A stretch of DNA of 64,000 nucleotides from Candidatus Bathyarchaeia archaeon (lineage in GTDB: Archaea > Thermoproteota > Bathyarchaeia > Bathyarchaeales > Bathycorpusculaceae). The notes under the pieces were generated by a model. The model saw only the letters and a list, made by a program, of their open reading frames with translations. It was not told the DNA's origin and did not search any database. The stretch lies in assembly GCA_049515895.1 (NCBI GenBank), contig JBEKTQ010000014.1, forward strand, positions 1 to 64,000. The letters run 5' to 3'. This document shows, in pieces, positions 1 to 64,000 of this stretch; positions within the stretch are counted from its first letter, which is position 1; the number at the start of each line of letters is the position of its first letter. The position numbers were made by a program, and so were the translations under genes.

Positions 1-114
1 ACGGACATAGTTATGATGGGGAGAATGAAAATCCAAGCGTTCCTAAAGCCCAACTCGAAAGAGGGAATAAGCGACACAGATTATCTCTTTATAGTACCAG
101 AACCAACTAGTTAA
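1..114 (+). CDS. 3' end of a CDS entering from the left edge (hypothetical)
   Basis: Frame 1 is open from base 1 to TAA at 112-114 (TDIVMMGRMKIQAF...PEPTS). Confidence 0.4.
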   Translation, partial: TDIVMMGRMKIQAFLKPNSKEGISDTDYLFIVPEPTS

Positions 115-132
115 GATTTTTTGTGTGTCCTT

Positions 133-270
133 TCAATTTTTTTCACCTCCGGTTCTTGCAGAAAATATTTGAGTCTTCATTACAAGTTTCAAAAAAGGGA
201 AGAGGTTTGGATGGGTCAACAGGTCTGGCTTTCGCAGTTGCACATTTTGGTCTGCTAAAATTCGAAGCAT
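133..270 (-). CDS. small hypothetical (45 aa) with an N-terminus paralogous to 596..790
   Basis: AGGAG RBS then ATG; MLRILADQ resembles MFRILETQ; starts inside the duplicated block. Confidence 0.35.
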   Translation of the reverse strand: MLRILADQNVQLRKPDLLTHPNLFPFLKLVMKTQIFSARTGGEKN

Positions 271-380
271 AGCTTCCGCTAACTCCTAAATCATTTTTTT
301 ACAAAATTCGTTTGACTAAATTTTGTCGTCTATCGAATTGAATTTGTGGTTCGGCGCTTGCGGTTGGCCCTCAATCGTTG

Positions 381-593
381 CTACCTCTTTTTTTCAAGTT
401 GCTCTGTGTCCAAGTGCTTAGAACGGCATAGAATAATTGCGCATGTCCTTTTGAGAATTATCGAAATTACATCGTACTCATCATCTTTTTGTAGCTCACG
501 TAATGCCTCGTTTATGCGGGCTTCATTATTTTTTGCATCAAACCAACCTTGCAGACTTACTACCTCAATCTTCACTCTTTCCTTAATCTTCAT
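381..593 (-). CDS. small hypothetical, mobile-element-like
   Basis: GGAGGTGA RBS upstream; 2 bp from the preceding ORF. Confidence 0.6.
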   Translation of the reverse strand: MKIKERVKIEVVSLQGWFDAKNNEARINEALRELQKDDEYDVISIILKRTCAIILCRSKHLDTEQLEKKR

Positions 594-595
594 TC

Positions 596-790
596 TTAAT
601 CACCTCCTTTCTTCCGTTTTATCCTTGCCGAACGATTTCTGGCTAAATGAGTTTGGTACATTTCTGCATCGTGAATCAAGTTTAGGAAATCTTCGTGAAC
701 TTTTTTGAGCAATTCTACATCTACAGCGTTTAACGTGTGCTCTATTTTTTGAACCAGTTGCGTTTTTTGGGTCTCTAAGATTCGAAACAT
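596..790 (-). CDS. small hypothetical
   Basis: AGGAG RBS; part of a co-oriented series. Confidence 0.6.
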   Translation of the reverse strand: MFRILETQKTQLVQKIEHTLNAVDVELLKKVHEDFLNLIHDAEMYQTHLARNRSARIKRKKGGD

Positions 791-838
791 GGCTTCCGCT
801 AACTCCTAAATAACTGATTTTTACAAAATTTTATTTAA

Positions 839-1378
839 CTAAAATTCGTCTTCGTCTATGACATTATAATGGTAGTTCATGAAATGAAAGAGTCGCATGA
901 ATTCAAGATAGTGCTCGTCCTTGACGATTCTGCAGTTATGGTAGAGAGCTATGGCTTTTAGTAAAGTCATGAAGTTCTCTTTTACGCGGATGCCAATCAA
1001 TCTTTGTCTGTGTTTCTTGGTATCAGTTGTAATGCTCGTTAGGTCATTTTTTGAAAATTTATCAAGTTCCATTGCCAAGACTTTTGTGGGCTTATCAAGT
1101 TTTTTCGCGAGTCGTTTTGGTAATATTACGTCGGCTTTTTCTTTTCTCTTAAACCGCTTTGTCTGTTGCTGGTTGTGTATTTCATTCTCGATGAAATCCA
1201 AGATTATCGCTTTCAAATTGGCACTGATTTCGTAGGTGAAAGGTATGATTCTTGATTGCCACGAGAGAGACCGAAAAACGCTTCTTTTGTCACCGAGATC
1301 GGCTTGTGTTGTGCACATAACAAATCCAATTTGTATTGGCTTTGTGAAGCGCGTGCGCGAGAAAAAAAAGTTATGCAC
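839..1378 (-). pseudogene. probable C-terminal fragment of an AAA+/MCM-like ATPase
   Basis: GFVMCTT..WQSRIIPFTY (sensor-1/Arg-finger-like) plus helical lid TLLKAIAL; no Walker A/B; in-frame stop just upstream. Confidence 0.4.
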
Positions 1379-2035
1379 TGATCAACGTTTTTTCCTTTGT
1401 TTGGTTTTCGGGCACGATGACAATGCCCTTAATTCTTGGCATTAGTGAGCCGGTGAGCATTCTTTCACCTATTTTGAGTGTCTTATTGTTTGTCTCAATC
1501 GTTCCCGTTTTATTCGCTTCGGAGACTCTGCCGGTAACTGAACTGAATTCTAGACGACTGCGAGAACATCTTGATAAGGTTGGCTGGGAAGTCGTTAAGT
1601 CAAAAAAAGCGAAATGATTAATAGAAAAATGTGCTGCCGCTATCTTGCAATTATTCCCTCTCCAGCCGGGGCAAGAATCCTCTTTGATGTTGTGGCTTCA
1701 GTGCGCCCGCCTTAAATTTGTGAGCTACAGTTCATAGACTATTGAAAGCACTGGTGATAAATCTAATAAAATCAGTTTCCACACTTTTCTCTTCACCAAT
1801 AATGGCAGGGTGATCTTGGATGATTAGGAACGTTGCAATAAACGCATTCAGATTTGGATTAAGCGCGAACTGTTGGAAATGGGATGAAAAACAAGCAACT
1901 TAGCTACGTAGATAACCCGGTATCTGAACAACACAATATCGACAACCGTATGGGCATATCGTACAGTAAAAGCTTATAATATTTTGAATACGCGCGCGTT
2001 CTACATCATTAACTTATGGTCAAGTTGCAATTCTG

Positions 2036-2365
2036 TTGTTTGGAATTGCCGTAGCGCTGTTAGTGGGCGCTGCGGAGTTTCTACTTCATGTAACAGAGTT
2101 CGATGTTTACGGTCTATCGCCACTCACCCCAGGTGTTAAGACAATCCTTGAAAACAAGGATTACGTTTCCGCGCAAAACAGGTTGCTGCACTTCAATAAT
2201 GACATAGCTAGAAGTACGTATAACATCGCTATCTTTCTGGTTTTCGGGGGATTGCTCTTCATAATTTGGCCGGACAATAATTGGATTGCCGTTGTTGTAT
2301 TTGTAGTTGGAATAGCAGTTGAAGTAATACAAGTTAAACGTACAAAAACACACAAACTCAAATAA
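2036..2365 (+). CDS. small membrane protein
   Basis: Three hydrophobic segments; TATA-like ttataat upstream. Confidence 0.55.
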   Translation: MFGIAVALLVGAAEFLLHVTEFDVYGLSPLTPGVKTILENKDYVSAQNRLLHFNNDIARSTYNIAIFLVFGGLLFIIWPDNNWIAVVVFVVGIAVEVIQVKRTKTHKLK

Positions 2366-2623
2366 ATAAGACTGACGGACGCAAGAGAAAGAGAAACTGT
2401 GGCTCAAGCTTTAATTACTGATTTAAACCGGTTTATGATCAAATAACGGATACGCTACTTCCTGCGACGAGCAAGTGCAATCCCAGATAAAAAATCACTT
2501 CGAAGCAACTTGTAAAATTCAATACAAAATTGAGGTAAAATAGTTTTCTTAAAGCATTTATTCGAGTGGTCATCATATTTGTTTATAGGAAGATTGTTTT
2601 CGCTTTGTAGCGTTGGTTAATCC

Positions 2624-5600
2624 ATGCAAGTTGAATCGTTAGAATTGGAGTACAAGTGGTATGAAGCAGCAAAATCTTACGAGCGAATAGTAAGTTCTGA
2701 AATAGAAGCTGAAGAAATGAAGGCGAATAGTTGGCAGAGAATAGGTTATTGTTATGGTTTGGCTTCCAGGCAGGCTGAAAATGTCGAGGAATTCAAACGC
2801 TTAAAACGATTTGCTGTAGAAGCTTATTCAAAGGCATCCGAACTCTACAAGCATGAAAGTAGCGAAAAAGCCAAAGGAAATTGTCTCCTTTGTCTCGCAG
2901 CTGCAGAATATAACCTTAGTTGGTTCGCTTCTTGCTCTACAGATAAGAGAGAATCGCTCGAAAACTGTTACAAGCTTGGAAAAGAAGCTTTGGAGGCTTT
3001 CAAAAGCGCCAGAGACAAGCTCAAATATGCCGAAACTTGCAACACAATAGCCATCTGCATTCACGATCTAAACGGCATCATTATTACGACCGAAGAAAAA
3101 AGAAGATTGCTTCAAGAAGGAGTAACTAGCGCTCATAAAGCAATCGACATTTTTTCTAAACTCAATAAAATAGACGATCTTATTGTTTCCCTCGCAATAT
3201 CAAGCATATTGATCACTTATCTTTATGAAATATCTGATCATTGGAAATGGAAGGGTTTAAGCATTACAAGCTCGAAACTGGCAAATGAAGCTTTGAAACT
3301 CTCTGAAAAAACTGAGAATTCTTATTCTAAATCGATGTCCTCGTGGGCAACCGGTGCATCCATTATCGAATTTGAGGAAAATATCGAAAAAAGGGCATCT
3401 TTGGCGTACCTTTATGAGATGCTCCGACATGCCACTGTAACTAGGGATAAATATCTCCAAGGTATGGCGTATAGGCTCCTAGCGTATTCTACCTACGCAA
3501 ATTTGAGGTGGGAAGGCGATCCTGAAAAAAGGAGACAAAAAATTAAAGACATGATGAATTTTTCAATCAATGGCATAAAGAAACTCCAAATTGTGTGTCA
3601 AGATGCTGAAATTGCTAATTGTTACATGTTTTATTCAGAGAGTTATTCTGACCTGGCTAGGGAAGGTGTGATCACTCGTACTGAAAAACGCCAAATTTTA
3701 GAGAAAGGAATCAAAGTTGGAGAAAAGGGGATGAAACATGCAATTAGTTCAGGTTCTCCATGGGGATTGTGGGTTAATCTTCACACTTTAAGCAGGTCAA
3801 TTCACTACTATTCAACATTGGAATCAAGAAAAGAAAAAAAAATTAAATTACTTGAAAAGGCGTTAGGATTCAGGAAAGAGGAGATTGAGAAAGCAAAAAA
3901 AACCTTTGGATCTAACGTTTGGTATATAGGCACAGCAATGGTTTACGCTGCGCAAATCGAAGCAGAATTAGCTGACCTGGAAAAAGACAAGCAAAAAAAA
4001 GGTAACCTTTTTGAAAATGCCATGAAAGACATGACGAAGGGAGTTTCTGAATGCAAGAAACAGCTTGATTTTTTTATTGTACCCCCAGTTACCATAGGGA
4101 TAGCAATAAACGAGGACATTTTAGGCGAGATGCAGGTAAAAAACTATTCACTGACAAAAAAAGAAGAAAATTTGATAAAATCAAACGAGAATTTTGATGA
4201 TGCCGCGAAAAATTTCGAGAAACTAAATTTGCCAAGTCGAGCCGCAGAATCTTGCTGGAAAATCGCGAGAAACTGCGATCTTTTGGGCGAGTATCGAAAA
4301 GCCTCGGATAACTTTCAAAGAGCTTTTTCCGATTATAATATCGCTGCGGAAAAAATTCCCCAATTCAAAAACTTTTATCTCGATTATTCAATTTACATGG
4401 AAGCATGGATGGAAATAGAAAAAGCAAAACTCGCACATGACCTTGAGGATTTCAGTAAGGCAGAGAAGCATTATGAAAAAACATCCATCCTTTTTCAGCA
4501 AACTAGATCTTGGAATTATTTTTCCTCAAATTTTTATGCTTGGTCACTTTTAGAACGATCAGAGGATCTCAGTAGGAAAGACAACGGCAAAGAAGCAATA
4601 ATTGCCTTTGATAAAACGATAGAGTCTTTCAGACTTTCAAAACAACTTCTAATCGACAATTTACATGGAATAGAGCAAACAGACGAAAAAGACTAAGTAA
4701 ACAGACTCATTAAAATTTCTGATGCAAGAGAAAAATATAGCCAGGGAAGAATTGCGATAGAAGAGGCGAAAATCCTGGACAAAGAAGGCGACCATGCAGC
4801 TAGCTCAAGCAAATATCGAGCAGCCTCGACACTATTCAAGAGCCTTATCCAAGAGAATTCAGAACAGATTGGAACCGAGGCAAAGCCATTGTTCTATCTT
4901 TGTCAGGCTTGGGAGAAAATGACCATGGCTAAGGTAAAAGTTTCCTCTGAAATGTACGGGGAGGCGGCCGAGCTGTTCAAAATAGCAAGTGAGCATACTC
5001 AAAACGAATCAACAAACCTGTTAACACTAGCTCACAGCAGTTTCTGCAGAGCGTTGGAAGCAGGAACAAAATTTGAAACAACTAGAAACAAGTCGATGTA
5101 CACTAAAGCAAACAAACACATGAATGCAGCTGCAAGTTACTATCTCAAAGCAGGCTTCGAAAATTTTTCAGAATATACTACGGCAACACAAAGCCTTTTC
5201 GAAAGCTACGTATTTATGGATCAAGCTAGAAGAGAAACAGACCCAGAACAGCAAGCAAAGTATTATTTGATGGCGGAAAAAGTCCTTCAAAAGTCTGCTG
5301 ATTGCTTCGCAAAAGCAAAGTACAATGAAAAAGCAAATCAGGTGCAACGACTTCTTCGCAAGGTCAAGGAAGACAAAGAACTCGCCATATCTTTGAATGA
5401 AGTTTTTCATGCGCCTGTGATCACGTCATCGACAGCAAGTTTCTCTACTTTGAGTTTGAGCGAAGAAAAAGCTGTAGGGTTGGAGAGATTTGCACAAATG
5501 GATGTTCTGGCCAAGTTGCTTGTTCAAGAAAGTGATGCGACTGTTGGTCAAGATAAGACACTTATCATTCAGATCGTAAATATTGGGAAAGTACCAGTTT

Positions 5601-6535
5601 GGCTCACAAAAATTGAAGATATTGTGCCAATGGGTTCTCAATTGATTAGAGGACCTGACTATTCCTCTGTAGATAATCGGAATCTCACCATTAAAGGAAA
5701 ACAGGTGAGTCCAATGAAGATAGAGGAGATCGAAATTGTTTTGCGACCTATCAAGAAAGGCACGCTTGTGATCAAGCCAAGAATTACCTACGTTAATGAA
5801 ACGGGTCGTCAGTCTTTCAATTACCCTGAATCTATTAGTCTTAATGTCTCTGAGATGGTACTTCCCGGCAGGGTAGCAACTGGCTGCTCAGAGCTTGATA
5901 ATTTGCTCTTAGGAGGAATCCCAGAACATTATTCAGTGCTGCTTATGTCCCGTTCCAGCGATGAAAGACAACTCTTGGTCAATAAATATGTTGAAACTGG
6001 CGCCAAAGAGAACCAACCGACATTCTATATTACGACTAACGCCGATTGTGTGAAAACTTTAGCGGAAGCGTATCCGTCAAATTTCTATCTTTTTCTTTGC
6101 AATCCCAGAGCGGACGCAATGATTAAGGATTTTCTCAATGTATTCAAGTTAAACGGCATGGAAAACTTGACAAACATAGATATCGCTCTTGCAAAGGGGC
6201 TCAGCACGATAGACGCTTCCCCTGATTGTATGAAAAGAGCCTGCGTTGAAATCGTTTCAGATGTTTTGCTGCTTCATAAGGCAGCCATTACTCAGAAATG
6301 GCTCAGCCAACTGCTTGCAGAACTTAGAGCTAAAGGCTTTACAACGTTAGCGGTTCTAAACCCTCAGATGCATTCTCAGGAAGAAGTTCAAGCAATATTG
6401 GAACATTTCGAAGGGGAGATTCAGATTTGTGAGAAAGAAACAGAGAAGGGACCTGCGCAGTTCCTGAGGGTCAGAAAACTACTCAACAAAAAATATTTGG
6501 ATGCTGAATTGCTCTTGACAAAAGAGATCTTGTAG
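2624..6535 (+). pseudogene. large TPR/helical-repeat protein with Ig-like and C-terminal RAD55/KaiC-like (degenerate P-loop) domains, split by one in-frame TAA at 4694-4696
   Basis: ORFs 2624..4696 and 4889..6535 share a frame and the linker is open (VNRLIKISDAREKY..); RVATGCSELDNLLLGGIP is a KaiC/RAD55 N-motif. Confidence 0.8.
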
Positions 6536-6713
6536 GCCTAAGAAATCTCATTATGAATTAAGATATTATATTATGCGGAATTCTGGAGCCTGCAAGCTAA
6601 TCAAGGTGCCACCTTTGGCTAGTATTGTTCGCTACAAATAATAAATGAAGAGTCTGTTGCGAATGTTCCAATAGGGAAAGGCTTTTCAGTAAAGAGCGAC
6701 CAAATATGACTTC

Positions 6714-7168
6714 ATGAGTATCTTAAAAACCGTCTCGATAATTATCGCAATTATTCTTTTCAGCCTCTTAATAATAACCATTATCCTTGTTCAACTAGGA
6801 GTGGTTACGATTCCCGCCTTTTTGGGGACGACAACTTTTTGGTTGACTACGATGTAAAGACAAATGATATCACTGGGTTTAGCTGTCTATATCTAGCTAA
6901 TGGCGGCACGGTTGCACGAGACATCGAAATTGACTTTTCATGTCAAGGAAAAACTGATTTTCTCTATACAAGTTCCCTTGGAACAAATGAAAGAGTGCAG
7001 ATTTGGGCCGGAAAATTTGCTGAATTGGGCAATAACATAGTTGTTGATGTTAAATTTAGAAACATGTACAACAATCCTCTTCACGAAATTTTGTCTATAA
7101 ACATAGATTCCATTAACAGTTCGAAACGAAAAATTGTGCCCATTCAAAACATTAGTAATGCAACCTGA
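6714..7168 (+). pseudogene. membrane-anchored hypothetical, frameshifted or internally deleted
   Basis: ATG 6714 encodes a TM peptide (MSILKTVSIIIAIILF..); a beta-rich ORF continues in another frame from the T-run near 6835-6840. Confidence 0.4.
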
Positions 7169-7273
7169 AACGTATGAGCCATCTAAACATATTACATCAA
7201 TGAACGCTGACAAGTACAATGGATGCTACAATAGAAAAACCCATTTCTTAAAAACATTAAGATTCAGCTGTCA

Positions 7274-8611
7274 TTAGCAATGCGTTTGTGCGGGTTGCGT
7301 GTGGATCGATGTCGAAATAAGCCAGGCTGAAACTGCCAAGCACGCGGCGGCTGTTATGAAGGTTGTAAAGAATCCCAGGTAAAATGAGGAGAACCCCGAA
7401 ACTAGGGATCCAACCATTGTTGCTATTGCCACCAGTGCACTGTAGACTCCCAAGGAAGAACCCTGATTCGTTTGTCCAAGCGCATTGAACACCATGGTAT
7501 TCGATGCGGTGAAGTATATTGAATAGGCAAGTCCGGAAGCAAGGGGATAGAAAATTAGTACGGGAGCGAGGAACCATATTCCCACTACGAGGTATGCGGA
7601 AACTCCCAATAGTCCGTAGCACGTTGATCTCAGGATAAGACTTGCGACCGTTGCCTTAACAGGCGATTTTTTCTCCGTGTAAGGGCCCGCAAACCTGAAT
7701 GAAACTACTTGGACCACCATGGTGACTGTTGTGGCTAAGAAAATCAGCAGGTTCGAAGCATGATTGGCATGCAAAGAGGGAACTATTGAAGTGTTGAAGA
7801 TTCCTGTCCCCACATAGAACGTGAATATGGAGAGATAAAGAAGCGGCACGTATCTGGTAAGTTCGCATTTTAATGCTGCAAACACCCTTCTAAAATCATC
7901 TAACCTTGGAATCCTTAAGAACAAATACGGAATGACTTGAAGCCTATGAAAGAAGCTGGGTTTCGTCAAGGCTATGCTATTTCGCTCAAAAATAACTTTC
8001 GGCTCACTTATCATTAGAACAGAAAGACCAGCAGAAATCAACGACAGAATAGTCAAAGCTAGTACAATGTAGGTTAACGGAAAAACCAAAGACCAAGCCA
8101 AGCAGAGAACCAGCCCCAAAGTGTTGCCGATACTCGAAATCATAGATAACCTGGCGAACGCGCTTGCCCATTTTTGCTTGCGCTCCGTCTCCATGATGAG
8201 AAGATTCAAAGGTGTTGTCGAAGCGGTCGTAGCAAAAGAAAACACGGCATACAGCAAAGAGATGGAGTAAAAGGTTCTTGCAACGAAAAATAGTCCGAAG
8301 ACCCCTGCTGTCGCCAGGTAACTTATAATGATAATTGGTCTCCTTCTGTGAGCTCGATCAGTGGCAAAACCCCAAAACATGGCAGCGGGAATGCTGACCG
8401 TATTATATAGTGTAACTGCGAGGCCGACTTCAATAACCGTTCCATGCATGTTTAAAATAAAGAGCTGAATAATGGTCGAAACAGGTCCCAAAGCAATGCT
8501 TATTGGCAGCACCGAATTTATCCAAGCCACACGGTTTGCCTTCGCAGCGACAGCCGGACTATTCTGTGCGCGAGAATCAGCCTCAGGGCTTCCGCTTGAT
8601 CGTTCCTGCAA
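7274..8611 (-). CDS. MFS transporter
   Basis: About 12 TM helices; motif A-like WGFATDRAHRRRP. Confidence 0.9.
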   Translation of the reverse strand: MQERSSGSPEADSRAQNSPAVAAKANRVAWINSVLPISIALGPVSTIIQLFILNMHGTVIEVGLAVTLYNTVSIPAAMFWGFATDRAHRRRPIIIISYLATAGVFGLFFVARTFYSISLLYAVFSFATTASTTPLNLLIMETERKQKWASAFARLSMISSIGNTLGLVLCLAWSLVFPLTYIVLALTILSLISAGLSVLMISEPKVIFERNSIALTKPSFFHRLQVIPYLFLRIPRLDDFRRVFAALKCELTRYVPLLYLSIFTFYVGTGIFNTSIVPSLHANHASNLLIFLATTVTMVVQVVSFRFAGPYTEKKSPVKATVASLILRSTCYGLLGVSAYLVVGIWFLAPVLIFYPLASGLAYSIYFTASNTMVFNALGQTNQGSSLGVYSALVAIATMVGSLVSGFSSFYLGFFTTFITAAACLAVSAWLISTSIHTQPAQTHC

Positions 8612-8933
8612 CCTTAAAGCTCCTTTTTGAGTTCAAAATTAACCTCTTCTTCTCCGGCAGCGGTCAATCCACTCAACTATTTTAACGCATATCATACAGC
8701 CAAGTTTTATAATTAACTGAACACTCAAGGCCCGCCTATTGCAGAATATGAGCGCCCGCACTTTTGTAAAGACCCAAGCAGACATAAGTTGAGTTGAAAC
8801 TTACCAAAATTGATTGGATTCGAGCCTGAAGCGATGCAAGTCTCTACAGGGCTCATCCCAACCAATAAATGTGTGCAGTTTAGCGCTTCAGTAGCAGAAA
8901 AGGCTCCATCCCCACTCTAGTTGGAACCATTAA

Positions 8934-8954
8934 TGGGGCCGCTGGGATTTGAAC
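8934..8954 (-). mobile_element. tRNA 3'-end fragment (att-like scar)
   Basis: Reverse complement GTTCAAATCCCAGCGGCCCCA = T-loop + 3' T-stem + acceptor strand; no matching 5' half. Confidence 0.65.
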
Positions 8955-9056
8955 GCGGACTCTTGGCGATTGAAGAACGCCCCTGTCTGCTGTTTCTCCG
9001 CAGCATCTTCCCCTTTTTTGTTTCCATTGACGGAAGTTTGGCAGGAGATGAAAGAC

Positions 9057-9193
9057 ATGAGTCAAGAAACGATCAAATGTCCTCAATGCGGCAGCACAAA
9101 ACTTTGGAAGGATGGAAAGTACTTCACTGCAAATGAGAAGAAAGACAGCGTTACCTTTGTCGAGAATGCGGGTATCGGTTCTCAGTACGTTAA
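9057..9193 (+). pseudogene. frameshifted Zn-ribbon (IS1/integrase N-terminal type) remnant
   Basis: CPQCGSTKLWKDG, then RQRYLCRECGYRFS in a shifted frame; next to the tRNA scar. Confidence 0.65.
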
Positions 9194-9295
9194 CAATTCT
9201 CAGCCACCTAAGAAAATGGAAAAATACTTGTTTCTCTGTGTCCTTCTTTGAATCCATGATAAAATCTCATTGACAATAACTTAATATCAAATAAA

Positions 9296-9673
9296 TTGAT
9301 TATTCAGTTATTAGTTATTAATTTTAATAGGAGGCATATTGCGACACAAAACATTAAACTGATCGTTTATCCTGTCAAAGATATAGAAAAAGCTAAAGCA
9401 TTTTATGGCAAGTTTCTAGACGCAGAACCGTATGTCGCGAGCCCCTACTATGTAGGTTATAGGGTCGGCGATCAGGAAGTCGGTTTAGACCCTAACTCTA
9501 AAGTGGGGCCTATTGCTTATACTGATGTAAAGGATATCAAAAGCAGTCTTCAAGCATTGGTTAAGGTCGGTGCTGAGGTTGTACAAGATGTTAAGGAAGT
9601 AGGTGGCGGTTTGTTGATAGCTCAGGTTAAGGACGTTGACGGCAACGTGGTTGGGCTAAGACAACAATCTTAA
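9296..9673 (+). CDS. VOC/glyoxalase family protein
   Basis: YPVKDIEKAKAFY..DVDGNVVGL; AGGAGG suggests the true start is near 9338. Confidence 0.9.
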   Translation: MIIQLLVINFNRRHIATQNIKLIVYPVKDIEKAKAFYGKFLDAEPYVASPYYVGYRVGDQEVGLDPNSKVGPIAYTDVKDIKSSLQALVKVGAEVVQDVKEVGGGLLIAQVKDVDGNVVGLRQQS

Positions 9674-10046
9674 ATGAGTAGAGCATTTTTACTAACGCTG
9701 CTTGTCGTACCAACGTCTTTTCTCCTTACCGGGCTAGGATTGATCGACGGATACTTAGCCGATGCTACCCATTAACGGTTATACCTTACCCGAAAACTCG
9801 GCAGACATGCCTAATTAGCTACCATCCAATCCTACTTCAAGGGCTATCTCTCGCACTAAGCCTCTTTTTGGGTGGGATGCATATTGGGTCAGAATGCTTA
9901 TCAAGAGTATCCATTCGTCTCTAAAGAAGTCGTTATCAACTCTGAGATCCCCCCCTAATCGTATCTTGGCAGAGCCGTGCCGATAGCCGCCGGCACACGA
10001 GAGAGAAGGCAGGCGGAGAGTACAGAGAGATCGTTGGACCCGTCGA

Positions 10047-10463
10047 CTAGACTCGTTTAGAGGAAATGTTCAGCTCCACCGCTGCGCGAATGAGTGCCTT
10101 CAGGGCATCTTCGTCGACCTTGTCACCTTCATGAAAGTCGATGGCACGTCTCGCGCTACCCTCGAGACAAGAATTGAAGAGACCTGAGGGGTCATCCAAC
10201 GAGGCGCCCTTGGGAAATGTCATCTTTACGGCATTCTTGTAGATCTCGCCGGTGCAGATCAACCCATCGTGAGACCAAACCGCGACGCCCAGCGGATTGG
10301 ACGGCTTTATCCACTTTACTTCCTCGACGACTTTAGGGTCGGCTTGCTTGATCAAAGCGCGGAGGCGGGAAAGCATCTCTCCGCGCCAGTCGCCTAGCTC
10401 CTGGATTCGCGCATCTATCAGCTGAGATGGGGACTCGCCCTTGGGTTGGCTTATCTTCTTCAT
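10047..10463 (-). CDS. DUF1801/YdhG-like protein
   Basis: LGDWRGEMLSRLRALIKQADP..EEVKW..KGASLDDPSGLFN; locally GC-richer. Confidence 0.85.
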   Translation of the reverse strand: MKKISQPKGESPSQLIDARIQELGDWRGEMLSRLRALIKQADPKVVEEVKWIKPSNPLGVAVWSHDGLICTGEIYKNAVKMTFPKGASLDDPSGLFNSCLEGSARRAIDFHEGDKVDEDALKALIRAAVELNISSKRV

Positions 10464-10569
10464 GTTGCTAGTGGGGTTCTTCAGTGGCTTTTATGTTTTG
10501 CGAGGAAGATTACGCCGCTTTCAGTCAGGCGAAATTGCGGTCATAATGGTCGGTTGCCTGCTGGGTTTG

Positions 10570-10585
10570 TGGTGGGGCCGCTGGG
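10570..10585 (-). mobile_element. second tRNA 3'-end fragment, including CCA
   Basis: Reverse complement CCCAGCGGCCCCACCA; shares TGGGGCCGCTGGG with the 8934 fragment. Confidence 0.55.
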
Positions 10586-10884
10586 TCCCAGACCCAAATG
10601 GGTTCGGAACCATTAATTCTGACCTCAACGAAATACTCACCTTAGGAGCGAGGAGGGCGCGCGCGAGAAGACAGACAATTTGCTGCAAACGGAGAGAAAG
10701 TTTTTTTGGTATGATACTGCCCCTGCTTCCCGAACGGAAATTGGGTGGTAGAACCTATTTGTACCCATTGAAACTTTGACGACAATCAGTTAAAAGGTTG
10801 GATTCTAAGTTCAGACTTAGCCAAACTTGCGAGCGTGCGCGTTAATACGTCAATCACTTATCGGCATTGCTTTCACTTTCTTAG

Positions 10885-13122
10885 CTACACTTTTTGGAGT
10901 TTTTCAATATACTTCTTTCTCAATTCTGGGTCATCAATTTCGGCGAGCATTCTTTTGAATTTGTTAAATACTTCATCTGTTTTAGCGATTCTGTTCCTTC
11001 TTTTTTCATACTCTAGGTTTTCGAGGTTCCTCTTAATTGTATGCGGATCTGGCACTGGAAAAGTGATTTGCCCAGAGGTTTTTAATATTTCTTGGATTTC
11101 AGCAAACAGCTTATTAGCGGTAAACCCAACTCCTGTGAGGATGCACCAACCACGAGTTCTAGTCATTGCTGTAAAAGCCTGATTCCTCCCCTGAACTATT
11201 AACATTGAATTAGCATCTACCTCGTCGAAACCAGTCACGTAAACTATAGTAGCTTCGTTTCCTTTTGCGGGAAAAATATTCGTTAAAGTAACGTATCCTT
11301 TTTTCTGGAAAATGCTACTTGACGTATCTTGTTTAGGAACAATAGCTTCAATATTACTTTGAGAGAGGAGCTGTTTAATCATGAAATGTTCATCTCTACT
11401 TTTCCGCCAATCTAGGGAAATTACCAGAATATCTTCTGGACGCAATTCATCATTTTTGACATTTGATATTATTTGCTCTGAAACCCATTGAGCTTCCTCA
11501 TCCCGATTTTGAAAAGATTTGCACTGAACCAAGTTTTGATAACCAGCGAGTTTTTCTAGACCATGAGGTGAATTTTGTTCGGGTCGCCTGATAGTCAGTT
11601 TCTGCCCCGTCAAAAACTCACCAGTTTGGCTTAATTTAAAATCACCTGCTAATTCATATCCTATGTCTTCCCATCCGCCCGGTTTTGATATAAATTGAAC
11701 AGCACCTTCTGGCCTTAGTAGACCCATCCCAAACATGTGAGCCATAACCAATACTGGGCGGGGTGTACGGTAACAATGATAAAGTATAATATCTTTTTCA
11801 ACTTCGCCATCAGGGTAAGTTCCTTCAAGGTTTACCATTGGCGAGCCATCCGGATTTGACCCAAAAATATCAATGGCTGTCGGTACTTCTAACGCCTCAA
11901 GACTTTGCACTTCGTCATAGGCCCAAATTAATCTTTTAGGTTCTTTCAGGGCATTATAGCAGAGCTTGTAAAAATTAAAGTGAAAATCCTGACCTTCATC
12001 CACTAGAACCGCATCGTATAATTCAGGAATTTTTTCTCCAGAATTTAAAAGCTCTTCACAGCATTTTCCAAAGATTTCATTTTGGTGGCTATAAGTAAAC
12101 AAGTTCTTGGCTTCGTCAAATGATCGAGCATTCCTGCATAGTTTTCCAGCTATTGTTCTATAAAGCCCAGGTGAGTCTCTTGCGCCCCAGCCATCCAGAA
12201 TATGTATTTTTTCCCAGTTTGGATCCTGGTCTGACCAATAATGATAAAAACGTGTTATTAGGCTCTGAATCATCTCACGAAGGCTTCGAGTGTAGAAGGT
12301 ATAGGCGATTTCCCAATTGGGGAACCGAAGATGGAGTTGGGCAGCCTTCATGCAAAGAACAACTGTTTTTCCAGAACCTGAAAGCCCCCTTATACGCTGT
12401 GGTCCGTTTGGAATTGGTACCGAGACTTTAGTTTGTTCTTTGTCAATGCTCATCATCTGCTGCTCTACCTGTCTCATCATGCTTCCTTTTGATTTTGGAT
12501 TAATAGGCTCTAATCTAGGTTCTCTTCTTAGTGCTGGCGTTCCTTGAAGAACGCCACAAGCAAGTTCGAATTGCTCATTTGTTATTAGCGATTGCTTCTC
12601 TTCTGCAGGAACTTGTTGCAGTCTCGTTCTAATCATTAAAGGATCCAAATCATCTCCAAAAATCATAGTTGTAGGACAGGAAGGCGAAAGATTAAACCCT
12701 TTTTCCACCCATTCCGCCCTTGTTATATAGGGCAGGGCGATGAATACGTGAGCCTTAATAACATCTTGTCTTCCCTTTCGTAGAAGGGCTTCGCTTTTGA
12801 ATTTTCCCATAACTGCAAACATTTGATCTTCGGCTTGGGTATATGGTGTTTCCTGAATTGAGTGCCAGTCCCTCATTTTCCAAGAAGCGCCATCTATACT
12901 CTCTATATTGTCTATTTTGCATCCTTTGCATTCGATTATATACAATCCCCACAAGCGATGAAGTATTAAAAAGTCGGGTTCTCGGCGTGATCTGTCTGCA
13001 GAAAATACAGGGTATCGATGAAAACAAAGTCCTTCGTCTTCAGGTAAAGCAAGCTCTAAAGCTTTCCAAATTTCTTTTTCTGCATAGTTACCGCCTTCTG
13101 AATCTCCCCAAAAGAAATTCAT
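10885..13122 (-). CDS. NERD nuclease-SF1 (UvrD-like) helicase fusion, likely defence
   Basis: EPDFLIL..IIECK (NERD); GLSGSGKT; DEGQD; YRTP; AKGNE; AMTR. Confidence 0.85.
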   Translation of the reverse strand: MNFFWGDSEGGNYAEKEIWKALELALPEDEGLCFHRYPVFSADRSRREPDFLILHRLWGLYIIECKGCKIDNIESIDGASWKMRDWHSIQETPYTQAEDQMFAVMGKFKSEALLRKGRQDVIKAHVFIALPYITRAEWVEKGFNLSPSCPTTMIFGDDLDPLMIRTRLQQVPAEEKQSLITNEQFELACGVLQGTPALRREPRLEPINPKSKGSMMRQVEQQMMSIDKEQTKVSVPIPNGPQRIRGLSGSGKTVVLCMKAAQLHLRFPNWEIAYTFYTRSLREMIQSLITRFYHYWSDQDPNWEKIHILDGWGARDSPGLYRTIAGKLCRNARSFDEAKNLFTYSHQNEIFGKCCEELLNSGEKIPELYDAVLVDEGQDFHFNFYKLCYNALKEPKRLIWAYDEVQSLEALEVPTAIDIFGSNPDGSPMVNLEGTYPDGEVEKDIILYHCYRTPRPVLVMAHMFGMGLLRPEGAVQFISKPGGWEDIGYELAGDFKLSQTGEFLTGQKLTIRRPEQNSPHGLEKLAGYQNLVQCKSFQNRDEEAQWVSEQIISNVKNDELRPEDILVISLDWRKSRDEHFMIKQLLSQSNIEAIVPKQDTSSSIFQKKGYVTLTNIFPAKGNEATIVYVTGFDEVDANSMLIVQGRNQAFTAMTRTRGWCILTGVGFTANKLFAEIQEILKTSGQITFPVPDPHTIKRNLENLEYEKRRNRIAKTDEVFNKFKRMLAEIDDPELRKKYIEKLQKV

Positions 13123-13286
13123 TGTTGGATCTCCATAGTCTTTTCTGTTATTGGTCAGTTTGTTTTTAAGGTTTTAGCTGAAGCGCGCGCGAGTAGAATT
13201 TGAACCCGTATCCGTAGGTAAAGTCACCCCAAACAAACGTTCTCTTTTTTAATTATGCCGACTTTTTTAGGGTTTTACTGGTTCAC

Positions 13287-13949
13287 TTAAAGAATTGGTT
13301 TTCGCGTGCTAAAGACTACAAGAATTGAACCCGCGCAAACGGTCCCGCCGAGAAGATGTAAAGGTGCTGCTCCGCCGAGTAAATAAAATCCTGATAATAC
13401 GAGTGAAAAGAACAAAATAGATAGTGCTGCAAGAAAATGTTTTCTATTAATTTTCTCTTTTTTGTTTAAGGAAAAGCTGGAGAGGTCTTTAAATGAGCTT
13501 CCTATCAAGAAAGCAGTGATGCAAAAACCTATTATTGACGTACCTGTTGAAGGAACGCCTTTAAGGAGCCAGATTGCACCGGCAACAACGTATGATGCAA
13601 GAACACTAGTCCAGAAAATAAGAGTAGGGCTTATGCGTTTAGAAACGGCTAACATTCGAAAGTAAAATATAGAAAATGCTATGATTGCAAACGTGAAAAC
13701 GAGGTTTAACCAGATGCCTTGCGTGACTGAACTATATGTTTTTAAGAAATCTTCCTTAAAGTTAAATGGAGAAGTCAGAAAAGCCAGGACATTATTGTAC
13801 CACAAATCTGTTGGCGAAATCAGATAAACACCACTAGCTGTTAAGTATAGGGCAGCAAAGACTAAAGGAACGTAAACCAAGCGCATTCCTAAAGCAATTT
13901 GTTGCAACCTGTTTTCGCTTTTTGTATTTGTTTTCACTCTGGTTGCCAA
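13287..13949 (-). CDS. membrane protein, possibly a rhomboid-like protease
   Basis: About 6 TM; GTS (GxS) and HLLGG motifs at rhomboid-like positions. Confidence 0.5.
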   Translation of the reverse strand: MATRVKTNTKSENRLQQIALGMRLVYVPLVFAALYLTASGVYLISPTDLWYNNVLAFLTSPFNFKEDFLKTYSSVTQGIWLNLVFTFAIIAFSIFYFRMLAVSKRISPTLIFWTSVLASYVVAGAIWLLKGVPSTGTSIIGFCITAFLIGSSFKDLSSFSLNKKEKINRKHFLAALSILFFSLVLSGFYLLGGAAPLHLLGGTVCAGSILVVFSTRKPIL

Positions 13950-14308
13950 TTTGTGTTAATGCTCCTAAATTCTCGGGCCACTATGACGATTTTAAACGTT
14001 GTGTCTGCAGGTCAAATGCTAATATTTGCGTATTTTGCTCATATGGTCCATGCTAACATGAACAAATACGACGCAAATCAGCGTCTTTTTTGAGGATCTA
14101 AAACATTTGTTACAAAAATAGTTTCATGTTTTTTAATAATTTTCGGCTCCTCAATTGCGGGGCATTCAAGTAAGCGAAAAATAGTGTCGAGCCTACCCAA
14201 CTTAAATGCATAGCGCGATAAGAACCAAGGATTTTGACCGCGACTATGGTCGACAATGACTCCATTTTCTTTAGAGATTGCTTATAAGTTTGTTTATTCT
14301 CTGGAAGA

Positions 14309-15115
14309 ATGGAGGTTATATTTACGGGTGTCAACGCTTGGTTGCCTATGGGCTGGTCAAAGGCTGTTTTGCCTCTGGCTATTAAAACTGTAGAAGATGC
14401 CTTCACCCCTGTAGGAACTGCTTTCTTAATAGATTTTCATGGAACTGTTGCATTGGTTACTGCAAAACATTGTGTTTTCGATAGAAGAGGCAAGCCGGAA
14501 AGAGAATTGTACCTTCTTTCAAACTGTATGGGTGGTGGCGGCATCTACTTTCCTTTGGATGAGTTGAAAAGCAAGTTCAATCTATCATGGAAGACTTTAG
14601 GTGAATATGATATCGCAGCTACAATCTTCGTTCAGGCTACTGAAGCAAAAGAGGATGTTTCAAAGTTCAATGTGGATTCTCTTGAAAGTAGTTCTAACAT
14701 TGTTGAGGGCAACGATGTATACTTCTTGGGCTTTCCCCTTTGTCTTGGGGTTTCACCCAATGCTAAGATTACTCCAGTTGTGAGGAATGGTGTGGTCGCA
14801 TTAAGGAACGAGGACAAGAGTTTCATAGTTGATGCTAACATTTTTCCTGGAAGCAGTGGAAGTCCAGTGTTTCTGAAGCCCAATCCATTTGATGTCGACT
14901 GGAGAGGGTTAAGACTAGCAACAAAACTAAGCTCCCCCAAGCTTGTAGGAATAATAACTTCTTATCTTCCTTATACCGATGTTGCAATAAGTCAACAAAC
15001 TGGGGAAGAAAAAATCGCTTTCACTGAAAATTCCGGCCTAGGGTCCGCCTTGTCGGCAGACATAATCAAGGAACTACTAAACTCAAAGGATTTCAATGAT
15101 TTAATTTTGAGATAG
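14309..15115 (+). CDS. trypsin-like serine protease
   Basis: GTAF, TAKH (His), DIA (Asp), PGSSGSP (Ser). Confidence 0.85.
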   Translation: MEVIFTGVNAWLPMGWSKAVLPLAIKTVEDAFTPVGTAFLIDFHGTVALVTAKHCVFDRRGKPERELYLLSNCMGGGGIYFPLDELKSKFNLSWKTLGEYDIAATIFVQATEAKEDVSKFNVDSLESSSNIVEGNDVYFLGFPLCLGVSPNAKITPVVRNGVVALRNEDKSFIVDANIFPGSSGSPVFLKPNPFDVDWRGLRLATKLSSPKLVGIITSYLPYTDVAISQQTGEEKIAFTENSGLGSALSADIIKELLNSKDFNDLILR

Positions 15116-15316
15116 ACGGATTCAGCGCGCTGGCAGCTGGCATTGCAAGTCCCAAAAAGCAACCTATTCAGACGGATGATGTGTCCGTCGCCAGCGTCTC
15201 AGCAGTGACCCTTACTCTGAGCATGGCGTCGTAACAAGGCAATTGGCCCGCGTAAGGAGCGTGTCGGATTGGACTTATCCCCAAACTAGAGTTCAAAACC
15301 CAATCTTCGCCAATAT

Positions 15317-18300
15317 TCAATCCTGTTTTGTCGTTTCCGGCTTATGAGCAAAACAATAAACTGGTTCTTCCGCTCGAGGAACAAATGGAACTCGAACTGA
15401 TTCTCCGCAAATTTCGCATTTCACCAGATAAAGTGGGTTTCCTTTTCTATCAGTTCCAACTTGAACGGGGGCTGGATAGAGGTGTTTTTCACAATAGTAT
15501 TTTTTGTTGCCCACCGGCGCAAATGGGATTCTAGTCAATTCTCCACATTCATAGCATCGGACTTCAAACACGTCTCTACCTTTAACATCTTTCCCGACAG
15601 AAATTAACGGCGTAGGCTCTGGCTGAAGTTGACGCATCTGATCGTTTATTTGTCTGTAGGCCGCGGAAGATGTCTGGTCATCTTTAAGGGTTAGGTTTAG
15701 TCCAATGTTTTCATGCGCTCTTCTCAGAAACTCTAAATCTTCAGCTGAGCCGGCAGGCAAATCGCGCTTAATTTTTTCTAAAACTTCTGCCCATCTTTTC
15801 CCTAAGGCATGGTCAGATATAATTGGAGCACCTTTTTCATCGGTGATTATTTTCCCTTGTTTATTGAATTCGTAGAATCTGCTTTCAATCCCGAAGAATA
15901 AATGATCCAAATTTGTCGGATCATTCAACTGTTCTTCAAAGAGTTCTTTTGAACTTTTCCGAGCAAGTTCATACATATCCCATGGCTCTTCTAAGTTGAA
16001 GGAATCTAACCTTCTTGTTATCTCCATTACGTGAAGGAATATTTTGCCAAGGATTTTTCTAGCCAGCAATGGCGACTCTACTAGAACCCCTATTTCACGG
16101 CTTGATTCTTCATCAGTCTCTTGACCATGCGCCAAAAGGTTATCGCTTGTAATCAGAAACCTGTCTTCATCGATAACCAAAACCTTCGAGTGATTGCACA
16201 TGGGTTTGGCACTGCTCTTGACCGTTCCTTGAGACGCCTTCGTAAAAGTTGAAATTACTTGGCTTGCTTCTTCTATCTCCTTGGTCAACTCATCTTCTGT
16301 TGGGAGTTCCCATTCTGGGTCTTCCATTCCCCAAACTATCCTGATGTGCTTACCTTTTGAAAGAAGTAGGCTAGCAAAAGCTGCATCAAGTCCGGTGTGG
16401 GTTACGCGATCGCTTGCGATAAGAACTGTGTGTTTTGTCTTTGCCACTTGTTCGAACATTATGTCTCGAATATCTTCCCTCTCGACTAGTGTTATGCGGG
16501 GAGAATCAAAATGAGACCACAGGGCATCCTTGAGCTCAATGATTTGATCATACCAATACGCCCAGTCTTTTTCTGTCCATGACGGCTTAATATTGTTGGT
16601 CAGATCAGCGATATGCTCCAGAATTCCTGACAACTTTTCTCTCGAATGTGGTAACGTCCCATTGGCTGTGGCAGAAATTTGTTTTAAGAAAAGACCTGTC
16701 GCTGAATCAGCTTCTTTCGATAGGGTGTCACAGAGGGCGTGCGTTATCGCAGACGACCTCACCATTAAGGTTGACTCTGCATGGTCGCTGGATGGCGAGC
16801 TTGAGCATAAATTCCAGCTGCCTACTGTTGAGTAAGAATTGCTGCAAACGATTATTTTTTCATGTGTCCTAATGGTTGTGGGAACAATTTTGAAGGCAAT
16901 TTCTTTTCGAAGATGCTTCCTCAATTCAATGCCATATTCTGTCGAGGTTTTATTTTGTTCTTCGGTTGTTTCGTCATTCGCATGTCCGTACAGTATTAAA
17001 GCTTCTGCTTGAACCGGTAGGTCGTTCATTATTTCTGCTACCCACTCAACGTATTTAGTGTTCAGGAAGGAGGTCAGAATGGCAATTCTGCTTGTGTCTG
17101 ATACGATTCGACGGAGCGCTTCTCCTTGTTCAAATCCTGACCCGATGCACACGTTAGCGTAAGCTACGTCAGAGGTGAATGTGTAAAGTTCATCCCATTG
17201 TGATAGCCATTTCGAAACAAATTTTGTGGATTCTTTCTTGATTTCTGCGCATTTGTCTGATGAATATTTTCTACCGTATTTTCGCATTATTCGCAGGAAG
17301 CTTTCGACTGAACCGAGCAAGTTGAGGGGCGCGTTCGAAACCCATTCCTGTCTTGTGCCTTTCATCTCGATGGTAGTTGCTAAAATCTCGGGGTTTGCAG
17401 TGTTAATTGTTCTAACTATGCTTTGTGGAGCGTCACAATTAACAAGGTACCTTGAGGTCCCATCTAAAGAGTGGAAGCAAACTGGTATTGCCACCTCAGT
17501 AACCTCTAATATTTGCCAATCGTCGATGTAGTCAACGAAGTTTGGGATTTGATCTGTTTGAAGGGTTCGGGCGGTTCCAATTTCTTTGCGGAGTAACCAA
17601 GTTACTTTGGAAGCTACTTCTTGAAGCGGATAGCTGAGGATGATTTCCTTTATGTTTTCAGTGTTAATCTTCTTTTCAATCATAAAATCGTTTGGTGATT
17701 GCGTCAGCCGCTTGTTGTCGTTAACCCAATCAACGTCGATTAGGTTACCTGTTGACAAATCTACCGCCCATTTTGCTTTGACCGTAGAATTTGTTATTCC
17801 TAAAGCCGATGAAATGCTGCCTGCTGACATATCACGTTTCGTCGTTTCAGAGAGCACGCATTCTTCAGGACTGACAATCACCAGGCCTTGACCAATCGCT
17901 TGTGCGGTTAAAGAAAGAAGCGTTGACCTTGAGATAGCCGTGGTTGCGTCGAGTTTACCGCTATTTCCAGATTCTATCATGGCCTTAATTAAGGCTTGAT
18001 ACGGCTTTTCTCGAGATGTAATTGAGAGATGTATGGTTCCTTCAACGATCGCCATTGGAATAATTATGTTGGAGAAAGAAAGAGTCTTTTGTAATGGTGC
18101 CGGGAAAGGTTTCAATTCGCTTTCTGAAGAGACGCTTTGGTGACGTGTTTTTTGGTTTAGATCTGCTCTTATTCCTTCTTGGCTCTTCAGTCTTTCCCGG
18201 AACATTCTTAAGCTCTTTTTTGTGAACCATTTTGCGTCATGCTTTGCATCGTCGTTGGGCTTCAGTGCGATAGCTTTGTCGAACTCCAAGTTTGCCTCTT

Positions 18301-18667
18301 TATATTTGCCGATCTCGCTTAATGCAAATCCTTTCTTTCTGTGGAAATTGGCAGTGTCAGGGCTGATACTAATTGCATTGTCGAATTCTCTAATGGCGTC
18401 ATCAAATTTCCGCAAGGTGTAAAGGGTCACTCCTTTATTGACGAGGAACCGTGGGTTTTGTCCGTCTATCTGGATGGCAAGATCAAATTCTTTCAGGGCT
18501 TCTTGAAAAGTCCATAGCTCCATATAACAAAGGCCCATTTTGTAATGGAGGTTAGCAGAATCACAACCAAGGCTTTTAGCTCTTTGATATTCACTTAATG
18601 CCTCCCTAAATTTGAAGGAAAGGCGCAGTTTTTCAGCCATATCATAGTTTTCTTGTCCTTTTTCCAA
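15317..18667 (-). CDS. TPR + two PLD (HKD) domains + tandem Zn-ribbons; Mokosh MkoB-like
   Basis: N-terminal TPRs; HEKIIV..GSWN and HSKVLVID..SDN; C-terminal CYECG..CEKH and CEICG..CFAH. Confidence 0.8.
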   Translation of the reverse strand: MEKGQENYDMAEKLRLSFKFREALSEYQRAKSLGCDSANLHYKMGLCYMELWTFQEALKEFDLAIQIDGQNPRFLVNKGVTLYTLRKFDDAIREFDNAISISPDTANFHRKKGFALSEIGKYKEANLEFDKAIALKPNDDAKHDAKWFTKKSLRMFRERLKSQEGIRADLNQKTRHQSVSSESELKPFPAPLQKTLSFSNIIIPMAIVEGTIHLSITSREKPYQALIKAMIESGNSGKLDATTAISRSTLLSLTAQAIGQGLVIVSPEECVLSETTKRDMSAGSISSALGITNSTVKAKWAVDLSTGNLIDVDWVNDNKRLTQSPNDFMIEKKINTENIKEIILSYPLQEVASKVTWLLRKEIGTARTLQTDQIPNFVDYIDDWQILEVTEVAIPVCFHSLDGTSRYLVNCDAPQSIVRTINTANPEILATTIEMKGTRQEWVSNAPLNLLGSVESFLRIMRKYGRKYSSDKCAEIKKESTKFVSKWLSQWDELYTFTSDVAYANVCIGSGFEQGEALRRIVSDTSRIAILTSFLNTKYVEWVAEIMNDLPVQAEALILYGHANDETTEEQNKTSTEYGIELRKHLRKEIAFKIVPTTIRTHEKIIVCSNSYSTVGSWNLCSSSPSSDHAESTLMVRSSAITHALCDTLSKEADSATGLFLKQISATANGTLPHSREKLSGILEHIADLTNNIKPSWTEKDWAYWYDQIIELKDALWSHFDSPRITLVEREDIRDIMFEQVAKTKHTVLIASDRVTHTGLDAAFASLLLSKGKHIRIVWGMEDPEWELPTEDELTKEIEEASQVISTFTKASQGTVKSSAKPMCNHSKVLVIDEDRFLITSDNLLAHGQETDEESSREIGVLVESPLLARKILGKIFLHVMEITRRLDSFNLEEPWDMYELARKSSKELFEEQLNDPTNLDHLFFGIESRFYEFNKQGKIITDEKGAPIISDHALGKRWAEVLEKIKRDLPAGSAEDLEFLRRAHENIGLNLTLKDDQTSSAAYRQINDQMRQLQPEPTPLISVGKDVKGRDVFEVRCYECGELTRIPFAPVGNKKYYCEKHLYPAPVQVGTDRKGNPLYLVKCEICGESVRVPFVPRAEEPVYCFAHKPETTKQD

Positions 18668-18692
18668 CGTTTACCCCCGCATTTCTTTCTAC

Positions 18693-21188
18693 TTAATAGT
18701 AGATACCAAGTTTTCTGCAGTCCACCACTTTGCCGTTTTCCTTGACGTACTCTAGTACGTGGCTGAGTTGTTTCATATCTTCGTGAGCCGCATGAGATGT
18801 GATTTGCCATGTGCACCCTACTATTATCAACTGCCTTCTCATTCTTGAGAACATGACGCATAATCGTTCGGGGTTGATTACAAATCCCCACGCATGTCTG
18901 GGAGTTCCAAATGGATTGTTTCTTACAAGGCTCAAAATAACAAGATCAGCTTCGTGACCCTGGAATGAATCTACGGTGTGGACAGTTTCTCGAGGATTTA
19001 CTCCAGAAATTCCACTAATGTTTTCGGACAAGAGGGGTTTAATCCCGTACCGTCCTGATAGGTGATTGACTTGAGCGTTGTAAGGGGTTATAATTGCCAG
19101 ATCCGGTTTTCCTGAGCCTTCGTATCTTAGCTTTTGAACGATCTGTTTGATAATTTTCATTTCGGTGAAGTTTAGTCTCTGTCCTGAGCGATCTTCTCTA
19201 AAAGCGGGTATGAACCCACTATGGGGAATGTCAATCCAGCAGAGGTCTGGTTCACCCAGTTCAGGATGTGAAAACAAGGGCAGGCTGTCCTCTGGTCTTC
19301 GTCGGTTAATGAATTCGTGATTATAAAAAGTTGGTCCGACCATGTTTGACAGCTTAGGTGCCATTCGGTATTGTTCGTTAAGCATGAATGAGGGGTGTTC
19401 TAATTCCTGAAGCCTGGCAAAGGGGAGAAGCCAATACTTGACCTTTGCCCAATCAAAATTCGAGTCTTTGAAGATTCTTTGAAGCACTGAACTGGTTGCT
19501 ATAAACTCTTTGCTGCTGATTTCTCTGAGGTTTTCCAAATGATCTACTGCAGCAGTCACATCTTCAATCTGGAAAGGTGGCAGTTGTTTTTGATCGCCTA
19601 TTAGTAGAACATTTCTGCCCTGAGCCATTACTGGAATTAATTCCGAAGGATAACACTTTCCCGCTTCTTCTACAACCACTAGGTCAAAGGGTTCCGCGTC
19701 TGCACAATAGAGCCTTTTTATTAGCTCATCCGACATTGTAGTGGCGAAAACAAGTTGAGCTGTTTCAGAGTACAATTTAGTCAAGGCTACGGGTGGCTGG
19801 TTACGAGACTCTTTAAAAAGATAATTCGAAATTTCGTTAAGGTCTTCGTTTGGGGAACCCTCCATAGAGCTATATTCTTGGTTATCCTGATCAGAGTTAA
19901 GATGAACTCTTGAAGCTTGTTTTCCACTTGAACCGTTTGGCACTGGATTGGGCAAAGTGTTACTCGGAATACAGGTGCCCAGCTTTTCTTTAATTCTTGA
20001 CCGTAAGAGATCGAGTGCCAGATGCTCTTTTGAACAGACAAGGATTCGGGCGTTTGGATCGGATTTGAACCATTCTGAAACAACTTCTGTTGCCAAAAAT
20101 GTTTTCCCTGTGCCTGGCGGTCCTTGTACGCAGTAAATTCCTTGATTATTTAAAATATCATGGCAAAGAGTGCTTCGTGTTTCTGTTGGTTTGCAAGTTT
20201 TGGTATTTGGGTTGAACCATCGTTGGATATGACGAAACATTGTTGCTCGGACGATTGCTTTGTGTTTTCTTTTCGAGAGTTCAATTGTGCCTATGTTTTT
20301 CGGGTGACACCATCCAGTTTGGTTGACGTCAGAATTTTCATTAATGACAACTAAAGCATTCTCATTATTTGGCTGCGCCCTAGCAACTCGAACTTCCGCT
20401 CCTTTTGCATCATACGGATTACTTGAGCATGAGAGCACAAGAGTCAGCGATTCGCCCTCGCTTTCACGGATCATGGCAGAATAAAACTCGCGAGCAGATC
20501 TTCTCTGAAGCCTGCCTCTCAACGGATGTGGGAAATTGCGATCAAGAACCAAAAGTGAAGCGTTTTTTGGCACGTCTTCAAGATTTGGGTGCAAATCGAT
20601 CTCATAATGGTAAACCGACTCGTAATCTGCAAGTTCCTCTGCCTCAAGAGTAGCCCGAATCTGAAGGACAAGATCATCATCTGGTTTGTTAGTGCGCCCC
20701 GGCGGCGCCCAGTAATTGAATATTGCCTTATCTGAGGCAGCAAGCTCTTCAAACGACGAATCAAACAAGTGCATGTGCAATGGAGGAATGATTTCCAGTC
20801 CTTCTGAAGTTGTCCAGCAGCTGTTTCCTAGATTTCCGTGAGCGAGACCACGAGCATGAAGTGAAGCTACCGTGGCTTGGAGACTCTTGTCGTTTGCAAA
20901 GCTATCGGAGCTGTATTCTGAGAATTCAGATTGTACATTTGAGGAAGAAACACATCTTACAAAGAATATATCTCCCTGAATCCACCAAACCCGAGGCTCC
21001 ATAACTGCAAAGCCATCAGACCATGCTTTCCACCATAAGCGTAGGTTGCGAGCCCACAAGCCCGTAACCAGTTGCCTAATATTAGAATCCGAAGGAAGAA
21101 CTGAGGAAACGATTACAACATTCTCACGTGCTTCTGGATCGTAGAAACTCTTTGTTTGAGTTTCTATTTCTCGTTCATCTTCAAACAT
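18693..21188 (-). CDS. DNA2/NAM7-type SF1 helicase with degenerate kinase-like N-terminus; Mokosh MkoA-like
   Basis: GPPGTGKT, VEEAG, GDQKQLPP, QYRM, ITPYNAQ, TVDSFQGHEAD; LHARGLAHGNL resembles a kinase catalytic loop. Confidence 0.8.
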   Translation of the reverse strand: MFEDEREIETQTKSFYDPEARENVVIVSSVLPSDSNIRQLVTGLWARNLRLWWKAWSDGFAVMEPRVWWIQGDIFFVRCVSSSNVQSEFSEYSSDSFANDKSLQATVASLHARGLAHGNLGNSCWTTSEGLEIIPPLHMHLFDSSFEELAASDKAIFNYWAPPGRTNKPDDDLVLQIRATLEAEELADYESVYHYEIDLHPNLEDVPKNASLLVLDRNFPHPLRGRLQRRSAREFYSAMIRESEGESLTLVLSCSSNPYDAKGAEVRVARAQPNNENALVVINENSDVNQTGWCHPKNIGTIELSKRKHKAIVRATMFRHIQRWFNPNTKTCKPTETRSTLCHDILNNQGIYCVQGPPGTGKTFLATEVVSEWFKSDPNARILVCSKEHLALDLLRSRIKEKLGTCIPSNTLPNPVPNGSSGKQASRVHLNSDQDNQEYSSMEGSPNEDLNEISNYLFKESRNQPPVALTKLYSETAQLVFATTMSDELIKRLYCADAEPFDLVVVEEAGKCYPSELIPVMAQGRNVLLIGDQKQLPPFQIEDVTAAVDHLENLREISSKEFIATSSVLQRIFKDSNFDWAKVKYWLLPFARLQELEHPSFMLNEQYRMAPKLSNMVGPTFYNHEFINRRRPEDSLPLFSHPELGEPDLCWIDIPHSGFIPAFREDRSGQRLNFTEMKIIKQIVQKLRYEGSGKPDLAIITPYNAQVNHLSGRYGIKPLLSENISGISGVNPRETVHTVDSFQGHEADLVILSLVRNNPFGTPRHAWGFVINPERLCVMFSRMRRQLIIVGCTWQITSHAAHEDMKQLSHVLEYVKENGKVVDCRKLGIYY

Positions 21189-21284
21189 TGAGCCTCATTC
21201 TTTTGGAATGTTTCAGCTTCACATACTATAACTTATTGAATTCGTAGTATAGATTTATTAATTGTAGAAGAAATATGCACTTAT

Positions 21285-21599
21285 ATGGGTGGGTCTGGTC
21301 ACGATCATGGCGGTAGAGGAGAAAACAGAAGTGGTTTCCAGACTCGCAGTAGGGAACATGACCGACGCGAAGCATTGCGGGCTTTGGACAAAGCTACACG
21401 TGATAACCGAGCTAACCAATTGAACCCAACGCATTCGGCTTATCATCTAAGTGGGCTTTCTAATGAACAGTTTGGCTCGGCTTCTAAGATGACTATTGAG
21501 GATGCTCGCAGGATTCAATCAAGTTCTGACCGAGAAGACAAGAATGAAGATTTCAAGTCAAGAGCTATGTCTGCTGCCGCCAAGAATGAGAACAAATGA
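21285..21599 (+). CDS. small hydrophilic protein with SMP/LEA-like C-terminus
   Basis: DNRANQLNP motif and MTIEDARRIQS..DFKSRAMSAAAKN. Confidence 0.65.
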   Translation: MGGSGHDHGGRGENRSGFQTRSREHDRREALRALDKATRDNRANQLNPTHSAYHLSGLSNEQFGSASKMTIEDARRIQSSSDREDKNEDFKSRAMSAAAKNENK

Positions 21600-21825
21600 A
21601 GCGCGCGTTATAACCAGAAAGGAAAACGCAACGATCGGGCTCAACGTTATTGCCACTTCTTTAGTGTGTTTTAAGAATTCTGTGAGTTGAAGGGGGATCC
21701 CAGCACCATTTTACCAGCAAAAAATTGCTCTTGGACTGGGACCGATGAGATTTAAACCATAACGCATGGGAGATACCACCCCATTTTCTCTTTTTTTTAA
21801 ACATCCTGAAATACTGAAAAATTGC

Positions 21826-22590
21826 TTAACGATCGCTTGCAAACTGTTTAATCCAGTCTTTGAAGTACATTTTAACTCTGTCTATGTCATCGTCTGAGAG
21901 AGGATTGTGATGTGCAATTATATTTCTTGATAACTCAACTTCCTCTATCCTGTTCGTTAGCCATTCTATCGGTCTATCAACATCAGGCAGCTTATCCTGG
22001 AAGTCTTCATAATTTGAAGTAATGATTTTTTGTAGATCGTCTATGTCAACATAAAAGATAGGATGCTCTCCCCTAGTCCCATGCCATCGATTTCTTCCTT
22101 CTTTACTTTGCCTATCCTTAGCTTTCTGCTGAATTTTCACATTTACCTTTGAAACCCACCAATCTTTTCCGTACTTGCTCAGACTTTCGATTATGAAATA
22201 GCGTATTGAGTTTTCGAAGACATACAAATAAGGGTAAACTGAAGCCATTTTTTTCGCGTCTTTCAAAACTGAATCAGGCACGTTAGGGCAATTAATCTTT
22301 ACCTCATTATCTAGCCGAACAACCGGTCTTTTGGTAATTTCAATGGGTGCTCTACTCATTTGTACCAGGGGTTGCGTTGACCTCATTGCCTCTCTAACTT
22401 CAGCCAGTTCTTGACCCGTTAGATGTTTGGAAATATCTATACCATTTTCTGAAGCAAGTATGTAAGCCGCGGTCTCCGTCGAATAAGCATAACCTATTTG
22501 CTTTTTCTTTCTGTCTATCGTTGCATATAGCCCAGGGACCGACAATCCTATTTTTGCCTTAAGCAACTTGAGTACTTCCTGATTTATCAT
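21826..22590 (-). CDS. Swt1-like HEPN domain protein (putative RNase)
   Basis: YVFENSIRYFI..WW and the RxxxxH motif RNIIAH. Confidence 0.85.
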   Translation of the reverse strand: MINQEVLKLLKAKIGLSVPGLYATIDRKKKQIGYAYSTETAAYILASENGIDISKHLTGQELAEVREAMRSTQPLVQMSRAPIEITKRPVVRLDNEVKINCPNVPDSVLKDAKKMASVYPYLYVFENSIRYFIIESLSKYGKDWWVSKVNVKIQQKAKDRQSKEGRNRWHGTRGEHPIFYVDIDDLQKIITSNYEDFQDKLPDVDRPIEWLTNRIEEVELSRNIIAHHNPLSDDDIDRVKMYFKDWIKQFASDR

Positions 22591-22970
22591 TATTCAGCCT
22601 TTTTATCGGATAATTGTTGAACCTGATCATCGCTTTCGCCGCTTTCTGGTTTTGGGACTTCTATGCCAAATTCTTCCAAATCAAACGCTCTTTTGAATCT
22701 TTTACCGCCTTGAACCGACATGTTTTCACCTATTCCTAACTTGGCCCAAGTTTTCCAATGCCTAGTGACCGTCTCAGTACTAGCAATTTTGGTGATTTTA
22801 CAAAGTTCAACTGATCCCTTGCTTCCGTTGCTTAGCTGGTATAACAAACGCTCTTGTGCAGTTTCCAACGTGGATATCAGCACTTCTTTGACAGCCTTCA
22901 TTCCTGAGAACTTTGTCCATTTAAGAATCTCTCGCAATAACTCTGTTTGTATCTCGTCTTGAGGATTCAT
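22590..22970 (-). CDS. wHTH protein, paralog C
   Basis: LREILKWTKF..LYQLSNG..VTRHWKTWAKLGI..FKRAFDLEEFGI. Confidence 0.8.
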   Translation of the reverse strand: MNPQDEIQTELLREILKWTKFSGMKAVKEVLISTLETAQERLLYQLSNGSKGSVELCKITKIASTETVTRHWKTWAKLGIGENMSVQGGKRFKRAFDLEEFGIEVPKPESGESDDQVQQLSDKKAE

Positions 22971-23266
22971 GATTTTGGTACCTCTTCGGTCGATGATTGA
23001 GTCGGCGTTCCATCTTCTGCTTTTGTAGCTTTCTTTTCAAGTTTCTCTTTTTTCTTTGATATTAAGCTAAGTTGGACGCACACATTTTGGATGCTCTTGT
23101 TCAGAACTTTAGCGATTTCTGATGATGTGAACCCCATAGAGACAAGGAGCTCGATTTTTTCTTGTTCTGTCCCATAATCCTTGATTATGCTTGCTGCAAG
23201 TAGTTTGGTCATTCTATCAAGCTTATTTGAGATTTCTTTTAGCAAGTCATCCGTAGTTGTCATCAA
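22967..23266 (-). CDS. small LuxR/sigma-r4-like HTH protein
   Basis: LLVSMGFTSSEIAKVLNKSIQNV. Confidence 0.8.
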   Translation of the reverse strand: MMTTTDDLLKEISNKLDRMTKLLAASIIKDYGTEQEKIELLVSMGFTSSEIAKVLNKSIQNVCVQLSLISKKKEKLEKKATKAEDGTPTQSSTEEVPKS

Positions 23267-23658
23267 ACTTCATCTTTTTCTTCACTTGATTCGCTCTTTT
23301 CAGGTTGTTTTGAGGGAGCGCTTCCCGGTTTAGACTGGGGAACATTAAAGCCAAAATCCTCTAGTTCGAACGCTTTCTTGTATCTTATTCCGCCCTGAAC
23401 CGGGATTGGCTCCATGATGCCTAATCTGTACCATGCTTCCCAATACCTTCCCACTGTACTACTTCCTACATTTGCTGCTTTTCCGATTTCAATTGTTCCC
23501 TTTTTTCCATCGCTCAGGTGATAAATCAAACGCTTTTGTTCAGTCTCGAGAGCACTTGACATTACGGCTCTAACTTCTTTTACACCTGTAAATTTGAGCC
23601 ATCTTAGCATTTCTTTGAGAGTTTTCAGAATTTCCTCGTTGACTTTTTCGCTCATCAA
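23263..23658 (-). CDS. wHTH protein, paralog B
   Basis: LKEMLRWLKF..IYHLSDG..VGRYWEAWYRLGI..YKKAFELEDFGF. Confidence 0.8.
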   Translation of the reverse strand: MMSEKVNEEILKTLKEMLRWLKFTGVKEVRAVMSSALETEQKRLIYHLSDGKKGTIEIGKAANVGSSTVGRYWEAWYRLGIMEPIPVQGGIRYKKAFELEDFGFNVPQSKPGSAPSKQPEKSESSEEKDEV

Positions 23659-24044
23659 GTGCCCTCTTCATTTTCAGTCACCGCAGTTTCAGTAGGCATT
23701 ACAGCATTAGGGGGAATAGAGATGCCGACCTCTTCCAAAGAACAAAAATGTTGGTATCGACCTTGTCGCTTTTGCGACGGTTCAACAATGCCAAGCTTGC
23801 TCCATTTTTCCCAGTATCTAACTATGGTGGCAATGCTTCCGATACTAGCAAGCCTAGCTATTTCCCTTGTTGTCCGCTCTCCATCTGATAACTCATAAAC
23901 TAGCAATTCTCGGTCGTTTGTGAGGTTTTGGATCAAGAGGTCCCTGAGCTGTTGAAGACTGGCAAATCGCGTCCATTTCAAGAGTTGATCTAACTTGGCT
24001 TCGATATTTCTAAGCACACCAAGCTCTAGTTCGTCTGAGGACAT
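23655..24044 (-). CDS. wHTH protein, paralog A
   Basis: LDQLLKWTRF..VYELSDG..IVRYWEKWSKLGI..YQHFCSLEEVGI. Confidence 0.8.
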   Translation of the reverse strand: MSSDELELGVLRNIEAKLDQLLKWTRFASLQQLRDLLIQNLTNDRELLVYELSDGERTTREIARLASIGSIATIVRYWEKWSKLGIVEPSQKRQGRYQHFCSLEEVGISIPPNAVMPTETAVTENEEGT

Positions 24045-24173
24045 GGTTATCTATTTCTATTGGTTTTAACAATTATTTAAATGTTTGTTTAATTGATTAG
24101 ATGATGTCTTTATCGCCAATAAAAAGTGCTAATTTGTCAGCAATACAAAACAAATCTTTGTAGCGATTAAAAA

Positions 24174-25448
24174 TCAATCCGTTGAAATGAATTCATAGTT
24201 CTTCCACCAGTCTGTTATCTTTTGTACAAACTCTTGTCTTGTTTCATTACTTCTGACCCATTCTTTTGATTGGATTAACATTTTTTGATGTTTCAAAACA
24301 GCTTTTGCTTTTCGTATTCGGCTAGTTCCCTCATCATATTGACCCTCAACTTGTCCTGACGTAAGCCATCTTGCCTCTTCTAATTCCTTCTCCAAAAGGA
24401 ACAAGTTTCCTTTGTTGTCTCGACCGAATCTTGGATAAAGATGTATATGAAAAGGAAAATGCTCTGTCTCACATTCGCTAACCATGTATACTTTTGTGCA
24501 CTTTTTGCCAGTACTTTCTCCATTTGACGTTAGGTGAGCCTTCATCTGAAATGCAAGATTATGAGCAACAAGCATGATTTCCTGAAAATGAGTTGAATTA
24601 ATGAAAAGGCCTTCATCGCTAATGTCGTTTTCTCTGATGCTTTTCCATGAAACGATCATCACATGCCCAAAAGATGCTGGCCTGTCAGGCACTACTGCCC
24701 AGACAGAATTATCTCTACTTCTGTGTATTACCCGTCCAGCGAAGGCTTCTTTGAAGGGGGTCCAATCTTGCTCTATTTGAGCACTGCAATGATACCATCC
24801 CAGCGTGCGTTCGATTTCAGACCTGATTCTCGTTTTTATCTTTGCTGGAGCTCGTCTGATGTACATTTCAGCATTATGGATATCGCTTGCGTCGAGATTC
24901 CTTAAATAATCAATGGCTTCTTGGCTAGTAAAGGAACTTTTAAAACTTGGCTGCAGATTTGTCCAAACAACAGCATCCACATTCCTCATTCTTGCCCAAG
25001 ATCTAATGATTGGCACAGCACCCGCTTTATCAGCTCCAATATTTTTCCGACCTCGTGTCAGAATATAACTAATATTCTTTGAACTAGTGTTTTCTCTTTT
25101 AGCTAAATCGCATATTACCTCTTGGAGATTGTCACTCTCTAAAAGGGCCCAGAAAGTTTCAATTTTTTTCGCCCCAGGGAACAAAACCAGGGTCAATCGT
25201 CCTCCACTGGATTTTCGAGCAAATTCTAGAGGTAGTAGAGGGCCTTTTTCTTGCCACCCTCCCTTAATTTTCAAATCGCCCGGATTCCAAACCAATGAGC
25301 CCCATGCGAGCAACACAATCTGCAAAGTTAGCCCTTCTTTTATTACAGTAACTGTGTTCTTCAATAAAATACTTACCAAGCAAGTACGTTGTGATCCCGA
25401 TTTTGCCTTTAAGAGATAGCGCGTCGCGGCGCAAAATTCTTTAGTCAT
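24174..25448 (-). CDS. gamma-glutamylcyclotransferase-like + HIT-family fusion (true start probably TTG 25325)
   Basis: IVLLAWGSLVW (GGCT-like); GHVMIV and FHIHLYPR (HIT-like). Confidence 0.7.
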   Translation of the reverse strand: MTKEFCAATRYLLKAKSGSQRTCLVSILLKNTVTVIKEGLTLQIVLLAWGSLVWNPGDLKIKGGWQEKGPLLPLEFARKSSGGRLTLVLFPGAKKIETFWALLESDNLQEVICDLAKRENTSSKNISYILTRGRKNIGADKAGAVPIIRSWARMRNVDAVVWTNLQPSFKSSFTSQEAIDYLRNLDASDIHNAEMYIRRAPAKIKTRIRSEIERTLGWYHCSAQIEQDWTPFKEAFAGRVIHRSRDNSVWAVVPDRPASFGHVMIVSWKSIRENDISDEGLFINSTHFQEIMLVAHNLAFQMKAHLTSNGESTGKKCTKVYMVSECETEHFPFHIHLYPRFGRDNKGNLFLLEKELEEARWLTSGQVEGQYDEGTSRIRKAKAVLKHQKMLIQSKEWVRSNETRQEFVQKITDWWKNYEFISTD

Positions 25449-25511
25449 CTACAAGTTGTTAGAAAAAATGATCATTCAAAACCTTATAAGGCGAATCAAT
25501 AAAGTAAGCCT

Positions 25512-26267
25512 ATGTCACTAGAAAAAGCATATGATTCAATCAAAAGCTATATTCCCAAAAATAATATTGAATCGTTTGAGGTTTTAAAACAAATTCAAGA
25601 GTATTGGAACTATTGGAAACCAATCAATACTGTTAATGTTCTTCTTTTGGCTGAGTCTCATGTCTATACAAGTCAAGAAGATTTTGAAGCAAGTTATAGT
25701 AAGATTAAGTTAGAGTCTTTCATCAAGAATTATCCAATAAAGTTTGTTAGATTAGTCTATTGTTTTGCATACGGTGAGCCAGATCTGCTCAATGAAAGTC
25801 TAGAAGATAACTCAGGCACTACTCAGTTCTGGAAGATATTTTGTGCATGCACTTCTAAGACTGAAAATGACTTGGCTTTTAGAAGGATACTGAAAAGTGA
25901 TGTATCCTTTTTCCCAAGAATGAGAAACAAAGTTAACATTCTCAATGAGTTGAAAGCCAGAGGCATTTGGTTAATTGATTCCAGCCTAGTTGGTATTTAC
26001 AGAGGAGCCATAGATGAAAAATCAGATGTAATATGTGCTTCTTGGGACAATTATGTAAAGGATGTTGTGATTCAAGCCCACCCAAAGTATATCGCAGTGA
26101 TCGGAAAAGGTGTAGCAGATTCTCTTGGCAGAAGGTTATCTTCTATTTGTTCCACAATTAATGCTGATTACACTGTGCTACCGCAACCTCAAGCAGTCAG
26201 AGGACCGCATGAAGAACAAATGGAGTATTACAGGCAATACCAAAGAATATGCTCTAAATATGCTTAG
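25512..26267 (+). CDS. uracil-DNA glycosylase superfamily-like protein
   Basis: VLLLAES motif A-like; WLIDS; VIGKG; LPQPQ motif B-like. Confidence 0.55.
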   Translation: MSLEKAYDSIKSYIPKNNIESFEVLKQIQEYWNYWKPINTVNVLLLAESHVYTSQEDFEASYSKIKLESFIKNYPIKFVRLVYCFAYGEPDLLNESLEDNSGTTQFWKIFCACTSKTENDLAFRRILKSDVSFFPRMRNKVNILNELKARGIWLIDSSLVGIYRGAIDEKSDVICASWDNYVKDVVIQAHPKYIAVIGKGVADSLGRRLSSICSTINADYTVLPQPQAVRGPHEEQMEYYRQYQRICSKYA

Positions 26268-26281
26268 CCCGCGCTGTGACA

Positions 26282-27133
26282 CTATGGAAATGAAGCAATG
26301 GCAAGTGACTGGAATATTCCGTATAGACGCATGGAGTATCTCAAAGAATCAATAGCATCAGCTATTTGCATCCACATTGCAAAAAAATCGGAAAAAGTCA
26401 TAGCATCTGGGGACTCGTAAGTAATCTTCCCAACTTTGTCTCTGGAAACAAAATGGACGCTGTCAAGTATTGGGTCATATTGATTTTGGGAATGAGCGAT
26501 TGCATTCCGTATAGAGTTCTTTTCAGGCCAGTTTTCCAAGAAGATGGGTATTTCGAGATGGGATTTTTCAAAATTATGCCATATATCCCAAACACCGTCA
26601 GACGCAGTGGTTTCGGGTAAACTTATGCCCATTTTTGCCATTAGAAAATAGAGTATTTTCGCAGCTGATGAAAAAATTCCTTCGATTGCTTGTTCATAAA
26701 TTGTGCATGCATCCCTGAACATATTATTGCTTTCTTCAGAACTGCGGTCGTCTTTTTGTAAAAGTTCAGCGAGAGATTTGCTTAAGGAGTTTACGTATTC
26801 ATCTCGCTGGTTCATTTTCTTTAATAAATCAACTAAATATTCTGGCGGGGGCAACTGTTCTTTATCTACTGCCATTAAACCTGCGAAAACGATTACTTGA
26901 GTTTGAGAGTAACATTTTCGTCGATAGTCTTTTCCTGCAGGGTAAGCGTTTTCAAATTCCATTTTGAAGGTTTCGCCAATTTTGATAACAGCGTCCAAAA
27001 TACCTTTAATCGATGTGGTCTGTTTATTGTCAACCGACTTTGCTAATGAAACTATTTGAGAAGAGGTTTTTTCATATCCTTGTTGTTCAAAGAAATTTGC
27101 TTCGTCTAACACATTACAAATCTCATCTTTCAT
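26282..27133 (-). CDS. HEPN-like protein
   Basis: Helical; RNAIAH RxxxxH motif. Confidence 0.6.
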   Translation of the reverse strand: MKDEICNVLDEANFFEQQGYEKTSSQIVSLAKSVDNKQTTSIKGILDAVIKIGETFKMEFENAYPAGKDYRRKCYSQTQVIVFAGLMAVDKEQLPPPEYLVDLLKKMNQRDEYVNSLSKSLAELLQKDDRSSEESNNMFRDACTIYEQAIEGIFSSAAKILYFLMAKMGISLPETTASDGVWDIWHNFEKSHLEIPIFLENWPEKNSIRNAIAHSQNQYDPILDSVHFVSRDKVGKITYESPDAMTFSDFFAMWMQIADAIDSLRYSMRLYGIFQSLAIASFP

Positions 27134-27514
27134 GTTAAATCCCTAAATTTTTTGCTAGTTTCACGGCAGCATGTTTACTGACTATGTTCTGCTCCATTAT
27201 CCTTTCCTCGCGTTTATTCTTACTGCAGGAAGGTTCACCAAGCAAATTACCTTAGTATCTCCAAAGGGTTTTTTTGTTTCTGTATGGTGATAGTGCGCGC
27301 CTTAACAAAAAGGGTCAGAAAGTTTGGGAGGTTGCGCGCGCGCATGCAAACGACGCCTGTTCTTGTATCAGCTTGATTGGCTTATATTTTTTCGCACATT
27401 AACAGACCGCAGTCATGCACGCACCTTTTCTTTTCAGACGAATTAGACCCGAGGCGTGCACATACCCTAAATTTAATAACAAAAACCTACCTACACTACT
27501 TGAGTGAAGATTGG

Positions 27515-27787
27515 ATGGATGTCATCACTTTACTTCTTTACATGTTCTTTGGCTTTGTTCTACTGATGATAATCCTAGTTGGAATCGCTTTCCTGAGAGC
27601 GCTGTTTGGCATTCATTCAGCAAGCGGACCCCAATCTAACAGCAAGATAACCGAACACGTACCTGCCAGTGATGAAGAGGACCAAATCGCGAAAGACATA
27701 CAGGAAGATAGTGAAGGGGATGGGTTGATGCTATTCGACGATCCTATGTTTCCCCCAGAATCCGATGATGAGGATGACGATTCATGA
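27515..27787 (+). CDS. single-TM protein with acidic tail
   Basis: ATG 27515; hydrophobic N-terminus; D/E-rich C-terminus. Confidence 0.6.
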   Translation: MDVITLLLYMFFGFVLLMIILVGIAFLRALFGIHSASGPQSNSKITEHVPASDEEDQIAKDIQEDSEGDGLMLFDDPMFPPESDDEDDDS

Positions 27788-27885
27788 AAATGAAAATATC
27801 AAAATTACTCGAAGAAGAGCCTGATGACGATGAGGAAGATTGGCCACTTCCTGATGAACCTGATAATCCGGAAAATGAACCTTGA
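27784..27885 (+). CDS. 33-aa acidic peptide
   Basis: ATGA overlap with the upstream stop; MKMKISKLLEEEPDDDEEDWPLPDEPDNPENEP. Confidence 0.4.
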   Translation: MKMKISKLLEEEPDDDEEDWPLPDEPDNPENEP

Positions 27886-27898
27886 ATTGAAAAGGCTC

Positions 27899-29227
27899 CT
27901 AATCCATACTTTTCTTTAGCTCATAGAGCAGTTTTGGTATGTCTGCACCATCGTAGATTTCATCAAAAATATCTGGGTAGTCTTTTTCGACTCTTTCCTT
28001 AAATGAGGACGGAACTATAAGAATCAGGTAATACAGGTCTTTGTATGATTGCCGAAAGAAGCGTAGTTTATCTACAAATTCCGTCTCTTCAGGATAAATT
28101 TGTGAAGGAGTTACCCACATTGGAAATCGCTCTCGCCCGTATGAGACTATTCTCTTTTCAAGAGGTGTCCAAATGCCGTGTGGCTCCAAAAGAACTATGT
28201 GACCCTTTCTTCTAACGCGCGGAAGAACAAAGTCAGGCTTATAATGAGGCGCTGGGCTTTCTTTTGGTAGCGACAACGGGTATGGCTCGAAAAGAAATAT
28301 GAGTTTGAGCTTGTTGAGTTCTTCCCGCACGTTTTTCTCAAACGTTGATTCATTTCTTGCAACGACATCAAAAGTAATTATTGGCCGGTTAAGCTGGCCG
28401 TTAATTTTTTTCCAGAATTGAAGATGACTTTTTAATACAGAAAAGCTTAGTTTCTCATCCCTAATCCAGCGACCCAAGACATAAAAAGGGTAATCGATCA
28501 CGGCTGGGTCTTCGGGAAACAAATGATTGGCAAATTCGGTAACGTTTGCTCGTTCGGATTCGATTTCTTCGGGGTGACTCCAATCTGGAACAGGGTTCTT
28601 ACATAAACCCAAACAGTACGCTACATTTCTGACAAAAGAAGTCAGAGGAATTTTGAGTTTTTTTGCTGATATATTTTGAAAAACGCCTAGATCAGGGTAA
28701 GGACGAACCATCCATCTCAAGTACATCCAAGCGTGGTCAATATGAACCCCACCCATTTGCGGGATCTCGGTCGCTATTTCTTTGACCAAGCATTCAGGAT
28801 CAGAAAATCGCTGAGCAAATTTCACGAGGCTTCCATTGGCAGTTTTATCAACAAAGAGATTAATTGATTCGAGCACCTGCGGAATCCTGTATTTGCCAGG
28901 ACCTAGAGGATAGTACGTGTTGAATTCTTCAGCAATCTTCTGGATTCTATTCTTTTGCCCTGGTATAAACAAGCCGTTACCTAAGGCACTATGAGCTGAG
29001 ACCATAAACGCTCTAGCCTTCTCCGACGTGCCTACCAGTTCAGCGGTGTCTAAAGCAGATATCAGCAGGAAGTAATGGGCGGTTTTCTCTTTTTCAGTCG
29101 ATGAATAAGGGTCAAAAAGAAGCTTCGATGAACTAGTTTTATCCCAATGAAGCTCAGTAACTGCTGAGCTTTTTTCAACATATTCTTTCAGGAGCGGCTT
29201 TAATTGATCAATCTCGTTTTCTGTCAT
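27899..29227 (-). CDS. DUF2400/HhH-glycosylase-like domain fused to a PD-(D/E)xK nuclease
   Basis: WMYLRWMVR, IPL..VRNVA..LGL, FPEDPAVIDY; C-terminal YKPDFVL..LLEPHG. Confidence 0.7.
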   Translation of the reverse strand: MTENEIDQLKPLLKEYVEKSSAVTELHWDKTSSSKLLFDPYSSTEKEKTAHYFLLISALDTAELVGTSEKARAFMVSAHSALGNGLFIPGQKNRIQKIAEEFNTYYPLGPGKYRIPQVLESINLFVDKTANGSLVKFAQRFSDPECLVKEIATEIPQMGGVHIDHAWMYLRWMVRPYPDLGVFQNISAKKLKIPLTSFVRNVAYCLGLCKNPVPDWSHPEEIESERANVTEFANHLFPEDPAVIDYPFYVLGRWIRDEKLSFSVLKSHLQFWKKINGQLNRPIITFDVVARNESTFEKNVREELNKLKLIFLFEPYPLSLPKESPAPHYKPDFVLPRVRRKGHIVLLEPHGIWTPLEKRIVSYGRERFPMWVTPSQIYPEETEFVDKLRFFRQSYKDLYYLILIVPSSFKERVEKDYPDIFDEIYDGADIPKLLYELKKSMD

Positions 29228-29351
29228 CTTAAAGCTCGTTTAACACGTACGCTTTCATAATTTAAATAATTATGCGCGTCAACTGAGACCTGCGGAATTT
29301 GACAGAATTATGAAAGATTAATGTACTTCTATAAACACCGTCATTTTTCGA

Positions 29352-30032
29352 ATGCCGAAAATCAGAGCAGTATTGTTCGACCTTGATAATACTTTAAGCG
29401 ATTTTATGCTCATGAAGGAGCAAGCATGCCGAGCCGCCACGCAGGCAATGATAACTGCCGGATTGAAAATGAACGAAGATGAGGCTTACTCTCAACTTAT
29501 TGATACTTATTTCAGAGTTGGGATAGAGTCTAATGATGCTTTTACAAAGTTCCTGAAAAATGCTGGCCAGTTTGACTATAAGATATTAGCCGCAGCCATC
29601 AACTCTTATCTGGATGCAAAAGCCAAGTACTTGAAACCTTATCCCAACGTTAGACCCGTATTAAGAAAGCTTCAGAAAAAAGGCCTTTTTCTTTCAATAG
29701 TTACTGATGCCCCGAAAACTAAAGCCTACCAGCGATTGCTCTGCATGGAGATAGAATCATACTTCAAGTTCGTCGTTGGTTATGAAGATACAAACAACTC
29801 CAAGAGCACCGGTCTTCCCCTTTTGCTCGCTTTAGAAATGCTTAAGAAAGAAATAGCGGGTGTAGAGAATGGTGAAATACTTATGGTCGGAGACTCAATG
29901 GAAAGAGATATGATTCCCGCCATAAAGTTAGGGTTGCGAACTGCGCTTTGTAAATATGGTCAAAAAACAGTTGAAAAAGGAAATCCCGATTATATTCTTG
30001 AAGGTATCAAAGATATCCTTAAGATCTTATAG
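29352..30032 (+). CDS. HAD-superfamily hydrolase
   Basis: FDLDNTL, VTD, K, MVGDSMERD. Confidence 0.9.
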   Translation: MPKIRAVLFDLDNTLSDFMLMKEQACRAATQAMITAGLKMNEDEAYSQLIDTYFRVGIESNDAFTKFLKNAGQFDYKILAAAINSYLDAKAKYLKPYPNVRPVLRKLQKKGLFLSIVTDAPKTKAYQRLLCMEIESYFKFVVGYEDTNNSKSTGLPLLLALEMLKKEIAGVENGEILMVGDSMERDMIPAIKLGLRTALCKYGQKTVEKGNPDYILEGIKDILKIL

Positions 30033-30055
30033 GTTTATTTCCCTTCAGAAACGAA

Positions 30056-31780
30056 TTATGTTTTGTCCTCGTTCAATATTCTCTTGGCATCTCGAATGTC
30101 AATTTTAGCGTGATGCCCGTGTTTTTCTAGCAACGATAACAAGTTCGAACCATTCAAAAGAGTTATTGGTTTGCCTTTTGCAAAATTGTATGAATCTGAC
30201 CCATAATCTGAAGTAGTTACTAGTATGCCTTTTGTCGCGCCTTCATTCATAACAGTGCCAAATAGGTCTCTTACTGCTGAGACACCGACAGTATTGGTGT
30301 ATCTTTTTGCTTGAATAACAATTTTGCCCCCCCTAATCGGGTCTGGGTCAAACGCCACAGCATCAACGCCCCCATCTCTACTGGCTTGGGTAATTTTTAC
30401 TTCTCCGCCATTGGCTTGAAATTCTTTTTCAAATAGTTCTCTAATTAAGTTCTCAAAATCTTCCCAATCCATTGCTGCAAGATTTGTTGAATTATCTATT
30501 TTGTTTTCGACTTCGTAGCTATCGACAAATCTATGGTCCTCTCTGCTCATTTGTAAAATTGGTTGAACAGGAGTTAATGTGCTTAATTTACTAGCTGCAA
30601 CCCCTTTTAAGGTCTTAAAGCACGTTTTAGGATCGACGTTTTTCAAGTCAATGTTCATGAACTCTTCCTTTTTAGCCTGTATACTCAAAATGCAGTTGTT
30701 TTCCTCTTTACCCGTAGCTTTATTTATAGAGTTTACCCAACCGTTAAACGAGATAGCATCGATGACGTTTATTACGTCCGATTCAAAAAGTTCATGTATT
30801 GTCCTAAGAGTTATTTTATAGATGATTTCATCGTACATTTTGTTTATCTGGTTGTCGGGAATCAGAGTCTCTTTGAGTTCTTTTCTTGCTGCTATGTACT
30901 TTACCTCTTTTAGCGCTGGAACATCACTTTGAGAAGGAAGTTCATATTCTATAATTAGCATTTTGTTCTCTGGATTATACTCAACTTCAAAGTTGCTTGG
31001 AAAAGATTCGGGGTATTTGGAGTTATTTAAGACCATATCAAAATATTCATAGATTGAACCAGGATCTTTGGATAGGTATTTTTGCTTTTGCAGGTCAATG
31101 CCAGCGTTAAACTCTTCTTGTTTTTTTAGAAATGCCTTCTTTCGTTCTTCCCATTGAGAAACGTCATTTTCCCAAGTTTTAAGCTGTTTTTCATAATCCA
31201 AATCTAATTCTAGGTTATATTGATCAACAGACGCTTTTTCTTTTTCCCAGTTTGATAAAGCTGTTGAATATCTTGTCTCAAATTCTTTAATTTTCAGTTC
31301 CATTTTTGATTTAAACATCTTTTCAGTAAAAGAAAATGTCGGCTCTTCTTCCACAGGTTTGTTTGGGTATGTTTTTTTGACTTGTCGGCATGGTTTGATT
31401 GGCATTGGTTCTGTATAATGTTCTTTCTTTTTCAATTTTTCCCAGTTTACCGCATTGTTAATTGACAGTGAATCAAGAAGAATATTTTCGACGGTATTTT
31501 GTGCATTAACTGCATCCTGCGTCCTTTTAATTGCCTCATCTATGTTGGCTTCTTTTTCTTGATTGACTTCGCGTCGACAAGAAACTATATCCCATTTTTC
31601 TCGCCATTTAGCCTTCTGAATGTTAATTTTATTCTCAAGCATGTATTGATCAGGGGCGGAAATTATCTTATGCTCATTCAGTCCTTCATGAGACATCTCT
31701 ACGAAATAACTCAAAACACGGTTTCCAGAGGCGCTAATACGTTGTCGTTTATACCCCACTTTAATTTGATCATCAGCCAT
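30056..31780 (-). CDS. mrr: Mrr-family type IV restriction endonuclease with long coiled N-terminus
   Basis: DFENLIRELF..SRDGGVD..IQAKRY..GILVTTS. Confidence 0.85.
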   Translation of the reverse strand: MADDQIKVGYKRQRISASGNRVLSYFVEMSHEGLNEHKIISAPDQYMLENKINIQKAKWREKWDIVSCRREVNQEKEANIDEAIKRTQDAVNAQNTVENILLDSLSINNAVNWEKLKKKEHYTEPMPIKPCRQVKKTYPNKPVEEEPTFSFTEKMFKSKMELKIKEFETRYSTALSNWEKEKASVDQYNLELDLDYEKQLKTWENDVSQWEERKKAFLKKQEEFNAGIDLQKQKYLSKDPGSIYEYFDMVLNNSKYPESFPSNFEVEYNPENKMLIIEYELPSQSDVPALKEVKYIAARKELKETLIPDNQINKMYDEIIYKITLRTIHELFESDVINVIDAISFNGWVNSINKATGKEENNCILSIQAKKEEFMNIDLKNVDPKTCFKTLKGVAASKLSTLTPVQPILQMSREDHRFVDSYEVENKIDNSTNLAAMDWEDFENLIRELFEKEFQANGGEVKITQASRDGGVDAVAFDPDPIRGGKIVIQAKRYTNTVGVSAVRDLFGTVMNEGATKGILVTTSDYGSDSYNFAKGKPITLLNGSNLLSLLEKHGHHAKIDIRDAKRILNEDKT

Positions 31781-31908
31781 TTACGATCCCTGGTACCCCT
31801 AATTTTGAATTTTTGGTTTCACAGAATGTTATAGGTTTTTAATATAAAAGATTATGTAAGAAACCCATTATAGGCTTTTTTCACCATATTTGTTAAGATA
31901 TGAATTTC

Positions 31909-32649
31909 TCATGAGATCTTGTTTTCGCACTCTTCGAATCTACAGCTTTTGCATTTCTTGATATTACAATGATGGAAAGGTGCAAATTTACCCAAAGCCA
32001 ACAAAGCAAATCTATTGATCTTTTCCTTCAAGAAATTTTCTGCCTCCTCAGTTTGGACGCCTTGAAAAACTCTCAGACTCTCCATAGTTGCCTTATCTTT
32101 TATGTTGATGATCCAAGCTTTCTTCTCACACGGTATATCAAAACAAACCTTTGGGCTAAAAGGGAAGCTCTCACTAAACCGGGAGTTCAAATAAAGTAGA
32201 GTCTGAAGCTTTTGCGTATCATACGGCTCAAAAGTGTCTTGATACTTCTCTTTATTGGCAGGATATTTCGAATCTTCAACAATCAACGTTCCTTTGCTTC
32301 GCAGGACTTTGTCAGCCCTACCTAAAAGCAAAAGCGAAAGCTTCTCGTTTCCGAAAGATAATTCTCTCTGAAAACGAGTGTATAACCCCTCGCGAGCAAA
32401 CTCGATATCCCTCGTAAAATCTTCAAGTTCTTCAATGGTGACTGGCTTAAAGGTAAAATGCTCTTTCTCAAGCACTTCTTCTTTTTCATGCGATTTAGTG
32501 CCATCAATGATTATCTGTGTCTCAGGTGGCTTGATTCCTTTTAAGAAATGTGTTATGCTGACTTCGCAGTAACCCATGGACGCACAAAAATCAGAAACGG
32601 ATGCAGTTATTAGCGGGCTTCCATCTCGGGTTTGCTTTATCTTAATCAT
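31909..32649 (-). CDS. solo Cas4/exonuclease-V-like PD-(D/E)xK nuclease with Fe-S-type Cys cluster
   Basis: N-terminal YCE; H; GRAD..VEDSK; QxxxY; C-terminal CKSCRFEEC. Confidence 0.7.
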   Translation of the reverse strand: MIKIKQTRDGSPLITASVSDFCASMGYCEVSITHFLKGIKPPETQIIIDGTKSHEKEEVLEKEHFTFKPVTIEELEDFTRDIEFAREGLYTRFQRELSFGNEKLSLLLLGRADKVLRSKGTLIVEDSKYPANKEKYQDTFEPYDTQKLQTLLYLNSRFSESFPFSPKVCFDIPCEKKAWIINIKDKATMESLRVFQGVQTEEAENFLKEKINRFALLALGKFAPFHHCNIKKCKSCRFEECENKIS

Positions 32650-32788
32650 AATCTAAATCAATCAAGATAGCGCTTAAAAAGCAAACGACTTTGTCATTCA
32701 GGCATTTTTAGATTTTCCTCGTTCGATTGGTGAACAAGAAAAAACTACGAGATGTCGTTAGTTTAAGGTTTCAGTTTGGTATTTGGTT

Positions 32789-34255
32789 TTAGAGTTTGAA
32801 GGTTGCACCTGGTTCCTTTAACAGATAGACGTTTTTTGACCATTTTGTGTATGCTTGAGCATTTTCTGTATGAATCGGAATAACAGTTTTTGGGCTAACT
32901 TGTTCAACAAACTCCTTAAGCTGATTTGCCGAAGCATGCCCTGAAACATGAGTTGAGGTTATGCCCAATCCAAAATGGTTTATCCAGTTTTGGATTCTCT
33001 CCCAATCAATTTCCATTTCCGCATCAAAAGGCTCACAAACCGATTTAATGTAAACCGATCCCTCAATGGGGTCAATGTCGATTAGCTCCTTAAGATCAAA
33101 GTTGGTACAGAACATTAAGTAGTCTTTTTGGTTGGCTTTGATGTCTTTATAGCAGATAGAACGGTCGAGGTATGGTCGTTCCCATGTGTCGTAATCTTGG
33201 TTGCGTATCTTCAGGTCACACTTGCTGCTGCCTATGAGTCCCCAACTTTTCCTGTTAGCATAAAACGTAATGTTCCCATCGTCCAATTTAGGTGCTAATG
33301 TGTCTGAGCATTTAGAAAGTTGGTCGAGCAAATATGCTTGCTTGAGAGAAATTGCGAGCTTCTTATCCATTTTCTTAGCTGCGTTTAGGAAGGAGAGCAT
33401 TCGATCCGTGTCTCTAACAGACCAATTACAGACTGAAATCCCTTTTGCACCATTAGAAATGTTACAGATCTCATCTTCCACGTCTGCTTCTTTTTTTGAC
33501 GACTCCTCATCAACTCTTGTTCCTTCTATAACCAATAAATCGGGTCTAGCATCTTTGCAGGCATACATAAATTCAGTAGTTTCCTTTTCTCTGCGTCCAT
33601 GAAATCTAAAATCACCTGTGTAGACAACGGTACCTGACGAAGTGTGAATAATGTACCCAGTTGCTCCTGAAAGTGAGTGGTCAACTCGATAAGGTTCAAT
33701 GGTCAGATGCTTTATTTTGAAGGGTTTGCCAAATTCGAACGTTTGATAGTTTCGGTCAACTTTTAGGTCTTCGTGAGATTGAGTAGTCTTACGGCTTAAC
33801 TCACCTTTCTTGTTAACGTACGTTTCAAAGCACCGGGTCAAATCCGTTATATCGTTGAAGCTTCCTGCGCCTGTATCATTCATCGCCTTAAGAATACGGT
33901 AACTTTCTTGCGAGCAGAAAATGGGCAAATCCTCCCGAAGGTGGTTTATGTAAGAAGCATGGTCCGCATGGGCATGCGATAAAAGCATCCCATCAAAACC
34001 CAGCGACTCATGAGGACGCTCCATATGCTTAAGAAAATCTTCTCTGTAGAGTCCTTTAAGATCTGGAATAAGATTGAACTCGATAAAGTCGCCTAGGCCG
34101 TTGCATTTTCTGGGCTGCAAGAACTCCGAAAAATATTTGTTTGCCTGACTAAAACTCATTCCAAAATCCAAAAAAATCTTTGTGTCTCCGTCTTCAAGCA
34201 GAATCTTGTTACCGCCGATCTCGTTAACTCCGCCGTAAAACGTCAGCTCAACCAT
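32789..34255 (-). CDS. MBL-fold beta-CASP ribonuclease (RNase J/aCPSF2-like)
   Basis: GGVNEIGGN, LDFG, SHAHADH, VDHS, YTGD, HVSGHA, PIHTE. Confidence 0.9.
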   Translation of the reverse strand: MVELTFYGGVNEIGGNKILLEDGDTKIFLDFGMSFSQANKYFSEFLQPRKCNGLGDFIEFNLIPDLKGLYREDFLKHMERPHESLGFDGMLLSHAHADHASYINHLREDLPIFCSQESYRILKAMNDTGAGSFNDITDLTRCFETYVNKKGELSRKTTQSHEDLKVDRNYQTFEFGKPFKIKHLTIEPYRVDHSLSGATGYIIHTSSGTVVYTGDFRFHGRREKETTEFMYACKDARPDLLVIEGTRVDEESSKKEADVEDEICNISNGAKGISVCNWSVRDTDRMLSFLNAAKKMDKKLAISLKQAYLLDQLSKCSDTLAPKLDDGNITFYANRKSWGLIGSSKCDLKIRNQDYDTWERPYLDRSICYKDIKANQKDYLMFCTNFDLKELIDIDPIEGSVYIKSVCEPFDAEMEIDWERIQNWINHFGLGITSTHVSGHASANQLKEFVEQVSPKTVIPIHTENAQAYTKWSKNVYLLKEPGATFKL

Positions 34256-34541
34256 AATCGCTCGCTTCTACCGAACACATTAGTTTGAAGTCTTAATAGA
34301 AGCTTCTGAATTCCGGGCCTAGATTTTATAAGTTCTAACCTTAAACGCTGTAGGCCTCTAATGGATTTGCACTGAATCGGAGTCGGAACTATCATTTTAA
34401 GATCACTAACTTCCTCTAAAAATATAGAAAAAGCGCGCACGAGTGCCATGACTCAAGCTATGCTTGACGGTTTCGCAAATGTTTGCTAATGAATATATAG
34501 TAAATTTCTTAAACGAATTTGCCAAATAGTATTGGTGATGT

Positions 34542-36386
34542 TTGGTGTCTGTTCCAAAAGGTATTCATGGAATCGCAAAGAATGTTTTTGAACTATTAAT
34601 GAACAAAAAATACAAACTTGACTATTACCAAAGAGAATATACTTGGGAGACTTCGAACATAATCGAGCTCTTGGAAGATCTTACTTCCAAATTCTTTGTA
34701 GCTTTTGACAAGAATGATAATCGCGAAGACGTTAAGAAATATCCTACTTACTTTCTTGGTTCAATAGTAATTAATGAAAAAGAGAGCGGTAATTTCATAA
34801 TTGATGGGCAGCAACGTCTTACATCCTTAACTCTCCTTTTAATGTACCTTAATAATTTGCAGCAAAACATTCCAGAAAAAGTCAGTTTAGACTATTTGAT
34901 TTTTTCAGAATCATTCGGAAAGAAATCATTCAACCTTGAAGTAGATGAAAGAGACGCATGCATGGCCGCTCTTTACAAAAACAGTATTTTGGATGTGACA
35001 AACGCTAACGAATCGGTTAAGAACCTTTATGCACGTTACCAAGACATCAAAGAAAATTTTCCTGAAGATTTGGAAAATAACAGTCTACCCTTTTTCATCG
35101 ATTGGTTGTTAAACAGAGTTGAAATGGTTGAAATTAGAGCATTCAGCGACGAAGATGCATACACTATTTTTGAGACAATGAACGATCGTGGTGTCACACT
35201 AAACCCAACTGATATGCTAAAAGGGTACCTTCTAACGAATATGCATCCAGACAGCAGGTTGGCTGCAAATCAATTATGGCGAAGCCAAGTGGGCGACCTA
35301 ATAAAAATAGACAAAAATGAGGAAACTAATTTCTTTAAGGTGTGGCTGAGAGCAAAATATGCTCAGTCTATACGGGAGAGAAAAAGAGGCGCGATTAACC
35401 AAGATTGGGAGAACATTAACTCTTATCATCGATGGTTACGTCATGAATCCAAAGAATTGAAGCTTGAGAACCCAAACGATTTCTCAAATATTGTGACCTG
35501 TAATTTTAAATTCTTCTCCACTCAGCATATTAGAAATCTCATAGCTTCTGTCATGCTGAGCGAAGGAATGGAATACGTTTATTATAATGCCAGCAATGAA
35601 TTTACGCTTCAATACCCTTTATTGCTTGCACCTCTCAAAACTGCTGATGACAACAATGTTATCGACAAAAAAATCAGGCTCGTGGCTGGATATATTGACA
35701 TATTTATAGCCAGAAGAGTTTGGAATCAAAGAACACTCGGCTACTCTTCAATTGTCTACACTATGTTCAACTTAATGAAGGAGATAAGGGACAAGACTGT
35801 TGAGGAACTCGTAAGTATTCTTACAATGAAGGTTCAACAAATGGAAGAAACCTTCGAGTCTTACCCTGCATTTTCCTTGAACCAGCAAAATCGTAGATAC
35901 ATCCATCGTTTGTTGGCTAGAATTACACAACATATCGAGGAGCAAAGTGGAATTCCATCGCGCTATGAAGATTACATTTCAAGTGAAATAGCCAAACCCT
36001 TTGAAATCGAACACATATGGGCTAAGAAATTTGATTACCATACAGATGAATTTGATAATGATTACGAATTTCAGGAATACAGAAATCGTATAGGCGGATT
36101 ACTTTTAGTTCAAAGAGGTTTTAACCAAAGTTATGGAGAACTGCCGTACGTAGATAAGTTACCCCTCTATTTTGGTCAAAACCTTCTAGCAAAAAGCCTG
36201 AACCCAAATTGTTACAAATCAAATCCTAGCTTTGAAACTTACATCAAAGCGAGTGGCTTGCAGTTTCAGGCTCATCAAAATTTCAAAAAAAGCGATCTTG
36301 AACAGCGGATGATGCTTTACAAAGAAATTTGCAAGGAAATCTGGAACCCAAATAGGTTCGCGGCAGAATTAATGGGTACCGTCTAG
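34542..36386 (+). CDS. DUF262 + DUF1524 (GmrSD/SspE-like) modification-dependent nuclease
   Basis: YQREYTW, IDGQQRLT, FETMNDRG; C-terminal EHIW..GGLLLV..N. Confidence 0.9.
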   Translation: MVSVPKGIHGIAKNVFELLMNKKYKLDYYQREYTWETSNIIELLEDLTSKFFVAFDKNDNREDVKKYPTYFLGSIVINEKESGNFIIDGQQRLTSLTLLLMYLNNLQQNIPEKVSLDYLIFSESFGKKSFNLEVDERDACMAALYKNSILDVTNANESVKNLYARYQDIKENFPEDLENNSLPFFIDWLLNRVEMVEIRAFSDEDAYTIFETMNDRGVTLNPTDMLKGYLLTNMHPDSRLAANQLWRSQVGDLIKIDKNEETNFFKVWLRAKYAQSIRERKRGAINQDWENINSYHRWLRHESKELKLENPNDFSNIVTCNFKFFSTQHIRNLIASVMLSEGMEYVYYNASNEFTLQYPLLLAPLKTADDNNVIDKKIRLVAGYIDIFIARRVWNQRTLGYSSIVYTMFNLMKEIRDKTVEELVSILTMKVQQMEETFESYPAFSLNQQNRRYIHRLLARITQHIEEQSGIPSRYEDYISSEIAKPFEIEHIWAKKFDYHTDEFDNDYEFQEYRNRIGGLLLVQRGFNQSYGELPYVDKLPLYFGQNLLAKSLNPNCYKSNPSFETYIKASGLQFQAHQNFKKSDLEQRMMLYKEICKEIWNPNRFAAELMGTV

Positions 36387-36399
36387 AAGTTCCATAGGG

Positions 36400-37545
36400 A
36401 TGAATCAAATAACTGACAACTCTTTTGAGTTGAGCATGCGACAGAACCAAAATCAGCTTGAGTGCAAACTAACAAAAACCCCTTGCATATCTATGACTGT
36501 AGCTTCAAAGGAATTCTTCCTAGAACAAAAAACACTTTCAAGCATAATAGATTCCTACAGCACCGTTGCTAAGCTGGTTGGAAAAAAGAAGACAAGAAAT
36601 ATAGATTTTTTTGAAGCTCTATCGATTTTGGGCGCTGAAATCGGCTTTGGGATCGCAAATATTTTTGAACATTTTGGATTAATGTACACCAAAAGGCGTA
36701 TCAACCTAACACTAAAACTGGATGATTGGACTCGAAGAATCCCATGGGAACTAGCCATGGTCCCAGATTACCCAGAACAACTGCTCTGCGAAAGATTCAA
36801 TATTGGAAGAGCAATGGATGTTGAATGTAAAAATCAATGGGAAACAGCTCCTAACACGAAAACAAGTAAACGGAGTTTAAAATCATTAGTTGTCGGACTA
36901 AATTACACGAAGAATTCAATATACACTCCATTAGATCGGTCAGAAGAAGATGCTAAAGCAGTACACGAATACTTGACAAAATTCTCAAAAAGCAAGAATG
37001 GAAGAGACTTGGAAGTTCTTCCAAAACTAATAGGTGGAAACGCAAGAAAAGAGACATTGGAAAAACGGTTAAAAGAAGGAATAACTATGTTTCATTTTTC
37101 TGGGCATGGAGAACTTTACAGAAATATTGGCAAAATAATTCTAGCTAATGATAAACAATTAACAACTAAGGAACTCAGTTGCATATTCTATAACAATCAA
37201 ACTAGGGCACCGACATTTTCTTTCATGAACGCATGCGAGACCTGCCTTCAAAAAAATGGTGAATCGGACATCCATGATTGGGCCCTCGCAATGGCTACAT
37301 ATGGCGCTAGGGCTCTAATCGGTACTTTTTGGAGCGTTATGGATGAAGATGCAACCGATTTTTCATTAGCATTCTATAGGTATTTCTTGAAGGAAGGAAA
37401 GACGATAGGCGATTCTGTACGGAGAGCAAGACTCTTTGTTAAGGATAAGAAAACTGAAGGAAACGATTTAGACCCCATGGTCACTTGGTCCGCATTCGTG
37501 CTGTATGGTCCTCCTATGTTAAAAGCAAGAGATATTTTGGTATAA
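36400..37545 (+). CDS. CHAT (caspase-like) domain protein
   Basis: IPWEL, FHFSGHG (His), MNACET (Cys), W..FVLYG. Confidence 0.85.
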   Translation: MNQITDNSFELSMRQNQNQLECKLTKTPCISMTVASKEFFLEQKTLSSIIDSYSTVAKLVGKKKTRNIDFFEALSILGAEIGFGIANIFEHFGLMYTKRRINLTLKLDDWTRRIPWELAMVPDYPEQLLCERFNIGRAMDVECKNQWETAPNTKTSKRSLKSLVVGLNYTKNSIYTPLDRSEEDAKAVHEYLTKFSKSKNGRDLEVLPKLIGGNARKETLEKRLKEGITMFHFSGHGELYRNIGKIILANDKQLTTKELSCIFYNNQTRAPTFSFMNACETCLQKNGESDIHDWALAMATYGARALIGTFWSVMDEDATDFSLAFYRYFLKEGKTIGDSVRRARLFVKDKKTEGNDLDPMVTWSAFVLYGPPMLKARDILV

Positions 37546-37728
37546 AGTAAGTTCTGTTCGTAAAAGATAAAATTCCCAAGCACGGCGCGCCGCGCTAAAA
37601 TGTAGAGGTTTTTGGGCTAAGGAACAAATTTCATCGTACGTTTGCCTAACCATCCAAAGAGCTAAACGGAGTGCGCTGCCGCAATCCCTACAAAAACATA
37701 TATACTATTAGCCTGAAACCTCGTTGCT

Positions 37729-38844
37729 ATGACAATAATTGTCGCAGTGAAGTTCTCCAACGGAGTAGTTGTTGCAACAGATAGTAGGTCCATTTATGGA
37801 GAAGCACAATATGTACGAGACACGGAAAGAAAGATAGATACCTTAAACGATAAAGTTGCCGTCACTTCTTCAGGAATCAGGGCAGCGTCTAATAGAATAT
37901 TCAAAGAGCTTAGATCTTATGTGGAAGCAAATGAGAATCTAACTTTTGACGAAATTGTTAGTGAATGTGAAGATCTCATGAGGAACTTTTATAAAAGGTA
38001 CAGTGGTCGTCTGAAGGAAGAGTTAGAGGACGGTTGGAGTTTTGAGCTGTTTTCCTCGGAAAGAATGGTTATTATTGAATCTGATGGAGTTGCTGACGAA
38101 GAAGAAAGTTATCTTTGTGATGGAAGTGGTACTCCCTATGCTGAGTACATTCTGCGACAGCGTTACAAGCCAGATCTTACAGAACAAGAATGCAAAGAAC
38201 TTGCCTGCTATGTTGTTCTTCAAACATCTCTGATAGACCCTAATGTCGGAGGACCCGTAAATCTGTGCGTTCTAAAAGAAATAGGTCTTAAGCACTTAAC
38301 ACGCCCTGAAATAGACGAGATTGTCGAGAATATCAAAGAAACTCCTATAGAACAACAAATAAAAATTCAAAGTTTAGTTGAGGAAATTGTTGAGGAAAGA
38401 CGATGGATTAATGACTTGTTTAAAAACAAATTCAAGACAGCCTTATTCAAACAGGATGAATACGCCATTTCGCAGATTCAAAAAACTTGCAAAAACGAAA
38501 ACGATTTTACCAACAGAATATCGGCGCTAGCGGTATTGATAGACCGAACGGAATCATTAGATGTTGATGACAGACTTGGAGAAAAAAACAAGGCTTCCAT
38601 CAATCGGTTGCAAGTCTTCGCAGATAAAAATATGCCCAAGCTAAATCCTGAGTGTATTAAAAATCTAAGAGAAATCTACACGCTTAGAAGCCACAAGATG
38701 CCAATTCACGAAGATGATCCAAGATTAATGCAGATACTCCTTCAATGGGAATACAAGATACCACCTAACTGGGGAAATCTTTGGGAGAAAGCTCTCACAA
38801 AATATCGGGACAGCCTAAAGATGTTGAAAGCAGCTGTTCAGTGA
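37729..38844 (+). CDS. proteasome beta-like Ntn hydrolase fused to a helical HEPN-like C-terminal domain
   Basis: Thr1 after Met, Asp17 (ATDSR), Lys34, GSG, D..VGG; C-terminal LRSHKMPIH. Confidence 0.75.
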   Translation: MTIIVAVKFSNGVVVATDSRSIYGEAQYVRDTERKIDTLNDKVAVTSSGIRAASNRIFKELRSYVEANENLTFDEIVSECEDLMRNFYKRYSGRLKEELEDGWSFELFSSERMVIIESDGVADEEESYLCDGSGTPYAEYILRQRYKPDLTEQECKELACYVVLQTSLIDPNVGGPVNLCVLKEIGLKHLTRPEIDEIVENIKETPIEQQIKIQSLVEEIVEERRWINDLFKNKFKTALFKQDEYAISQIQKTCKNENDFTNRISALAVLIDRTESLDVDDRLGEKNKASINRLQVFADKNMPKLNPECIKNLREIYTLRSHKMPIHEDDPRLMQILLQWEYKIPPNWGNLWEKALTKYRDSLKMLKAAVQ

Positions 38845-39006
38845 GTCTTGTCTTTATATGATACATAATTTTTCAAGGATGAAAAAATCGACTGCAAGAA
38901 ATGCATTAAAATGATTTATTTCCGCAGAATTTTAGCATCCGGAGGCGACCGTTTACAGTAAAGCTAAAGAGATCCAACCGAATAAGTTATAGGCCAGTGG
39001 GATCTC

Positions 39007-40101
39007 TTGGCTAAAAAACATGTATTGCTCGTCGAACCTGACTATTATACTCAATTCCCGCCGCTAGGACTGCTAAAGCTTTCCACTTTTTATAAGAATC
39101 AAGGTTCAACTACAGAATTGATTCGTGGAACTAAGGATTGTAGCCGGGAACCTGATTTAATTTACATTACCAGTCTTTTCACGTGGTCTTGGGAACCAGT
39201 GTGGAAAGCAGTTAGATTCTACTCCACCTCATTTCCAAGTTCAGACCTATGGCTGGGTGGACTTTACGCTTCTTTGATGCCCGAGCATGCAGCACTAAGT
39301 GGAGTTCACACTGACCACGTTTTCAAAGGAATATTTCCTGAAGCTGAAAATCTTCGTCCAGATTATAGTCTTGTACCAGAATGGAATCAAAAGGAAAAAG
39401 CGAGTATTCTCTTCTCATCCAGAGGTTGCATAAGAAACTGTGGATTCTGCGCAGTTCCACAATTGGAAGGCAAAATAGTTACTAACAGCTCACAAATTAG
39501 TGATTTGCTTTATCCTGAACACACTAAGATCATATTATTTGACAACAATTTTTTGGCTTCTTCAAAATGGGAAAGCACTCTTGAGGAGATTAAGAGTCTC
39601 GATTTGAGAGTGGATTTCAATCAAGGTTTGGATGCTAGACTGATAACACCTTTAGTTGCTAAGAAATTGGCAAAGGTCAAAATTGACAAGGTAATTAGAT
39701 TGTCGTATGACAATTGCCAAACTGGAACAAATGTTGAGAAAGCAATTAAGCTTCTCAAATCTGAAGGAATTAATGGAAAAAGCATACTCGTGTACACGCT
39801 ATTCAATTTCACAGACGATCCACAGGACTTTTTTGAACGCATGAAAGATGTTCTCAAATGGGGCGCAGTCTGTTACCCGATGCGTTATGAGCCTTTGCGA
39901 ACACTTTTCAAAAACAAATATGTTTCTTCAAAATGGACAGCTAACGAACTTGAAGCAATTCAGAGAGCACGCAGAGTAATCGGTTTTGGAGGAGCTTTTG
40001 CACCTCATAAGGGCATGCTAAACGTAAAAGTGGAAAACTGTAACACTTTCGAAAAAGCTTTCAAGGAGTTTATGAATCCAGAGGCGAAGATAGAAGAATG
40101 A
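39007..40101 (+). CDS. radical SAM protein with B12-binding-like N-terminus
   Basis: SRGCIRNCGFC (CxxxCxxC); PPLGLLKL, GGLYASL; DNN; DFNQGLD. Confidence 0.85.
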   Translation: MAKKHVLLVEPDYYTQFPPLGLLKLSTFYKNQGSTTELIRGTKDCSREPDLIYITSLFTWSWEPVWKAVRFYSTSFPSSDLWLGGLYASLMPEHAALSGVHTDHVFKGIFPEAENLRPDYSLVPEWNQKEKASILFSSRGCIRNCGFCAVPQLEGKIVTNSSQISDLLYPEHTKIILFDNNFLASSKWESTLEEIKSLDLRVDFNQGLDARLITPLVAKKLAKVKIDKVIRLSYDNCQTGTNVEKAIKLLKSEGINGKSILVYTLFNFTDDPQDFFERMKDVLKWGAVCYPMRYEPLRTLFKNKYVSSKWTANELEAIQRARRVIGFGGAFAPHKGMLNVKVENCNTFEKAFKEFMNPEAKIEE

Positions 40102-41408
40102 TTTGTACATGTTGCGGTTTTGAAATTCAAGGTCAAACTCACCAAATCGAAAATGGAGAAAAACAAGTTTGTGACAAATGTTGGAATAATCCTTCTTTCT
40201 TTTTTTCTGAAAAAGCAAAGACGGACACTCGTTTCAAACTGCTTTCCGAAATTGCTGTACAAAATCAAAACAGCCCAAAAACAATCGAAATAAGTGTTCT
40301 AAAATTATCTCAGAAAAACATTGATCTTTACATTGGAAAAATGAAATCCAAGGATATATTGCAACTCTACGAAGTTGACAAGTTTAAAGATGAGGAACTT
40401 GAAGGCTATCAACGTGAACAATATGAAGAAAGGACATCAGAACTAATAGAATACCTTACTGAATGTCCCATTGCCGTAATGCCAAGCCTCTTTGTCAGTC
40501 TGAGGAATGCGAAATTTGTAGCATCGAAAGACGATTTTGGTATTCTCCGAATTCCAAAGGTCAGAGGTGCAATTTGGATAATCGACGGTCAACATAGAGT
40601 AGGAGGATTTGAAAAGCTTTATCAGAAGTTTACTTATCAGCGAAAACCAAATGAAATTTCGACCGAAACATTTGCAACACTCATGGATTATGAACTCCCA
40701 ATAGTTTTCATAGATACGCAAAAAGCAGCAGTAAAAACGAATACCTTGAAAATGGGAAAAAGCGAAATAATGCCAGAAGACCTTGAGAGGGCAATATTTT
40801 TTGTTGTCAACAAGACTCAGAAAGGAATTAGCTCTTCGCTAAAAGATGCGTTACTTTACCGCCTGAATGTTAGCGGAATTGATGGAATTCCAGCTTTAAG
40901 AAAAGAAAAGTGGAGAATTCAAGCTGCACACGTTGGTATTTCTTTAAATCGAGAGCTTGATTCACCTCTTAAAGGTTTGATTAATATTGGTGGAAAAGCG
41001 GGAACAAGAAAGCCAATCCAGTTGAACTCTTTTGTTTCCTCCTTAGAACTGCTTTTCAACGACAAGAATTTTGCGAAATTGGAATATAACAAGCAAGTCC
41101 AGTTTTTAAAATTCTATTGGGAATCCCTGAGAAAAAATGTTCCTCAAGCATTCGATTTAGCATCTTGGAGAGATTATATGCTTCTAAAAGCTATTGGAGT
41201 TTATTGTGTTCATTGGCTTGCGTTAGATGTCTTCAACATCTGCTTAACGAACGAACAGCGTTTTGATGAGCAGGAGACTTTAGATAAAATTGTTAGCAAG
41301 ATGAGTGATTTTGACTGGAAAACACAAACGTCGCTATTGTCAACATTGGGCGGTCTCAAAGGTGCTAAGCGGGGCTACGAGAAAATCAAACTTTGTTTAA
41401 CAACCTGA
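40098..41408 (+). CDS. DGQHR (DndB-like) protein with N-terminal Zn finger
   Basis: YQR, IDGQHR, FFVVNKTQK; CTCC..CDKC; 4-bp overlap with the radical SAM gene. Confidence 0.9.
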   Translation: MICTCCGFEIQGQTHQIENGEKQVCDKCWNNPSFFFSEKAKTDTRFKLLSEIAVQNQNSPKTIEISVLKLSQKNIDLYIGKMKSKDILQLYEVDKFKDEELEGYQREQYEERTSELIEYLTECPIAVMPSLFVSLRNAKFVASKDDFGILRIPKVRGAIWIIDGQHRVGGFEKLYQKFTYQRKPNEISTETFATLMDYELPIVFIDTQKAAVKTNTLKMGKSEIMPEDLERAIFFVVNKTQKGISSSLKDALLYRLNVSGIDGIPALRKEKWRIQAAHVGISLNRELDSPLKGLINIGGKAGTRKPIQLNSFVSSLELLFNDKNFAKLEYNKQVQFLKFYWESLRKNVPQAFDLASWRDYMLLKAIGVYCVHWLALDVFNICLTNEQRFDEQETLDKIVSKMSDFDWKTQTSLLSTLGGLKGAKRGYEKIKLCLTT

Positions 41409-41511
41409 CAACCTAAAATCCTCTTTCTTTTCAGAAAACTGGTAACACATAATAGATGTTATATATCAAGTCTGCCAACTGTTAGACAACCGCGAGGTTA
41501 CGACCTAAGAA

Positions 41512-43614
41512 ATGAGCCTGAAGGGTCTTTCTCTTAAGAAATCTTACAATTCAGATACCGACAATATCCTTCAAGATTTCTACATTCGATCTCTTTCCGT
41601 TTCAATAGAATATAAAAGACTAACAGGTTTCTTCTCGTCAACGACCCTCGCTTTAGCGGCAAAGGGGATGACTGCCTTTATTCGTAATGGCGGGACGATG
41701 AAACTGGTTACAGGTGCACGTTTTCAAGAAGCAGATATTCGAGCAATAAAAGAATCCCTTGAATCTCCTGAAGAAATTTTGAAAGAAGAAATGTTAAAAG
41801 AGCTTAACACTCTCGAAGACAAATTCATAAAGGATCATGTACGTGCTTTAGGTTGGATGATTGTTAACAAGCGATTAAAAATAAAAGTTGCAATAGTCCT
41901 CTCAGATGATGGGTATCCTCTTGAGTCGAGAAAAGTGGAGAAACAAGGTATATTCCATCAAAAAGTGGGAATATTGGAAGATTTTGAAGGAGATATGGTT
42001 TCTTTCAGCGGTTCAGACAACGAAAGTGCACACGGTTGGCAAAAAAACATTGAAGAATTCAAAGTTTTCAGAAGCTGGGAAACAGGTGAGTCGGAGTACT
42101 TTCAATCCGATTTGGAAAAATTCAATCGGTTCTGGGATGGAAACGCTATCAGAACAAAAATCATCGACATCCCAAAAGCAATTGAGGAGAAGCTTATCCA
42201 AATTGCTCCTAAAAACTTTGAAGAATTAGACTTAGAGCAACCTGAAGTAGTTCAAAGTAACGTTGCTGAACCTAAACTTAGACCTTATCAAGTAAAGGCA
42301 GTCGGGGATTGGATAAACAATGGCTACTATGGAATTTTTGAAATGGCTACAGGAACAGGCAAGACCTTCACCGCATTAGCATGCATGGATACACTGATGA
42401 AAAAAGAAAACAAAATAGTCACAGTAATCAGTGCACCTTACAATCATCTATGCGAGCAATGGATAGCTGAAACTGACAAATTCGGCATCAAGACCGTTAA
42501 ATTAGTCTGCGATTCCACTGAACCTCATTGGAAGGACAAACTAGTCGATAACCTGATTGACCTTGAAAATGGAGTGATTGAAAACCTGACGATTTACACT
42601 ACTCATAACACATTTTCTTCAACGGATTTTACGGAAATAGTTAGAGAAAACAAGTTAGATAACGCTAATCTGAAGTTCTTTCTTATTGTCGATGAGGTGC
42701 ATGGAATAGGAGCACCAATTAGGCGTAATGGGCTTATTGACGAATACGATTTTCGATTAGGACTCAGTGCTACTCCGAAAAGATGGTTTGATTACGAGGG
42801 AACTGATAGAATATTTGATTACTTTAAAGATGTAGTCTTTAGTTTTCCGTTGAAAGATGCCATTCAAGCTGGTTTTCTAACACCATATGTGTACAAACCA
42901 TTTTTTGCATTTTTAACAGAAAAAGAAATGAAAAGTTATGAAGAGGAGACTCGTAAAGTCTCAAGAGCATATTATGCTTCGAGGAATGACGTTGAAAGAG
43001 ACGAGGCTTATACTCTACTATGTATAAAACGACAACGTATCGTTCGAAATGCTGAAAACAAGCTGATTGAGTTCCAAAAAATATTGGATAAAATTGGTTC
43101 TTTGCAAAATTGCCTAATTTACAGTTCACCCCAGCAAATCAAGATTGTCCAAGAAACTTTAAACAAAAGAAATATCATTCAACACAAGTTCACACAGCAG
43201 GAAGGTACAAAACCTGAAAGTAAGTTTGAAGGACTTTCCGAGAGAGATTTTCTAATCAAAAGATTTTCAGAGGGGTTCTATCAGGCATTAGTCTCTATGA
43301 AGTGCCTTGATGAAGGAGTCGATGTACCTCCAGCTCGGGTTGCAATTATCTTAGATAACTCAGGTAATCCACGAGAGTACATTCAACGAAGAGGGCGAGT
43401 CTTGCGTCTTTTTCCTGGAAAGTCAATAGCTACAATTTACGATATAATTGTTGAGCCGAGATTAAATAACGCAACCCCAATTGAACTTAAGGAACTTGAA
43501 AAAAAGATAGTTTTAAAAGAACTTCAGAGATACAGAGACTTCGCTGAATCCTCCAATAATGTTGACGAATGCTTGAGGACGTTAAATGAAATAGAAGCAG
43601 CATATGGCATTTGA
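41512..43614 (+). CDS. PLD + SF2 helicase, PbeA-like
   Basis: FHQKVG..GSDNES; ATGTGKT, DEVH, SAT, LDEGVDVP, QRRGRVLR. Confidence 0.85.
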   Translation: MSLKGLSLKKSYNSDTDNILQDFYIRSLSVSIEYKRLTGFFSSTTLALAAKGMTAFIRNGGTMKLVTGARFQEADIRAIKESLESPEEILKEEMLKELNTLEDKFIKDHVRALGWMIVNKRLKIKVAIVLSDDGYPLESRKVEKQGIFHQKVGILEDFEGDMVSFSGSDNESAHGWQKNIEEFKVFRSWETGESEYFQSDLEKFNRFWDGNAIRTKIIDIPKAIEEKLIQIAPKNFEELDLEQPEVVQSNVAEPKLRPYQVKAVGDWINNGYYGIFEMATGTGKTFTALACMDTLMKKENKIVTVISAPYNHLCEQWIAETDKFGIKTVKLVCDSTEPHWKDKLVDNLIDLENGVIENLTIYTTHNTFSSTDFTEIVRENKLDNANLKFFLIVDEVHGIGAPIRRNGLIDEYDFRLGLSATPKRWFDYEGTDRIFDYFKDVVFSFPLKDAIQAGFLTPYVYKPFFAFLTEKEMKSYEEETRKVSRAYYASRNDVERDEAYTLLCIKRQRIVRNAENKLIEFQKILDKIGSLQNCLIYSSPQQIKIVQETLNKRNIIQHKFTQQEGTKPESKFEGLSERDFLIKRFSEGFYQALVSMKCLDEGVDVPPARVAIILDNSGNPREYIQRRGRVLRLFPGKSIATIYDIIVEPRLNNATPIELKELEKKIVLKELQRYRDFAESSNNVDECLRTLNEIEAAYGI

Positions 43615-43629
43615 TAAGAGAGAGAGAAA

Positions 43630-43827
43630 ATGTCGTCAGTAAATAGAAAGATAATAAACCAAATTGAAAATAGCGACTACACGCCTGAAATCAAAGAACT
43701 GCTAAACTCCTTACTACAAATAGAAGCCAGAATCGCCGAAGACAAGAAACCTCACTATTCGGAAGATTATGACAGAGTGATAAAAAACCTTGCCAAGAAA
43801 CGAGGGTATCGGGAGGATGAAGAGTGA
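43630..43827 (+). CDS. small protein, PbeB-like
   Basis: 65 aa, between the helicase and the SMC-like ATPase; overlaps the next gene. Confidence 0.7.
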   Translation: MSSVNRKIINQIENSDYTPEIKELLNSLLQIEARIAEDKKPHYSEDYDRVIKNLAKKRGYREDEE

Positions 43828-45812
43828 ATCTCGACTATCTTCAAATGAAAAATTTCCGACAATATCAGGACGCTCGAATAGAGTTCTCTCAATCTCCAAC
43901 AAGAAATTTCACAATTATTCAAGGGGTAATGGGGGCTGGAAAAACTAACATTCTAAATGCTGTAACTTGGTGTCTCTTTGGAGACGAGAAACACATTGAT
44001 AAGAAATACAAAGGGCTTCCAATTGTTAATACTTCAGCCCTTTCAAAATGCGAGGGAAAAGTTTGCGAAGTCAAAGTTGAACTGCAAATTATTCAGAGCG
44101 ATGGAAAGCGAATTAGAGTAACCAGATGTGAGAATTGGAGAGAGCAAAACAGTAACTTATCAAAAATTAGTATGCAACATGACTTTTCTATAATGAGAGA
44201 AACTGGAAGGGATTGGGTTGGACCAATTTATGGGGATGATGCGCAATATATCGTTGATAGCCTAATTCCTCCTTCGATTGAGGAATACTTCTTTTTTGAC
44301 GGCGAACGAATGAATGATTACTTCAGGGAAAATACTGGTAAGGACATCAAAAGTGCAGTTTTTAAAATTTCTCAATTAGAACTTTGCGAATCGCTAATTT
44401 CACACCTATCGGCAAGAAGAAGTGAGTATCTAAGACTATCAAGAGGACTAAGCTCGAAAGCAAATGATATTAAAATGATTGTTGAAACCCTCGAGAAGTC
44501 GCAAGAATCAGACAAAGAACGTTTGAAAGAACTATTGAGAGATCAAGCAGAAGCACAACGAATAGAAAAAGAATACAGTGATAAGCTACGAAATTCATCG
44601 CTTGAAAGAATTGAGAGCTTAGAAGAACGCCGAGTTGGTTTGGAAGACGATTTAGAGCGTATCGCTGATGACATCGAGGAACTAGAAAAAGAGAAAGTGC
44701 AATTCCTTCATAAGAATATGCCAATAATCTTTGCTTTTGATGCCCTTACAAAAACTAAATCGCTGATAGAAGGGCGAAAAGAAGCTGGAATGATACCTCC
44801 GCCAGTTAAGACAGTTTTTATCGACAGCTTACTTAAAAAAGGAAAATGCATTTGCGGAAGTGACATAACCGCCAAAGACGAGCTTTCTTGCACAAGAAGA
44901 AAAAGAGTTGAGGCTTTTCTAAGGCAAAGTGAATTGTCGGAAATGAGCAATGACCTAATCAACTGCAATGTTCAGATTCAAGCTATGATTGACCAAGTCA
45001 AAGTTTTTCCAGATACTTCAGTACAGTTAGGTAAAAGATTAAGAGAACTCCAAACACTTAAGGACACAAAAAACACGGACGTTGAAAAAATAAAGGTAGA
45101 AATTTCGCAAAGCAATGCGGAGAATATTAAAGAATGGGGAAAAGAAAGAGACAAATATAATGAGAAAAAAATCAAAATAGGAAATGAAGCGGCCATTCTC
45201 AATAGTACCATTGGCAGACGTGACAACATAATTAGAGCAAGAACGAGTGAATTTACAAGGGAACTGAAGAAAGAGGCAAGGCACAACTCCCTTGTTAGTC
45301 TAATGACTTTTTGTGAAGAAGGAATACATGCCGCACAAGAAGTCAGAGATGCTATTATGAAAAATGTCAAAGATGAGATATGTAAGAAAACAAGTGAGCA
45401 ATTTCTCTCACTGATTTGGAAAAAAGGAACCTACAATGGCGTTGTAATTGATGATGACTACAATATCTCAGTGCCCCATGTCTCTGGGCGAGAAGGGCTG
45501 GGAACACTTTCGGCTGGGGAACGGCAAGTTTGTGCCTTATCATTCATGGCGGCGTTGAATAGCGTTTCTGGTTTTGACGTTCCAATCATAATAGACACAC
45601 CTTTAGCAAGAATATCTAATGAACCGACAAGAAGCATTGCTGAGAATCTTCCTAATTATCTGCCTAACAAACAAGTTTCATTGCTAGTAACAGACAAGGA
45701 GTATACCCCTGAAGTAAAAGAAACCTTAAGCAAAGTAGTCGGTAAAACATACATAATAAATTTCATAGAAAAAGACTATGGTGGTTTATCGGAGCTGGTG
45801 TTTCAATCATGA
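43824..45812 (+). CDS. DndD/SMC-like ABC ATPase with CxC hook, PbeC-like
   Basis: NFRQY, GVMGAGKT, FFFDGE, coiled coil with CICG, LSAGE, IIDTP. Confidence 0.88.
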   Translation: MNLDYLQMKNFRQYQDARIEFSQSPTRNFTIIQGVMGAGKTNILNAVTWCLFGDEKHIDKKYKGLPIVNTSALSKCEGKVCEVKVELQIIQSDGKRIRVTRCENWREQNSNLSKISMQHDFSIMRETGRDWVGPIYGDDAQYIVDSLIPPSIEEYFFFDGERMNDYFRENTGKDIKSAVFKISQLELCESLISHLSARRSEYLRLSRGLSSKANDIKMIVETLEKSQESDKERLKELLRDQAEAQRIEKEYSDKLRNSSLERIESLEERRVGLEDDLERIADDIEELEKEKVQFLHKNMPIIFAFDALTKTKSLIEGRKEAGMIPPPVKTVFIDSLLKKGKCICGSDITAKDELSCTRRKRVEAFLRQSELSEMSNDLINCNVQIQAMIDQVKVFPDTSVQLGKRLRELQTLKDTKNTDVEKIKVEISQSNAENIKEWGKERDKYNEKKIKIGNEAAILNSTIGRRDNIIRARTSEFTRELKKEARHNSLVSLMTFCEEGIHAAQEVRDAIMKNVKDEICKKTSEQFLSLIWKKGTYNGVVIDDDYNISVPHVSGREGLGTLSAGERQVCALSFMAALNSVSGFDVPIIIDTPLARISNEPTRSIAENLPNYLPNKQVSLLVTDKEYTPEVKETLSKVVGKTYIINFIEKDYGGLSELVFQS

Positions 45813-46753
45813 GCGAAAGAAAAAAGCCAGACAGATTTTATGTGGAAAAGAAGGATAGAGAAGACTGGAATAGACTCAAAGACAAAGACAGCCCATTTGC
45901 AGGTGCTGACAATAAAGATGTTTTCATAGCTGCAATGATGACAGGTTACTTTGAAAAAGCCGAATTTGAGCTTAAGACTAAAGACGGGTATTTCTTCGCA
46001 GACAATTTAAAGCCGCAGGAAGAGGCAATTGTAAAAGCTATTGCTGTTTCAAAAACTGGAAGTCTGAATGTTCTCCTTGACACTGAGAGAGTTTACGAAA
46101 TTGCTGAGCAGTATGCCACAGGAGGACTAAAAATCCTCAAAAACAAGGTCTTTAGCGGTGAATACGGGTCATACTCCAAAAAACTTGAAGCTGAATTACT
46201 CCGACAGTACACCAAGATTACCCAAAACGTACCTGCTCCTCCGACTGTTGATGAACTTGAAGGAATACCATTAATGGATCTAATTTTAGGAGGAGAAACA
46301 GACAAAGTAGAGCTCAAATCTTCATTCCTATGGGATTACCAAAAAAAGTCATACTCCAAAGAAGTCAAGATCGCTGTGGTTCGAGCAATTGCATCTTTCA
46401 TGAATTCAGAAGGTGGCTTTTTGATTATTGGAGTGGACAATGACCAAAATCCACTTGGATTAGAGCTTGACTGGACGCAATGTCAGAACAGTTTTGATGT
46501 GTGGAAGCAGACTCTTGCTAACGCTATAAACACTTACCTTGGAAGAATTAACAACATTCTTGTGACTAGCCGTAAAGAGAAATTTGAAGATAAAGACGTT
46601 GTAATACTGAGGATAAAGAAATCGCCACACCCTGTATATCTAACCTACGAAGACAAAAAACAGGATTTCTTCATACGGGGAGATGGTACGTCTCAGCAAT
46701 TGAGCATGAGCGATACAACTCAATATGTGCAGGAACATTGGAAAGATCAGTAG
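45809..46753 (+). CDS. DndE/PbeD-like N-domain fused to a Schlafen/AlbA_2 domain
   Basis: NKDVFIAAM..AEQYATGG; ETDKVELKSS..ASFMNSEGG..IGVDN. Confidence 0.75.
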   Translation: MSERKKPDRFYVEKKDREDWNRLKDKDSPFAGADNKDVFIAAMMTGYFEKAEFELKTKDGYFFADNLKPQEEAIVKAIAVSKTGSLNVLLDTERVYEIAEQYATGGLKILKNKVFSGEYGSYSKKLEAELLRQYTKITQNVPAPPTVDELEGIPLMDLILGGETDKVELKSSFLWDYQKKSYSKEVKIAVVRAIASFMNSEGGFLIIGVDNDQNPLGLELDWTQCQNSFDVWKQTLANAINTYLGRINNILVTSRKEKFEDKDVVILRIKKSPHPVYLTYEDKKQDFFIRGDGTSQQLSMSDTTQYVQEHWKDQ

Positions 46754-46879
46754 CTGATCAAGTTGTTTATCGAGAATGAGCGATTCCCTTATTCTTATTC
46801 TTAAGACAAGGCTTGCTTAGCAGGGATAAAAGCTTAAAAACGCTTCAAGGTTAAAGGGAATAACTCTCGACAACTGGCT

Positions 46880-47605
46880 TTGATCTCCTTGAATAACTTC
46901 AAACCTGAAGACAAAGTGTTTCTAGCTGTCTTTGTTCTATTATTTGGGATTGTAATTCTCAATATTGCCACTGGCTACTTGGGCTTTCTGTTCCAATCCC
47001 CTTCTGGAGTGACTTCACCATTTGCAATAATATCGAGTGCTTCAATATTGTTCTGCTTTATTCTCTGGGGATTTGTAAAATTGACCAGAAACCAACTCAG
47101 AGATAAAAAACTCGGAGTTAAGGGCATTTCAAGCCTAATGTATGTTAAAACTGCGAAAATAATCGGTTTAAGAAAGCCATCGCTCCGCGGTTCAGTATTT
47201 ATTATAGGTTGCCTGATTGTCGGTGTTTTTGTGAATCTGTTTACTTTGTTGATTCTTGCGAGATTAGGTCTTGGTACACTTTACCGTGTAACTAACCCAA
47301 CTCTTTACACTTATGTTTCAAACCTTGTAGTTCCACCTATTTTTGAAGAGTTCATCTACAGAGGGATTTACCTAGGAGTATTCTTGAAACTGTTCGGAAG
47401 CAGCCCAAAATTCGCAATTATTGGTCTTATAATGTCCTCCTTTACCTTTGCATGGATTCACCCTTCGGAACCATTTGTTAAGTTGGTTGGAGGTTTCTTA
47501 TTAGGTTCTGTTTATTTGGTTCGTTGGAAGAAGAACATTGTCGCTTGTTCAGCAACGCATTTCGGGTTTAACTTGATTGGAACTTTCCTATTGTTAGTGA
47601 TTTGA
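46880..47605 (+). CDS. CPBP (CAAX/Abi) intramembrane metalloprotease
   Basis: EEFIYRG, FAWIH, HFGFN. Confidence 0.85.
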   Translation: MISLNNFKPEDKVFLAVFVLLFGIVILNIATGYLGFLFQSPSGVTSPFAIISSASILFCFILWGFVKLTRNQLRDKKLGVKGISSLMYVKTAKIIGLRKPSLRGSVFIIGCLIVGVFVNLFTLLILARLGLGTLYRVTNPTLYTYVSNLVVPPIFEEFIYRGIYLGVFLKLFGSSPKFAIIGLIMSSFTFAWIHPSEPFVKLVGGFLLGSVYLVRWKKNIVACSATHFGFNLIGTFLLLVI

Positions 47606-47654
47606 ATTCATGCAGAGTTGTTTGGGTTCATGAGTTTAAGGTTGTAAAATAGCT

Positions 47655-48122
47655 TCACAAAGAAGAAAGAAGCGTATAAACAGTTAAGGCAATGATTATG
47701 GAATAGAGTGCAATAAACATTATCGGACACCATTTTTCAGTAGAAGCTAAACCTTTACGCTTTCCCGAATAGTTTCTTTCTTCAAATTTGAACACGCTTG
47801 CTGGCATCGATTGCTCAAGTTCATGAATTACTTTAAACTTAGCTGCGTTCAACTCTTTGTAAGATGCTATACTTTGAATCCAAACCACAGAGATTATTAT
47901 TCCCATCACCGACAAAAGGATAAAGACAGCATGTTGATTAATAATTGTTAGATATCCAGCTATACCCAAAACGATTGAGCTTAGAGTAAGATAGAACTTG
48001 TTTGATTCAAGCCTTTTTGAAGTCACATCAAGAGAGGTTTCCACATAGAGTTTGTACTGTTCAAGCAAATGCTCCTGAAGGTGTTCTCCATAGTTTTTGT
48101 TTATGAGTTCATCGCTTGCCAA
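47655..48122 (-). CDS. small multi-TM putative pore effector
   Basis: LLEQYKLYVE..R..N.FYL, 2 TM, W..Y..LN.AKF.VI..LE, third TM. Confidence 0.7.
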   Translation of the reverse strand: MASDELINKNYGEHLQEHLLEQYKLYVETSLDVTSKRLESNKFYLTLSSIVLGIAGYLTIINQHAVFILLSVMGIIISVVWIQSIASYKELNAAKFKVIHELEQSMPASVFKFEERNYSGKRKGLASTEKWCPIMFIALYSIIIALTVYTLLSSL

Positions 48123-48602
48123 CTAGTCATTCTCCAACTCATTCTGTATTGCGTTTAAGTCCCAATTTATGACCTTCGCATGGTTGTCTTTGCATGGTTG
48201 AGGAATCTTGTGGTTTTCATCTCGATAAATTCTAACGCAGACAACCTTTTTGTTTAGTTCATAGGCTTTGTTGATTTCCCAATTAACTGCTTCTCTTTGG
48301 TGAGTTTCAGGTCCGACCATAACAATGACAACAGAAGTGCGATTAATTCGATCAGTACATTGTGTTTTCCACTTTTCGTCGAAAGGTTCTTTGACAGAAT
48401 AGTCTGTGAATTGAATGTCTGATTGTTCATCTTTGGCTTGCTGCCTCAACAGGTTGACTTGCGCTTCATCTTCAACATGAAAGCTAATGAAAACTCGGGG
48501 TTTAGGGGTTCTTTCGTTATGGTCAGCATAGTCGTCCAATGTTTTGCTTTTTCCTGATGAAGATACGTGTGATTTTCGGAAACCACGACCTCCTCCACCC
48601 AT
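48123..48602 (-). CDS. ThsB/MTH538-like TIR domain with Gly-rich leader
   Basis: RVFISF, FTDYS, VIVMVG, VNWEI (catalytic Glu); N-terminus MGGGGRG. Confidence 0.85.
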   Translation of the reverse strand: MGGGGRGFRKSHVSSSGKSKTLDDYADHNERTPKPRVFISFHVEDEAQVNLLRQQAKDEQSDIQFTDYSVKEPFDEKWKTQCTDRINRTSVVIVMVGPETHQREAVNWEINKAYELNKKVVCVRIYRDENHKIPQPCKDNHAKVINWDLNAIQNELEND

Positions 48603-48603
48603 G

Positions 48604-49416
48604 TCAGTTCCCCTCCAGTAATGTCTTCTGTAGCCTCAAGTTCTTTATGTTGTTGCAAAGCTGCGCAAAGTTTTCTGTTATTACTTGTGCGTTGTAGCCC
48701 CCAGTGTATTTAGTCTGTTTTGTTCCAACAAATTTCCATCCATTTAATGCAGCAACGAAATGGGCGGAAGTTACAAATCTATCAGCAAATGAATACTCTT
48801 GTAGCCTTTTTTGAGAACTGAATCCATACAAGATTAGTTTTTCAGCATTCTTACGTATTGCCAACGAAAGCGTTCTAGCTTGTCTAATCATTGACCGATT
48901 TCCATTCCTGAAGAAGTCGGATATGTGAAAAACGAATTCATCTATTCCATAAGACTTCAACTGTTTAAGGTGGTTTACCACTTGAGTTTCTGAACAGCCC
49001 TTGACTAAACCAATTGGTTTAACATTGGGAACGAGAGAAAGTAATTCTTCATTTTCCCTATGAATTCTTTTAAGCTCCTGTGAAGAAACAAGAAACTCAC
49101 CATCATAGGTTTCACCGTCAACGGTTGTAAAGGAATCTGGATGCAACGAGTTTATTGCTGTAGCATAGTTTGTAGGCTTAAGGTTTGCAATTAGCCCATC
49201 TTTCATTATTAATGAAAGAACAATCTGACCATTGAAATTCAAGAATTTGCGTAAGCCACCAGCAGACTCTATTTGCTTGAATGTTCCGTTAAACTGAAAC
49301 GAGGTTTTGGAAATCAAGTCCTGAAATCGAACTACAACAAGGTCGAGAGGAACAACTTTGAGAACCCCAAAAGTTTCCTTTGTGTCGAGCCTAATTATAG
49401 GACTTAGTGTTACCAT
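48604..49416 (-). CDS. divergent tRNA-guanine transglycosylase (TGT)-like/DUF4417-like TIM-barrel protein
   Basis: GGLRKFLNFNGQI resembles TGT GGLHKFMNWDGPI; TTVD; IGLVKG; LYG; no DSGG. Confidence 0.55.
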   Translation of the reverse strand: MVTLSPIIRLDTKETFGVLKVVPLDLVVVRFQDLISKTSFQFNGTFKQIESAGGLRKFLNFNGQIVLSLIMKDGLIANLKPTNYATAINSLHPDSFTTVDGETYDGEFLVSSQELKRIHRENEELLSLVPNVKPIGLVKGCSETQVVNHLKQLKSYGIDEFVFHISDFFRNGNRSMIRQARTLSLAIRKNAEKLILYGFSSQKRLQEYSFADRFVTSAHFVAALNGWKFVGTKQTKYTGGYNAQVITENFAQLCNNIKNLRLQKTLLEGN

Positions 49417-49706
49417 TTTAAAGGAATAATAGAGTTTAGCGCATACTTAGCTTTATTTGACATGTTTTTGATAAATGAATGATAATTGTGCTGCAAACGC
49501 TGGGCAGAGAGTGGAAAGCAGCCGATTTATCAGATTAAGCATATTTTTGGTAGACAAAGAGCATATTTGGTCGAAGACTCTGGTGGAAGTCTTCATTGTG
49601 GTTGCCTCACTATGTGGACAACACATTCCATTGTTACTCTGCTTTTTCTATTGGGAAGCCAAAACTTAAAACTGCTTCTTGCTTAATACCACTTTACGGT
49701 GTCTTT

Positions 49707-50447
49707 ATGGCTATTGTACCTGATGAGAAAGAAGTTGTCTTTGCATTAGCGCAGTCTCTAATGAACGACCTTAACGTCCAAATGAACAAAGGCATGAAAG
49801 CTGCAACTGATGTTCGCCCTTATGCAAAACGCTATGCAATCTTAAGAGAGAGAATTTTAACTTTTGGTGTACCCAATAGCGACATTCTTGTGCCTGATTT
49901 ACCTCAGGGAATCTATAATTCTAACTTTGCTCTTTTTGCGCCAGATATTCAGCGAAATGTTGGTTTTTTTGATGAGTTAATGATGGCTACAGGTCAAATG
50001 GTGGCTTTCTTGAGTGCTATCCAAAAAACCTCTTCAAAGGTTTTGACCGAGTTAGAGGAGTTTCTCTTCAAGAACCTTAGGAAGAATGTGTTAGCTACTC
50101 CTAGTGCTGAAAAGGAAATTCAAGATATAGTTTCCATCATGCTTAACACAAAAGGCTACAGTTACGAAAGAGAAAAGATTCGAATAAGCTATTCTTCGAA
50201 GACGTTTGTTCCTGATTTTACTTTTGAGGATTTGAATGCTGCTTTAGAGATTAAGCTGTGTTAGACTGACCAGAAGGAGAAGGATTTGGTTGATGAGATT
50301 AACGCTGATATTCCTGGGTATTCAACAAGATACCAGAATCTCACGTTTTTGGTTTATGATTTGGGTGTTATTAGAGACGCTGAGCAGTCTTCCAGAGACA
50401 TAGAAAAGAATAGTCCAAGAATCAAGGTTCTCATAGTGAAGCAATAG
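49707..50447 (+). pseudogene. DpnII/MboI-like PD-(D/E)xK nuclease with in-frame TAG at 50262-50264
   Basis: EKEIQD..VPDF..ALEIK, TAG, then a conserved-looking continuation DEINADI..Y..FLVYDLG to TAG 50445-50447. Confidence 0.75.
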
Positions 50448-50705
50448 ACAAAACTGACAAAGCGCATAAATGATCGCACAAACTACTTTACATTCGGTGA
50501 ATTAAATGGAAAAAGAAAAGTATAGGGTAATGCCCCAACTTTATAGACGGCTTTCAGGTGTGAAATACCTTGACTTAATAGTCAAGGTACTTCATTATTT
50601 TTGACTGTTCTTTCTTTTCGGACAAAAATAGCTCATTAAATAGAATCTTCTTGCATTCTCCTTAACTTTCTCTTTCATGATGGCAAGTTAGCGGAAGGTC
50701 AAAAG

Positions 50706-51083
50706 TCATTCTAATCCGCGTTTTTTCTTGACAAAGTAGACGAAATCTGGAGCATAATTCTTGTCCAGCATTAAGTGAGTCGTATCAGGAACGTTCCACT
50801 CGTCAACAAACGTTTCATCAACATATCCGACGTCGATGTGGACTCGCCCGCCAACTTTTTGTTTCCAAGTGTCGTGCAATCTGAGGAAGTAGTAGTCACC
50901 GCCTTTAGATTTGGAGTAAGTCACAACGCCGTAATTATCTTGCTTTAAGTCGGCATAATCTTGTATTTCCAGGGGAGTCGGGTTAAGCTTCTCCAATGCT
51001 TCAAATGCGGCAGAAACAATTTCAAAAGCAGTTTTCCTCAAGCAATGACTCCTTTCAGTTGAGTTAAGGCAGCTCGTGTTCAT
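50706..51083 (-). CDS. hypothetical
   Basis: ORF in an overlapping minus-strand series. Confidence 0.55.
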   Translation of the reverse strand: MNTSCLNSTERSHCLRKTAFEIVSAAFEALEKLNPTPLEIQDYADLKQDNYGVVTYSKSKGGDYYFLRLHDTWKQKVGGRVHIDVGYVDETFVDEWNVPDTTHLMLDKNYAPDFVYFVKKKRGLE

Positions 51084-51381
51084 TCTTTTTTATGCAGTCT
51101 TCACAGAAAAAAGCAGAGTAAAGGCCGTCTTTGTGAATGCCGCTTTCGATTTTTCTGTTCGGATCAAAGCAACAAACAATGTCTTTTAAGCTTAATCTTT
51201 TGCCACATTTGGAACAGTGGAATTCCAATGTATACCCGAGATTTTTAGGAAGAATTTTTATATTCTTAATTTTCCATTGGGATGTGGTTCCGTATTGTTT
51301 CGTTTTCAATTTCTTTTCTTGTTCCCGCTTTTCTTCGTTTTCATTACCAGTTTTCTTGGACCGCTTTGTTATGGTTTTCAT
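51064..51381 (-). CDS. Zn-finger-like hypothetical
   Basis: CSKC..CEDC; overlaps neighbours. Confidence 0.6.
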   Translation of the reverse strand: MKTITKRSKKTGNENEEKREQEKKLKTKQYGTTSQWKIKNIKILPKNLGYTLEFHCSKCGKRLSLKDIVCCFDPNRKIESGIHKDGLYSAFFCEDCIKKNEHELP

Positions 51382-51953
51382 TCCTCACTGAATTTAACAT
51401 CGGCCATTCCGTGCTTCGCGTACTCTGTCGCTTCTTCTATAACTTCAGAGGCGAGCCGCAGCAATTTTGGGATAAATTTCGGTCCACAAAGGTCAGAATG
51501 AAAAACTGCTGGAGAAAAATCCATATTATCGACGATATTCAGCGTTTTCTTTACATCATGCACCACCGCCAGGAATAGACCATACGAATGTCCGGCGTCC
51601 CATAACAGCCTGTAAGTTCCTTCAGATACCTTTCTAGTGGCAACTGCATTTTGGGCAATTAAGCGATCCAAATCGTACCGCATAACATAGTTAACGGTTT
51701 GCAGCCACTGAACCTTCAGCGGGAGTTGGCTGGCGATTAAGCTCAGTTTAGCCTTTAGTGAAGCTATTTTTTCGAGTTCGATTTCAACGGTGAAGATTGA
51801 ATCATTTTCCTGAACCATCGCGATTCTACAATCACCTTTGTTATCGACTTTTAGGCCAATGTTATCGCTGACTTTTCGCTTAGCGCTAGCCCAACTTGTT
51901 ACAATCGATTTGAAGTTATCGTTTGCCGATTGAAGCTCAAAAATCATCCTCAC
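51378..51953 (-). CDS. hypothetical (start may be further upstream)
   Basis: Long ORF, coupled to the downstream gene. Confidence 0.6.
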   Translation of the reverse strand: MRMIFELQSANDNFKSIVTSWASAKRKVSDNIGLKVDNKGDCRIAMVQENDSIFTVEIELEKIASLKAKLSLIASQLPLKVQWLQTVNYVMRYDLDRLIAQNAVATRKVSEGTYRLLWDAGHSYGLFLAVVHDVKKTLNIVDNMDFSPAVFHSDLCGPKFIPKLLRLASEVIEEATEYAKHGMADVKFSEE

Positions 51954-52118
51954 AACGTCTTCGTTGAAGCTTTTCGAATTGGAATTATGGAAGTCTAACA
52001 GTTCCTTGAATGTTTGAAATTTGTTTTTGTCTGACAGTCAAAGTCACTCTCCATTCGAAAATTCTCCAATTAACCTGGAACATTTTTTGTTTTTAATCAT
52101 CACCCTCTTTCAATGCAA

Positions 52119-53063
52119 TCAACCTGTGACGGGTTGGTACAAGTTAAAACCGACAACTTTTCCACTATCATTAAGTTGAAAGCTAACATTACGCGCGATC
52201 TTTTGTGTTCCACCCATTGTGTACTCAATTAGTGCTTCCGCCTGCCATAGCCCTTGCTCTTTCCAGAATTTGGAGATTTGGCTGACTCTGCCAAACTTGA
52301 ATTCGCCGTTTCCATCGTCAAATTGATAAATTGCTTTAACCAAATTTTCCTGGGCCCAATCTGAAATTATTTTGAAAATCTGCTCGATTCCATAATGGTT
52401 TTCATCATCGCTCGTATCATTTTCTTGTTTTGCTTCGGGCGTCAGGATTCCTATCGAATCTATGCTCTTGACACTTTGTTCTAGTCTTTGCCATTCTTTT
52501 TCTTCAGACTTAAATTCGTTCACTGCAGTCCTTGCTTTGCTTGCACTTTCGTTAACAAGTGCCGTTGCGACTAAAAGCGGTCTAAAACCGAATGGGTCAT
52601 TCCTATTTATTTTAACTCGGGGGCTCAATGTATCGCTGCACAATATCTTTATAGCTATTTTCAGGGTTTCCGTAACTGATAGGAAATTGTGAAGCGCTTG
52701 GAGTTCATCGTTCAGCCTAATCAAGAAATCAAGAAACAAGTTGTTTAGTGCATTATTGGACAGGAAAAAATGTAATTCTGATGTGACCTCAGTTGCATAG
52801 GAATTTAGATAACAGCAGGTTCCTCTGATTGTGTCTAAATTTTTCTCAAGTTCTTCAATTAAAGCTTTAAACAAAAGCACGTCGTTGTCAATTAAGGAAC
52901 CATTTTCGCTCTCAACCCAACGAGGCGTGAGAGTACTTATTGAAGAAGCAAGCGCTTCGAGCTCGTGGGTTTTTTGAGATAATATGCTACAAAAGGCCCA
53001 ATGTTTCTTTGTGTAACTTTCTAGTTTTAACAAATCTTTCTTAAGTTCTATTATTGCAGACAA
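52119..53063 (-). CDS. helical hypothetical
   Basis: 314 aa ORF with GGAGG RBS. Confidence 0.65.
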   Translation of the reverse strand: MSAIIELKKDLLKLESYTKKHWAFCSILSQKTHELEALASSISTLTPRWVESENGSLIDNDVLLFKALIEELEKNLDTIRGTCCYLNSYATEVTSELHFFLSNNALNNLFLDFLIRLNDELQALHNFLSVTETLKIAIKILCSDTLSPRVKINRNDPFGFRPLLVATALVNESASKARTAVNEFKSEEKEWQRLEQSVKSIDSIGILTPEAKQENDTSDDENHYGIEQIFKIISDWAQENLVKAIYQFDDGNGEFKFGRVSQISKFWKEQGLWQAEALIEYTMGGTQKIARNVSFQLNDSGKVVGFNLYQPVTG

Positions 53064-53367
53064 GTTGAACCTCCTGGAAAACTTGATCTAAAATCTAATT
53101 TTTGTGATTTCACTTCTTTCTCAAAACAATCACGCCCCAAAAAGATCATTCCTTGCTGAGAAATATCCCATTCATTTGTTTCTTTCTCAACCCAGTTTCC
53201 CAAGTCTTTGCAGATAAATGCACCTTCGATTCTTAGCTCTTTTTTACAAATCGAACAATTAAGATCGTGAAACTGAAAAGCTGAGTTTCCATAGAAGCGG
53301 TTCTCATCAATTGAATTTTTTTTCTCAGCTTTTTCAAGTTTTAACGCGAGTTTGTTGAAGGCGTCAT
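53051..53367 (-). CDS. small Cys-containing hypothetical (start uncertain)
   Basis: 3' part of ORF 53051..53593 with CSIC; the 5' part overlaps the HTH gene. Confidence 0.4.
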
Positions 53368-53583
53368 CTATTGCTTTTCGGCTGCATACATTCTGGCTCT
53401 CCCCACGGTCCTTGAAATCTTTATCTTTCCAACTTTTTCCAGTCCGAACACGTATTTTGAGATAGTGTTCCGATGAACGCCAGTTCTTTCCGCAATTTCC
53501 TCTATGGAGAAGTCCTTTGGATATTCTTTTTGCAGGAATTCGAGGACTATTTTTTCTATATCTTGATTCACTTTGGTGTGCAT
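53368..53583 (-). CDS. wHTH regulator
   Basis: FSIEEIAERTGVHRNTISKYV..LEKVG..VGRARMY. Confidence 0.85.
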   Translation of the reverse strand: MHTKVNQDIEKIVLEFLQKEYPKDFSIEEIAERTGVHRNTISKYVFGLEKVGKIKISRTVGRARMYAAEKQ

Positions 53584-53620
53584 TGACGAACATTATTATC
53601 GAATAATCCTTATATAGTTG

Positions 53621-53653
53621 GTTGTTTATTAACGTTGTGCATCAATAAACAAC
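53621..53653. promoter_or_regulatory. 10-bp inverted repeat in a divergent promoter (putative operator)
   Basis: GTTGTTTATT-N13-AATAAACAAC, next to a TTATATA box. Confidence 0.55.
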
Positions 53654-53668
53654 ATTGAAGGTGACCTG

Positions 53669-53923
53669 ATGACCTCATTCAATAACCAAATAAATATCCT
53701 GAATAACAGACTCGTCGAAATAGATGCAACACCAGATCTTAGTAAATCCAAACCGGTTTTGATACATAAACAAGAACAAATCGGTAAACTGCTAAAACAG
53801 CTCGAAATAATGCGCGAAAATTGGATTGCGCTGAAATTTAACGACGAGATTTTCGTTGTTTGGAACGAATTGATTTTTCATTATTCAAACGAAAAATGCG
53901 AAAATAAACGATCAATGGAGTAA
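53669..53923 (+). CDS. hypothetical
   Basis: GGTGA RBS; first gene of the plus-strand series. Confidence 0.55.
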   Translation: MTSFNNQINILNNRLVEIDATPDLSKSKPVLIHKQEQIGKLLKQLEIMRENWIALKFNDEIFVVWNELIFHYSNEKCENKRSME

Positions 53924-53930
53924 CTAAAAC

Positions 53931-54269
53931 ATGAATGAAAGACTGAAAATACTAAACAATGGGCGCTTATTCACTAGAGCAGCGATATACATTCCTGTTA
54001 TTGCGTCCGATCAATATCAGAAAGCAAACGTTAGGATTCAACTCGAACAATGCAACAAGTTCATTCAGCGTAACAATTGGATCTTGACCGATATTTATCT
54101 TGAAAAAGAAGGTAACGGGATCCTTCGTTTAATGCGCGAGCGAGCATCACGGTCATTTGACGTCGTAGTTTCTGCCACAAGGTTCTGTAACGAATCCCCA
54201 GCTGGGCATTCAAGAAATCTTAGCATTACAGCAGTTTGCGACGCACGCCTCTGGAGGAATGAAAGTTGA
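53931..54269 (+). CDS. degenerate serine-recombinase catalytic-domain protein
   Basis: RAAIY..SDQ..Q..W.L.DIY.E..FDVVV; YxRxS is replaced by YIPVIAS. Confidence 0.55.
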   Translation: MNERLKILNNGRLFTRAAIYIPVIASDQYQKANVRIQLEQCNKFIQRNNWILTDIYLEKEGNGILRLMRERASRSFDVVVSATRFCNESPAGHSRNLSITAVCDARLWRNES

Positions 54270-55492
54270 TAGCAGGTGATGGTTCTATGCTTTGTAAGAC
54301 TGTCTCTCCAGAACCCGAGGGAAAGGTTAATCGAGCTAGGATTTGTCCAATATGCGAAAATCACGCCAATAAATTTGCTATAAGCGACACCAACTTGAAT
54401 TTTCTCGAGCTACGGTATCAGGATAAGACTTTGGATGATGCAATTAGTCTATCTGCCATCGCATGGCATAACTTTCCTGCTTTGCGTCTCAGCTCAGATA
54501 GTAGAACGGTAATAAATGCTCTGATGAAAGACATTCGAGAGGAAGTAACAAAAGCGTTGGATCCTTTGGAAATATTTGTGCAATCGGTTTTCCCTTTAAG
54601 CAATAAGCTGCAGGGTTTGATTGATGAATTACCTTCGAACGTCAAGGACGAATTTTGCCAAATAAATGAACAACTAAGTGATAGGCTAAAATCAATCGAG
54701 CAAGTGACTAAGAGTTCAAATGAACCAATTCAGAGAGACCTCAAAGAGTTATTCCAGTTCATAAATTTGTTAACCAATAAACCAATTGTAAAGGGATCAA
54801 TCGGCGAGGAGACACTTGCCCTTTCTTGGCCTGAAGCTTTTCCAATGGATAGCGTTTCCAAAAGAGGCGGACCTGGGAAATCAGACATGCTCATCAGTCC
54901 CTGTCTCGAAATCAACGGTTTAAAAATGGGGCAGAAAATCGCAATTGAAAGGAAGTCAGGGCAACAAAGATACTCCGGGGCTCACCTGCACGAAGCCGTC
55001 AATCATTCAAAAATAGAAGGCGCGAGGTTTTGCCTGCTGATTTATGATTCGCCTCAAAACCTACTCGAATCTCAAAAACCACTCAACTTAACGATGCTCG
55101 ATGGTGTTATGGTGGGCGTAGGCGATGTGCAAAGTGCAAGCTGGCGAGCGCTAAGACAACTATTTGGTATAATGCAAACAATGCTCCCAAATGTAGACAC
55201 TTCCCAATCCACATTCGATGTTTCAAAATTGAAAAATACGGTTGAACAAATGCACTCCATCAACCTTCAAATTGACGTTTTGAGAAAAAGCAATATCTCC
55301 GCACTTTGCAGCTGTCAGAAAGTTCAAGATAGCATAAACCAACTTGAAAAGATAATCGTGTATTATGAAGAATTGCTTAAAGGCCTATTAAATCCGAGAT
55401 GCAACAAAACACCCGGTCAGCAACAAGAACACATTGTATTGAATTATCAAACTGATCAAGCAGGGCGAAATTCAGAGTCGCTTAATCCTTGA
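54266..55492 (+). CDS. coiled-coil + PD-(D/E)xK (RmuC/DUF2130-like) protein
   Basis: KGSIGEE..F..D..GKSD..IERK. Confidence 0.6.
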   Translation: MIAGDGSMLCKTVSPEPEGKVNRARICPICENHANKFAISDTNLNFLELRYQDKTLDDAISLSAIAWHNFPALRLSSDSRTVINALMKDIREEVTKALDPLEIFVQSVFPLSNKLQGLIDELPSNVKDEFCQINEQLSDRLKSIEQVTKSSNEPIQRDLKELFQFINLLTNKPIVKGSIGEETLALSWPEAFPMDSVSKRGGPGKSDMLISPCLEINGLKMGQKIAIERKSGQQRYSGAHLHEAVNHSKIEGARFCLLIYDSPQNLLESQKPLNLTMLDGVMVGVGDVQSASWRALRQLFGIMQTMLPNVDTSQSTFDVSKLKNTVEQMHSINLQIDVLRKSNISALCSCQKVQDSINQLEKIIVYYEELLKGLLNPRCNKTPGQQQEHIVLNYQTDQAGRNSESLNP

Positions 55493-55506
55493 TAGGAGGT
55501 TCTTAA

Positions 55507-56649
55507 ATGGTTTTAACTCGAAGAGAGCAAAAAGGAATGAATTTATTCGCCGAGAAAAGAGTTCAAGAGATTAGTCAATCGAAATTTGTTGTTCGCTCTG
55601 AAACCGACCTATCAGTTACTTATCATGTTGAATGGGCTGGCAAAAAATGGGCTTGCACCTGCCCTGATTTTTTCAGGAATCACAAATCTTGCAAACACAT
55701 TCACGCTGTGAGTTACTATTTGACAATTAAAGCTTTCATTCCAGCTCTTAAATCGAGCAATGACGAGGAGCTAATGTGCCCGTACTGTCACTCTACTGAG
55801 AACTCACCGCATGCTCAAAGACTTAACAAAAGTGGTCCAGTAAAACGCCTGCGCTGCAAGAACTGTAAAAAAACATTCACTGACCGGCATGGATTTGAGG
55901 GCATGAAGAATCAAGCGAAAATAATTGCAACAGCCCTCGACCTCTTCTACAAAGGATTATCATTGAGAAAAATCAGTGAACACCTTGAAATGATGTACTG
56001 CGTGAAAATTTGCCATACAACGATCTACTATTGGTTAGCCAAATTCGTACAATTTGTTGAAAAAAACGCATCGACCGATCCCATTACAACGGGGGAGAGA
56101 CAGGGAGCGGATGAGACGATGGTAAGAATAAGAGGACGTCATATCTTGCTGTGGGGATTACTAGATCGTGAAACCAAAATTCTAGTTGCTGAGCATATAA
56201 GCACTAGAAGATCGACCGAGGAAGCAATTATTTTGTTAGAGAAGGGACAAAGTAGGACAGCTCCCGAGGCAGACCAAGTTAGTGAACTCACAACAGATGG
56301 GCTGGGTAGCTACCCAGAGGCATTGCGATCCTTGAAAAATAAGAGAACGACCCCGCTGATTCACATTCAAGGACCGGGTTTAACTGGCAGCGGTGGAGCA
56401 TCCAACAATGAAACAGAGCGACTTATGGGAACCATAAAAGAAAGAATAGGTTTAGCAAAACATCTAGACAGCGAAGAGAGCGCCAAAATATTCAGTGCTG
56501 GGTTTAGGGAATACTACAATTCTTGCCGCGGGCACATGGCTCTCGGCGGAAAAACCCCCGCCCAAGCAGCAGGACTGGAAAAAAAGAAACTCACCTGGAT
56601 AGATTTAATCAGCAAGGCTCACGACAGACACAACCAATCTAAAAAGTAG
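55507..56649 (+). CDS. SWIM + Zn-ribbon + IS6-like DDE transposase
   Basis: CTCPD..CKH (SWIM); CPYC..CKNC; ADET, TTDG, NNETER; TPAQAAG. Confidence 0.85.
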   Translation: MVLTRREQKGMNLFAEKRVQEISQSKFVVRSETDLSVTYHVEWAGKKWACTCPDFFRNHKSCKHIHAVSYYLTIKAFIPALKSSNDEELMCPYCHSTENSPHAQRLNKSGPVKRLRCKNCKKTFTDRHGFEGMKNQAKIIATALDLFYKGLSLRKISEHLEMMYCVKICHTTIYYWLAKFVQFVEKNASTDPITTGERQGADETMVRIRGRHILLWGLLDRETKILVAEHISTRRSTEEAIILLEKGQSRTAPEADQVSELTTDGLGSYPEALRSLKNKRTTPLIHIQGPGLTGSGGASNNETERLMGTIKERIGLAKHLDSEESAKIFSAGFREYYNSCRGHMALGGKTPAQAAGLEKKKLTWIDLISKAHDRHNQSKK

Positions 56650-56655
56650 ACTAAT

Positions 56656-58110
56656 TCATTCTTTAAAAAAATCGCGAAGATCCCCACACTTTTCTAACAT
56701 AATCACCTTGTAAGCGAATTCCAGGAGTCTTTGCCATTTTTCACCCACATTACGAGTTATACTCTTTGGCAGTAGAATTCCAATATGCTCTGCCGGCGTC
56801 TTTCCACCCAAGCTTAAATGAGGACGCAAATAGATATGCTGAAACCGCTTGAATTCAACACCCAACGAAAGGGTTCTGAGTGACATGAACCGATATGGAC
56901 GTAAACACTCGTCCTTTATTTCCATCCAATATCGTTCTTGATGGTTAACGATGTTATAACACTGTGCTTTGGTTCGGCTGTAGAGCTCAACATCCGGGAC
57001 CATCATGTTAACAGCTTTGCAGTGGACCCCCCGCCCCCCGCCGTCACACAGGATTCTTCGAGGTTTACAACCAAACGTCGTAATAGCGTTCTCCAAACAC
57101 TTCAATGATCGCTTGTAATCAAAGCTGAAGCTAGTTACCATCGGAGGCGGATATCGAGATTCCACGACCAAGCTTCCCGTAATATATGCAAATCGTTTAA
57201 TCCCAATTCCAAGCCGTTTCAATTCTTTTTTATCAATCATTTCAATCACGCTATGATAGTCCACTTTTTCGTTTCTAGCAGTCATATCTTCCATTTTCTT
57301 TCTGCATAGATTTTCGATAATGTTGTGAAAATTTATGTTTCGATTATTAATCAAGTCCTGTTGTTTAATCCTCTTGCCCATGGTGTAAATTGGGTAAGGT
57401 GAATAGTCCATTTCCAGCGTTCCAAGTTTTATTTCTTTACTGGCGAGCTTGCGAATTGCTATCGGTTCAAAGTTTGCCAAAACCAAATTTGTTCTTTCAA
57501 CTATAGAGTATACTGCATCAGGTGATATGCTCTTTATCTCTGGAAATCCCTTGCCAGGGGCTTGCATCTCTAATTCTAGGTTGATTCTGGGAAAATCATC
57601 GCCTTGCTGAAAAGAAGACAATATAATGTTCCACAATTTAAAAGGGGAATGTAGACCTTTGTCAACCCCCCAGCTGAATGTTTTTCCACAATTCCTGCAT
57701 TTCCATCGGCGATCCTTAAAGAAGACATGTGGAACTATGTCTAAGTGGCCGCAATATGGGCAGACGACGGGGCCTTCAGAATAGAGTAACAAAGGAAGAG
57801 ATCCCCATCTTTTTATCGATGTTTGAGGATCCCAGAACGCCCGACGAATTCTCTTCTGACATTCTTCAATTCTAGGTAATGTGCTTGCAGTTGATTCCAA
57901 TTGGGACTGTTCAAACTTTGCTCGCGCTAGCGGAGTGCTCAGTATTTTTAGTTTACTGTTTGTGTCAGGAACTTGCTTGTCGAGAAAAGCACTGATCTTT
58001 TCTTTTGAAGGAGTATCTATTTCAGGCACTATGCCAAGCCTATAATTCCAAATCGAAAACGTCGAACGTTTGTCTTCTTTAACCTGTTTTTCTTTCATAT
58101 TTTTCACCAA
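56656..58110 (-). CDS. divergent DDE/integrase-core protein with Zn ribbon
   Basis: CPYC..CRNC; EMD, LCDG, NHQERY; RPHLSLGGKTPAE. Confidence 0.7.
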   Translation of the reverse strand: MVKNMKEKQVKEDKRSTFSIWNYRLGIVPEIDTPSKEKISAFLDKQVPDTNSKLKILSTPLARAKFEQSQLESTASTLPRIEECQKRIRRAFWDPQTSIKRWGSLPLLLYSEGPVVCPYCGHLDIVPHVFFKDRRWKCRNCGKTFSWGVDKGLHSPFKLWNIILSSFQQGDDFPRINLELEMQAPGKGFPEIKSISPDAVYSIVERTNLVLANFEPIAIRKLASKEIKLGTLEMDYSPYPIYTMGKRIKQQDLINNRNINFHNIIENLCRKKMEDMTARNEKVDYHSVIEMIDKKELKRLGIGIKRFAYITGSLVVESRYPPPMVTSFSFDYKRSLKCLENAITTFGCKPRRILCDGGGRGVHCKAVNMMVPDVELYSRTKAQCYNIVNHQERYWMEIKDECLRPYRFMSLRTLSLGVEFKRFQHIYLRPHLSLGGKTPAEHIGILLPKSITRNVGEKWQRLLEFAYKVIMLEKCGDLRDFFKE

Positions 58111-58276
58111 ATTGTTTTTTTCGTCCTATTCACCTTTTTTGAACATCGAAATGATTTTCCAAGAAGTTCACCGAATATCCTCCAAGACCGTATCTGGTCT
58201 TGTTGGATATTCAGTGATTTTCTATGAAGTTCATTTTTCGGTGAAGCAATGTTGAGTTTAAATACCGCAGACATTT

Positions 58277-59143
58277 CTAATTGCCGCCTTCCAAAATTTT
58301 TTGAAACGCTGTTGCGACCACACACTTTTCTAGGCAAAAACTTCTGCTAATAGGTCCGCCTATATGTGAGCAATAGAATCCATCGGTTTTGCCAATACTT
58401 TGCATTTTGTTGCATTGTAAACTTCCTTCGTTCAAGACTACAGCTATGATTTGCTTGTTTTCCACTATGTCGAGGATTCTTGATATGGCGTTGGAAATCC
58501 TTTTTCTCGGATTGATAATACTGGGATCACAAAAGGGGTCGAGTCGTTTAACCATGTTTTTGTCAGAGTAGATTGAATAATTTTTTGTACTTAGATTAGG
58601 TATTATTCTGACTTGGATTGGTTTTTTCTCGTCGTTAACTTTTAGAATTCCAATCTTCACATTATATTTTACGTGTGAAAGGGTATCCCTTACAATACCC
58701 GCTTCAACAGACCCTTTCGCAAAAGGGAGCTGAACAATATTTCCTTCAGTTTGTTCCAGAACCAGAGTTACGCATTCGTCAGTTTTCTGTTGTTCCTTAT
58801 AAAAGCAGAAAATCTCTTCTCCAGTCTTCAAAGTGATCGTTTTAGTCGGAGAGTACTTGGTTTTGCGATTGTGGAATCTTTGGACTTGAATTGGTTCCCC
58901 TGGGTCGCGGGGTTTTTTGATGCTGATTTTTACATTATGTTTGACACACAAAAGGGCGTCGTGAACTATTCTTTCATCATTTGATCCCCTTAGAAATAAA
59001 ATCTTGATTAGATTGGCTTCTGTCTGTTCCAAAACAACAATTGTGTTGGAAGCATCTCTTTGCATTTTCTTATATAACCCAGCGACCTCTCCCCCCGTCT
59101 TTAAGACGATTGGTTTAGCTTGATTTAAGGGGTCGTCATTCAT
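58277..59143 (-). CDS. hypothetical with an internal ~90-aa tandem duplication
   Basis: LKTGGEV..VLEQTEAN..VKHNVKI..PIQV repeated as LKTGEEI..VLEQTEGN..VKYNVKI..PIQV. Confidence 0.7.
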   Translation of the reverse strand: MNDDPLNQAKPIVLKTGGEVAGLYKKMQRDASNTIVVLEQTEANLIKILFLRGSNDERIVHDALLCVKHNVKISIKKPRDPGEPIQVQRFHNRKTKYSPTKTITLKTGEEIFCFYKEQQKTDECVTLVLEQTEGNIVQLPFAKGSVEAGIVRDTLSHVKYNVKIGILKVNDEKKPIQVRIIPNLSTKNYSIYSDKNMVKRLDPFCDPSIINPRKRISNAISRILDIVENKQIIAVVLNEGSLQCNKMQSIGKTDGFYCSHIGGPISRSFCLEKCVVATAFQKILEGGN

Positions 59144-59351
59144 TATTATCTGTCCTTACTTGGTGTGCTGAAACGCTATTTTCGGTGCTGGATGATTTTC
59201 GTAGTTTCTCTCGTGTGCTACGAATCTGTTGATTATTCTTTTTTTGAGCGATGAAGAAAGAATGGCGGATGGTTCGACCCCTCTTTTTTCAATTGCGAAA
59301 GTAGTTGATCGAATTCATTATCGAACCTTACAAGGCAAGTTTTATCGAGAA

Positions 59352-59540
59352 TCATTTGGCTGACCTCAGCAAGAGCAGCCATGTCTCGGCTTTAGAGACT
59401 AGTTCTTCCGCGCTCATAACATCTTTTTCTCCCAATATTGTAGCCCTCAATGGAGAATCCAAAGGAAACTTTTCGAAAACCACTAATTTTAGCGGCCTAA
59501 TATCCACCTTATTTTTCGCATGATTTTCGTTCCTAGCCAT
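59352..59540 (-). CDS. small hypothetical
   Basis: GGAGG RBS; compact helical 62 aa. Confidence 0.6.
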   Translation of the reverse strand: MARNENHAKNKVDIRPLKLVVFEKFPLDSPLRATILGEKDVMSAEELVSKAETWLLLLRSAK

Positions 59541-59715
59541 TTCGCCGAATCCTCCCGAATTTTGCTATTTATTCCAGTTTTGTAGGTAGAAACGCTGGCT
59601 GCAGTGCATTTTAACCTTTTTTTCGATAAAGGAGCCCGAAATTCCACTATTTGCGCAAGGCTTATTGAATCCCACTAGTGGAAATTTAATAAGCATTATC
59701 CACCAATGAGATCTC

Positions 59716-60927
59716 ATGCCAGACCAATTTGAAGACGCGCTGCTCAAAATTATTAAGACGTTTTCTCCAAAAGAACGTGAGCAGCTTAAGCCTAAAGGGA
59801 AATACTGGTTTGTGTTGAAAACTATTGATCACTTTGGAACAAGGAAATTTTCGTTGAAAAGCCTGGCGAAATGCACCCAGAACCAAGAAACGGCAGAAAA
59901 ACCAAAAGCTGATGAATTAGCAATCATCTTGGACAAATTGGTGGCAAGCCAACTTGCGATCAAAGATAAGAATGGGAGTTACAGAATTCATCAGATATCA
60001 GCAGAGGCTTTAGAAGAGGCTTTTGGGTTTGTTTGGAAACCACGCGCTGGCAAGACTAATTTCGTAAAATACCTATCTTGCCGAAAACAAAGGGTTATGA
60101 TTTGGTATTCGCTATATCAGGGTCATCAAATCAACGCAGAAGAAGCACATGAAGTAAGTGGATACCCCACTAAAACTATTGAGAAACTTCTTGTAACTCT
60201 CCAAAAAGAGAACCTTGTGAAAAAAATTGTTCACGGTCCCAAGGAAAGTTATAACGTTCAAGACGAAAAAAAACTATTTCAGAAATTGTTGGTTGAATAT
60301 TCAAGTGCGCGCGTTGACCTAGAACCCATAATCATTGAGCTCATGCATCGGTATGATAGGTTTTCTGGGGCTCAAATTCGCCGGGATCTTGAATACATGG
60401 GATATTACCGTGACAAATCGTATATTTACAAGCAATTTCGTAAATTGGAGAAGAAAAAAATAATCAGAAACACTGGGATAACTGAGAAAGTTCGTGGTGG
60501 CTCCTACAACGAATATTACAAATTTACATACGAAGTTCTAACCGATTTCAAGGAGCAGGTAAAGTCTGCAATTCTAGAAACCATAAACAAATCCGACCTA
60601 AAAGACTCAATTCAAAAAGAGTTTTTCGATAGAATCACCCAAATAGAACCACATTTGATGTGGTTATTTCTCACCGATTTGCAGTACATTGTTTACCATT
60701 ATAAAGATCAAATTAATTCGCTTCCAATTTGGGAACAGTTAATTAAGAATCTGCCGAAGGAAAAAGTCGAAAGAATTAACAAAGAATTTACTTCAACCTC
60801 GTCAAAAGAAGAATTTGGTAAAAGGTTGACGAGAATAAGTAGGGAACTGAAACTCTCCCCTTTCATAGTCTCAATGATTTACCTAACTTGCGATGGCAAT
60901 TCTGTGCACCAGCATACTATTAATTGA
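59716..60927 (+). CDS. multi-wHTH protein
   Basis: Three successive wHTH-like segments, e.g. AHEVSGYPTKTIEKLLVTLQKENLV. Confidence 0.6.
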   Translation: MPDQFEDALLKIIKTFSPKEREQLKPKGKYWFVLKTIDHFGTRKFSLKSLAKCTQNQETAEKPKADELAIILDKLVASQLAIKDKNGSYRIHQISAEALEEAFGFVWKPRAGKTNFVKYLSCRKQRVMIWYSLYQGHQINAEEAHEVSGYPTKTIEKLLVTLQKENLVKKIVHGPKESYNVQDEKKLFQKLLVEYSSARVDLEPIIIELMHRYDRFSGAQIRRDLEYMGYYRDKSYIYKQFRKLEKKKIIRNTGITEKVRGGSYNEYYKFTYEVLTDFKEQVKSAILETINKSDLKDSIQKEFFDRITQIEPHLMWLFLTDLQYIVYHYKDQINSLPIWEQLIKNLPKEKVERINKEFTSTSSKEEFGKRLTRISRELKLSPFIVSMIYLTCDGNSVHQHTIN

Positions 60928-60973
60928 TTATTTTCTGTAATGCTGGAAGGCGCACACAAAGAAAGACGTTTTG

Positions 60974-61597
60974 CTATAACAAATGTTGCATTTGCCTAAT
61001 CTGATTGTGTCGAAAACAATTGATTATATGATCGTTTATTAGTCCAGTGGCTTGCATGAAAGCATAGCAAATCTTAGGTCCAACAAACTGGAATCCCCTC
61101 TTTTTCAATTCCTTGCTTAAATCTATGGCCTCACTAGATTCAGGCGGTATGTCTGAATACTTTTTAAAAGCGTTGTTTATTGATCTTCCACCTACAAACT
61201 TCCAAACAAAAACATCAAATGATCCGAATTCTTTCTGAACTTCTATGAACATTGTGGCATTGTTGATGACTGCTTTGATCTTTGCTTTGTTTCGAATTAT
61301 GTCTCTATCATTAAGCAAGCATTCAACATCATTCTCGTCATAGTCGGTTACAATCGCGGGGTCAAAATGATCAAAGGCGTTTCTAAACGCCTTTCTACGG
61401 TTGAGTATTAATTCCCAAGTCAAACCAGCTTGGAAACCACCTAAGGCTAAGAACTCAAAAAGTCTCTTATCATCATGGATGGGAACTCCCCATTCCTCAT
61501 CATGATACTTAATAAAGAGAGGATTAAGGGTATTCCAGCATCGTTTTACAATTCCATTTTCGTCGCTCACTTTGGGGAACCTATAGGATAAAGCCAA
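60974..61597 (-). CDS. tag: DNA-3-methyladenine glycosylase I
   Basis: RCW..YHDEEWGVP..QAGLTW..IIRNKAKI..FVGP..MQATG..NDH..C. Confidence 0.95.
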   Translation of the reverse strand: MALSYRFPKVSDENGIVKRCWNTLNPLFIKYHDEEWGVPIHDDKRLFEFLALGGFQAGLTWELILNRRKAFRNAFDHFDPAIVTDYDENDVECLLNDRDIIRNKAKIKAVINNATMFIEVQKEFGSFDVFVWKFVGGRSINNAFKKYSDIPPESSEAIDLSKELKKRGFQFVGPKICYAFMQATGLINDHIINCFRHNQIRQMQHLL

Positions 61598-61918
61598 CAG
61601 TTCAGCGTTTAGGTTTTTTGCTTCAGAATGTCTTTTTCTTTGTCGAGTCTTATTAGCTCAAACACATATTCAGCAACGGAATGATAGCTGAGCAGTTTCG
61701 TTTTGTATGAGGCCCAAGCCCAAAGTTTTTCGTCAAGGACGTAGAGATTTGTCCGTTTGTTTCTGGCCATCTTGCACCAATTACAACATGTGTCGTAAAG
61801 CTTATAAAGGTGACCATGTTGTTATTACAACAAGAGTTGTGTGTGTCGTAATTGTTGTCAAAATGGAGAACCATTTATGAGGGAAGGCAGAGCATATAAA
61901 TCAAATGGCTTAGCCAAA

Positions 61919-64000
61919 ATGATGCTAGACAAAAAAATGAACGGTATCTTCTATACTCCCAAGGAGAGTGCACGGTTTCTAGCGAAGCGCACTCTTTCAA
62001 AAATTGATATCGGAAAACAGAGTTTTCAAGGTTATGACGTTTTGGATCCGATGGTTGGGTCAGGTGAGTTGCTTTGCGCCATATGTGAAGAGATCCTCAA
62101 TAACGTAAACGGACTAGAACGAATCGAATTGGCCGCTCAGCTCCCTTCAATAATCTATGGTGCCGACAAGGATGAAAACGCAGTGGCCCTAACAAAGGTC
62201 AACCTCGCCAATCTAATTTCAAAAGTTAATCCAAAAGTCGAACCAAATCGTTTTGTTCATATAATTCAAGCCGACGCTTTGAAGAATGAAGAAGTCGAAA
62301 AAGCTTTTGCCCCCATTTTCAATAGAGAAAACCCGGGATTCTCTGTGGTTATCGCTAATCCACCTTGGGAAGTTGTCAAAGTAAATGACAGAGAGTTCTT
62401 TTCAACATATGTTCCTGAATATCGAAAATCAGGTAGGGAAAAGCGATTACAAGAAAAGGAAAAGTTGTTGAAGGACGAGAGGATTAACGAACGATACGAA
62501 GAGTACAAAAGTAAAATAGCAAATCTGAAAAAGTACCTCAATGACAACTGCAAATTCCATAACGGTAATAGTGAACTAAACCTTTACCGAGCAAGCTTAG
62601 AGCGATTTTTGCAACTTGCAAGAAAAGATGGCATCATTGGAGTAATAACACCAACTGGTCTAGCTGGAGACTACGGTGCTACTCCAATCAGAAGAGAGCT
62701 ACTCTTCTGTAATAAGGTATTCGAAATGTGGGGTTTTTCTATAGGAGCCAAGCTTTTCCCCGAAGCGGATGTTTCACCACTTTTTACTATTTTATCGAAG
62801 GGAGAAAAAACTGAAGAATTTACGTACTATTCAGATATTGATTCGATTAAAACTGCCTTGGAGCAAGCAGAAAAAGAACTTACAAAAATTCCGCGGAGGC
62901 TCATTACAAAACTCAGTCCAGAGTACCTCACCTTCACGCCGATTGCTAGTGATATTGAATTTGGAATACTCGACAAACTTTATCGTTTTCCACTCGTCTC
63001 TGACCGTTCTCAAGGTCATTGGAGCTTGGAAATTGGAAGAGAACTGGACGAAACAAATGACCGAGATTATCTGACGGACATCGAAACCCCCTTCAAGTTT
63101 CTAAAAGGAAGAGACATTCACCCTTTTCAAACCAAACACGTTGAAAAGATCTGGGTTAAGAAGGAATTTCCAAGACTCTTGGAAAAACTGGAGGAAAAGG
63201 AAAGAATAGTTTGGCGAGATATAGCTCGTTCCAACAAAGAAAGGAGAATGTTTGCTAGTATTGCTCCTCATAACTACGTTCCTGGAAACTCTCTTAATTA
63301 CTTTAAAGAAAGACTAACAAATGAAGAAAGAAGATATCTTCTCGGAATCTGGAATAGTCTATTAGTTGAGTACAGATTAAGACAACTGAGCACTAATAAT
63401 CACTTCAATATGTACGTAACCCGACAAATCCCAATTCCACGCTTAGGAACTTCCGACCCATATTTGATTGAAATCTGCAAGATCGTTTCCAATCTACTCG
63501 GCGGGTACAAAGAAGAAGTTGGTAAGCTGGAAGCAATGGTCGCTCATCTATATGGGCTTAATCAACGGGAACTCGACTTCGTTTTGTCAAGATTTCCAAA
63601 AATTTCCAGTAAACTGAAAGAAGAAATACGGAAAAATTTTGCCGATATCCAATTAATTCAAAATCACGATACCGCTGCCCTCAGCAACTTGGATTTGCAG
63701 ATCGTGAAATCGGTGCCTGAAGGAGGAAATTGGAAGAACATACCGATAAGCATTCCTTCGAAGCGGCTTTCACAAATAAGGGCAAATTTTAAAGCAGGAA
63801 ATGGAAGCAGAAGCACCTACTATGGACGAATTGACCGCAAAAAACCAGCTTACACCATCTCCACTCACTTCTCACGACCAGGAAATGGGTGCAACATTCA
63901 TCCAACTCAAGACAGAACTCTAAGCGCGAGAGAGGCAGCAAGGCTTCAGAGTTTTCCAGATTGGTTCAGATTTTGCGGTAAATCCAAGGCCTCAATTTTC
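61919..64000 (+). CDS. fused m6A + m5C DNA methyltransferase (Alw26I/Eco31I/Esp3I type), truncated by the window edge
   Basis: GIFYTP, DPMVGSG, NPPW; same frame later gives VPEGGNW..YGR..TISTHF..IHPTQDRTLSAREAARLQSFPD; alternative ATG at 61877. Confidence 0.85.
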   Translation, partial: MMLDKKMNGIFYTPKESARFLAKRTLSKIDIGKQSFQGYDVLDPMVGSGELLCAICEEILNNVNGLERIELAAQLPSIIYGADKDENAVALTKVNLANLISKVNPKVEPNRFVHIIQADALKNEEVEKAFAPIFNRENPGFSVVIANPPWEVVKVNDREFFSTYVPEYRKSGREKRLQEKEKLLKDERINERYEEYKSKIANLKKYLNDNCKFHNGNSELNLYRASLERFLQLARKDGIIGVITPTGLAGDYGATPIRRELLFCNKVFEMWGFSIGAKLFPEADVSPLFTILSKGEKTEEFTYYSDIDSIKTALEQAEKELTKIPRRLITKLSPEYLTFTPIASDIEFGILDKLYRFPLVSDRSQGHWSLEIGRELDETNDRDYLTDIETPFKFLKGRDIHPFQTKHVEKIWVKKEFPRLLEKLEEKERIVWRDIARSNKERRMFASIAPHNYVPGNSLNYFKERLTNEERRYLLGIWNSLLVEYRLRQLSTNNHFNMYVTRQIPIPRLGTSDPYLIEICKIVSNLLGGYKEEVGKLEAMVAHLYGLNQRELDFVLSRFPKISSKLKEEIRKNFADIQLIQNHDTAALSNLDLQIVKSVPEGGNWKNIPISIPSKRLSQIRANFKAGNGSRSTYYGRIDRKKPAYTISTHFSRPGNGCNIHPTQDRTLSAREAARLQSFPDWFRFCGKSKASIF

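Follow-up and report, generated by a model that had tools for sequence, protein, structure and literature searches.

The question raised by this locus is what could mark the cell's own DNA for a PbeABCD module that is preceded by a radical SAM enzyme and a zinc-ribbon DGQHR protein. The window analysed here is a stretch of 64,000 nucleotides from a Candidatus Bathyarchaeia archaeon (GCA_049515895.1, contig JBEKTQ010000014.1), and it was contained in the DNA sequencing runs X1, X2 and X3 with shares of 1.00, 0.96 and 0.62, respectively, no RNA runs being listed. Six genes running in one direction at positions 39007 to 46753 (+ strand) encode a radical SAM enzyme, a DGQHR protein, PbeA, a PbeB-sized protein, PbeC and PbeD. 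We propose, with a probability of about 0.6, that they constitute a restriction-modification-like defence system in which the self mark is a product of radical chemistry.

The open reading frames of the radical SAM enzyme (39007..40101, 364 aa) and of the DGQHR protein (40098..41408, 436 aa), which the first-pass annotation had described as overlapping and lying directly upstream of the pbe genes, were found at exactly these coordinates with an overlap of 4 nt. Overlaps of 4 nt were also found at the PbeB/PbeC and PbeC/PbeD junctions, and 103 nt separate the DGQHR gene from pbeA. The surroundings are a defence island with GmrSD, Mrr and ThsB-TIR genes in the flanks; the operon itself has no methylase, and the sole C5 methylase of the host genome is 15 kb downstream of it. 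The genome is 100% complete by markers and encodes CobS and CbiB; neither an McrA nor a 16S gene was found in the assembly.

The same annotation had described four coupled Pbe-like genes, an assignment that was borne out by sequence for PbeA, PbeC and PbeD; PbeB is a candidate, assigned by size and position. PbeA (41512..43614, 700 aa) matched the PADLOC PbeA model with 747 bits over residues 2-686 and TIGR04095 with 419 bits, below the cut-off of 600; it has the Pfam domains ResIII and Helicase_C together with the motifs HQKVGILED...GSDN (from residue 149), GTGKT (281-285) and DEVH (394-397), as in an HKD/PLD-type nuclease fused to an SF2 helicase. PbeC (43824..45812, 662 aa) reached 439 bits with the PADLOC PbeC model and 155 bits, below the cut-off, with TIGR03185. 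Its Walker A motif (GVMGAGKT, 34-41) and its CxC zinc hook (CIC, 342-344) are those of a DndD-like ABC ATPase, and the SMC-like label given to it earlier should rather be CxC-type DndD-like ABC ATPase, following the accessible text of PMC10853773. In PbeD (45809..46753, 314 aa), residues 23-130 matched the 145-aa PbeD of the dnd-linked pbe operon of G175, a genome of the same genus (33% identity, E 7e-15), which makes this N-terminal domain a DndE cognate; TIGR04062 matched weakly (residues 25-120, 24 bits with the cut-off at 74). A C-terminal AlbA_2 (Schlafen-like) domain covers residues 163-298 (E 3e-17). The PbeB-like protein (43630..43827, 65 aa) showed no sequence similarity to its counterpart in the dnd-linked G175 operon, a small ORF; its homologues in the close loci L004 and L008-L011 had 50-74% identity. 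No PADLOC model matched this protein, PbeD or the radical SAM enzyme.

The absence of DndC and of a cysteine desulfurase, which had been claimed for the window, extended further: no class-V aminotransferase was found on the window's contig, and neither dndC, whose search had been proposed in the annotation, nor dndE nor a second DndD-like gene turned up anywhere in the host genome, PbeC being the only DndD-like gene. The locus is thus not of the phosphorothioate-based form, DndCDEA-PbeABCD. A PAPS-reductase search of the host genome gave no match above the cut-off, and the DndC search did work elsewhere, giving scores above the cut-off in 12 of the 401 genomes from the phylum. Moreover, dndC was found in none of five other genomes with the full six-gene set (completeness not given), a whole-genome search that covered five of 16 Pbe-linked loci.

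The haloarchaeal DndCDEA-PbeABCD system, as set out in the available part of Xiong et al. (2019, PMC6459918), shares with the window homologous PbeA, PbeC and PbeD, a PbeB-sized gene and the order pbeABCD, and has a modification-type module directly upstream. Here, in contrast, that module is a radical SAM enzyme with a zinc-ribbon DGQHR protein in a genome without dndC or dndE, and PbeD bears an additional AlbA_2 domain. According to the accessible sections of a study from the Aravind laboratory (PMC10853773), the CxC ABC ATPase-DndE core combines with varied modification genes or none; the HKD-SF2 helicase, small protein, CxC ABC ATPase and DndE cognate are common to those systems and to ours. 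In the same sections a radical SAM/DGQHR partner is not described, "radical SAM" occurring only in the introduction, about DndC.

Three of 201 genomes of the host's class (G000, G175 and G136) contained PbeA, and the genes directly upstream of it differed in each: the radical SAM-DGQHR pair in G000, a contig-edge DndE fragment with a class-V aminotransferase in G175, and an N6_N4 DNA methylase in G136, which is a methylase form such as those with cytosine methylases in the accessible part of PMC10853773. Thus, the pair occupies the position equivalent to that of the DndE-fragment/cysteine-desulfurase pair or of the N4/N6 methylase.

The enzyme has the sequence CIRNCGFC at residues 141-148, in which C141, C145 and C148 were the only invariant cysteines across 56 homologues. 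The Pfam Radical_SAM match was weak (E 0.006, below the cut-off) and homologue L054 was above it (32.5 bits); the invariant CxxxCxxC motif together with the barrel fold match places the protein in the radical SAM superfamily. Foldseek comparison of its AlphaFold (AF2) model (pLDDT 95.7) gave MgmA (9ccb, E 5e-12) and TsrM (6wte) as top matches, with TM scores of about 0.55-0.62 against the class B (cobalamin-type) enzymes MgmA, TsrM, TokK (7kdx) and CysS (9n1b). MiaB and RimO (TM about 0.6) and MtaB were also among the best matches, and AprD4, a cobalamin-free enzyme, matched as well as MgmA and TsrM. The two-domain arrangement of Rossmann fold and barrel is common to the class B enzymes and ours, which differs from them in being shorter (364 aa), in lacking their C-terminal domains and in that its substrate is probably DNA. 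The B12-binding-like domain assigned by the first-pass annotation to the N-terminal Rossmann region was favoured by the fold and by homologues, L018 scoring above the cut-off of PF02310 (36.7 against 32.1 bits), but not by the protein's own Pfam score, which did not reach E 0.01. Spore photoproduct lyase, a radical SAM enzyme that acts on DNA, gave a weak fold match (TM 0.31). A profile of the 56 homologues matched PDB sequences at the cluster loop only (best E 0.001), and the NCBIfam matches were likewise confined to that loop. The enzyme belongs to phrog_9298 (212 bits), its family comprises 2256 clusters at 50% identity (E up to 0.001), and its distribution is patchy: within the host's class, 8 of the 201 genomes encode it.

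The DGQHR (DndB/DpdB/ParB-like) protein has an N-terminal zinc ribbon with CxxC motifs at residues 3-6 and 25-28, whose cysteines C3, C6, C25 and C28 were invariant across 29 homologues, and the DGQHR motif at 163-167. It passed NCBIfam TIGR03187 (102 bits, cut-off 58.85) and matched Pfam DndB (E 2e-13); at the equivalog level it did not match DndB or DpdB proper, with 42 bits for the DpdB model NF041060 (cut-off 300) and 36 bits for TIGR04172 (cut-off 450). When modelled with the enzyme, the two proteins gave an ipSAE of 0.74 (0.74, 0.77 and 0.74 in three runs, best control 0.00), a mark attained by 58 of 80 solved complexes and by 2 of 110 mismatched pairs. The runs agreed in at least 95% of contacts, the partner had a pLDDT of at least 79, and the modelled interface on the DGQHR protein comprised residues 4-8 and 27-61. 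The prediction supports the view that the radical SAM enzyme binds the DGQHR protein.

In the mechanism that we propose, the enzyme and the DGQHR protein would form a first module that marks the cell's own DNA. The ParB/DndB-like DGQHR protein may grip the enzyme through its zinc ribbon and deliver it to DNA, where the 5'-deoxyadenosyl radical, possibly with a cobamide methyl carrier, would alter a base or a sugar. PbeABCD would be the second module: PbeC and the DndE-like PbeD would scan DNA, PbeA would supply nuclease and helicase, PbeB may be a small regulator, and DNA without the mark would be attacked, as with phosphorothioate in DndCDEA-PbeABCD. From these data we infer a DNA substrate, the nature of the mark and its read-out by Pbe.

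A different possibility is that the locus holds two independent neighbours, a self-contained radical SAM-DGQHR unit for modification only or for defence and a markless Pbe system, adjacent through clustering in the defence island. The pair was found without Pbe in L013-L017 and L032 and Pbe without the pair in G175 and G136, which, together with the gap of 103 nt, could indicate two neighbouring systems in this dense island; besides, 165 of 553 PbeAC pairs had no modification gene within 10 kb, as reported in the accessible text of Xiong et al. (PMC6459918), so that Pbe may work unpaired. However, the synteny of the radical SAM, DGQHR and pbe genes, a check also proposed in the first-pass annotation, was conserved, the genes being rearranged yet still adjacent. 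A quick IQ-TREE tree of 75 rows was used for clades and label changes. In the 15-row clade of the window, the zinc-ribbon DGQHR gene was directly downstream of the enzyme gene in all 15 rows; in the 9-row subclade, eight lay beside pbe despite three gene orders (downstream, upstream or divergent) and the ninth stopped at a contig edge. Genes for distant relatives with 31-33% identity from Planctomycetota, Nitrospirota and Myxococcota likewise came next after pbeD within its operon, and rows with the Pbe label grouped together on the tree (none of 500 shuffles was as low). We consider independent neighbours unlikely.

The enzyme was also found in other company. Among 80 genome loci with a homologue, 16 had Pbe genes within six genes, 11 had DrmA/DrmB, 13 had a set of ParB-like, small, SNF2 and ParB-like proteins, and 10 had the c13-c10 set, two of these with an N6 methylase; the remaining 30, several of them short contigs, had none of these sets. 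Distant family members were in operons with Pbe, DISARM (DrmA/DrmB), ParB-like/SNF2 or GHKL-ATPase modules, and the well-supported branches of the tree require the Pbe label to have changed at least four times and the DISARM label at least five times. The enzyme is a shuffled module that is not specific for Pbe and also serves DISARM-like, ParB/SNF2 and GHKL-type operons. In the DISARM-like sister loci, PADLOC recognised DrmA (571 bits) and DrmB (176 bits), and c24, a protein of 1116 aa in L014 and L015, had no Pfam or PADLOC match. DISARM consists of DrmA, DrmB, DrmC and a methylase; relatives of the enzyme occur in DrmA-DrmB(-PLD) operons of the sister loci, not in the window, and the DISARM-like operons that were scanned had no recurring DNA methylase gene, the partner of the enzyme being a DGQHR protein or a GHKL ATPase. 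A minority of operons do contain a conventional methylase as well: about five methylase-domain proteins were found among 113 other operon proteins (48 loci), and the N6 methylase c44 stood alongside the enzyme in L031 and L036, so that the enzyme is not always the sole marking activity.

Dpd, a 7-deazaguanine DNA modification system, pairs the transglycosylase DpdA with DpdB. In both Dpd and the window a DGQHR/ParB-like protein accompanies a DNA-modifying enzyme, a putative one in the window, beside helicase-rich restriction genes; in place of the transglycosylase the window has a radical SAM enzyme, and its DGQHR protein has its own zinc ribbon. The SNF2 protein c8 of the sister operons matched the PADLOC DpdE model (112 bits).

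Viral copies and fusions bear on another alternative, in which the enzyme is an effector or sensor that damages or tags invading DNA, or makes a modified nucleotide, and is delivered by DGQHR, GHKL or helicase partners. Prokaryotic viperins are radical SAM antiviral effectors, and the enzyme was always together with DNA translocases and nucleases. The available part of the Ophion preprint (bioRxiv 10.1101/2025.09.30.679545) offers a further precedent for a radical SAM antiviral effector. Against the effector reading, solitary phage copies are common: the family was present in 18 phage records, with the copy of Marinitoga camini virus 1 (48% identity) standing alone, and relatives are encoded on at least 450 stretches in IMG/VR. 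Viral copies were mostly solitary and some adjoined orphan Dam or C5 methylases. When 80 IMG/VR stretches were examined, three carried DISARM, ParB/SNF2 or c13-c10 modules with a GHKL partner, further ones had weak SNF2, PbeA or ParB-like matches, and nine had a C5 methylase within 6 kb. Five of the best 150 hits were extended at the N terminus by more than 200 aa, and in four of these the extension carried C5 DNA-methylase domains; the three fusions inspected (P0283, P0344 and P0345) have the PCQ/SCQ and ENV motifs, and P0286 had only the C-terminal part of the C5 methylase profile. One further hit had a C-terminal ParB_N-like domain (weak match). A modification enzyme is what one would expect to find fused to intact C5 DNA methyltransferases. 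The enzyme also takes the slot of the Dnd genes or the methylase upstream of pbeA, and we regard the effector role as improbable. The fusions to active C5 methylases suggest that the enzyme might require 5-methylcytosine first, a point against the proposed system, whose operon lacks a methylase.

Still less probable is a role for the enzyme in modifying one of the operon's own proteins or peptides, such as the small PbeB, like the B12-type radical SAM peptide methylases: the protein/peptide-modifying MgmA is among its closest folds and the operon has a small protein, but neither the DISARM, ParB/SNF2 and GHKL contexts nor the solitary phage copies come with PbeB-like proteins, and the partners and fusion domains are DNA-binding. 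A phosphorothioate or other sulphur mark made by radical sulphur insertion in place of DndC (as by MiaB on RNA and RimO on protein) is hardly credible: MiaB, MtaB and RimO are among the top fold matches and Pbe works with phosphorothioate (PMC6459918, accessible text), but the protein, which stops at residue 364, has no TRAM domain, cysteines conserved only in CxxxCxxC leave no auxiliary-cluster triad or methylthiotransferase identity, and the contig has no cysteine desulfurase.

The reading of a radical SAM self mark, already advanced in the first-pass annotation, is thus supported by the absence of dndC and dndE and by the conserved synteny, and further by the equivalence upstream of pbeA, the methyltransferase and ParB-like fusions, the mostly solitary phage copies and the predicted complex. 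The radical SAM-DGQHR pair is also found alongside other restriction machineries and in phages, and it therefore probably puts a chemical mark on DNA. In the thymidine hypermodification pathway of Pseudomonas phage M6, a phage-encoded radical SAM step acts on DNA bases after replication; the radical SAM family and the context are different there, and neither the kinase nor the PLP enzyme was seen here. More tentatively, at somewhat less than even odds, the family may write a chemically new DNA mark, distinct from N6/N4/C5 methylation, phosphorothioate and 7-deazaguanine, that would identify self DNA to no fewer than four unrelated restriction chassis (Pbe, DISARM-like, ParB/SNF2 and GHKL-type) and be counterfeited by phages with the lone enzyme. 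An example of such a mark would be an ethyl group built on the 5-methyl of 5-methylcytosine or thymine via a cobamide methyl carrier.

We found no paper describing the radical SAM-DGQHR pairing; Supplementary Data 4 of Xiong et al., a list of candidate base-modifying proteins in the vicinity of solitary PbeAC pairs, may already include genes of this kind, and ProPhylo (PMC3226654) and the Ophion preprint, in their accessible parts, deal with other subjects. The family occurs in cultured hosts and viruses (Novosphingobium aromaticivorans plasmid pNL1, Rhizobium and Mesorhizobium plasmids, and Marinitoga camini virus 1), which makes the idea directly testable. To our knowledge, the self marks of restriction-type immunity are of three kinds, namely methyl groups, phosphorothioate and 7-deazaguanines. 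If true, radical SAM marking would be a fourth self-mark chemistry, probably with a new DNA nucleoside, and it could account for some of the Pbe systems that were described in 2019 as 'solitary', and for DISARM-like operons without a recurring methylase gene.

Six co-directional ORFs were called on the forward strand at 39007-46753, with the same coordinates as in the first-pass annotation. The first encodes a radical SAM enzyme of 364 aa with the motif CIRNCGFC at residues 141-148, whose Pfam and NCBIfam matches were weak and limited to the cluster loop. Its AlphaFold model was confident (pLDDT 95.7, pTM 0.91) and resembled MgmA, TsrM, MtaB/MiaB, AprD4, OxsB, CysS, RimO and TokK in a Foldseek search (E 5e-12 to 7e-7; TM 0.54-0.63 by query length), all of them with a radical SAM barrel and a Rossmann domain ahead. 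A MiaB-type second cluster was ruled out, because the three residues of the cluster motif were the only cysteines invariant across 56 aligned family members. The second gene, which overlaps the first by 4 nt, encodes a protein of 436 aa that passed the DGQHR domain model (102 bits), fell below both the DndB and DpdB equivalog models and begins with a conserved N-terminal CxxC...CxxC ribbon. The Pbe-like set proposed downstream was recovered for PbeA (747 bits against the PADLOC model), PbeC (439 bits, with a CxC motif) and PbeD, which consists of a DndE-cognate N-terminus, similar to that of a congener's PbeD (E 7e-15), and AlbA_2. For the putative PbeB-like gene, a 65-aa ORF between pbeA and pbeC, relatives were detectable in close loci only.

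The absence of DndC and PAPS reductase, noted at first for the window, extended to the whole genome (3.18 Mb, 53 contigs, 100% complete by markers). In profile searches of this genome neither DndC nor DndE was found, no PAPS-reductase match rose above the cut-off, no DndD-like gene besides PbeC was present and all the class-V aminotransferases were located on contigs other than that of the window. The DndC search was able to detect the gene, since 12 of 401 genomes of the phylum scored above the cut-off. DndC was likewise found in none of the five other genomes with a complete six-gene set, the completeness of which was not reported.

Among 201 sampled genomes of the host's class, the enzyme was present in eight, PbeA in three and DndC in none. 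Upstream of pbeA we found the radical SAM enzyme and DGQHR genes in one genome (G000), a contig-edge DndE fragment (21 bits, below the cut-off) together with a class-V aminotransferase in a genome of the same genus whose PbeA is 47% identical (G175), and an N6_N4 DNA methylase in the third (G136). The gene order in G175 is the canonical dndCDEA-pbeABCD, cut by the contig end. The three upstream modules agree with the published view that the Pbe/CxC core pairs with various modification genes (PMC6459918; PMC10853773), and the enzyme-DGQHR pair thereby falls into the modification slot of the Pbe system.

The enzyme family is large: 2737 homologues share words with the enzyme at E up to 0.001, and a full phmmer scan gave 2256 representative clusters at E up to 1e-3, 1231 at up to 1e-10 and 211 at up to 1e-30. 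ORFs were called and neighbours clustered within six genes of the enzyme in 80 genome loci bearing a homologue, and the neighbour genes were mostly contiguous with the enzyme and on the same strand. Pbe genes were found in 16 of the 80 loci (10 with PbeA, PbeC and PbeD, six cut by contig ends or with only some of them), a set of ParB-like, 136-aa, SNF2 and ParB-like proteins in 13, the DISARM genes DrmA/DrmB in 11, and a set of the neighbour clusters c13 and c10 in 10, often with a GHKL ATPase; two of these ten, L031 and L036, additionally encode an N6 methylase of the Eco57I type. The remaining 30 loci had none of these sets (11 with a GHKL gene only, five with a DGQHR gene only and several on short contigs).

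In a quick IQ-TREE phylogeny of the enzyme with 75 rows, well-supported branches require the Pbe label to change at least four times and the DISARM label at least five times; because relatives share labels, these changes show repeated association and not rates. The proposed synteny was conserved: a zinc-ribbon DGQHR gene lies directly downstream of the enzyme in all 15 rows of the window's clade, and pbe genes adjoin the enzyme in eight of the nine rows of its subclade, the ninth locus stopping at a contig edge. The enzyme-DGQHR pair and Pbe are each found without the other, suggesting that they could be separate units, but in the subclade their adjacency persists through three arrangements, with pbe downstream (window, L004), upstream (L008, L010) or divergent (L009, L011), which argues for a coupling.

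Several loci of the survey had additional features. A protein of 766-787 aa with a DndB domain is encoded directly upstream of the enzyme in L016 (4902-7253), L017, L032, L043 and L044, leaving the enzyme between two DGQHR-type proteins; plasmid pNL1 also encodes a DGQHR protein of 769 aa, from the opposite strand. In the DISARM-linked and methanogen clade (L013-L017, L032), the motif of the DGQHR partners is DGQQR in place of DGQHR. Longer enzyme homologues, of 668-687 aa, were found in L061, L064, L068, L071, L072, L074, L076, L077 and L079-L083, their C-terminal 300 or so residues forming an uncharacterised extension. Most are from Bacillota, and most belong to operons of DrmA, DrmB and a NERD helicase in which a GHKL ATPase gene comes next; a Y-family polymerase gene is located downstream in L074 and L076. 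One genome of the host's class (G004) has two enzyme paralogues 4 kb apart (C1:634008-635069 and 638210-639313; L085 and L092), 52% and 42% identical to the window enzyme.

Complex modelling of the enzyme with the DGQHR protein gave an ipSAE of 0.74 (runs 0.74, 0.77 and 0.74), the best of three controls reaching 0.00. In calibration, 58 of the 80 solved complexes and 2 of the 110 mismatched pairs scored that high, a benchmark that is only roughly valid here since the analysis used its own alignments. Contacts agreed between runs by at least 95%, and partner pLDDT was at least 79. In the predicted interface, the zinc ribbon of the DGQHR protein (4-8, 27-61) contacts conserved segments of the enzyme (59-101, 146-147, 268-269, 296-308), which supports a predicted binding of the two proteins.

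Five of the best 150 homologue representatives had more than 200 residues ahead of the radical SAM part, and four of these contained C5 cytosine DNA-methylase domains. The three inspected (P0283, P0344, P0345) have the catalytic PCQ/SCQ and ENV motifs, P0286 covered no more of the methylase profile than its C-terminal part, and the fifth extended representative had no Pfam match. In one further family member the chain runs on into a domain weakly similar to ParB_N, and P0277, P0278, P0303 and P0315 are interrupted by inteins that contain LAGLIDADG homing-endonuclease domains.

The window enzyme matched the phage family phrog_9298 (212 bits), and tblastn detected relatives in 18 phage records and 22 plasmid records. 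The copy of Marinitoga camini virus 1 (48% identity) is solitary, and that of LoVEphage adjoins Dam fragments. In alphaproteobacterial plasmids, genes for DGQHR, radical SAM and ATP-binding proteins follow one another; pNL1 of Novosphingobium aromaticivorans DSM 12444, with the genes SARO_RS17520-17535, is one of these plasmids. At least 450 IMG/VR stretches contain a relative; among 80 fetched, three had DISARM, ParB/SNF2 or c13-c10 modules with the GHKL partner, nine had a C5 methylase within 6 kb, others had weak SNF2, PbeA or ParB-like matches, and 60 had none of the queried neighbour genes. One ESM Atlas neighbour cluster was 82% viral among the 33 members with known phylum. DNA-modification enzymes are tied to restriction genes in cells and orphan in phages, and the spread of this enzyme follows that familiar pattern. 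A DUF2400 protein is encoded in the window island (27899-29227, reverse strand), and a Bacteroides LoVEphage has a DUF2400 gene (L098:662-1414) about 3.5 kb from its radical SAM gene, with a PAPS-reductase gene also nearby.

The partners alternating beside the enzyme (DGQHR/ParB-like protein, GHKL ATPase, fused C5 methylase) are all DNA-handling, and the larger modules that it joins are all translocase/nuclease sets. On these grounds we give a probability of about 0.6 to the reading that the radical SAM enzyme and DGQHR would form a DNA modification module, coupled to PbeABCD as a restriction-type module. Against a marking role, a conventional methylase is also present in some operons, and published Pbe systems commonly lack a modification gene of any kind. 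The enzyme had been described as B12-binding-like; its fold and the B12-binding matches of some homologues would allow a putative methyl transfer that depends on a cobamide, and CobS and CbiB are encoded in the genome. AprD4 is a cobalamin-free radical SAM enzyme, and a chemistry of its kind would fit equally well. In view of the fusions of some relatives to C5 methylases, the 5-position of cytosine or 5-methylcytosine is a concrete candidate target site.

Other genes surround the locus. A nuclease run at 30056-36386, comprising Mrr_cat (30056-31780), PD-(D/E)XK (31909-32649) and metallo-beta-lactamase/RMMBL (32789-34255) proteins on the reverse strand and GmrSD (34542-36386) on the forward strand, marks a defence island. 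Between the GmrSD and radical SAM genes lies an unusual pairing, possibly another defence module, of a CHAT (caspase-like) protease gene (36400-37545) and a gene (37729-38844) whose 371-aa product has an N-terminal domain like that of the proteasome beta subunit. On the reverse strand at 47655-48602, the gene for a 159-aa ThsB-like TIR protein lies immediately upstream of one for a 155-aa octameric membrane protein of the 8xMP type, and the two could make up an effector pair of a Thoeris-like or TIR-membrane kind. The sole C5 methylase of the genome, 15 kb downstream of pbeD, is the C-terminal third of a 1002-aa protein (61841-64000 of the window, on to 64849 of the contig; L099:5842-8850); this domain looks circularly permuted, because the halves of the Pfam profile are in swapped order (184-322 ahead of 3-194). 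The protein could be a source of 5mC for the radical SAM enzyme or part of another system.

Full-text literature searches found no description of the radical SAM-DGQHR-Pbe pairing, and the radical SAM enzyme has no model in PADLOC v2. The locus would represent a variant of Pbe-type, restriction-modification-like defence, and the probability is substantial that its mark would be a novel type of DNA chemistry.

Follow-up and report, generated by a model that had tools for sequence, protein, structure and literature searches.

A three-gene operon in the genome of a Candidatus Bathyarchaeia archaeon encodes a TGT-fold protein, a TIR protein with a glycine-rich N-terminal leader, and a small membrane protein. 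The leader is tied to the gene for the TGT-fold protein across archaeal and metagenomic loci, and the positions of this protein that correspond to key catalytic residues of TGT enzymes are largely replaced. By analogy with characterized systems, we propose that the TGT-fold protein is a non-catalytic reader that docks the leader and thereby gates a defence running from the TIR protein to the membrane effector, a reading that we hold to be moderately probable.

Organization and Distribution of the Operon

The window, i.e., the whole stretch of 64,000 nucleotides that was analyzed, contains the locus as three open reading frames on the minus strand. Gene A (48604..49416) starts with ATG and encodes a TGT-fold barrel of 270 aa that has neither a Zn site nor C-terminal domains. 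Gene B (48123..48602) also starts with ATG and encodes the TIR protein of 159 aa, and gene C (47655..48122) starts with TTG and encodes a membrane protein of the 8xMP/RipA family with 155 aa. The intergenic gaps are 1 nt at the gene A/B junction (...GGGAAC TGA c ATG GGT GGA GGA GGT CGT GGT) and 0 nt at the gene B/C junction (GAC TAG TTG GCA), which confirms the layout given in an earlier note on this DNA. Mrr, GmrSD, CHAT and DndB/PbeC-like genes were recognized in the neighbourhood of the operon by Pfam and PADLOC.

Gene A has a patchy distribution, with one strong match in 401 genomes of the class and none in 40 genomes of the genus. The same order, i.e., a TGT-like gene followed by a gene for a leader protein and a third gene, was found in genomes of Bathyarchaeia, Woesearchaeota and Methanosarcinales and in metagenomes. 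Our set comprises 32 loci (L001-L032, L008 being the window's own contig), and clustering of their ORFs revealed the TGT-like gene in 31, the TIR gene in 25 and the 8xMP gene in 19 loci. Even where gene A shares only 35-74% identity with the window copy, order and strand are kept and the genes overlap or lie 0-1 nt apart. A programmed frameshift fusing genes A and B had been considered as the TGT ORF overlaps the leader codons in some loci; it was set aside because the window and other loci keep the leader at the protein level without an overlap.

The conserved arrangement bears on the question whether gene A belongs to the system at all. It might be a DpdA-like modifier of nucleic acids that came to lie next to the TIR and 8xMP genes by chance and is functionally unrelated to them. 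The structural similarity to DpdA (Z 21.4) and the presence of viral clusters among the Atlas neighbours (17% of members with DpdA) could be taken in this sense, but the constant order, strand and spacing at such low identity and the coupling to the leader in 30 of 30 loci (see below) make a chance adjacency extremely improbable. In addition, no relative of gene A was found in a scan of viral contigs. A tblastn search of plasmids with gene A also yielded no relative.

Conservation of the Glycine-Rich Leader

The protein encoded by gene B starts with MGGGGRG. Its first 35 residues (48498..48602, minus strand; MGGGGRGFRKSHV...TLDDY) precede the TIR domain (48123..48497, minus strand) and were modelled at pLDDT 42-50, in agreement with the disordered leader of about 30 residues with this start that had been described previously. 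The family consensus of the leader is M-G-G-G-x-R-G-x-R-x-x-Y-A, followed by a Ser/Gly-rich linker and (S/T)LDxY. An alignment of 23 TIR proteins shows no variation at M1, G2, G3 and R9 and a conservation of at least 90% at G4, R6 and Y12. The codons of the leader glycines vary among the loci (GGT, GGA, GGC, GGG).

The earlier note had suggested that genes of this kind often precede proteins with a Gly leader. When the starts of the downstream genes were collected, the gene following the TGT-like gene began with a start codon and GG[G/S] in each of the 30 loci outside the window in which the start of this gene was visible. As these loci are homologous, they do not represent 30 independent events. 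The window start MGGGGRG and those of the 30 other loci correspond to the N-terminal extension M(G/S)G(G/S)GG carried by the partner of Cap10 (see below). Within the host genome, such a start at most 20 codons from the ORF start is present in 6 of the 3857 ORFs with a length of 100 aa or more, and gene B is one of the six. Of 120 TIR homologues, 92 start with MGG[GS], and in another 15 a GG[GS] lies among residues 1-12. The conservation of the leader is far beyond chance.

The leader tracks the TGT-like gene and not the TIR domain, and its start does not depend on the product behind it, which is a TIR protein, a CBASS cyclase or a protein with an unknown domain. In locus L010, the TGT-like gene is followed by an MGGG-CD-NTase (PADLOC cyclase, 1.9e-121) and a Cap17-like effector. 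The leader proteins of L021 and L032 have no TIR domain, and the second TIR protein of L027 has no leader. A link of these genes to DUF4417, which had been put forward in the note, was not supported: PF14386 gave no match in the window protein or, at E ≤ 1, in 31 aligned relatives, and one distant relative (P0145) had a sub-threshold score of 20.4 bits (cut-off 28.9).

The TGT Fold of Gene A

The protein encoded by gene A has no Pfam match at E ≤ 0.1, and PDB sequence searches with this protein, its 31-sequence profile and two distant relatives returned nothing relevant. The AlphaFold2 model of the protein (pLDDT 93) gave Foldseek matches of which the best 50 were all TGTs, the top one with an E-value of 7.2e-9. 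Alignment with ArcTGT (1iq8) by VIA-align yielded a Z value of 25.9 and an rmsd of 2.4 over 258 of 270 residues; the other Z values were 21.6 for TGT, 21.4 for DpdA and 21.4 for QTRT2. The value for Cap10 (9ntn_B) was 15.5, which is in the range of generic TIM barrels. At the sequence level, hhalign compared an alignment of 138 gene A family members with one of the TGT superfamily and reported a probability of 98% (E 2.9e-13). PADLOC 'TGT' (PDLC00912) matched 12 of 31 family members, and Pfam TGT (PF01702) matched 5 of 31 relatives weakly (best E 9.3e-5). The structure matches bear out the divergent TGT-like barrel that had been postulated from the sequence.

Gene A ends at residue 270, and non-Cys residues face the Cys cluster of ArcTGT in the alignment. 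The protein thus shares with Cap10 the property of a TGT-like barrel devoid of a Zn site and tRNA-binding surfaces. It falls outside PF01702, taken as a Pfam match together with D95, D130 and D249 (ArcTGT numbering), since only the equivalent of D130 is kept among the three Asp residues. The 138-sequence profile aligns Ser68, Ile195 and Val215 of gene A to D95, the His of HLFG and D249 of ArcTGT, a mapping that is based on profile alignment and secondary structure rather than on 3D superposition and has gaps near Ser68 and Asp212/Val215. The DSSP strands of the gene A model fit the register of this profile. The column of Val215 contains I, V, A, S, M or a gap, and never Asp, in all 138 family sequences. 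Ser68 at the place of the DSG Asp agrees with the previous observation that DSGG is lacking. By the same profile alignment, gene A has neither the nucleophile Asp/His pair (D248/H226) nor the DS base-reading pair (D73/S74) of Cap10. An hhalign comparison with the 31-sequence profile had a probability of 24.8% and a different register near Asp73 and Asp100, and was superseded by the 138-sequence profile. A mapping by eye, in which Asp73 was the DSG Asp and Asp212 the nucleophile, was dropped after the 138-sequence profile and the DSSP register had become available.

Other residues of the barrel are strongly conserved in the family, namely Asp73, Asp100, Lys139 and Tyr104, and these could form an active or base-binding site. 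Of the 138 sequences, 136 retain Asp100, which aligns to D130 of ArcTGT, and 117 retain Lys139. Judged by its residues, the barrel appears to be a reader and not a transferase. The earlier note had considered, as an alternative to the sensing of 7-deazaguanine-modified viral DNA, that the enzyme may attach the leader to a nucleic acid or base by transglycosylation, for which a non-canonical nucleophile would be needed here. This reading could point to the intact TGT fold (Z 25.9), to five acidic residues that are invariant in the 31-sequence alignment (Asp33, Asp73, Asp100, Glu102, Asp212) and to the proposal that Cap10 transfers the modified tail to a still unidentified target (10.1101/2025.04.06.647259). 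However, the nucleophile, His and DSG Asp positions are occupied by Val215, Ile195 and Ser68, the protein lacks a Zn site and C-terminal domains for RNA binding, and Asp212 aligns to the first Asp of DxFD, at the N-terminal end of strand 213-216, a position away from the catalytic face. We consider conjugation by transglycosylation very unlikely.

The other part of the earlier idea, recognition of the leader by the TGT-like protein, has a published precedent in the binding of the modified CdnD N-terminus by Cap10 (10.1101/2025.04.06.647259) and is retained in our proposal, whereas conjugation is not. Overall, the interpretation of the earlier note is partly supported. Prediction of a complex of the TGT-like protein with the TIR protein (alignments A1 and A2) gave a score of 0.18, the mark being 0.32, which speaks neither for nor against binding.

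Distribution of QueC and Absence of a Linked Writer

In type IV CBASS, the QueC-like Cap9 writes 7-amido-7-deazaguanine on Gly2 of the CD-NTase leader and the TGT-like Cap10 binds it; the CdnD tail bound by Cap10 begins with M(G/S)G(G/S)GG (Wassarman et al., bioRxiv 10.1101/2025.04.06.647259). The archaeal operon is accompanied by QueC-like, OGG-like or Cap11 genes in none of the loci. ORF clustering and a PP-loop motif scan detected no PP-loop ORF conserved in the flanks of L001-L032, and PF06508 (QueC) had no match on the window's contig, i.e., a co-encoded QueC-like writer corresponding to Cap9 was not found. The literature searched contained no description of a Cap9-less variant.

The modification might be supplied in trans, with an unlinked enzyme of the QueC family such as a housekeeping QueC modifying Gly2 and the barrel binding the base in the manner of Cap10. 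The retention of Asp100, the equivalent of the guanine-recognition Asp, and of Lys139 at the frequencies given above is consistent with this, as is the use of a Lys (K154) by Cap10 for reading the base (10.1101/2025.04.06.647259). Since the window's own genome encodes QueC (124.5 bits) and QueD, deazaguanylation in trans is possible in this organism. We nevertheless rate it as unlikely. In the five other host genomes, which are MAGs of unstated completeness, QueD was detected in 0/5 and a qualifying QueC match, defined as one reaching past the N-terminal PP-loop segment of the model or spanning it with >27 bits, in 0/5; two of the five have no TGT at all. E. coli QueC was recovered as a control in the QueC search. 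A QueC-like gene is conserved near none of the loci, and deletion of cap9 abolished the modification in E. coli despite its own QueC (10.1101/2025.04.06.647259).

The TIR Protein and the Membrane Protein

Gene B matches ThsB_TIR (PF08937) with residues 38-128 (E 4.8e-20; 72.3 bits, cut-off 21.2) and PADLOC ThsB with 2.7e-15. Profile matches were obtained to the solved ThsB/TIR chains 8fz9, 6lhy, 9b7d and 8wcf, and the best Foldseek matches were the TIR and ThsB of B. cereus. Glu109 is invariant in the 23-TIR alignment and is aligned with the 'YEI' Glu of the solved ThsB chains, which we take to be the catalytic E85. Gene B thus encodes a ThsB-type TIR with the catalytic Glu, as had been seen in the sequence before, and is predicted to be a signal-generating, NAD-processing enzyme.

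Gene C belongs to the family 8xMP (PF24838) according to the gathering score (96.2 bits, cut-off 30; E 1.8e-27; profile positions 1-134 of 136), in accordance with the small transmembrane protein expected for the third gene. Its neighbour clusters in the Atlas are named 'RipA family octameric membrane protein', and members of the family lie 3' of the TIR gene in 19 loci. The family is not restricted to defence contexts, and the RipA-like clusters of the Atlas are mostly bacterial. A literature search on the 8xMP/RipA family found nothing useful. From its position, gene C is a candidate effector of the TIR operon. The adjacency in 19 loci and the parallel with cyclase and effector in L010 suggest that a signal made by the TIR protein may activate the adjacent effector. 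The former description of the pair as Thoeris-type signalling 'without ThsA' has to be revised, as the effector slot is apparently taken by the 8xMP protein and leaderless TIR+8xMP pairs also exist on bacterial plasmids.

The genes could also be viewed in the manner of a toxin-antitoxin system, with the TIR protein as NAD-depleting toxin, the TGT-like protein as an antitoxin acting via the leader, and the 8xMP protein as a separate or accessory element. TIR domains serve as NADase effectors in other systems according to the text of a recent preprint (10.64898/2025.12.03.692087), and CdnD is inactive when bound to Cap10 (10.1101/2025.04.06.647259). On the other hand, the TIR is of the ThsB type, TIR+8xMP pairs recur without a TGT-like gene, and in L010 the leader sits on a signal-making cyclase with a separate effector next to it, which by parallel argues for the leader-bearing TIR protein as the signal maker. 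This reading is therefore highly doubtful in our opinion.

A Model for Leader-Dependent Control

In the model that we favor, the genes form a Thoeris-like anti-virus operon within an archaeal defence island. At its core, the ThsB-type TIR protein would produce a nucleotide-derived signal from NAD, and the 8xMP/RipA membrane protein would act as a cell-damaging effector. A regulatory module would be added to this core, consisting of the TIR leader of about 35 residues (MGGGxRGxRxxYA...LDxY) and the TGT-fold protein encoded upstream. In analogy to Cap10, which binds the leader of the CD-NTase, the barrel would take up the TIR leader such that Gly2, exposed by removal of Met, threads toward the old nucleobase pocket, and docking would either hold or prime the TIR protein until infection. 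Binding of the leader, the direction of the regulation, signal production by the TIR protein and the effector role of the 8xMP protein are the steps that we infer.

A stricter version of the model, which we put forward tentatively and regard as somewhat doubtful, assumes that the barrel descends from ArcTGT, has lost catalysis and reads the unmodified N-terminal Gly leader, with no 7-deazaguanine involved. If it were correct, archaea would have attached a portable leader-reader switch to TIR proteins, CD-NTases and other signalling enzymes, and what Cap10-type proteins conserve as their core function would be docking of the leader rather than transfer of a nucleobase. A purine or viral 7-deazaguanine might also be admitted by the retained base pocket (Asp100, Lys139, Tyr104) and compete with the leader as a cue for infection.

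The operon represents a natural version in which leader and TGT fold persist but Cap9 as the writer, Cap11 as the putative eraser and the residues for transfer are missing. With their loss, leader docking would be separated from nucleobase chemistry, offering a simpler system for the role of docking. It would also extend regulation by leader and TGT fold to Thoeris-like and CBASS-like operons of archaea and make the 8xMP/RipA membrane family a candidate for a role in defence.

Comparison with Known Systems

Among known systems, type IV CBASS together with its Thoeris counterpart comes closest. In both type IV CBASS and the archaeal loci, a TGT-fold protein without Zn- and tRNA-binding parts adjoins a signal-making enzyme with an M-G-G-(G/S) extension, and in L010 the member of this TGT-like family is followed by a CBASS cyclase and a Cap17-like effector. 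In contrast to type IV CBASS, the archaeal loci contain neither Cap9 nor Cap11, their leader has an RGxRxxY motif of its own, and QueC and QueD were undetected in most hosts (5/6 genomes; these five are MAGs whose completeness is unstated). According to the profile alignment, gene A differs from Cap10 by Val, Ile and Ser in place of the nucleophile Asp, its His partner and the DSG Asp, and it is structurally nearer to ArcTGT (Z 25.9) than to Cap10 9ntn_B (Z 15.5). According to the authors of that study (10.1101/2025.04.06.647259), it is not yet known what Cap10 targets and how the CD-NTase is turned on.

Thoeris operons with cap9, cap10 and cap11 have been reported in the text and in the legend of Fig. 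6G of a second preprint (10.64898/2025.12.03.692087). An operon of this type on the Rhizobium plasmid NZ_CP104156 resembles the archaeal one in that a ThsB TIR bearing an MGGG leader is encoded next to a TGT-like protein and an effector; the leader reads MGGGSSGS, and this ThsB is 40% identical to gene B over residues 17-156. Unlike the gene A operon, it possesses QueC, Ogg and a fusion of TIR and TGT in which the DSG, H and FD motifs are retained, and its effector resembles Mrr, whereas that of the archaeal operon would be 8xMP.

The succession of TIR and 8xMP genes is shared with modules on the plasmids NZ_CP014526 of Haematospirillum and NZ_MG869622 of Polaromonas, which lie in defence or addiction-module neighbourhoods. 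Unlike gene B, the TIR proteins of these modules have 129 aa, start directly at the TIR domain and carry no leader, and no TGT-like gene is annotated within 3 kb of either pair in the incomplete PLSDB gene table.

Among TGT enzymes, gene A differs from ArcTGT by the absence of C-terminal/PUA domains and of the Zn cluster and by the replacement of two of the three key Asp residues, but the catalytic barrel of ArcTGT (1iq8) is its best structural match. It shares the TGT fold also with QTRT2 (Z 21.4), which according to its PDB title is a non-catalytic subunit.

Organization of the operon and its genomic surroundings

The three genes are arranged in tandem on the minus strand with spacings of 1 and 0 bases: gene A (49416..48604, 270 aa) encoding the TGT-like protein, gene B (48602..48123, 159 aa) and gene C (48122..47655, 155 aa). 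Gene B encodes a ThsB-type TIR protein (Pfam PF08937, E 4.8e-20, residues 38-128; matches to the PADLOC ThsB models down to E 2.7e-15), whose TIR domain is preceded by a leader of about 35 residues starting with MGGGGRG. Gene C belongs to the 8xMP family (Pfam PF24838, 96.2 bits versus a cut-off of 30), and its neighbour clusters in the atlas are automatically named 'RipA family octameric membrane protein'.

The operon lies in a defence island, with Mrr and PD-(D/E)XK nucleases and GmrSD as neighbours and transposases farther along. On the plus strand, the island includes an unusual pairing (36400-38844), in which the gene for a 371-aa protein containing a proteasome-subunit domain is immediately preceded by that for a CHAT-domain protease of 381 aa. 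A Dnd/Pbe-like cluster (39007-46753, plus strand) comprises genes for an unknown protein of 364 aa, a DndB-like protein, a ResIII/DEAD helicase, PbeC/DndD (PADLOC 5.2e-132) and an AlbA_2 protein that partially matches dnd_assoc_4. Facing the 3' end of the operon is a convergent gene (46880-47605, plus strand) for a membrane protein of the Rce1-like CAAX protease family.

Gene A has a predicted TGT fold

Comparison of gene A with Pfam, NCBIfam and the PDB sequences gave no match; PADLOC 'TGT' alone picked it up, and only weakly (E 0.0078). An AlphaFold2 model based on an alignment of the window protein with 30 homologues had a mean pLDDT of 93, and the top 50 matches of this model in a Foldseek search of the PDB were all TGTs. 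In a structural ranking by a search of all against representatives, ArcTGT (1iq8) scored highest (Z 25.9, rmsd 2.4, 258 residues), followed by bacterial TGT (Z 21.6), DpdA and QTRT2 (both Z 21.4), generic TIM barrels (Z about 16 and below) and Cap10 (9ntn_B, Z 15.5). Among the 31 family members, 12 matched PADLOC 'TGT' and five weakly matched Pfam TGT. An exhaustive profile search yielded 215 representative clusters with E ≤ 0.001, 89 of them with E ≤ 1e-30, and the family profile (138 sequences) aligned to the TGT superfamily over 254 columns (probability 98%, E 2.9e-13). The model and the profile both assign gene A the TGT fold.

Distant relatives of gene A with a Cys-rich N-terminal extension are present at two further loci of the same class (L060, L061), and at L061 the ORF downstream starts with MGSG. 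A same-genus genome encodes a different TGT-like protein (341 aa) in which the DSGG motif is retained, located after ORFs of 258 and 1427 aa (L065:4450-6238). This locus may represent a DNA 7-deazaguanine-type module; it has no relation to the gene A operon.

The leader is coupled to the TGT-like gene

Scans of genomes and metagenomes gave 32 loci, one being the window's own contig. In all 30 other loci in which the start of the downstream gene was visible, ATG, GTG or TTG was directly followed by GG[G/S], usually continuing as xRGxRxxY, with glycine codons that varied among loci. In 23 aligned TIR proteins, M1, G2, G3 and R9 of the leader were invariant and G4, R6 and Y12 at least 90% conserved. 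Within the best 120 of 426 TIR homologues, 92 started with MGG[GS], 15 had GG[GS] in the first 12 residues, mostly due to a start called upstream, and 13 had neither form, several of them being short leaderless proteins. In the host genome, 3857 ORFs are 100 aa or longer, and only six of them, gene B included, had such a start close to where the ORF begins. A 104-aa low-complexity ORF (21285-21599, plus strand) also starts with MGGSGHDHGGRG; it had no PADLOC match and no TGT-like neighbour.

The leader is not confined to TIR proteins. At L010, it is borne by a CBASS cyclase (PADLOC 1.9e-121), with a Cap17-like effector encoded downstream. At two loci (L021:1483-4020, L032:1-1391), what comes after the TGT-like gene encodes MGGG-leader proteins without a TIR or other recognisable domain, after which L021 carries a 98-aa ORF and a DUF4209/PADLOC PDC-S39-like protein. 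Two TIR genes precede the 8xMP gene at L027:4046-5413, one with the leader and the second leaderless. On two bacterial plasmids, leaderless 129-aa TIRs occur with 8xMP and no TGT-like gene within 3 kb in the incomplete gene table. The decisive point is this modularity: the leader moves with the TGT-like gene, and leaderless TIRs occur without a TGT-like partner. Coupling across different catalytic domains argues that leader and barrel interact.

At L003-L007, L020, L022-L024, L026 and L027, the TGT-like ORF is about 25 codons longer and reads across the leader codons in a different frame, reading WVGE where the TIR frame reads MGGG.

Active-site positions and QueC, QueD and Ogg genes

Residues of gene A were mapped to ArcTGT by the profile alignment (98% probability, 138 sequences) rather than by 3D superposition. 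Unlike ArcTGT, gene A has Ser68 in place of the DSG aspartate D95 (Ser in 123/138), Ile195 in place of the HLFG histidine, and Val215 in place of the nucleophile D249, a position occupied by I/V/A/S/M or a gap and by Asp in none of the 138 sequences. Asp100 corresponds to D130 (Asp in 136/138), Lys139 to the Gln of VQGG (Lys in 117/138) and Asp212 to the first Asp of DLFD (Asp in 106/138). The strands of the model at 64-68, 95-97, 193-197 and 213-216 were consistent with this register, as was a conserved hairpin past the last of them, whose GT pair is aligned to the GT of ArcTGT.

Clustering of the ORFs revealed no QueC-like or Ogg-like gene conserved near any locus, only the three operon genes and, in some loci, a CARF-wHTH regulator. 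A PP-loop motif scan of the flanks gave a single, spurious antisense match, and the window's contig had no match to PF06508. The window's genome encodes both QueC and QueD, the only full-length QueC being on another contig. In five other host genomes, which are MAGs of unstated completeness, QueC matches were weak or restricted to the N-terminal PP-loop, no QueD was detected, and two had no TGT either.

Distribution and associated regulator

Named genome matches came from Bathyarchaeia or Bathyarchaeota, Woesearchaeota, Methanosarcinales, one 'uncultured archaeon' and one entry labelled 'bacterium'; some TIR homologues came from bacterial MAGs. Gene A is rare in the host class (one strong and two distant matches in 401 genomes) and was found in none of 40 genomes of the host genus. 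At L003, L004, L005, L007, L023, L024, L026 and L029, a CARF and winged-helix (Csa3/CasR-like) regulator, absent from the window, is divergently encoded just upstream of the TGT-like gene. These regulators formed two ORF clusters, one over seven loci and one over two, with PADLOC CARF3 matches of 1.6e-63 and 2e-63, and may make expression of the operon responsive to a cyclic-nucleotide signal.

Proposed mechanism and comparison with known systems

The order TGT-like gene, leader-cyclase, effector at L010 parallels the order TGT-like gene, leader-TIR, 8xMP in the window, which suggests that the leader-bearing TIR would make the signal and 8xMP would act as effector. Since both the transfer residues and the writer are lost, the interaction of leader and barrel is argued to be docking rather than conjugation. 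The barrel might restrain or prime the TIR, an effect relieved on infection by some cue.

In type IV CBASS, the QueC-like Cap9 attaches 7-amido-7-deazaguanine to Gly2 of the CD-NTase, whose extension begins M(G/S)G(G/S)GG, and the TGT-like Cap10 holds the modified tail in its base pocket; defence requires D73 and the nucleophile D248 of Cap10, while a final target has, according to the authors, yet to be identified (Wassarman et al., bioRxiv 10.1101/2025.04.06.647259). Thoeris operons carrying cap9, cap10 and cap11 are described in a TIR survey (bioRxiv 10.64898/2025.12.03.692087). We found one operon of this type on a Rhizobium plasmid, encoding a TIR-TGT fusion, Ogg, QueC (132.8 bits), an MGGGSSGS-ThsB and an Mrr-like protein. 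Its ThsB shares 40% identity with gene B, and its fusion protein has retained IDSG, FD(V), HVLG and SFDG as motifs. In contrast to both known systems, the gene A loci lack a conserved QueC-like or Ogg-like neighbour. The operon is a real, conserved system; its mechanism is a proposal, and what is new is a variant of the Cap10-leader arrangement.
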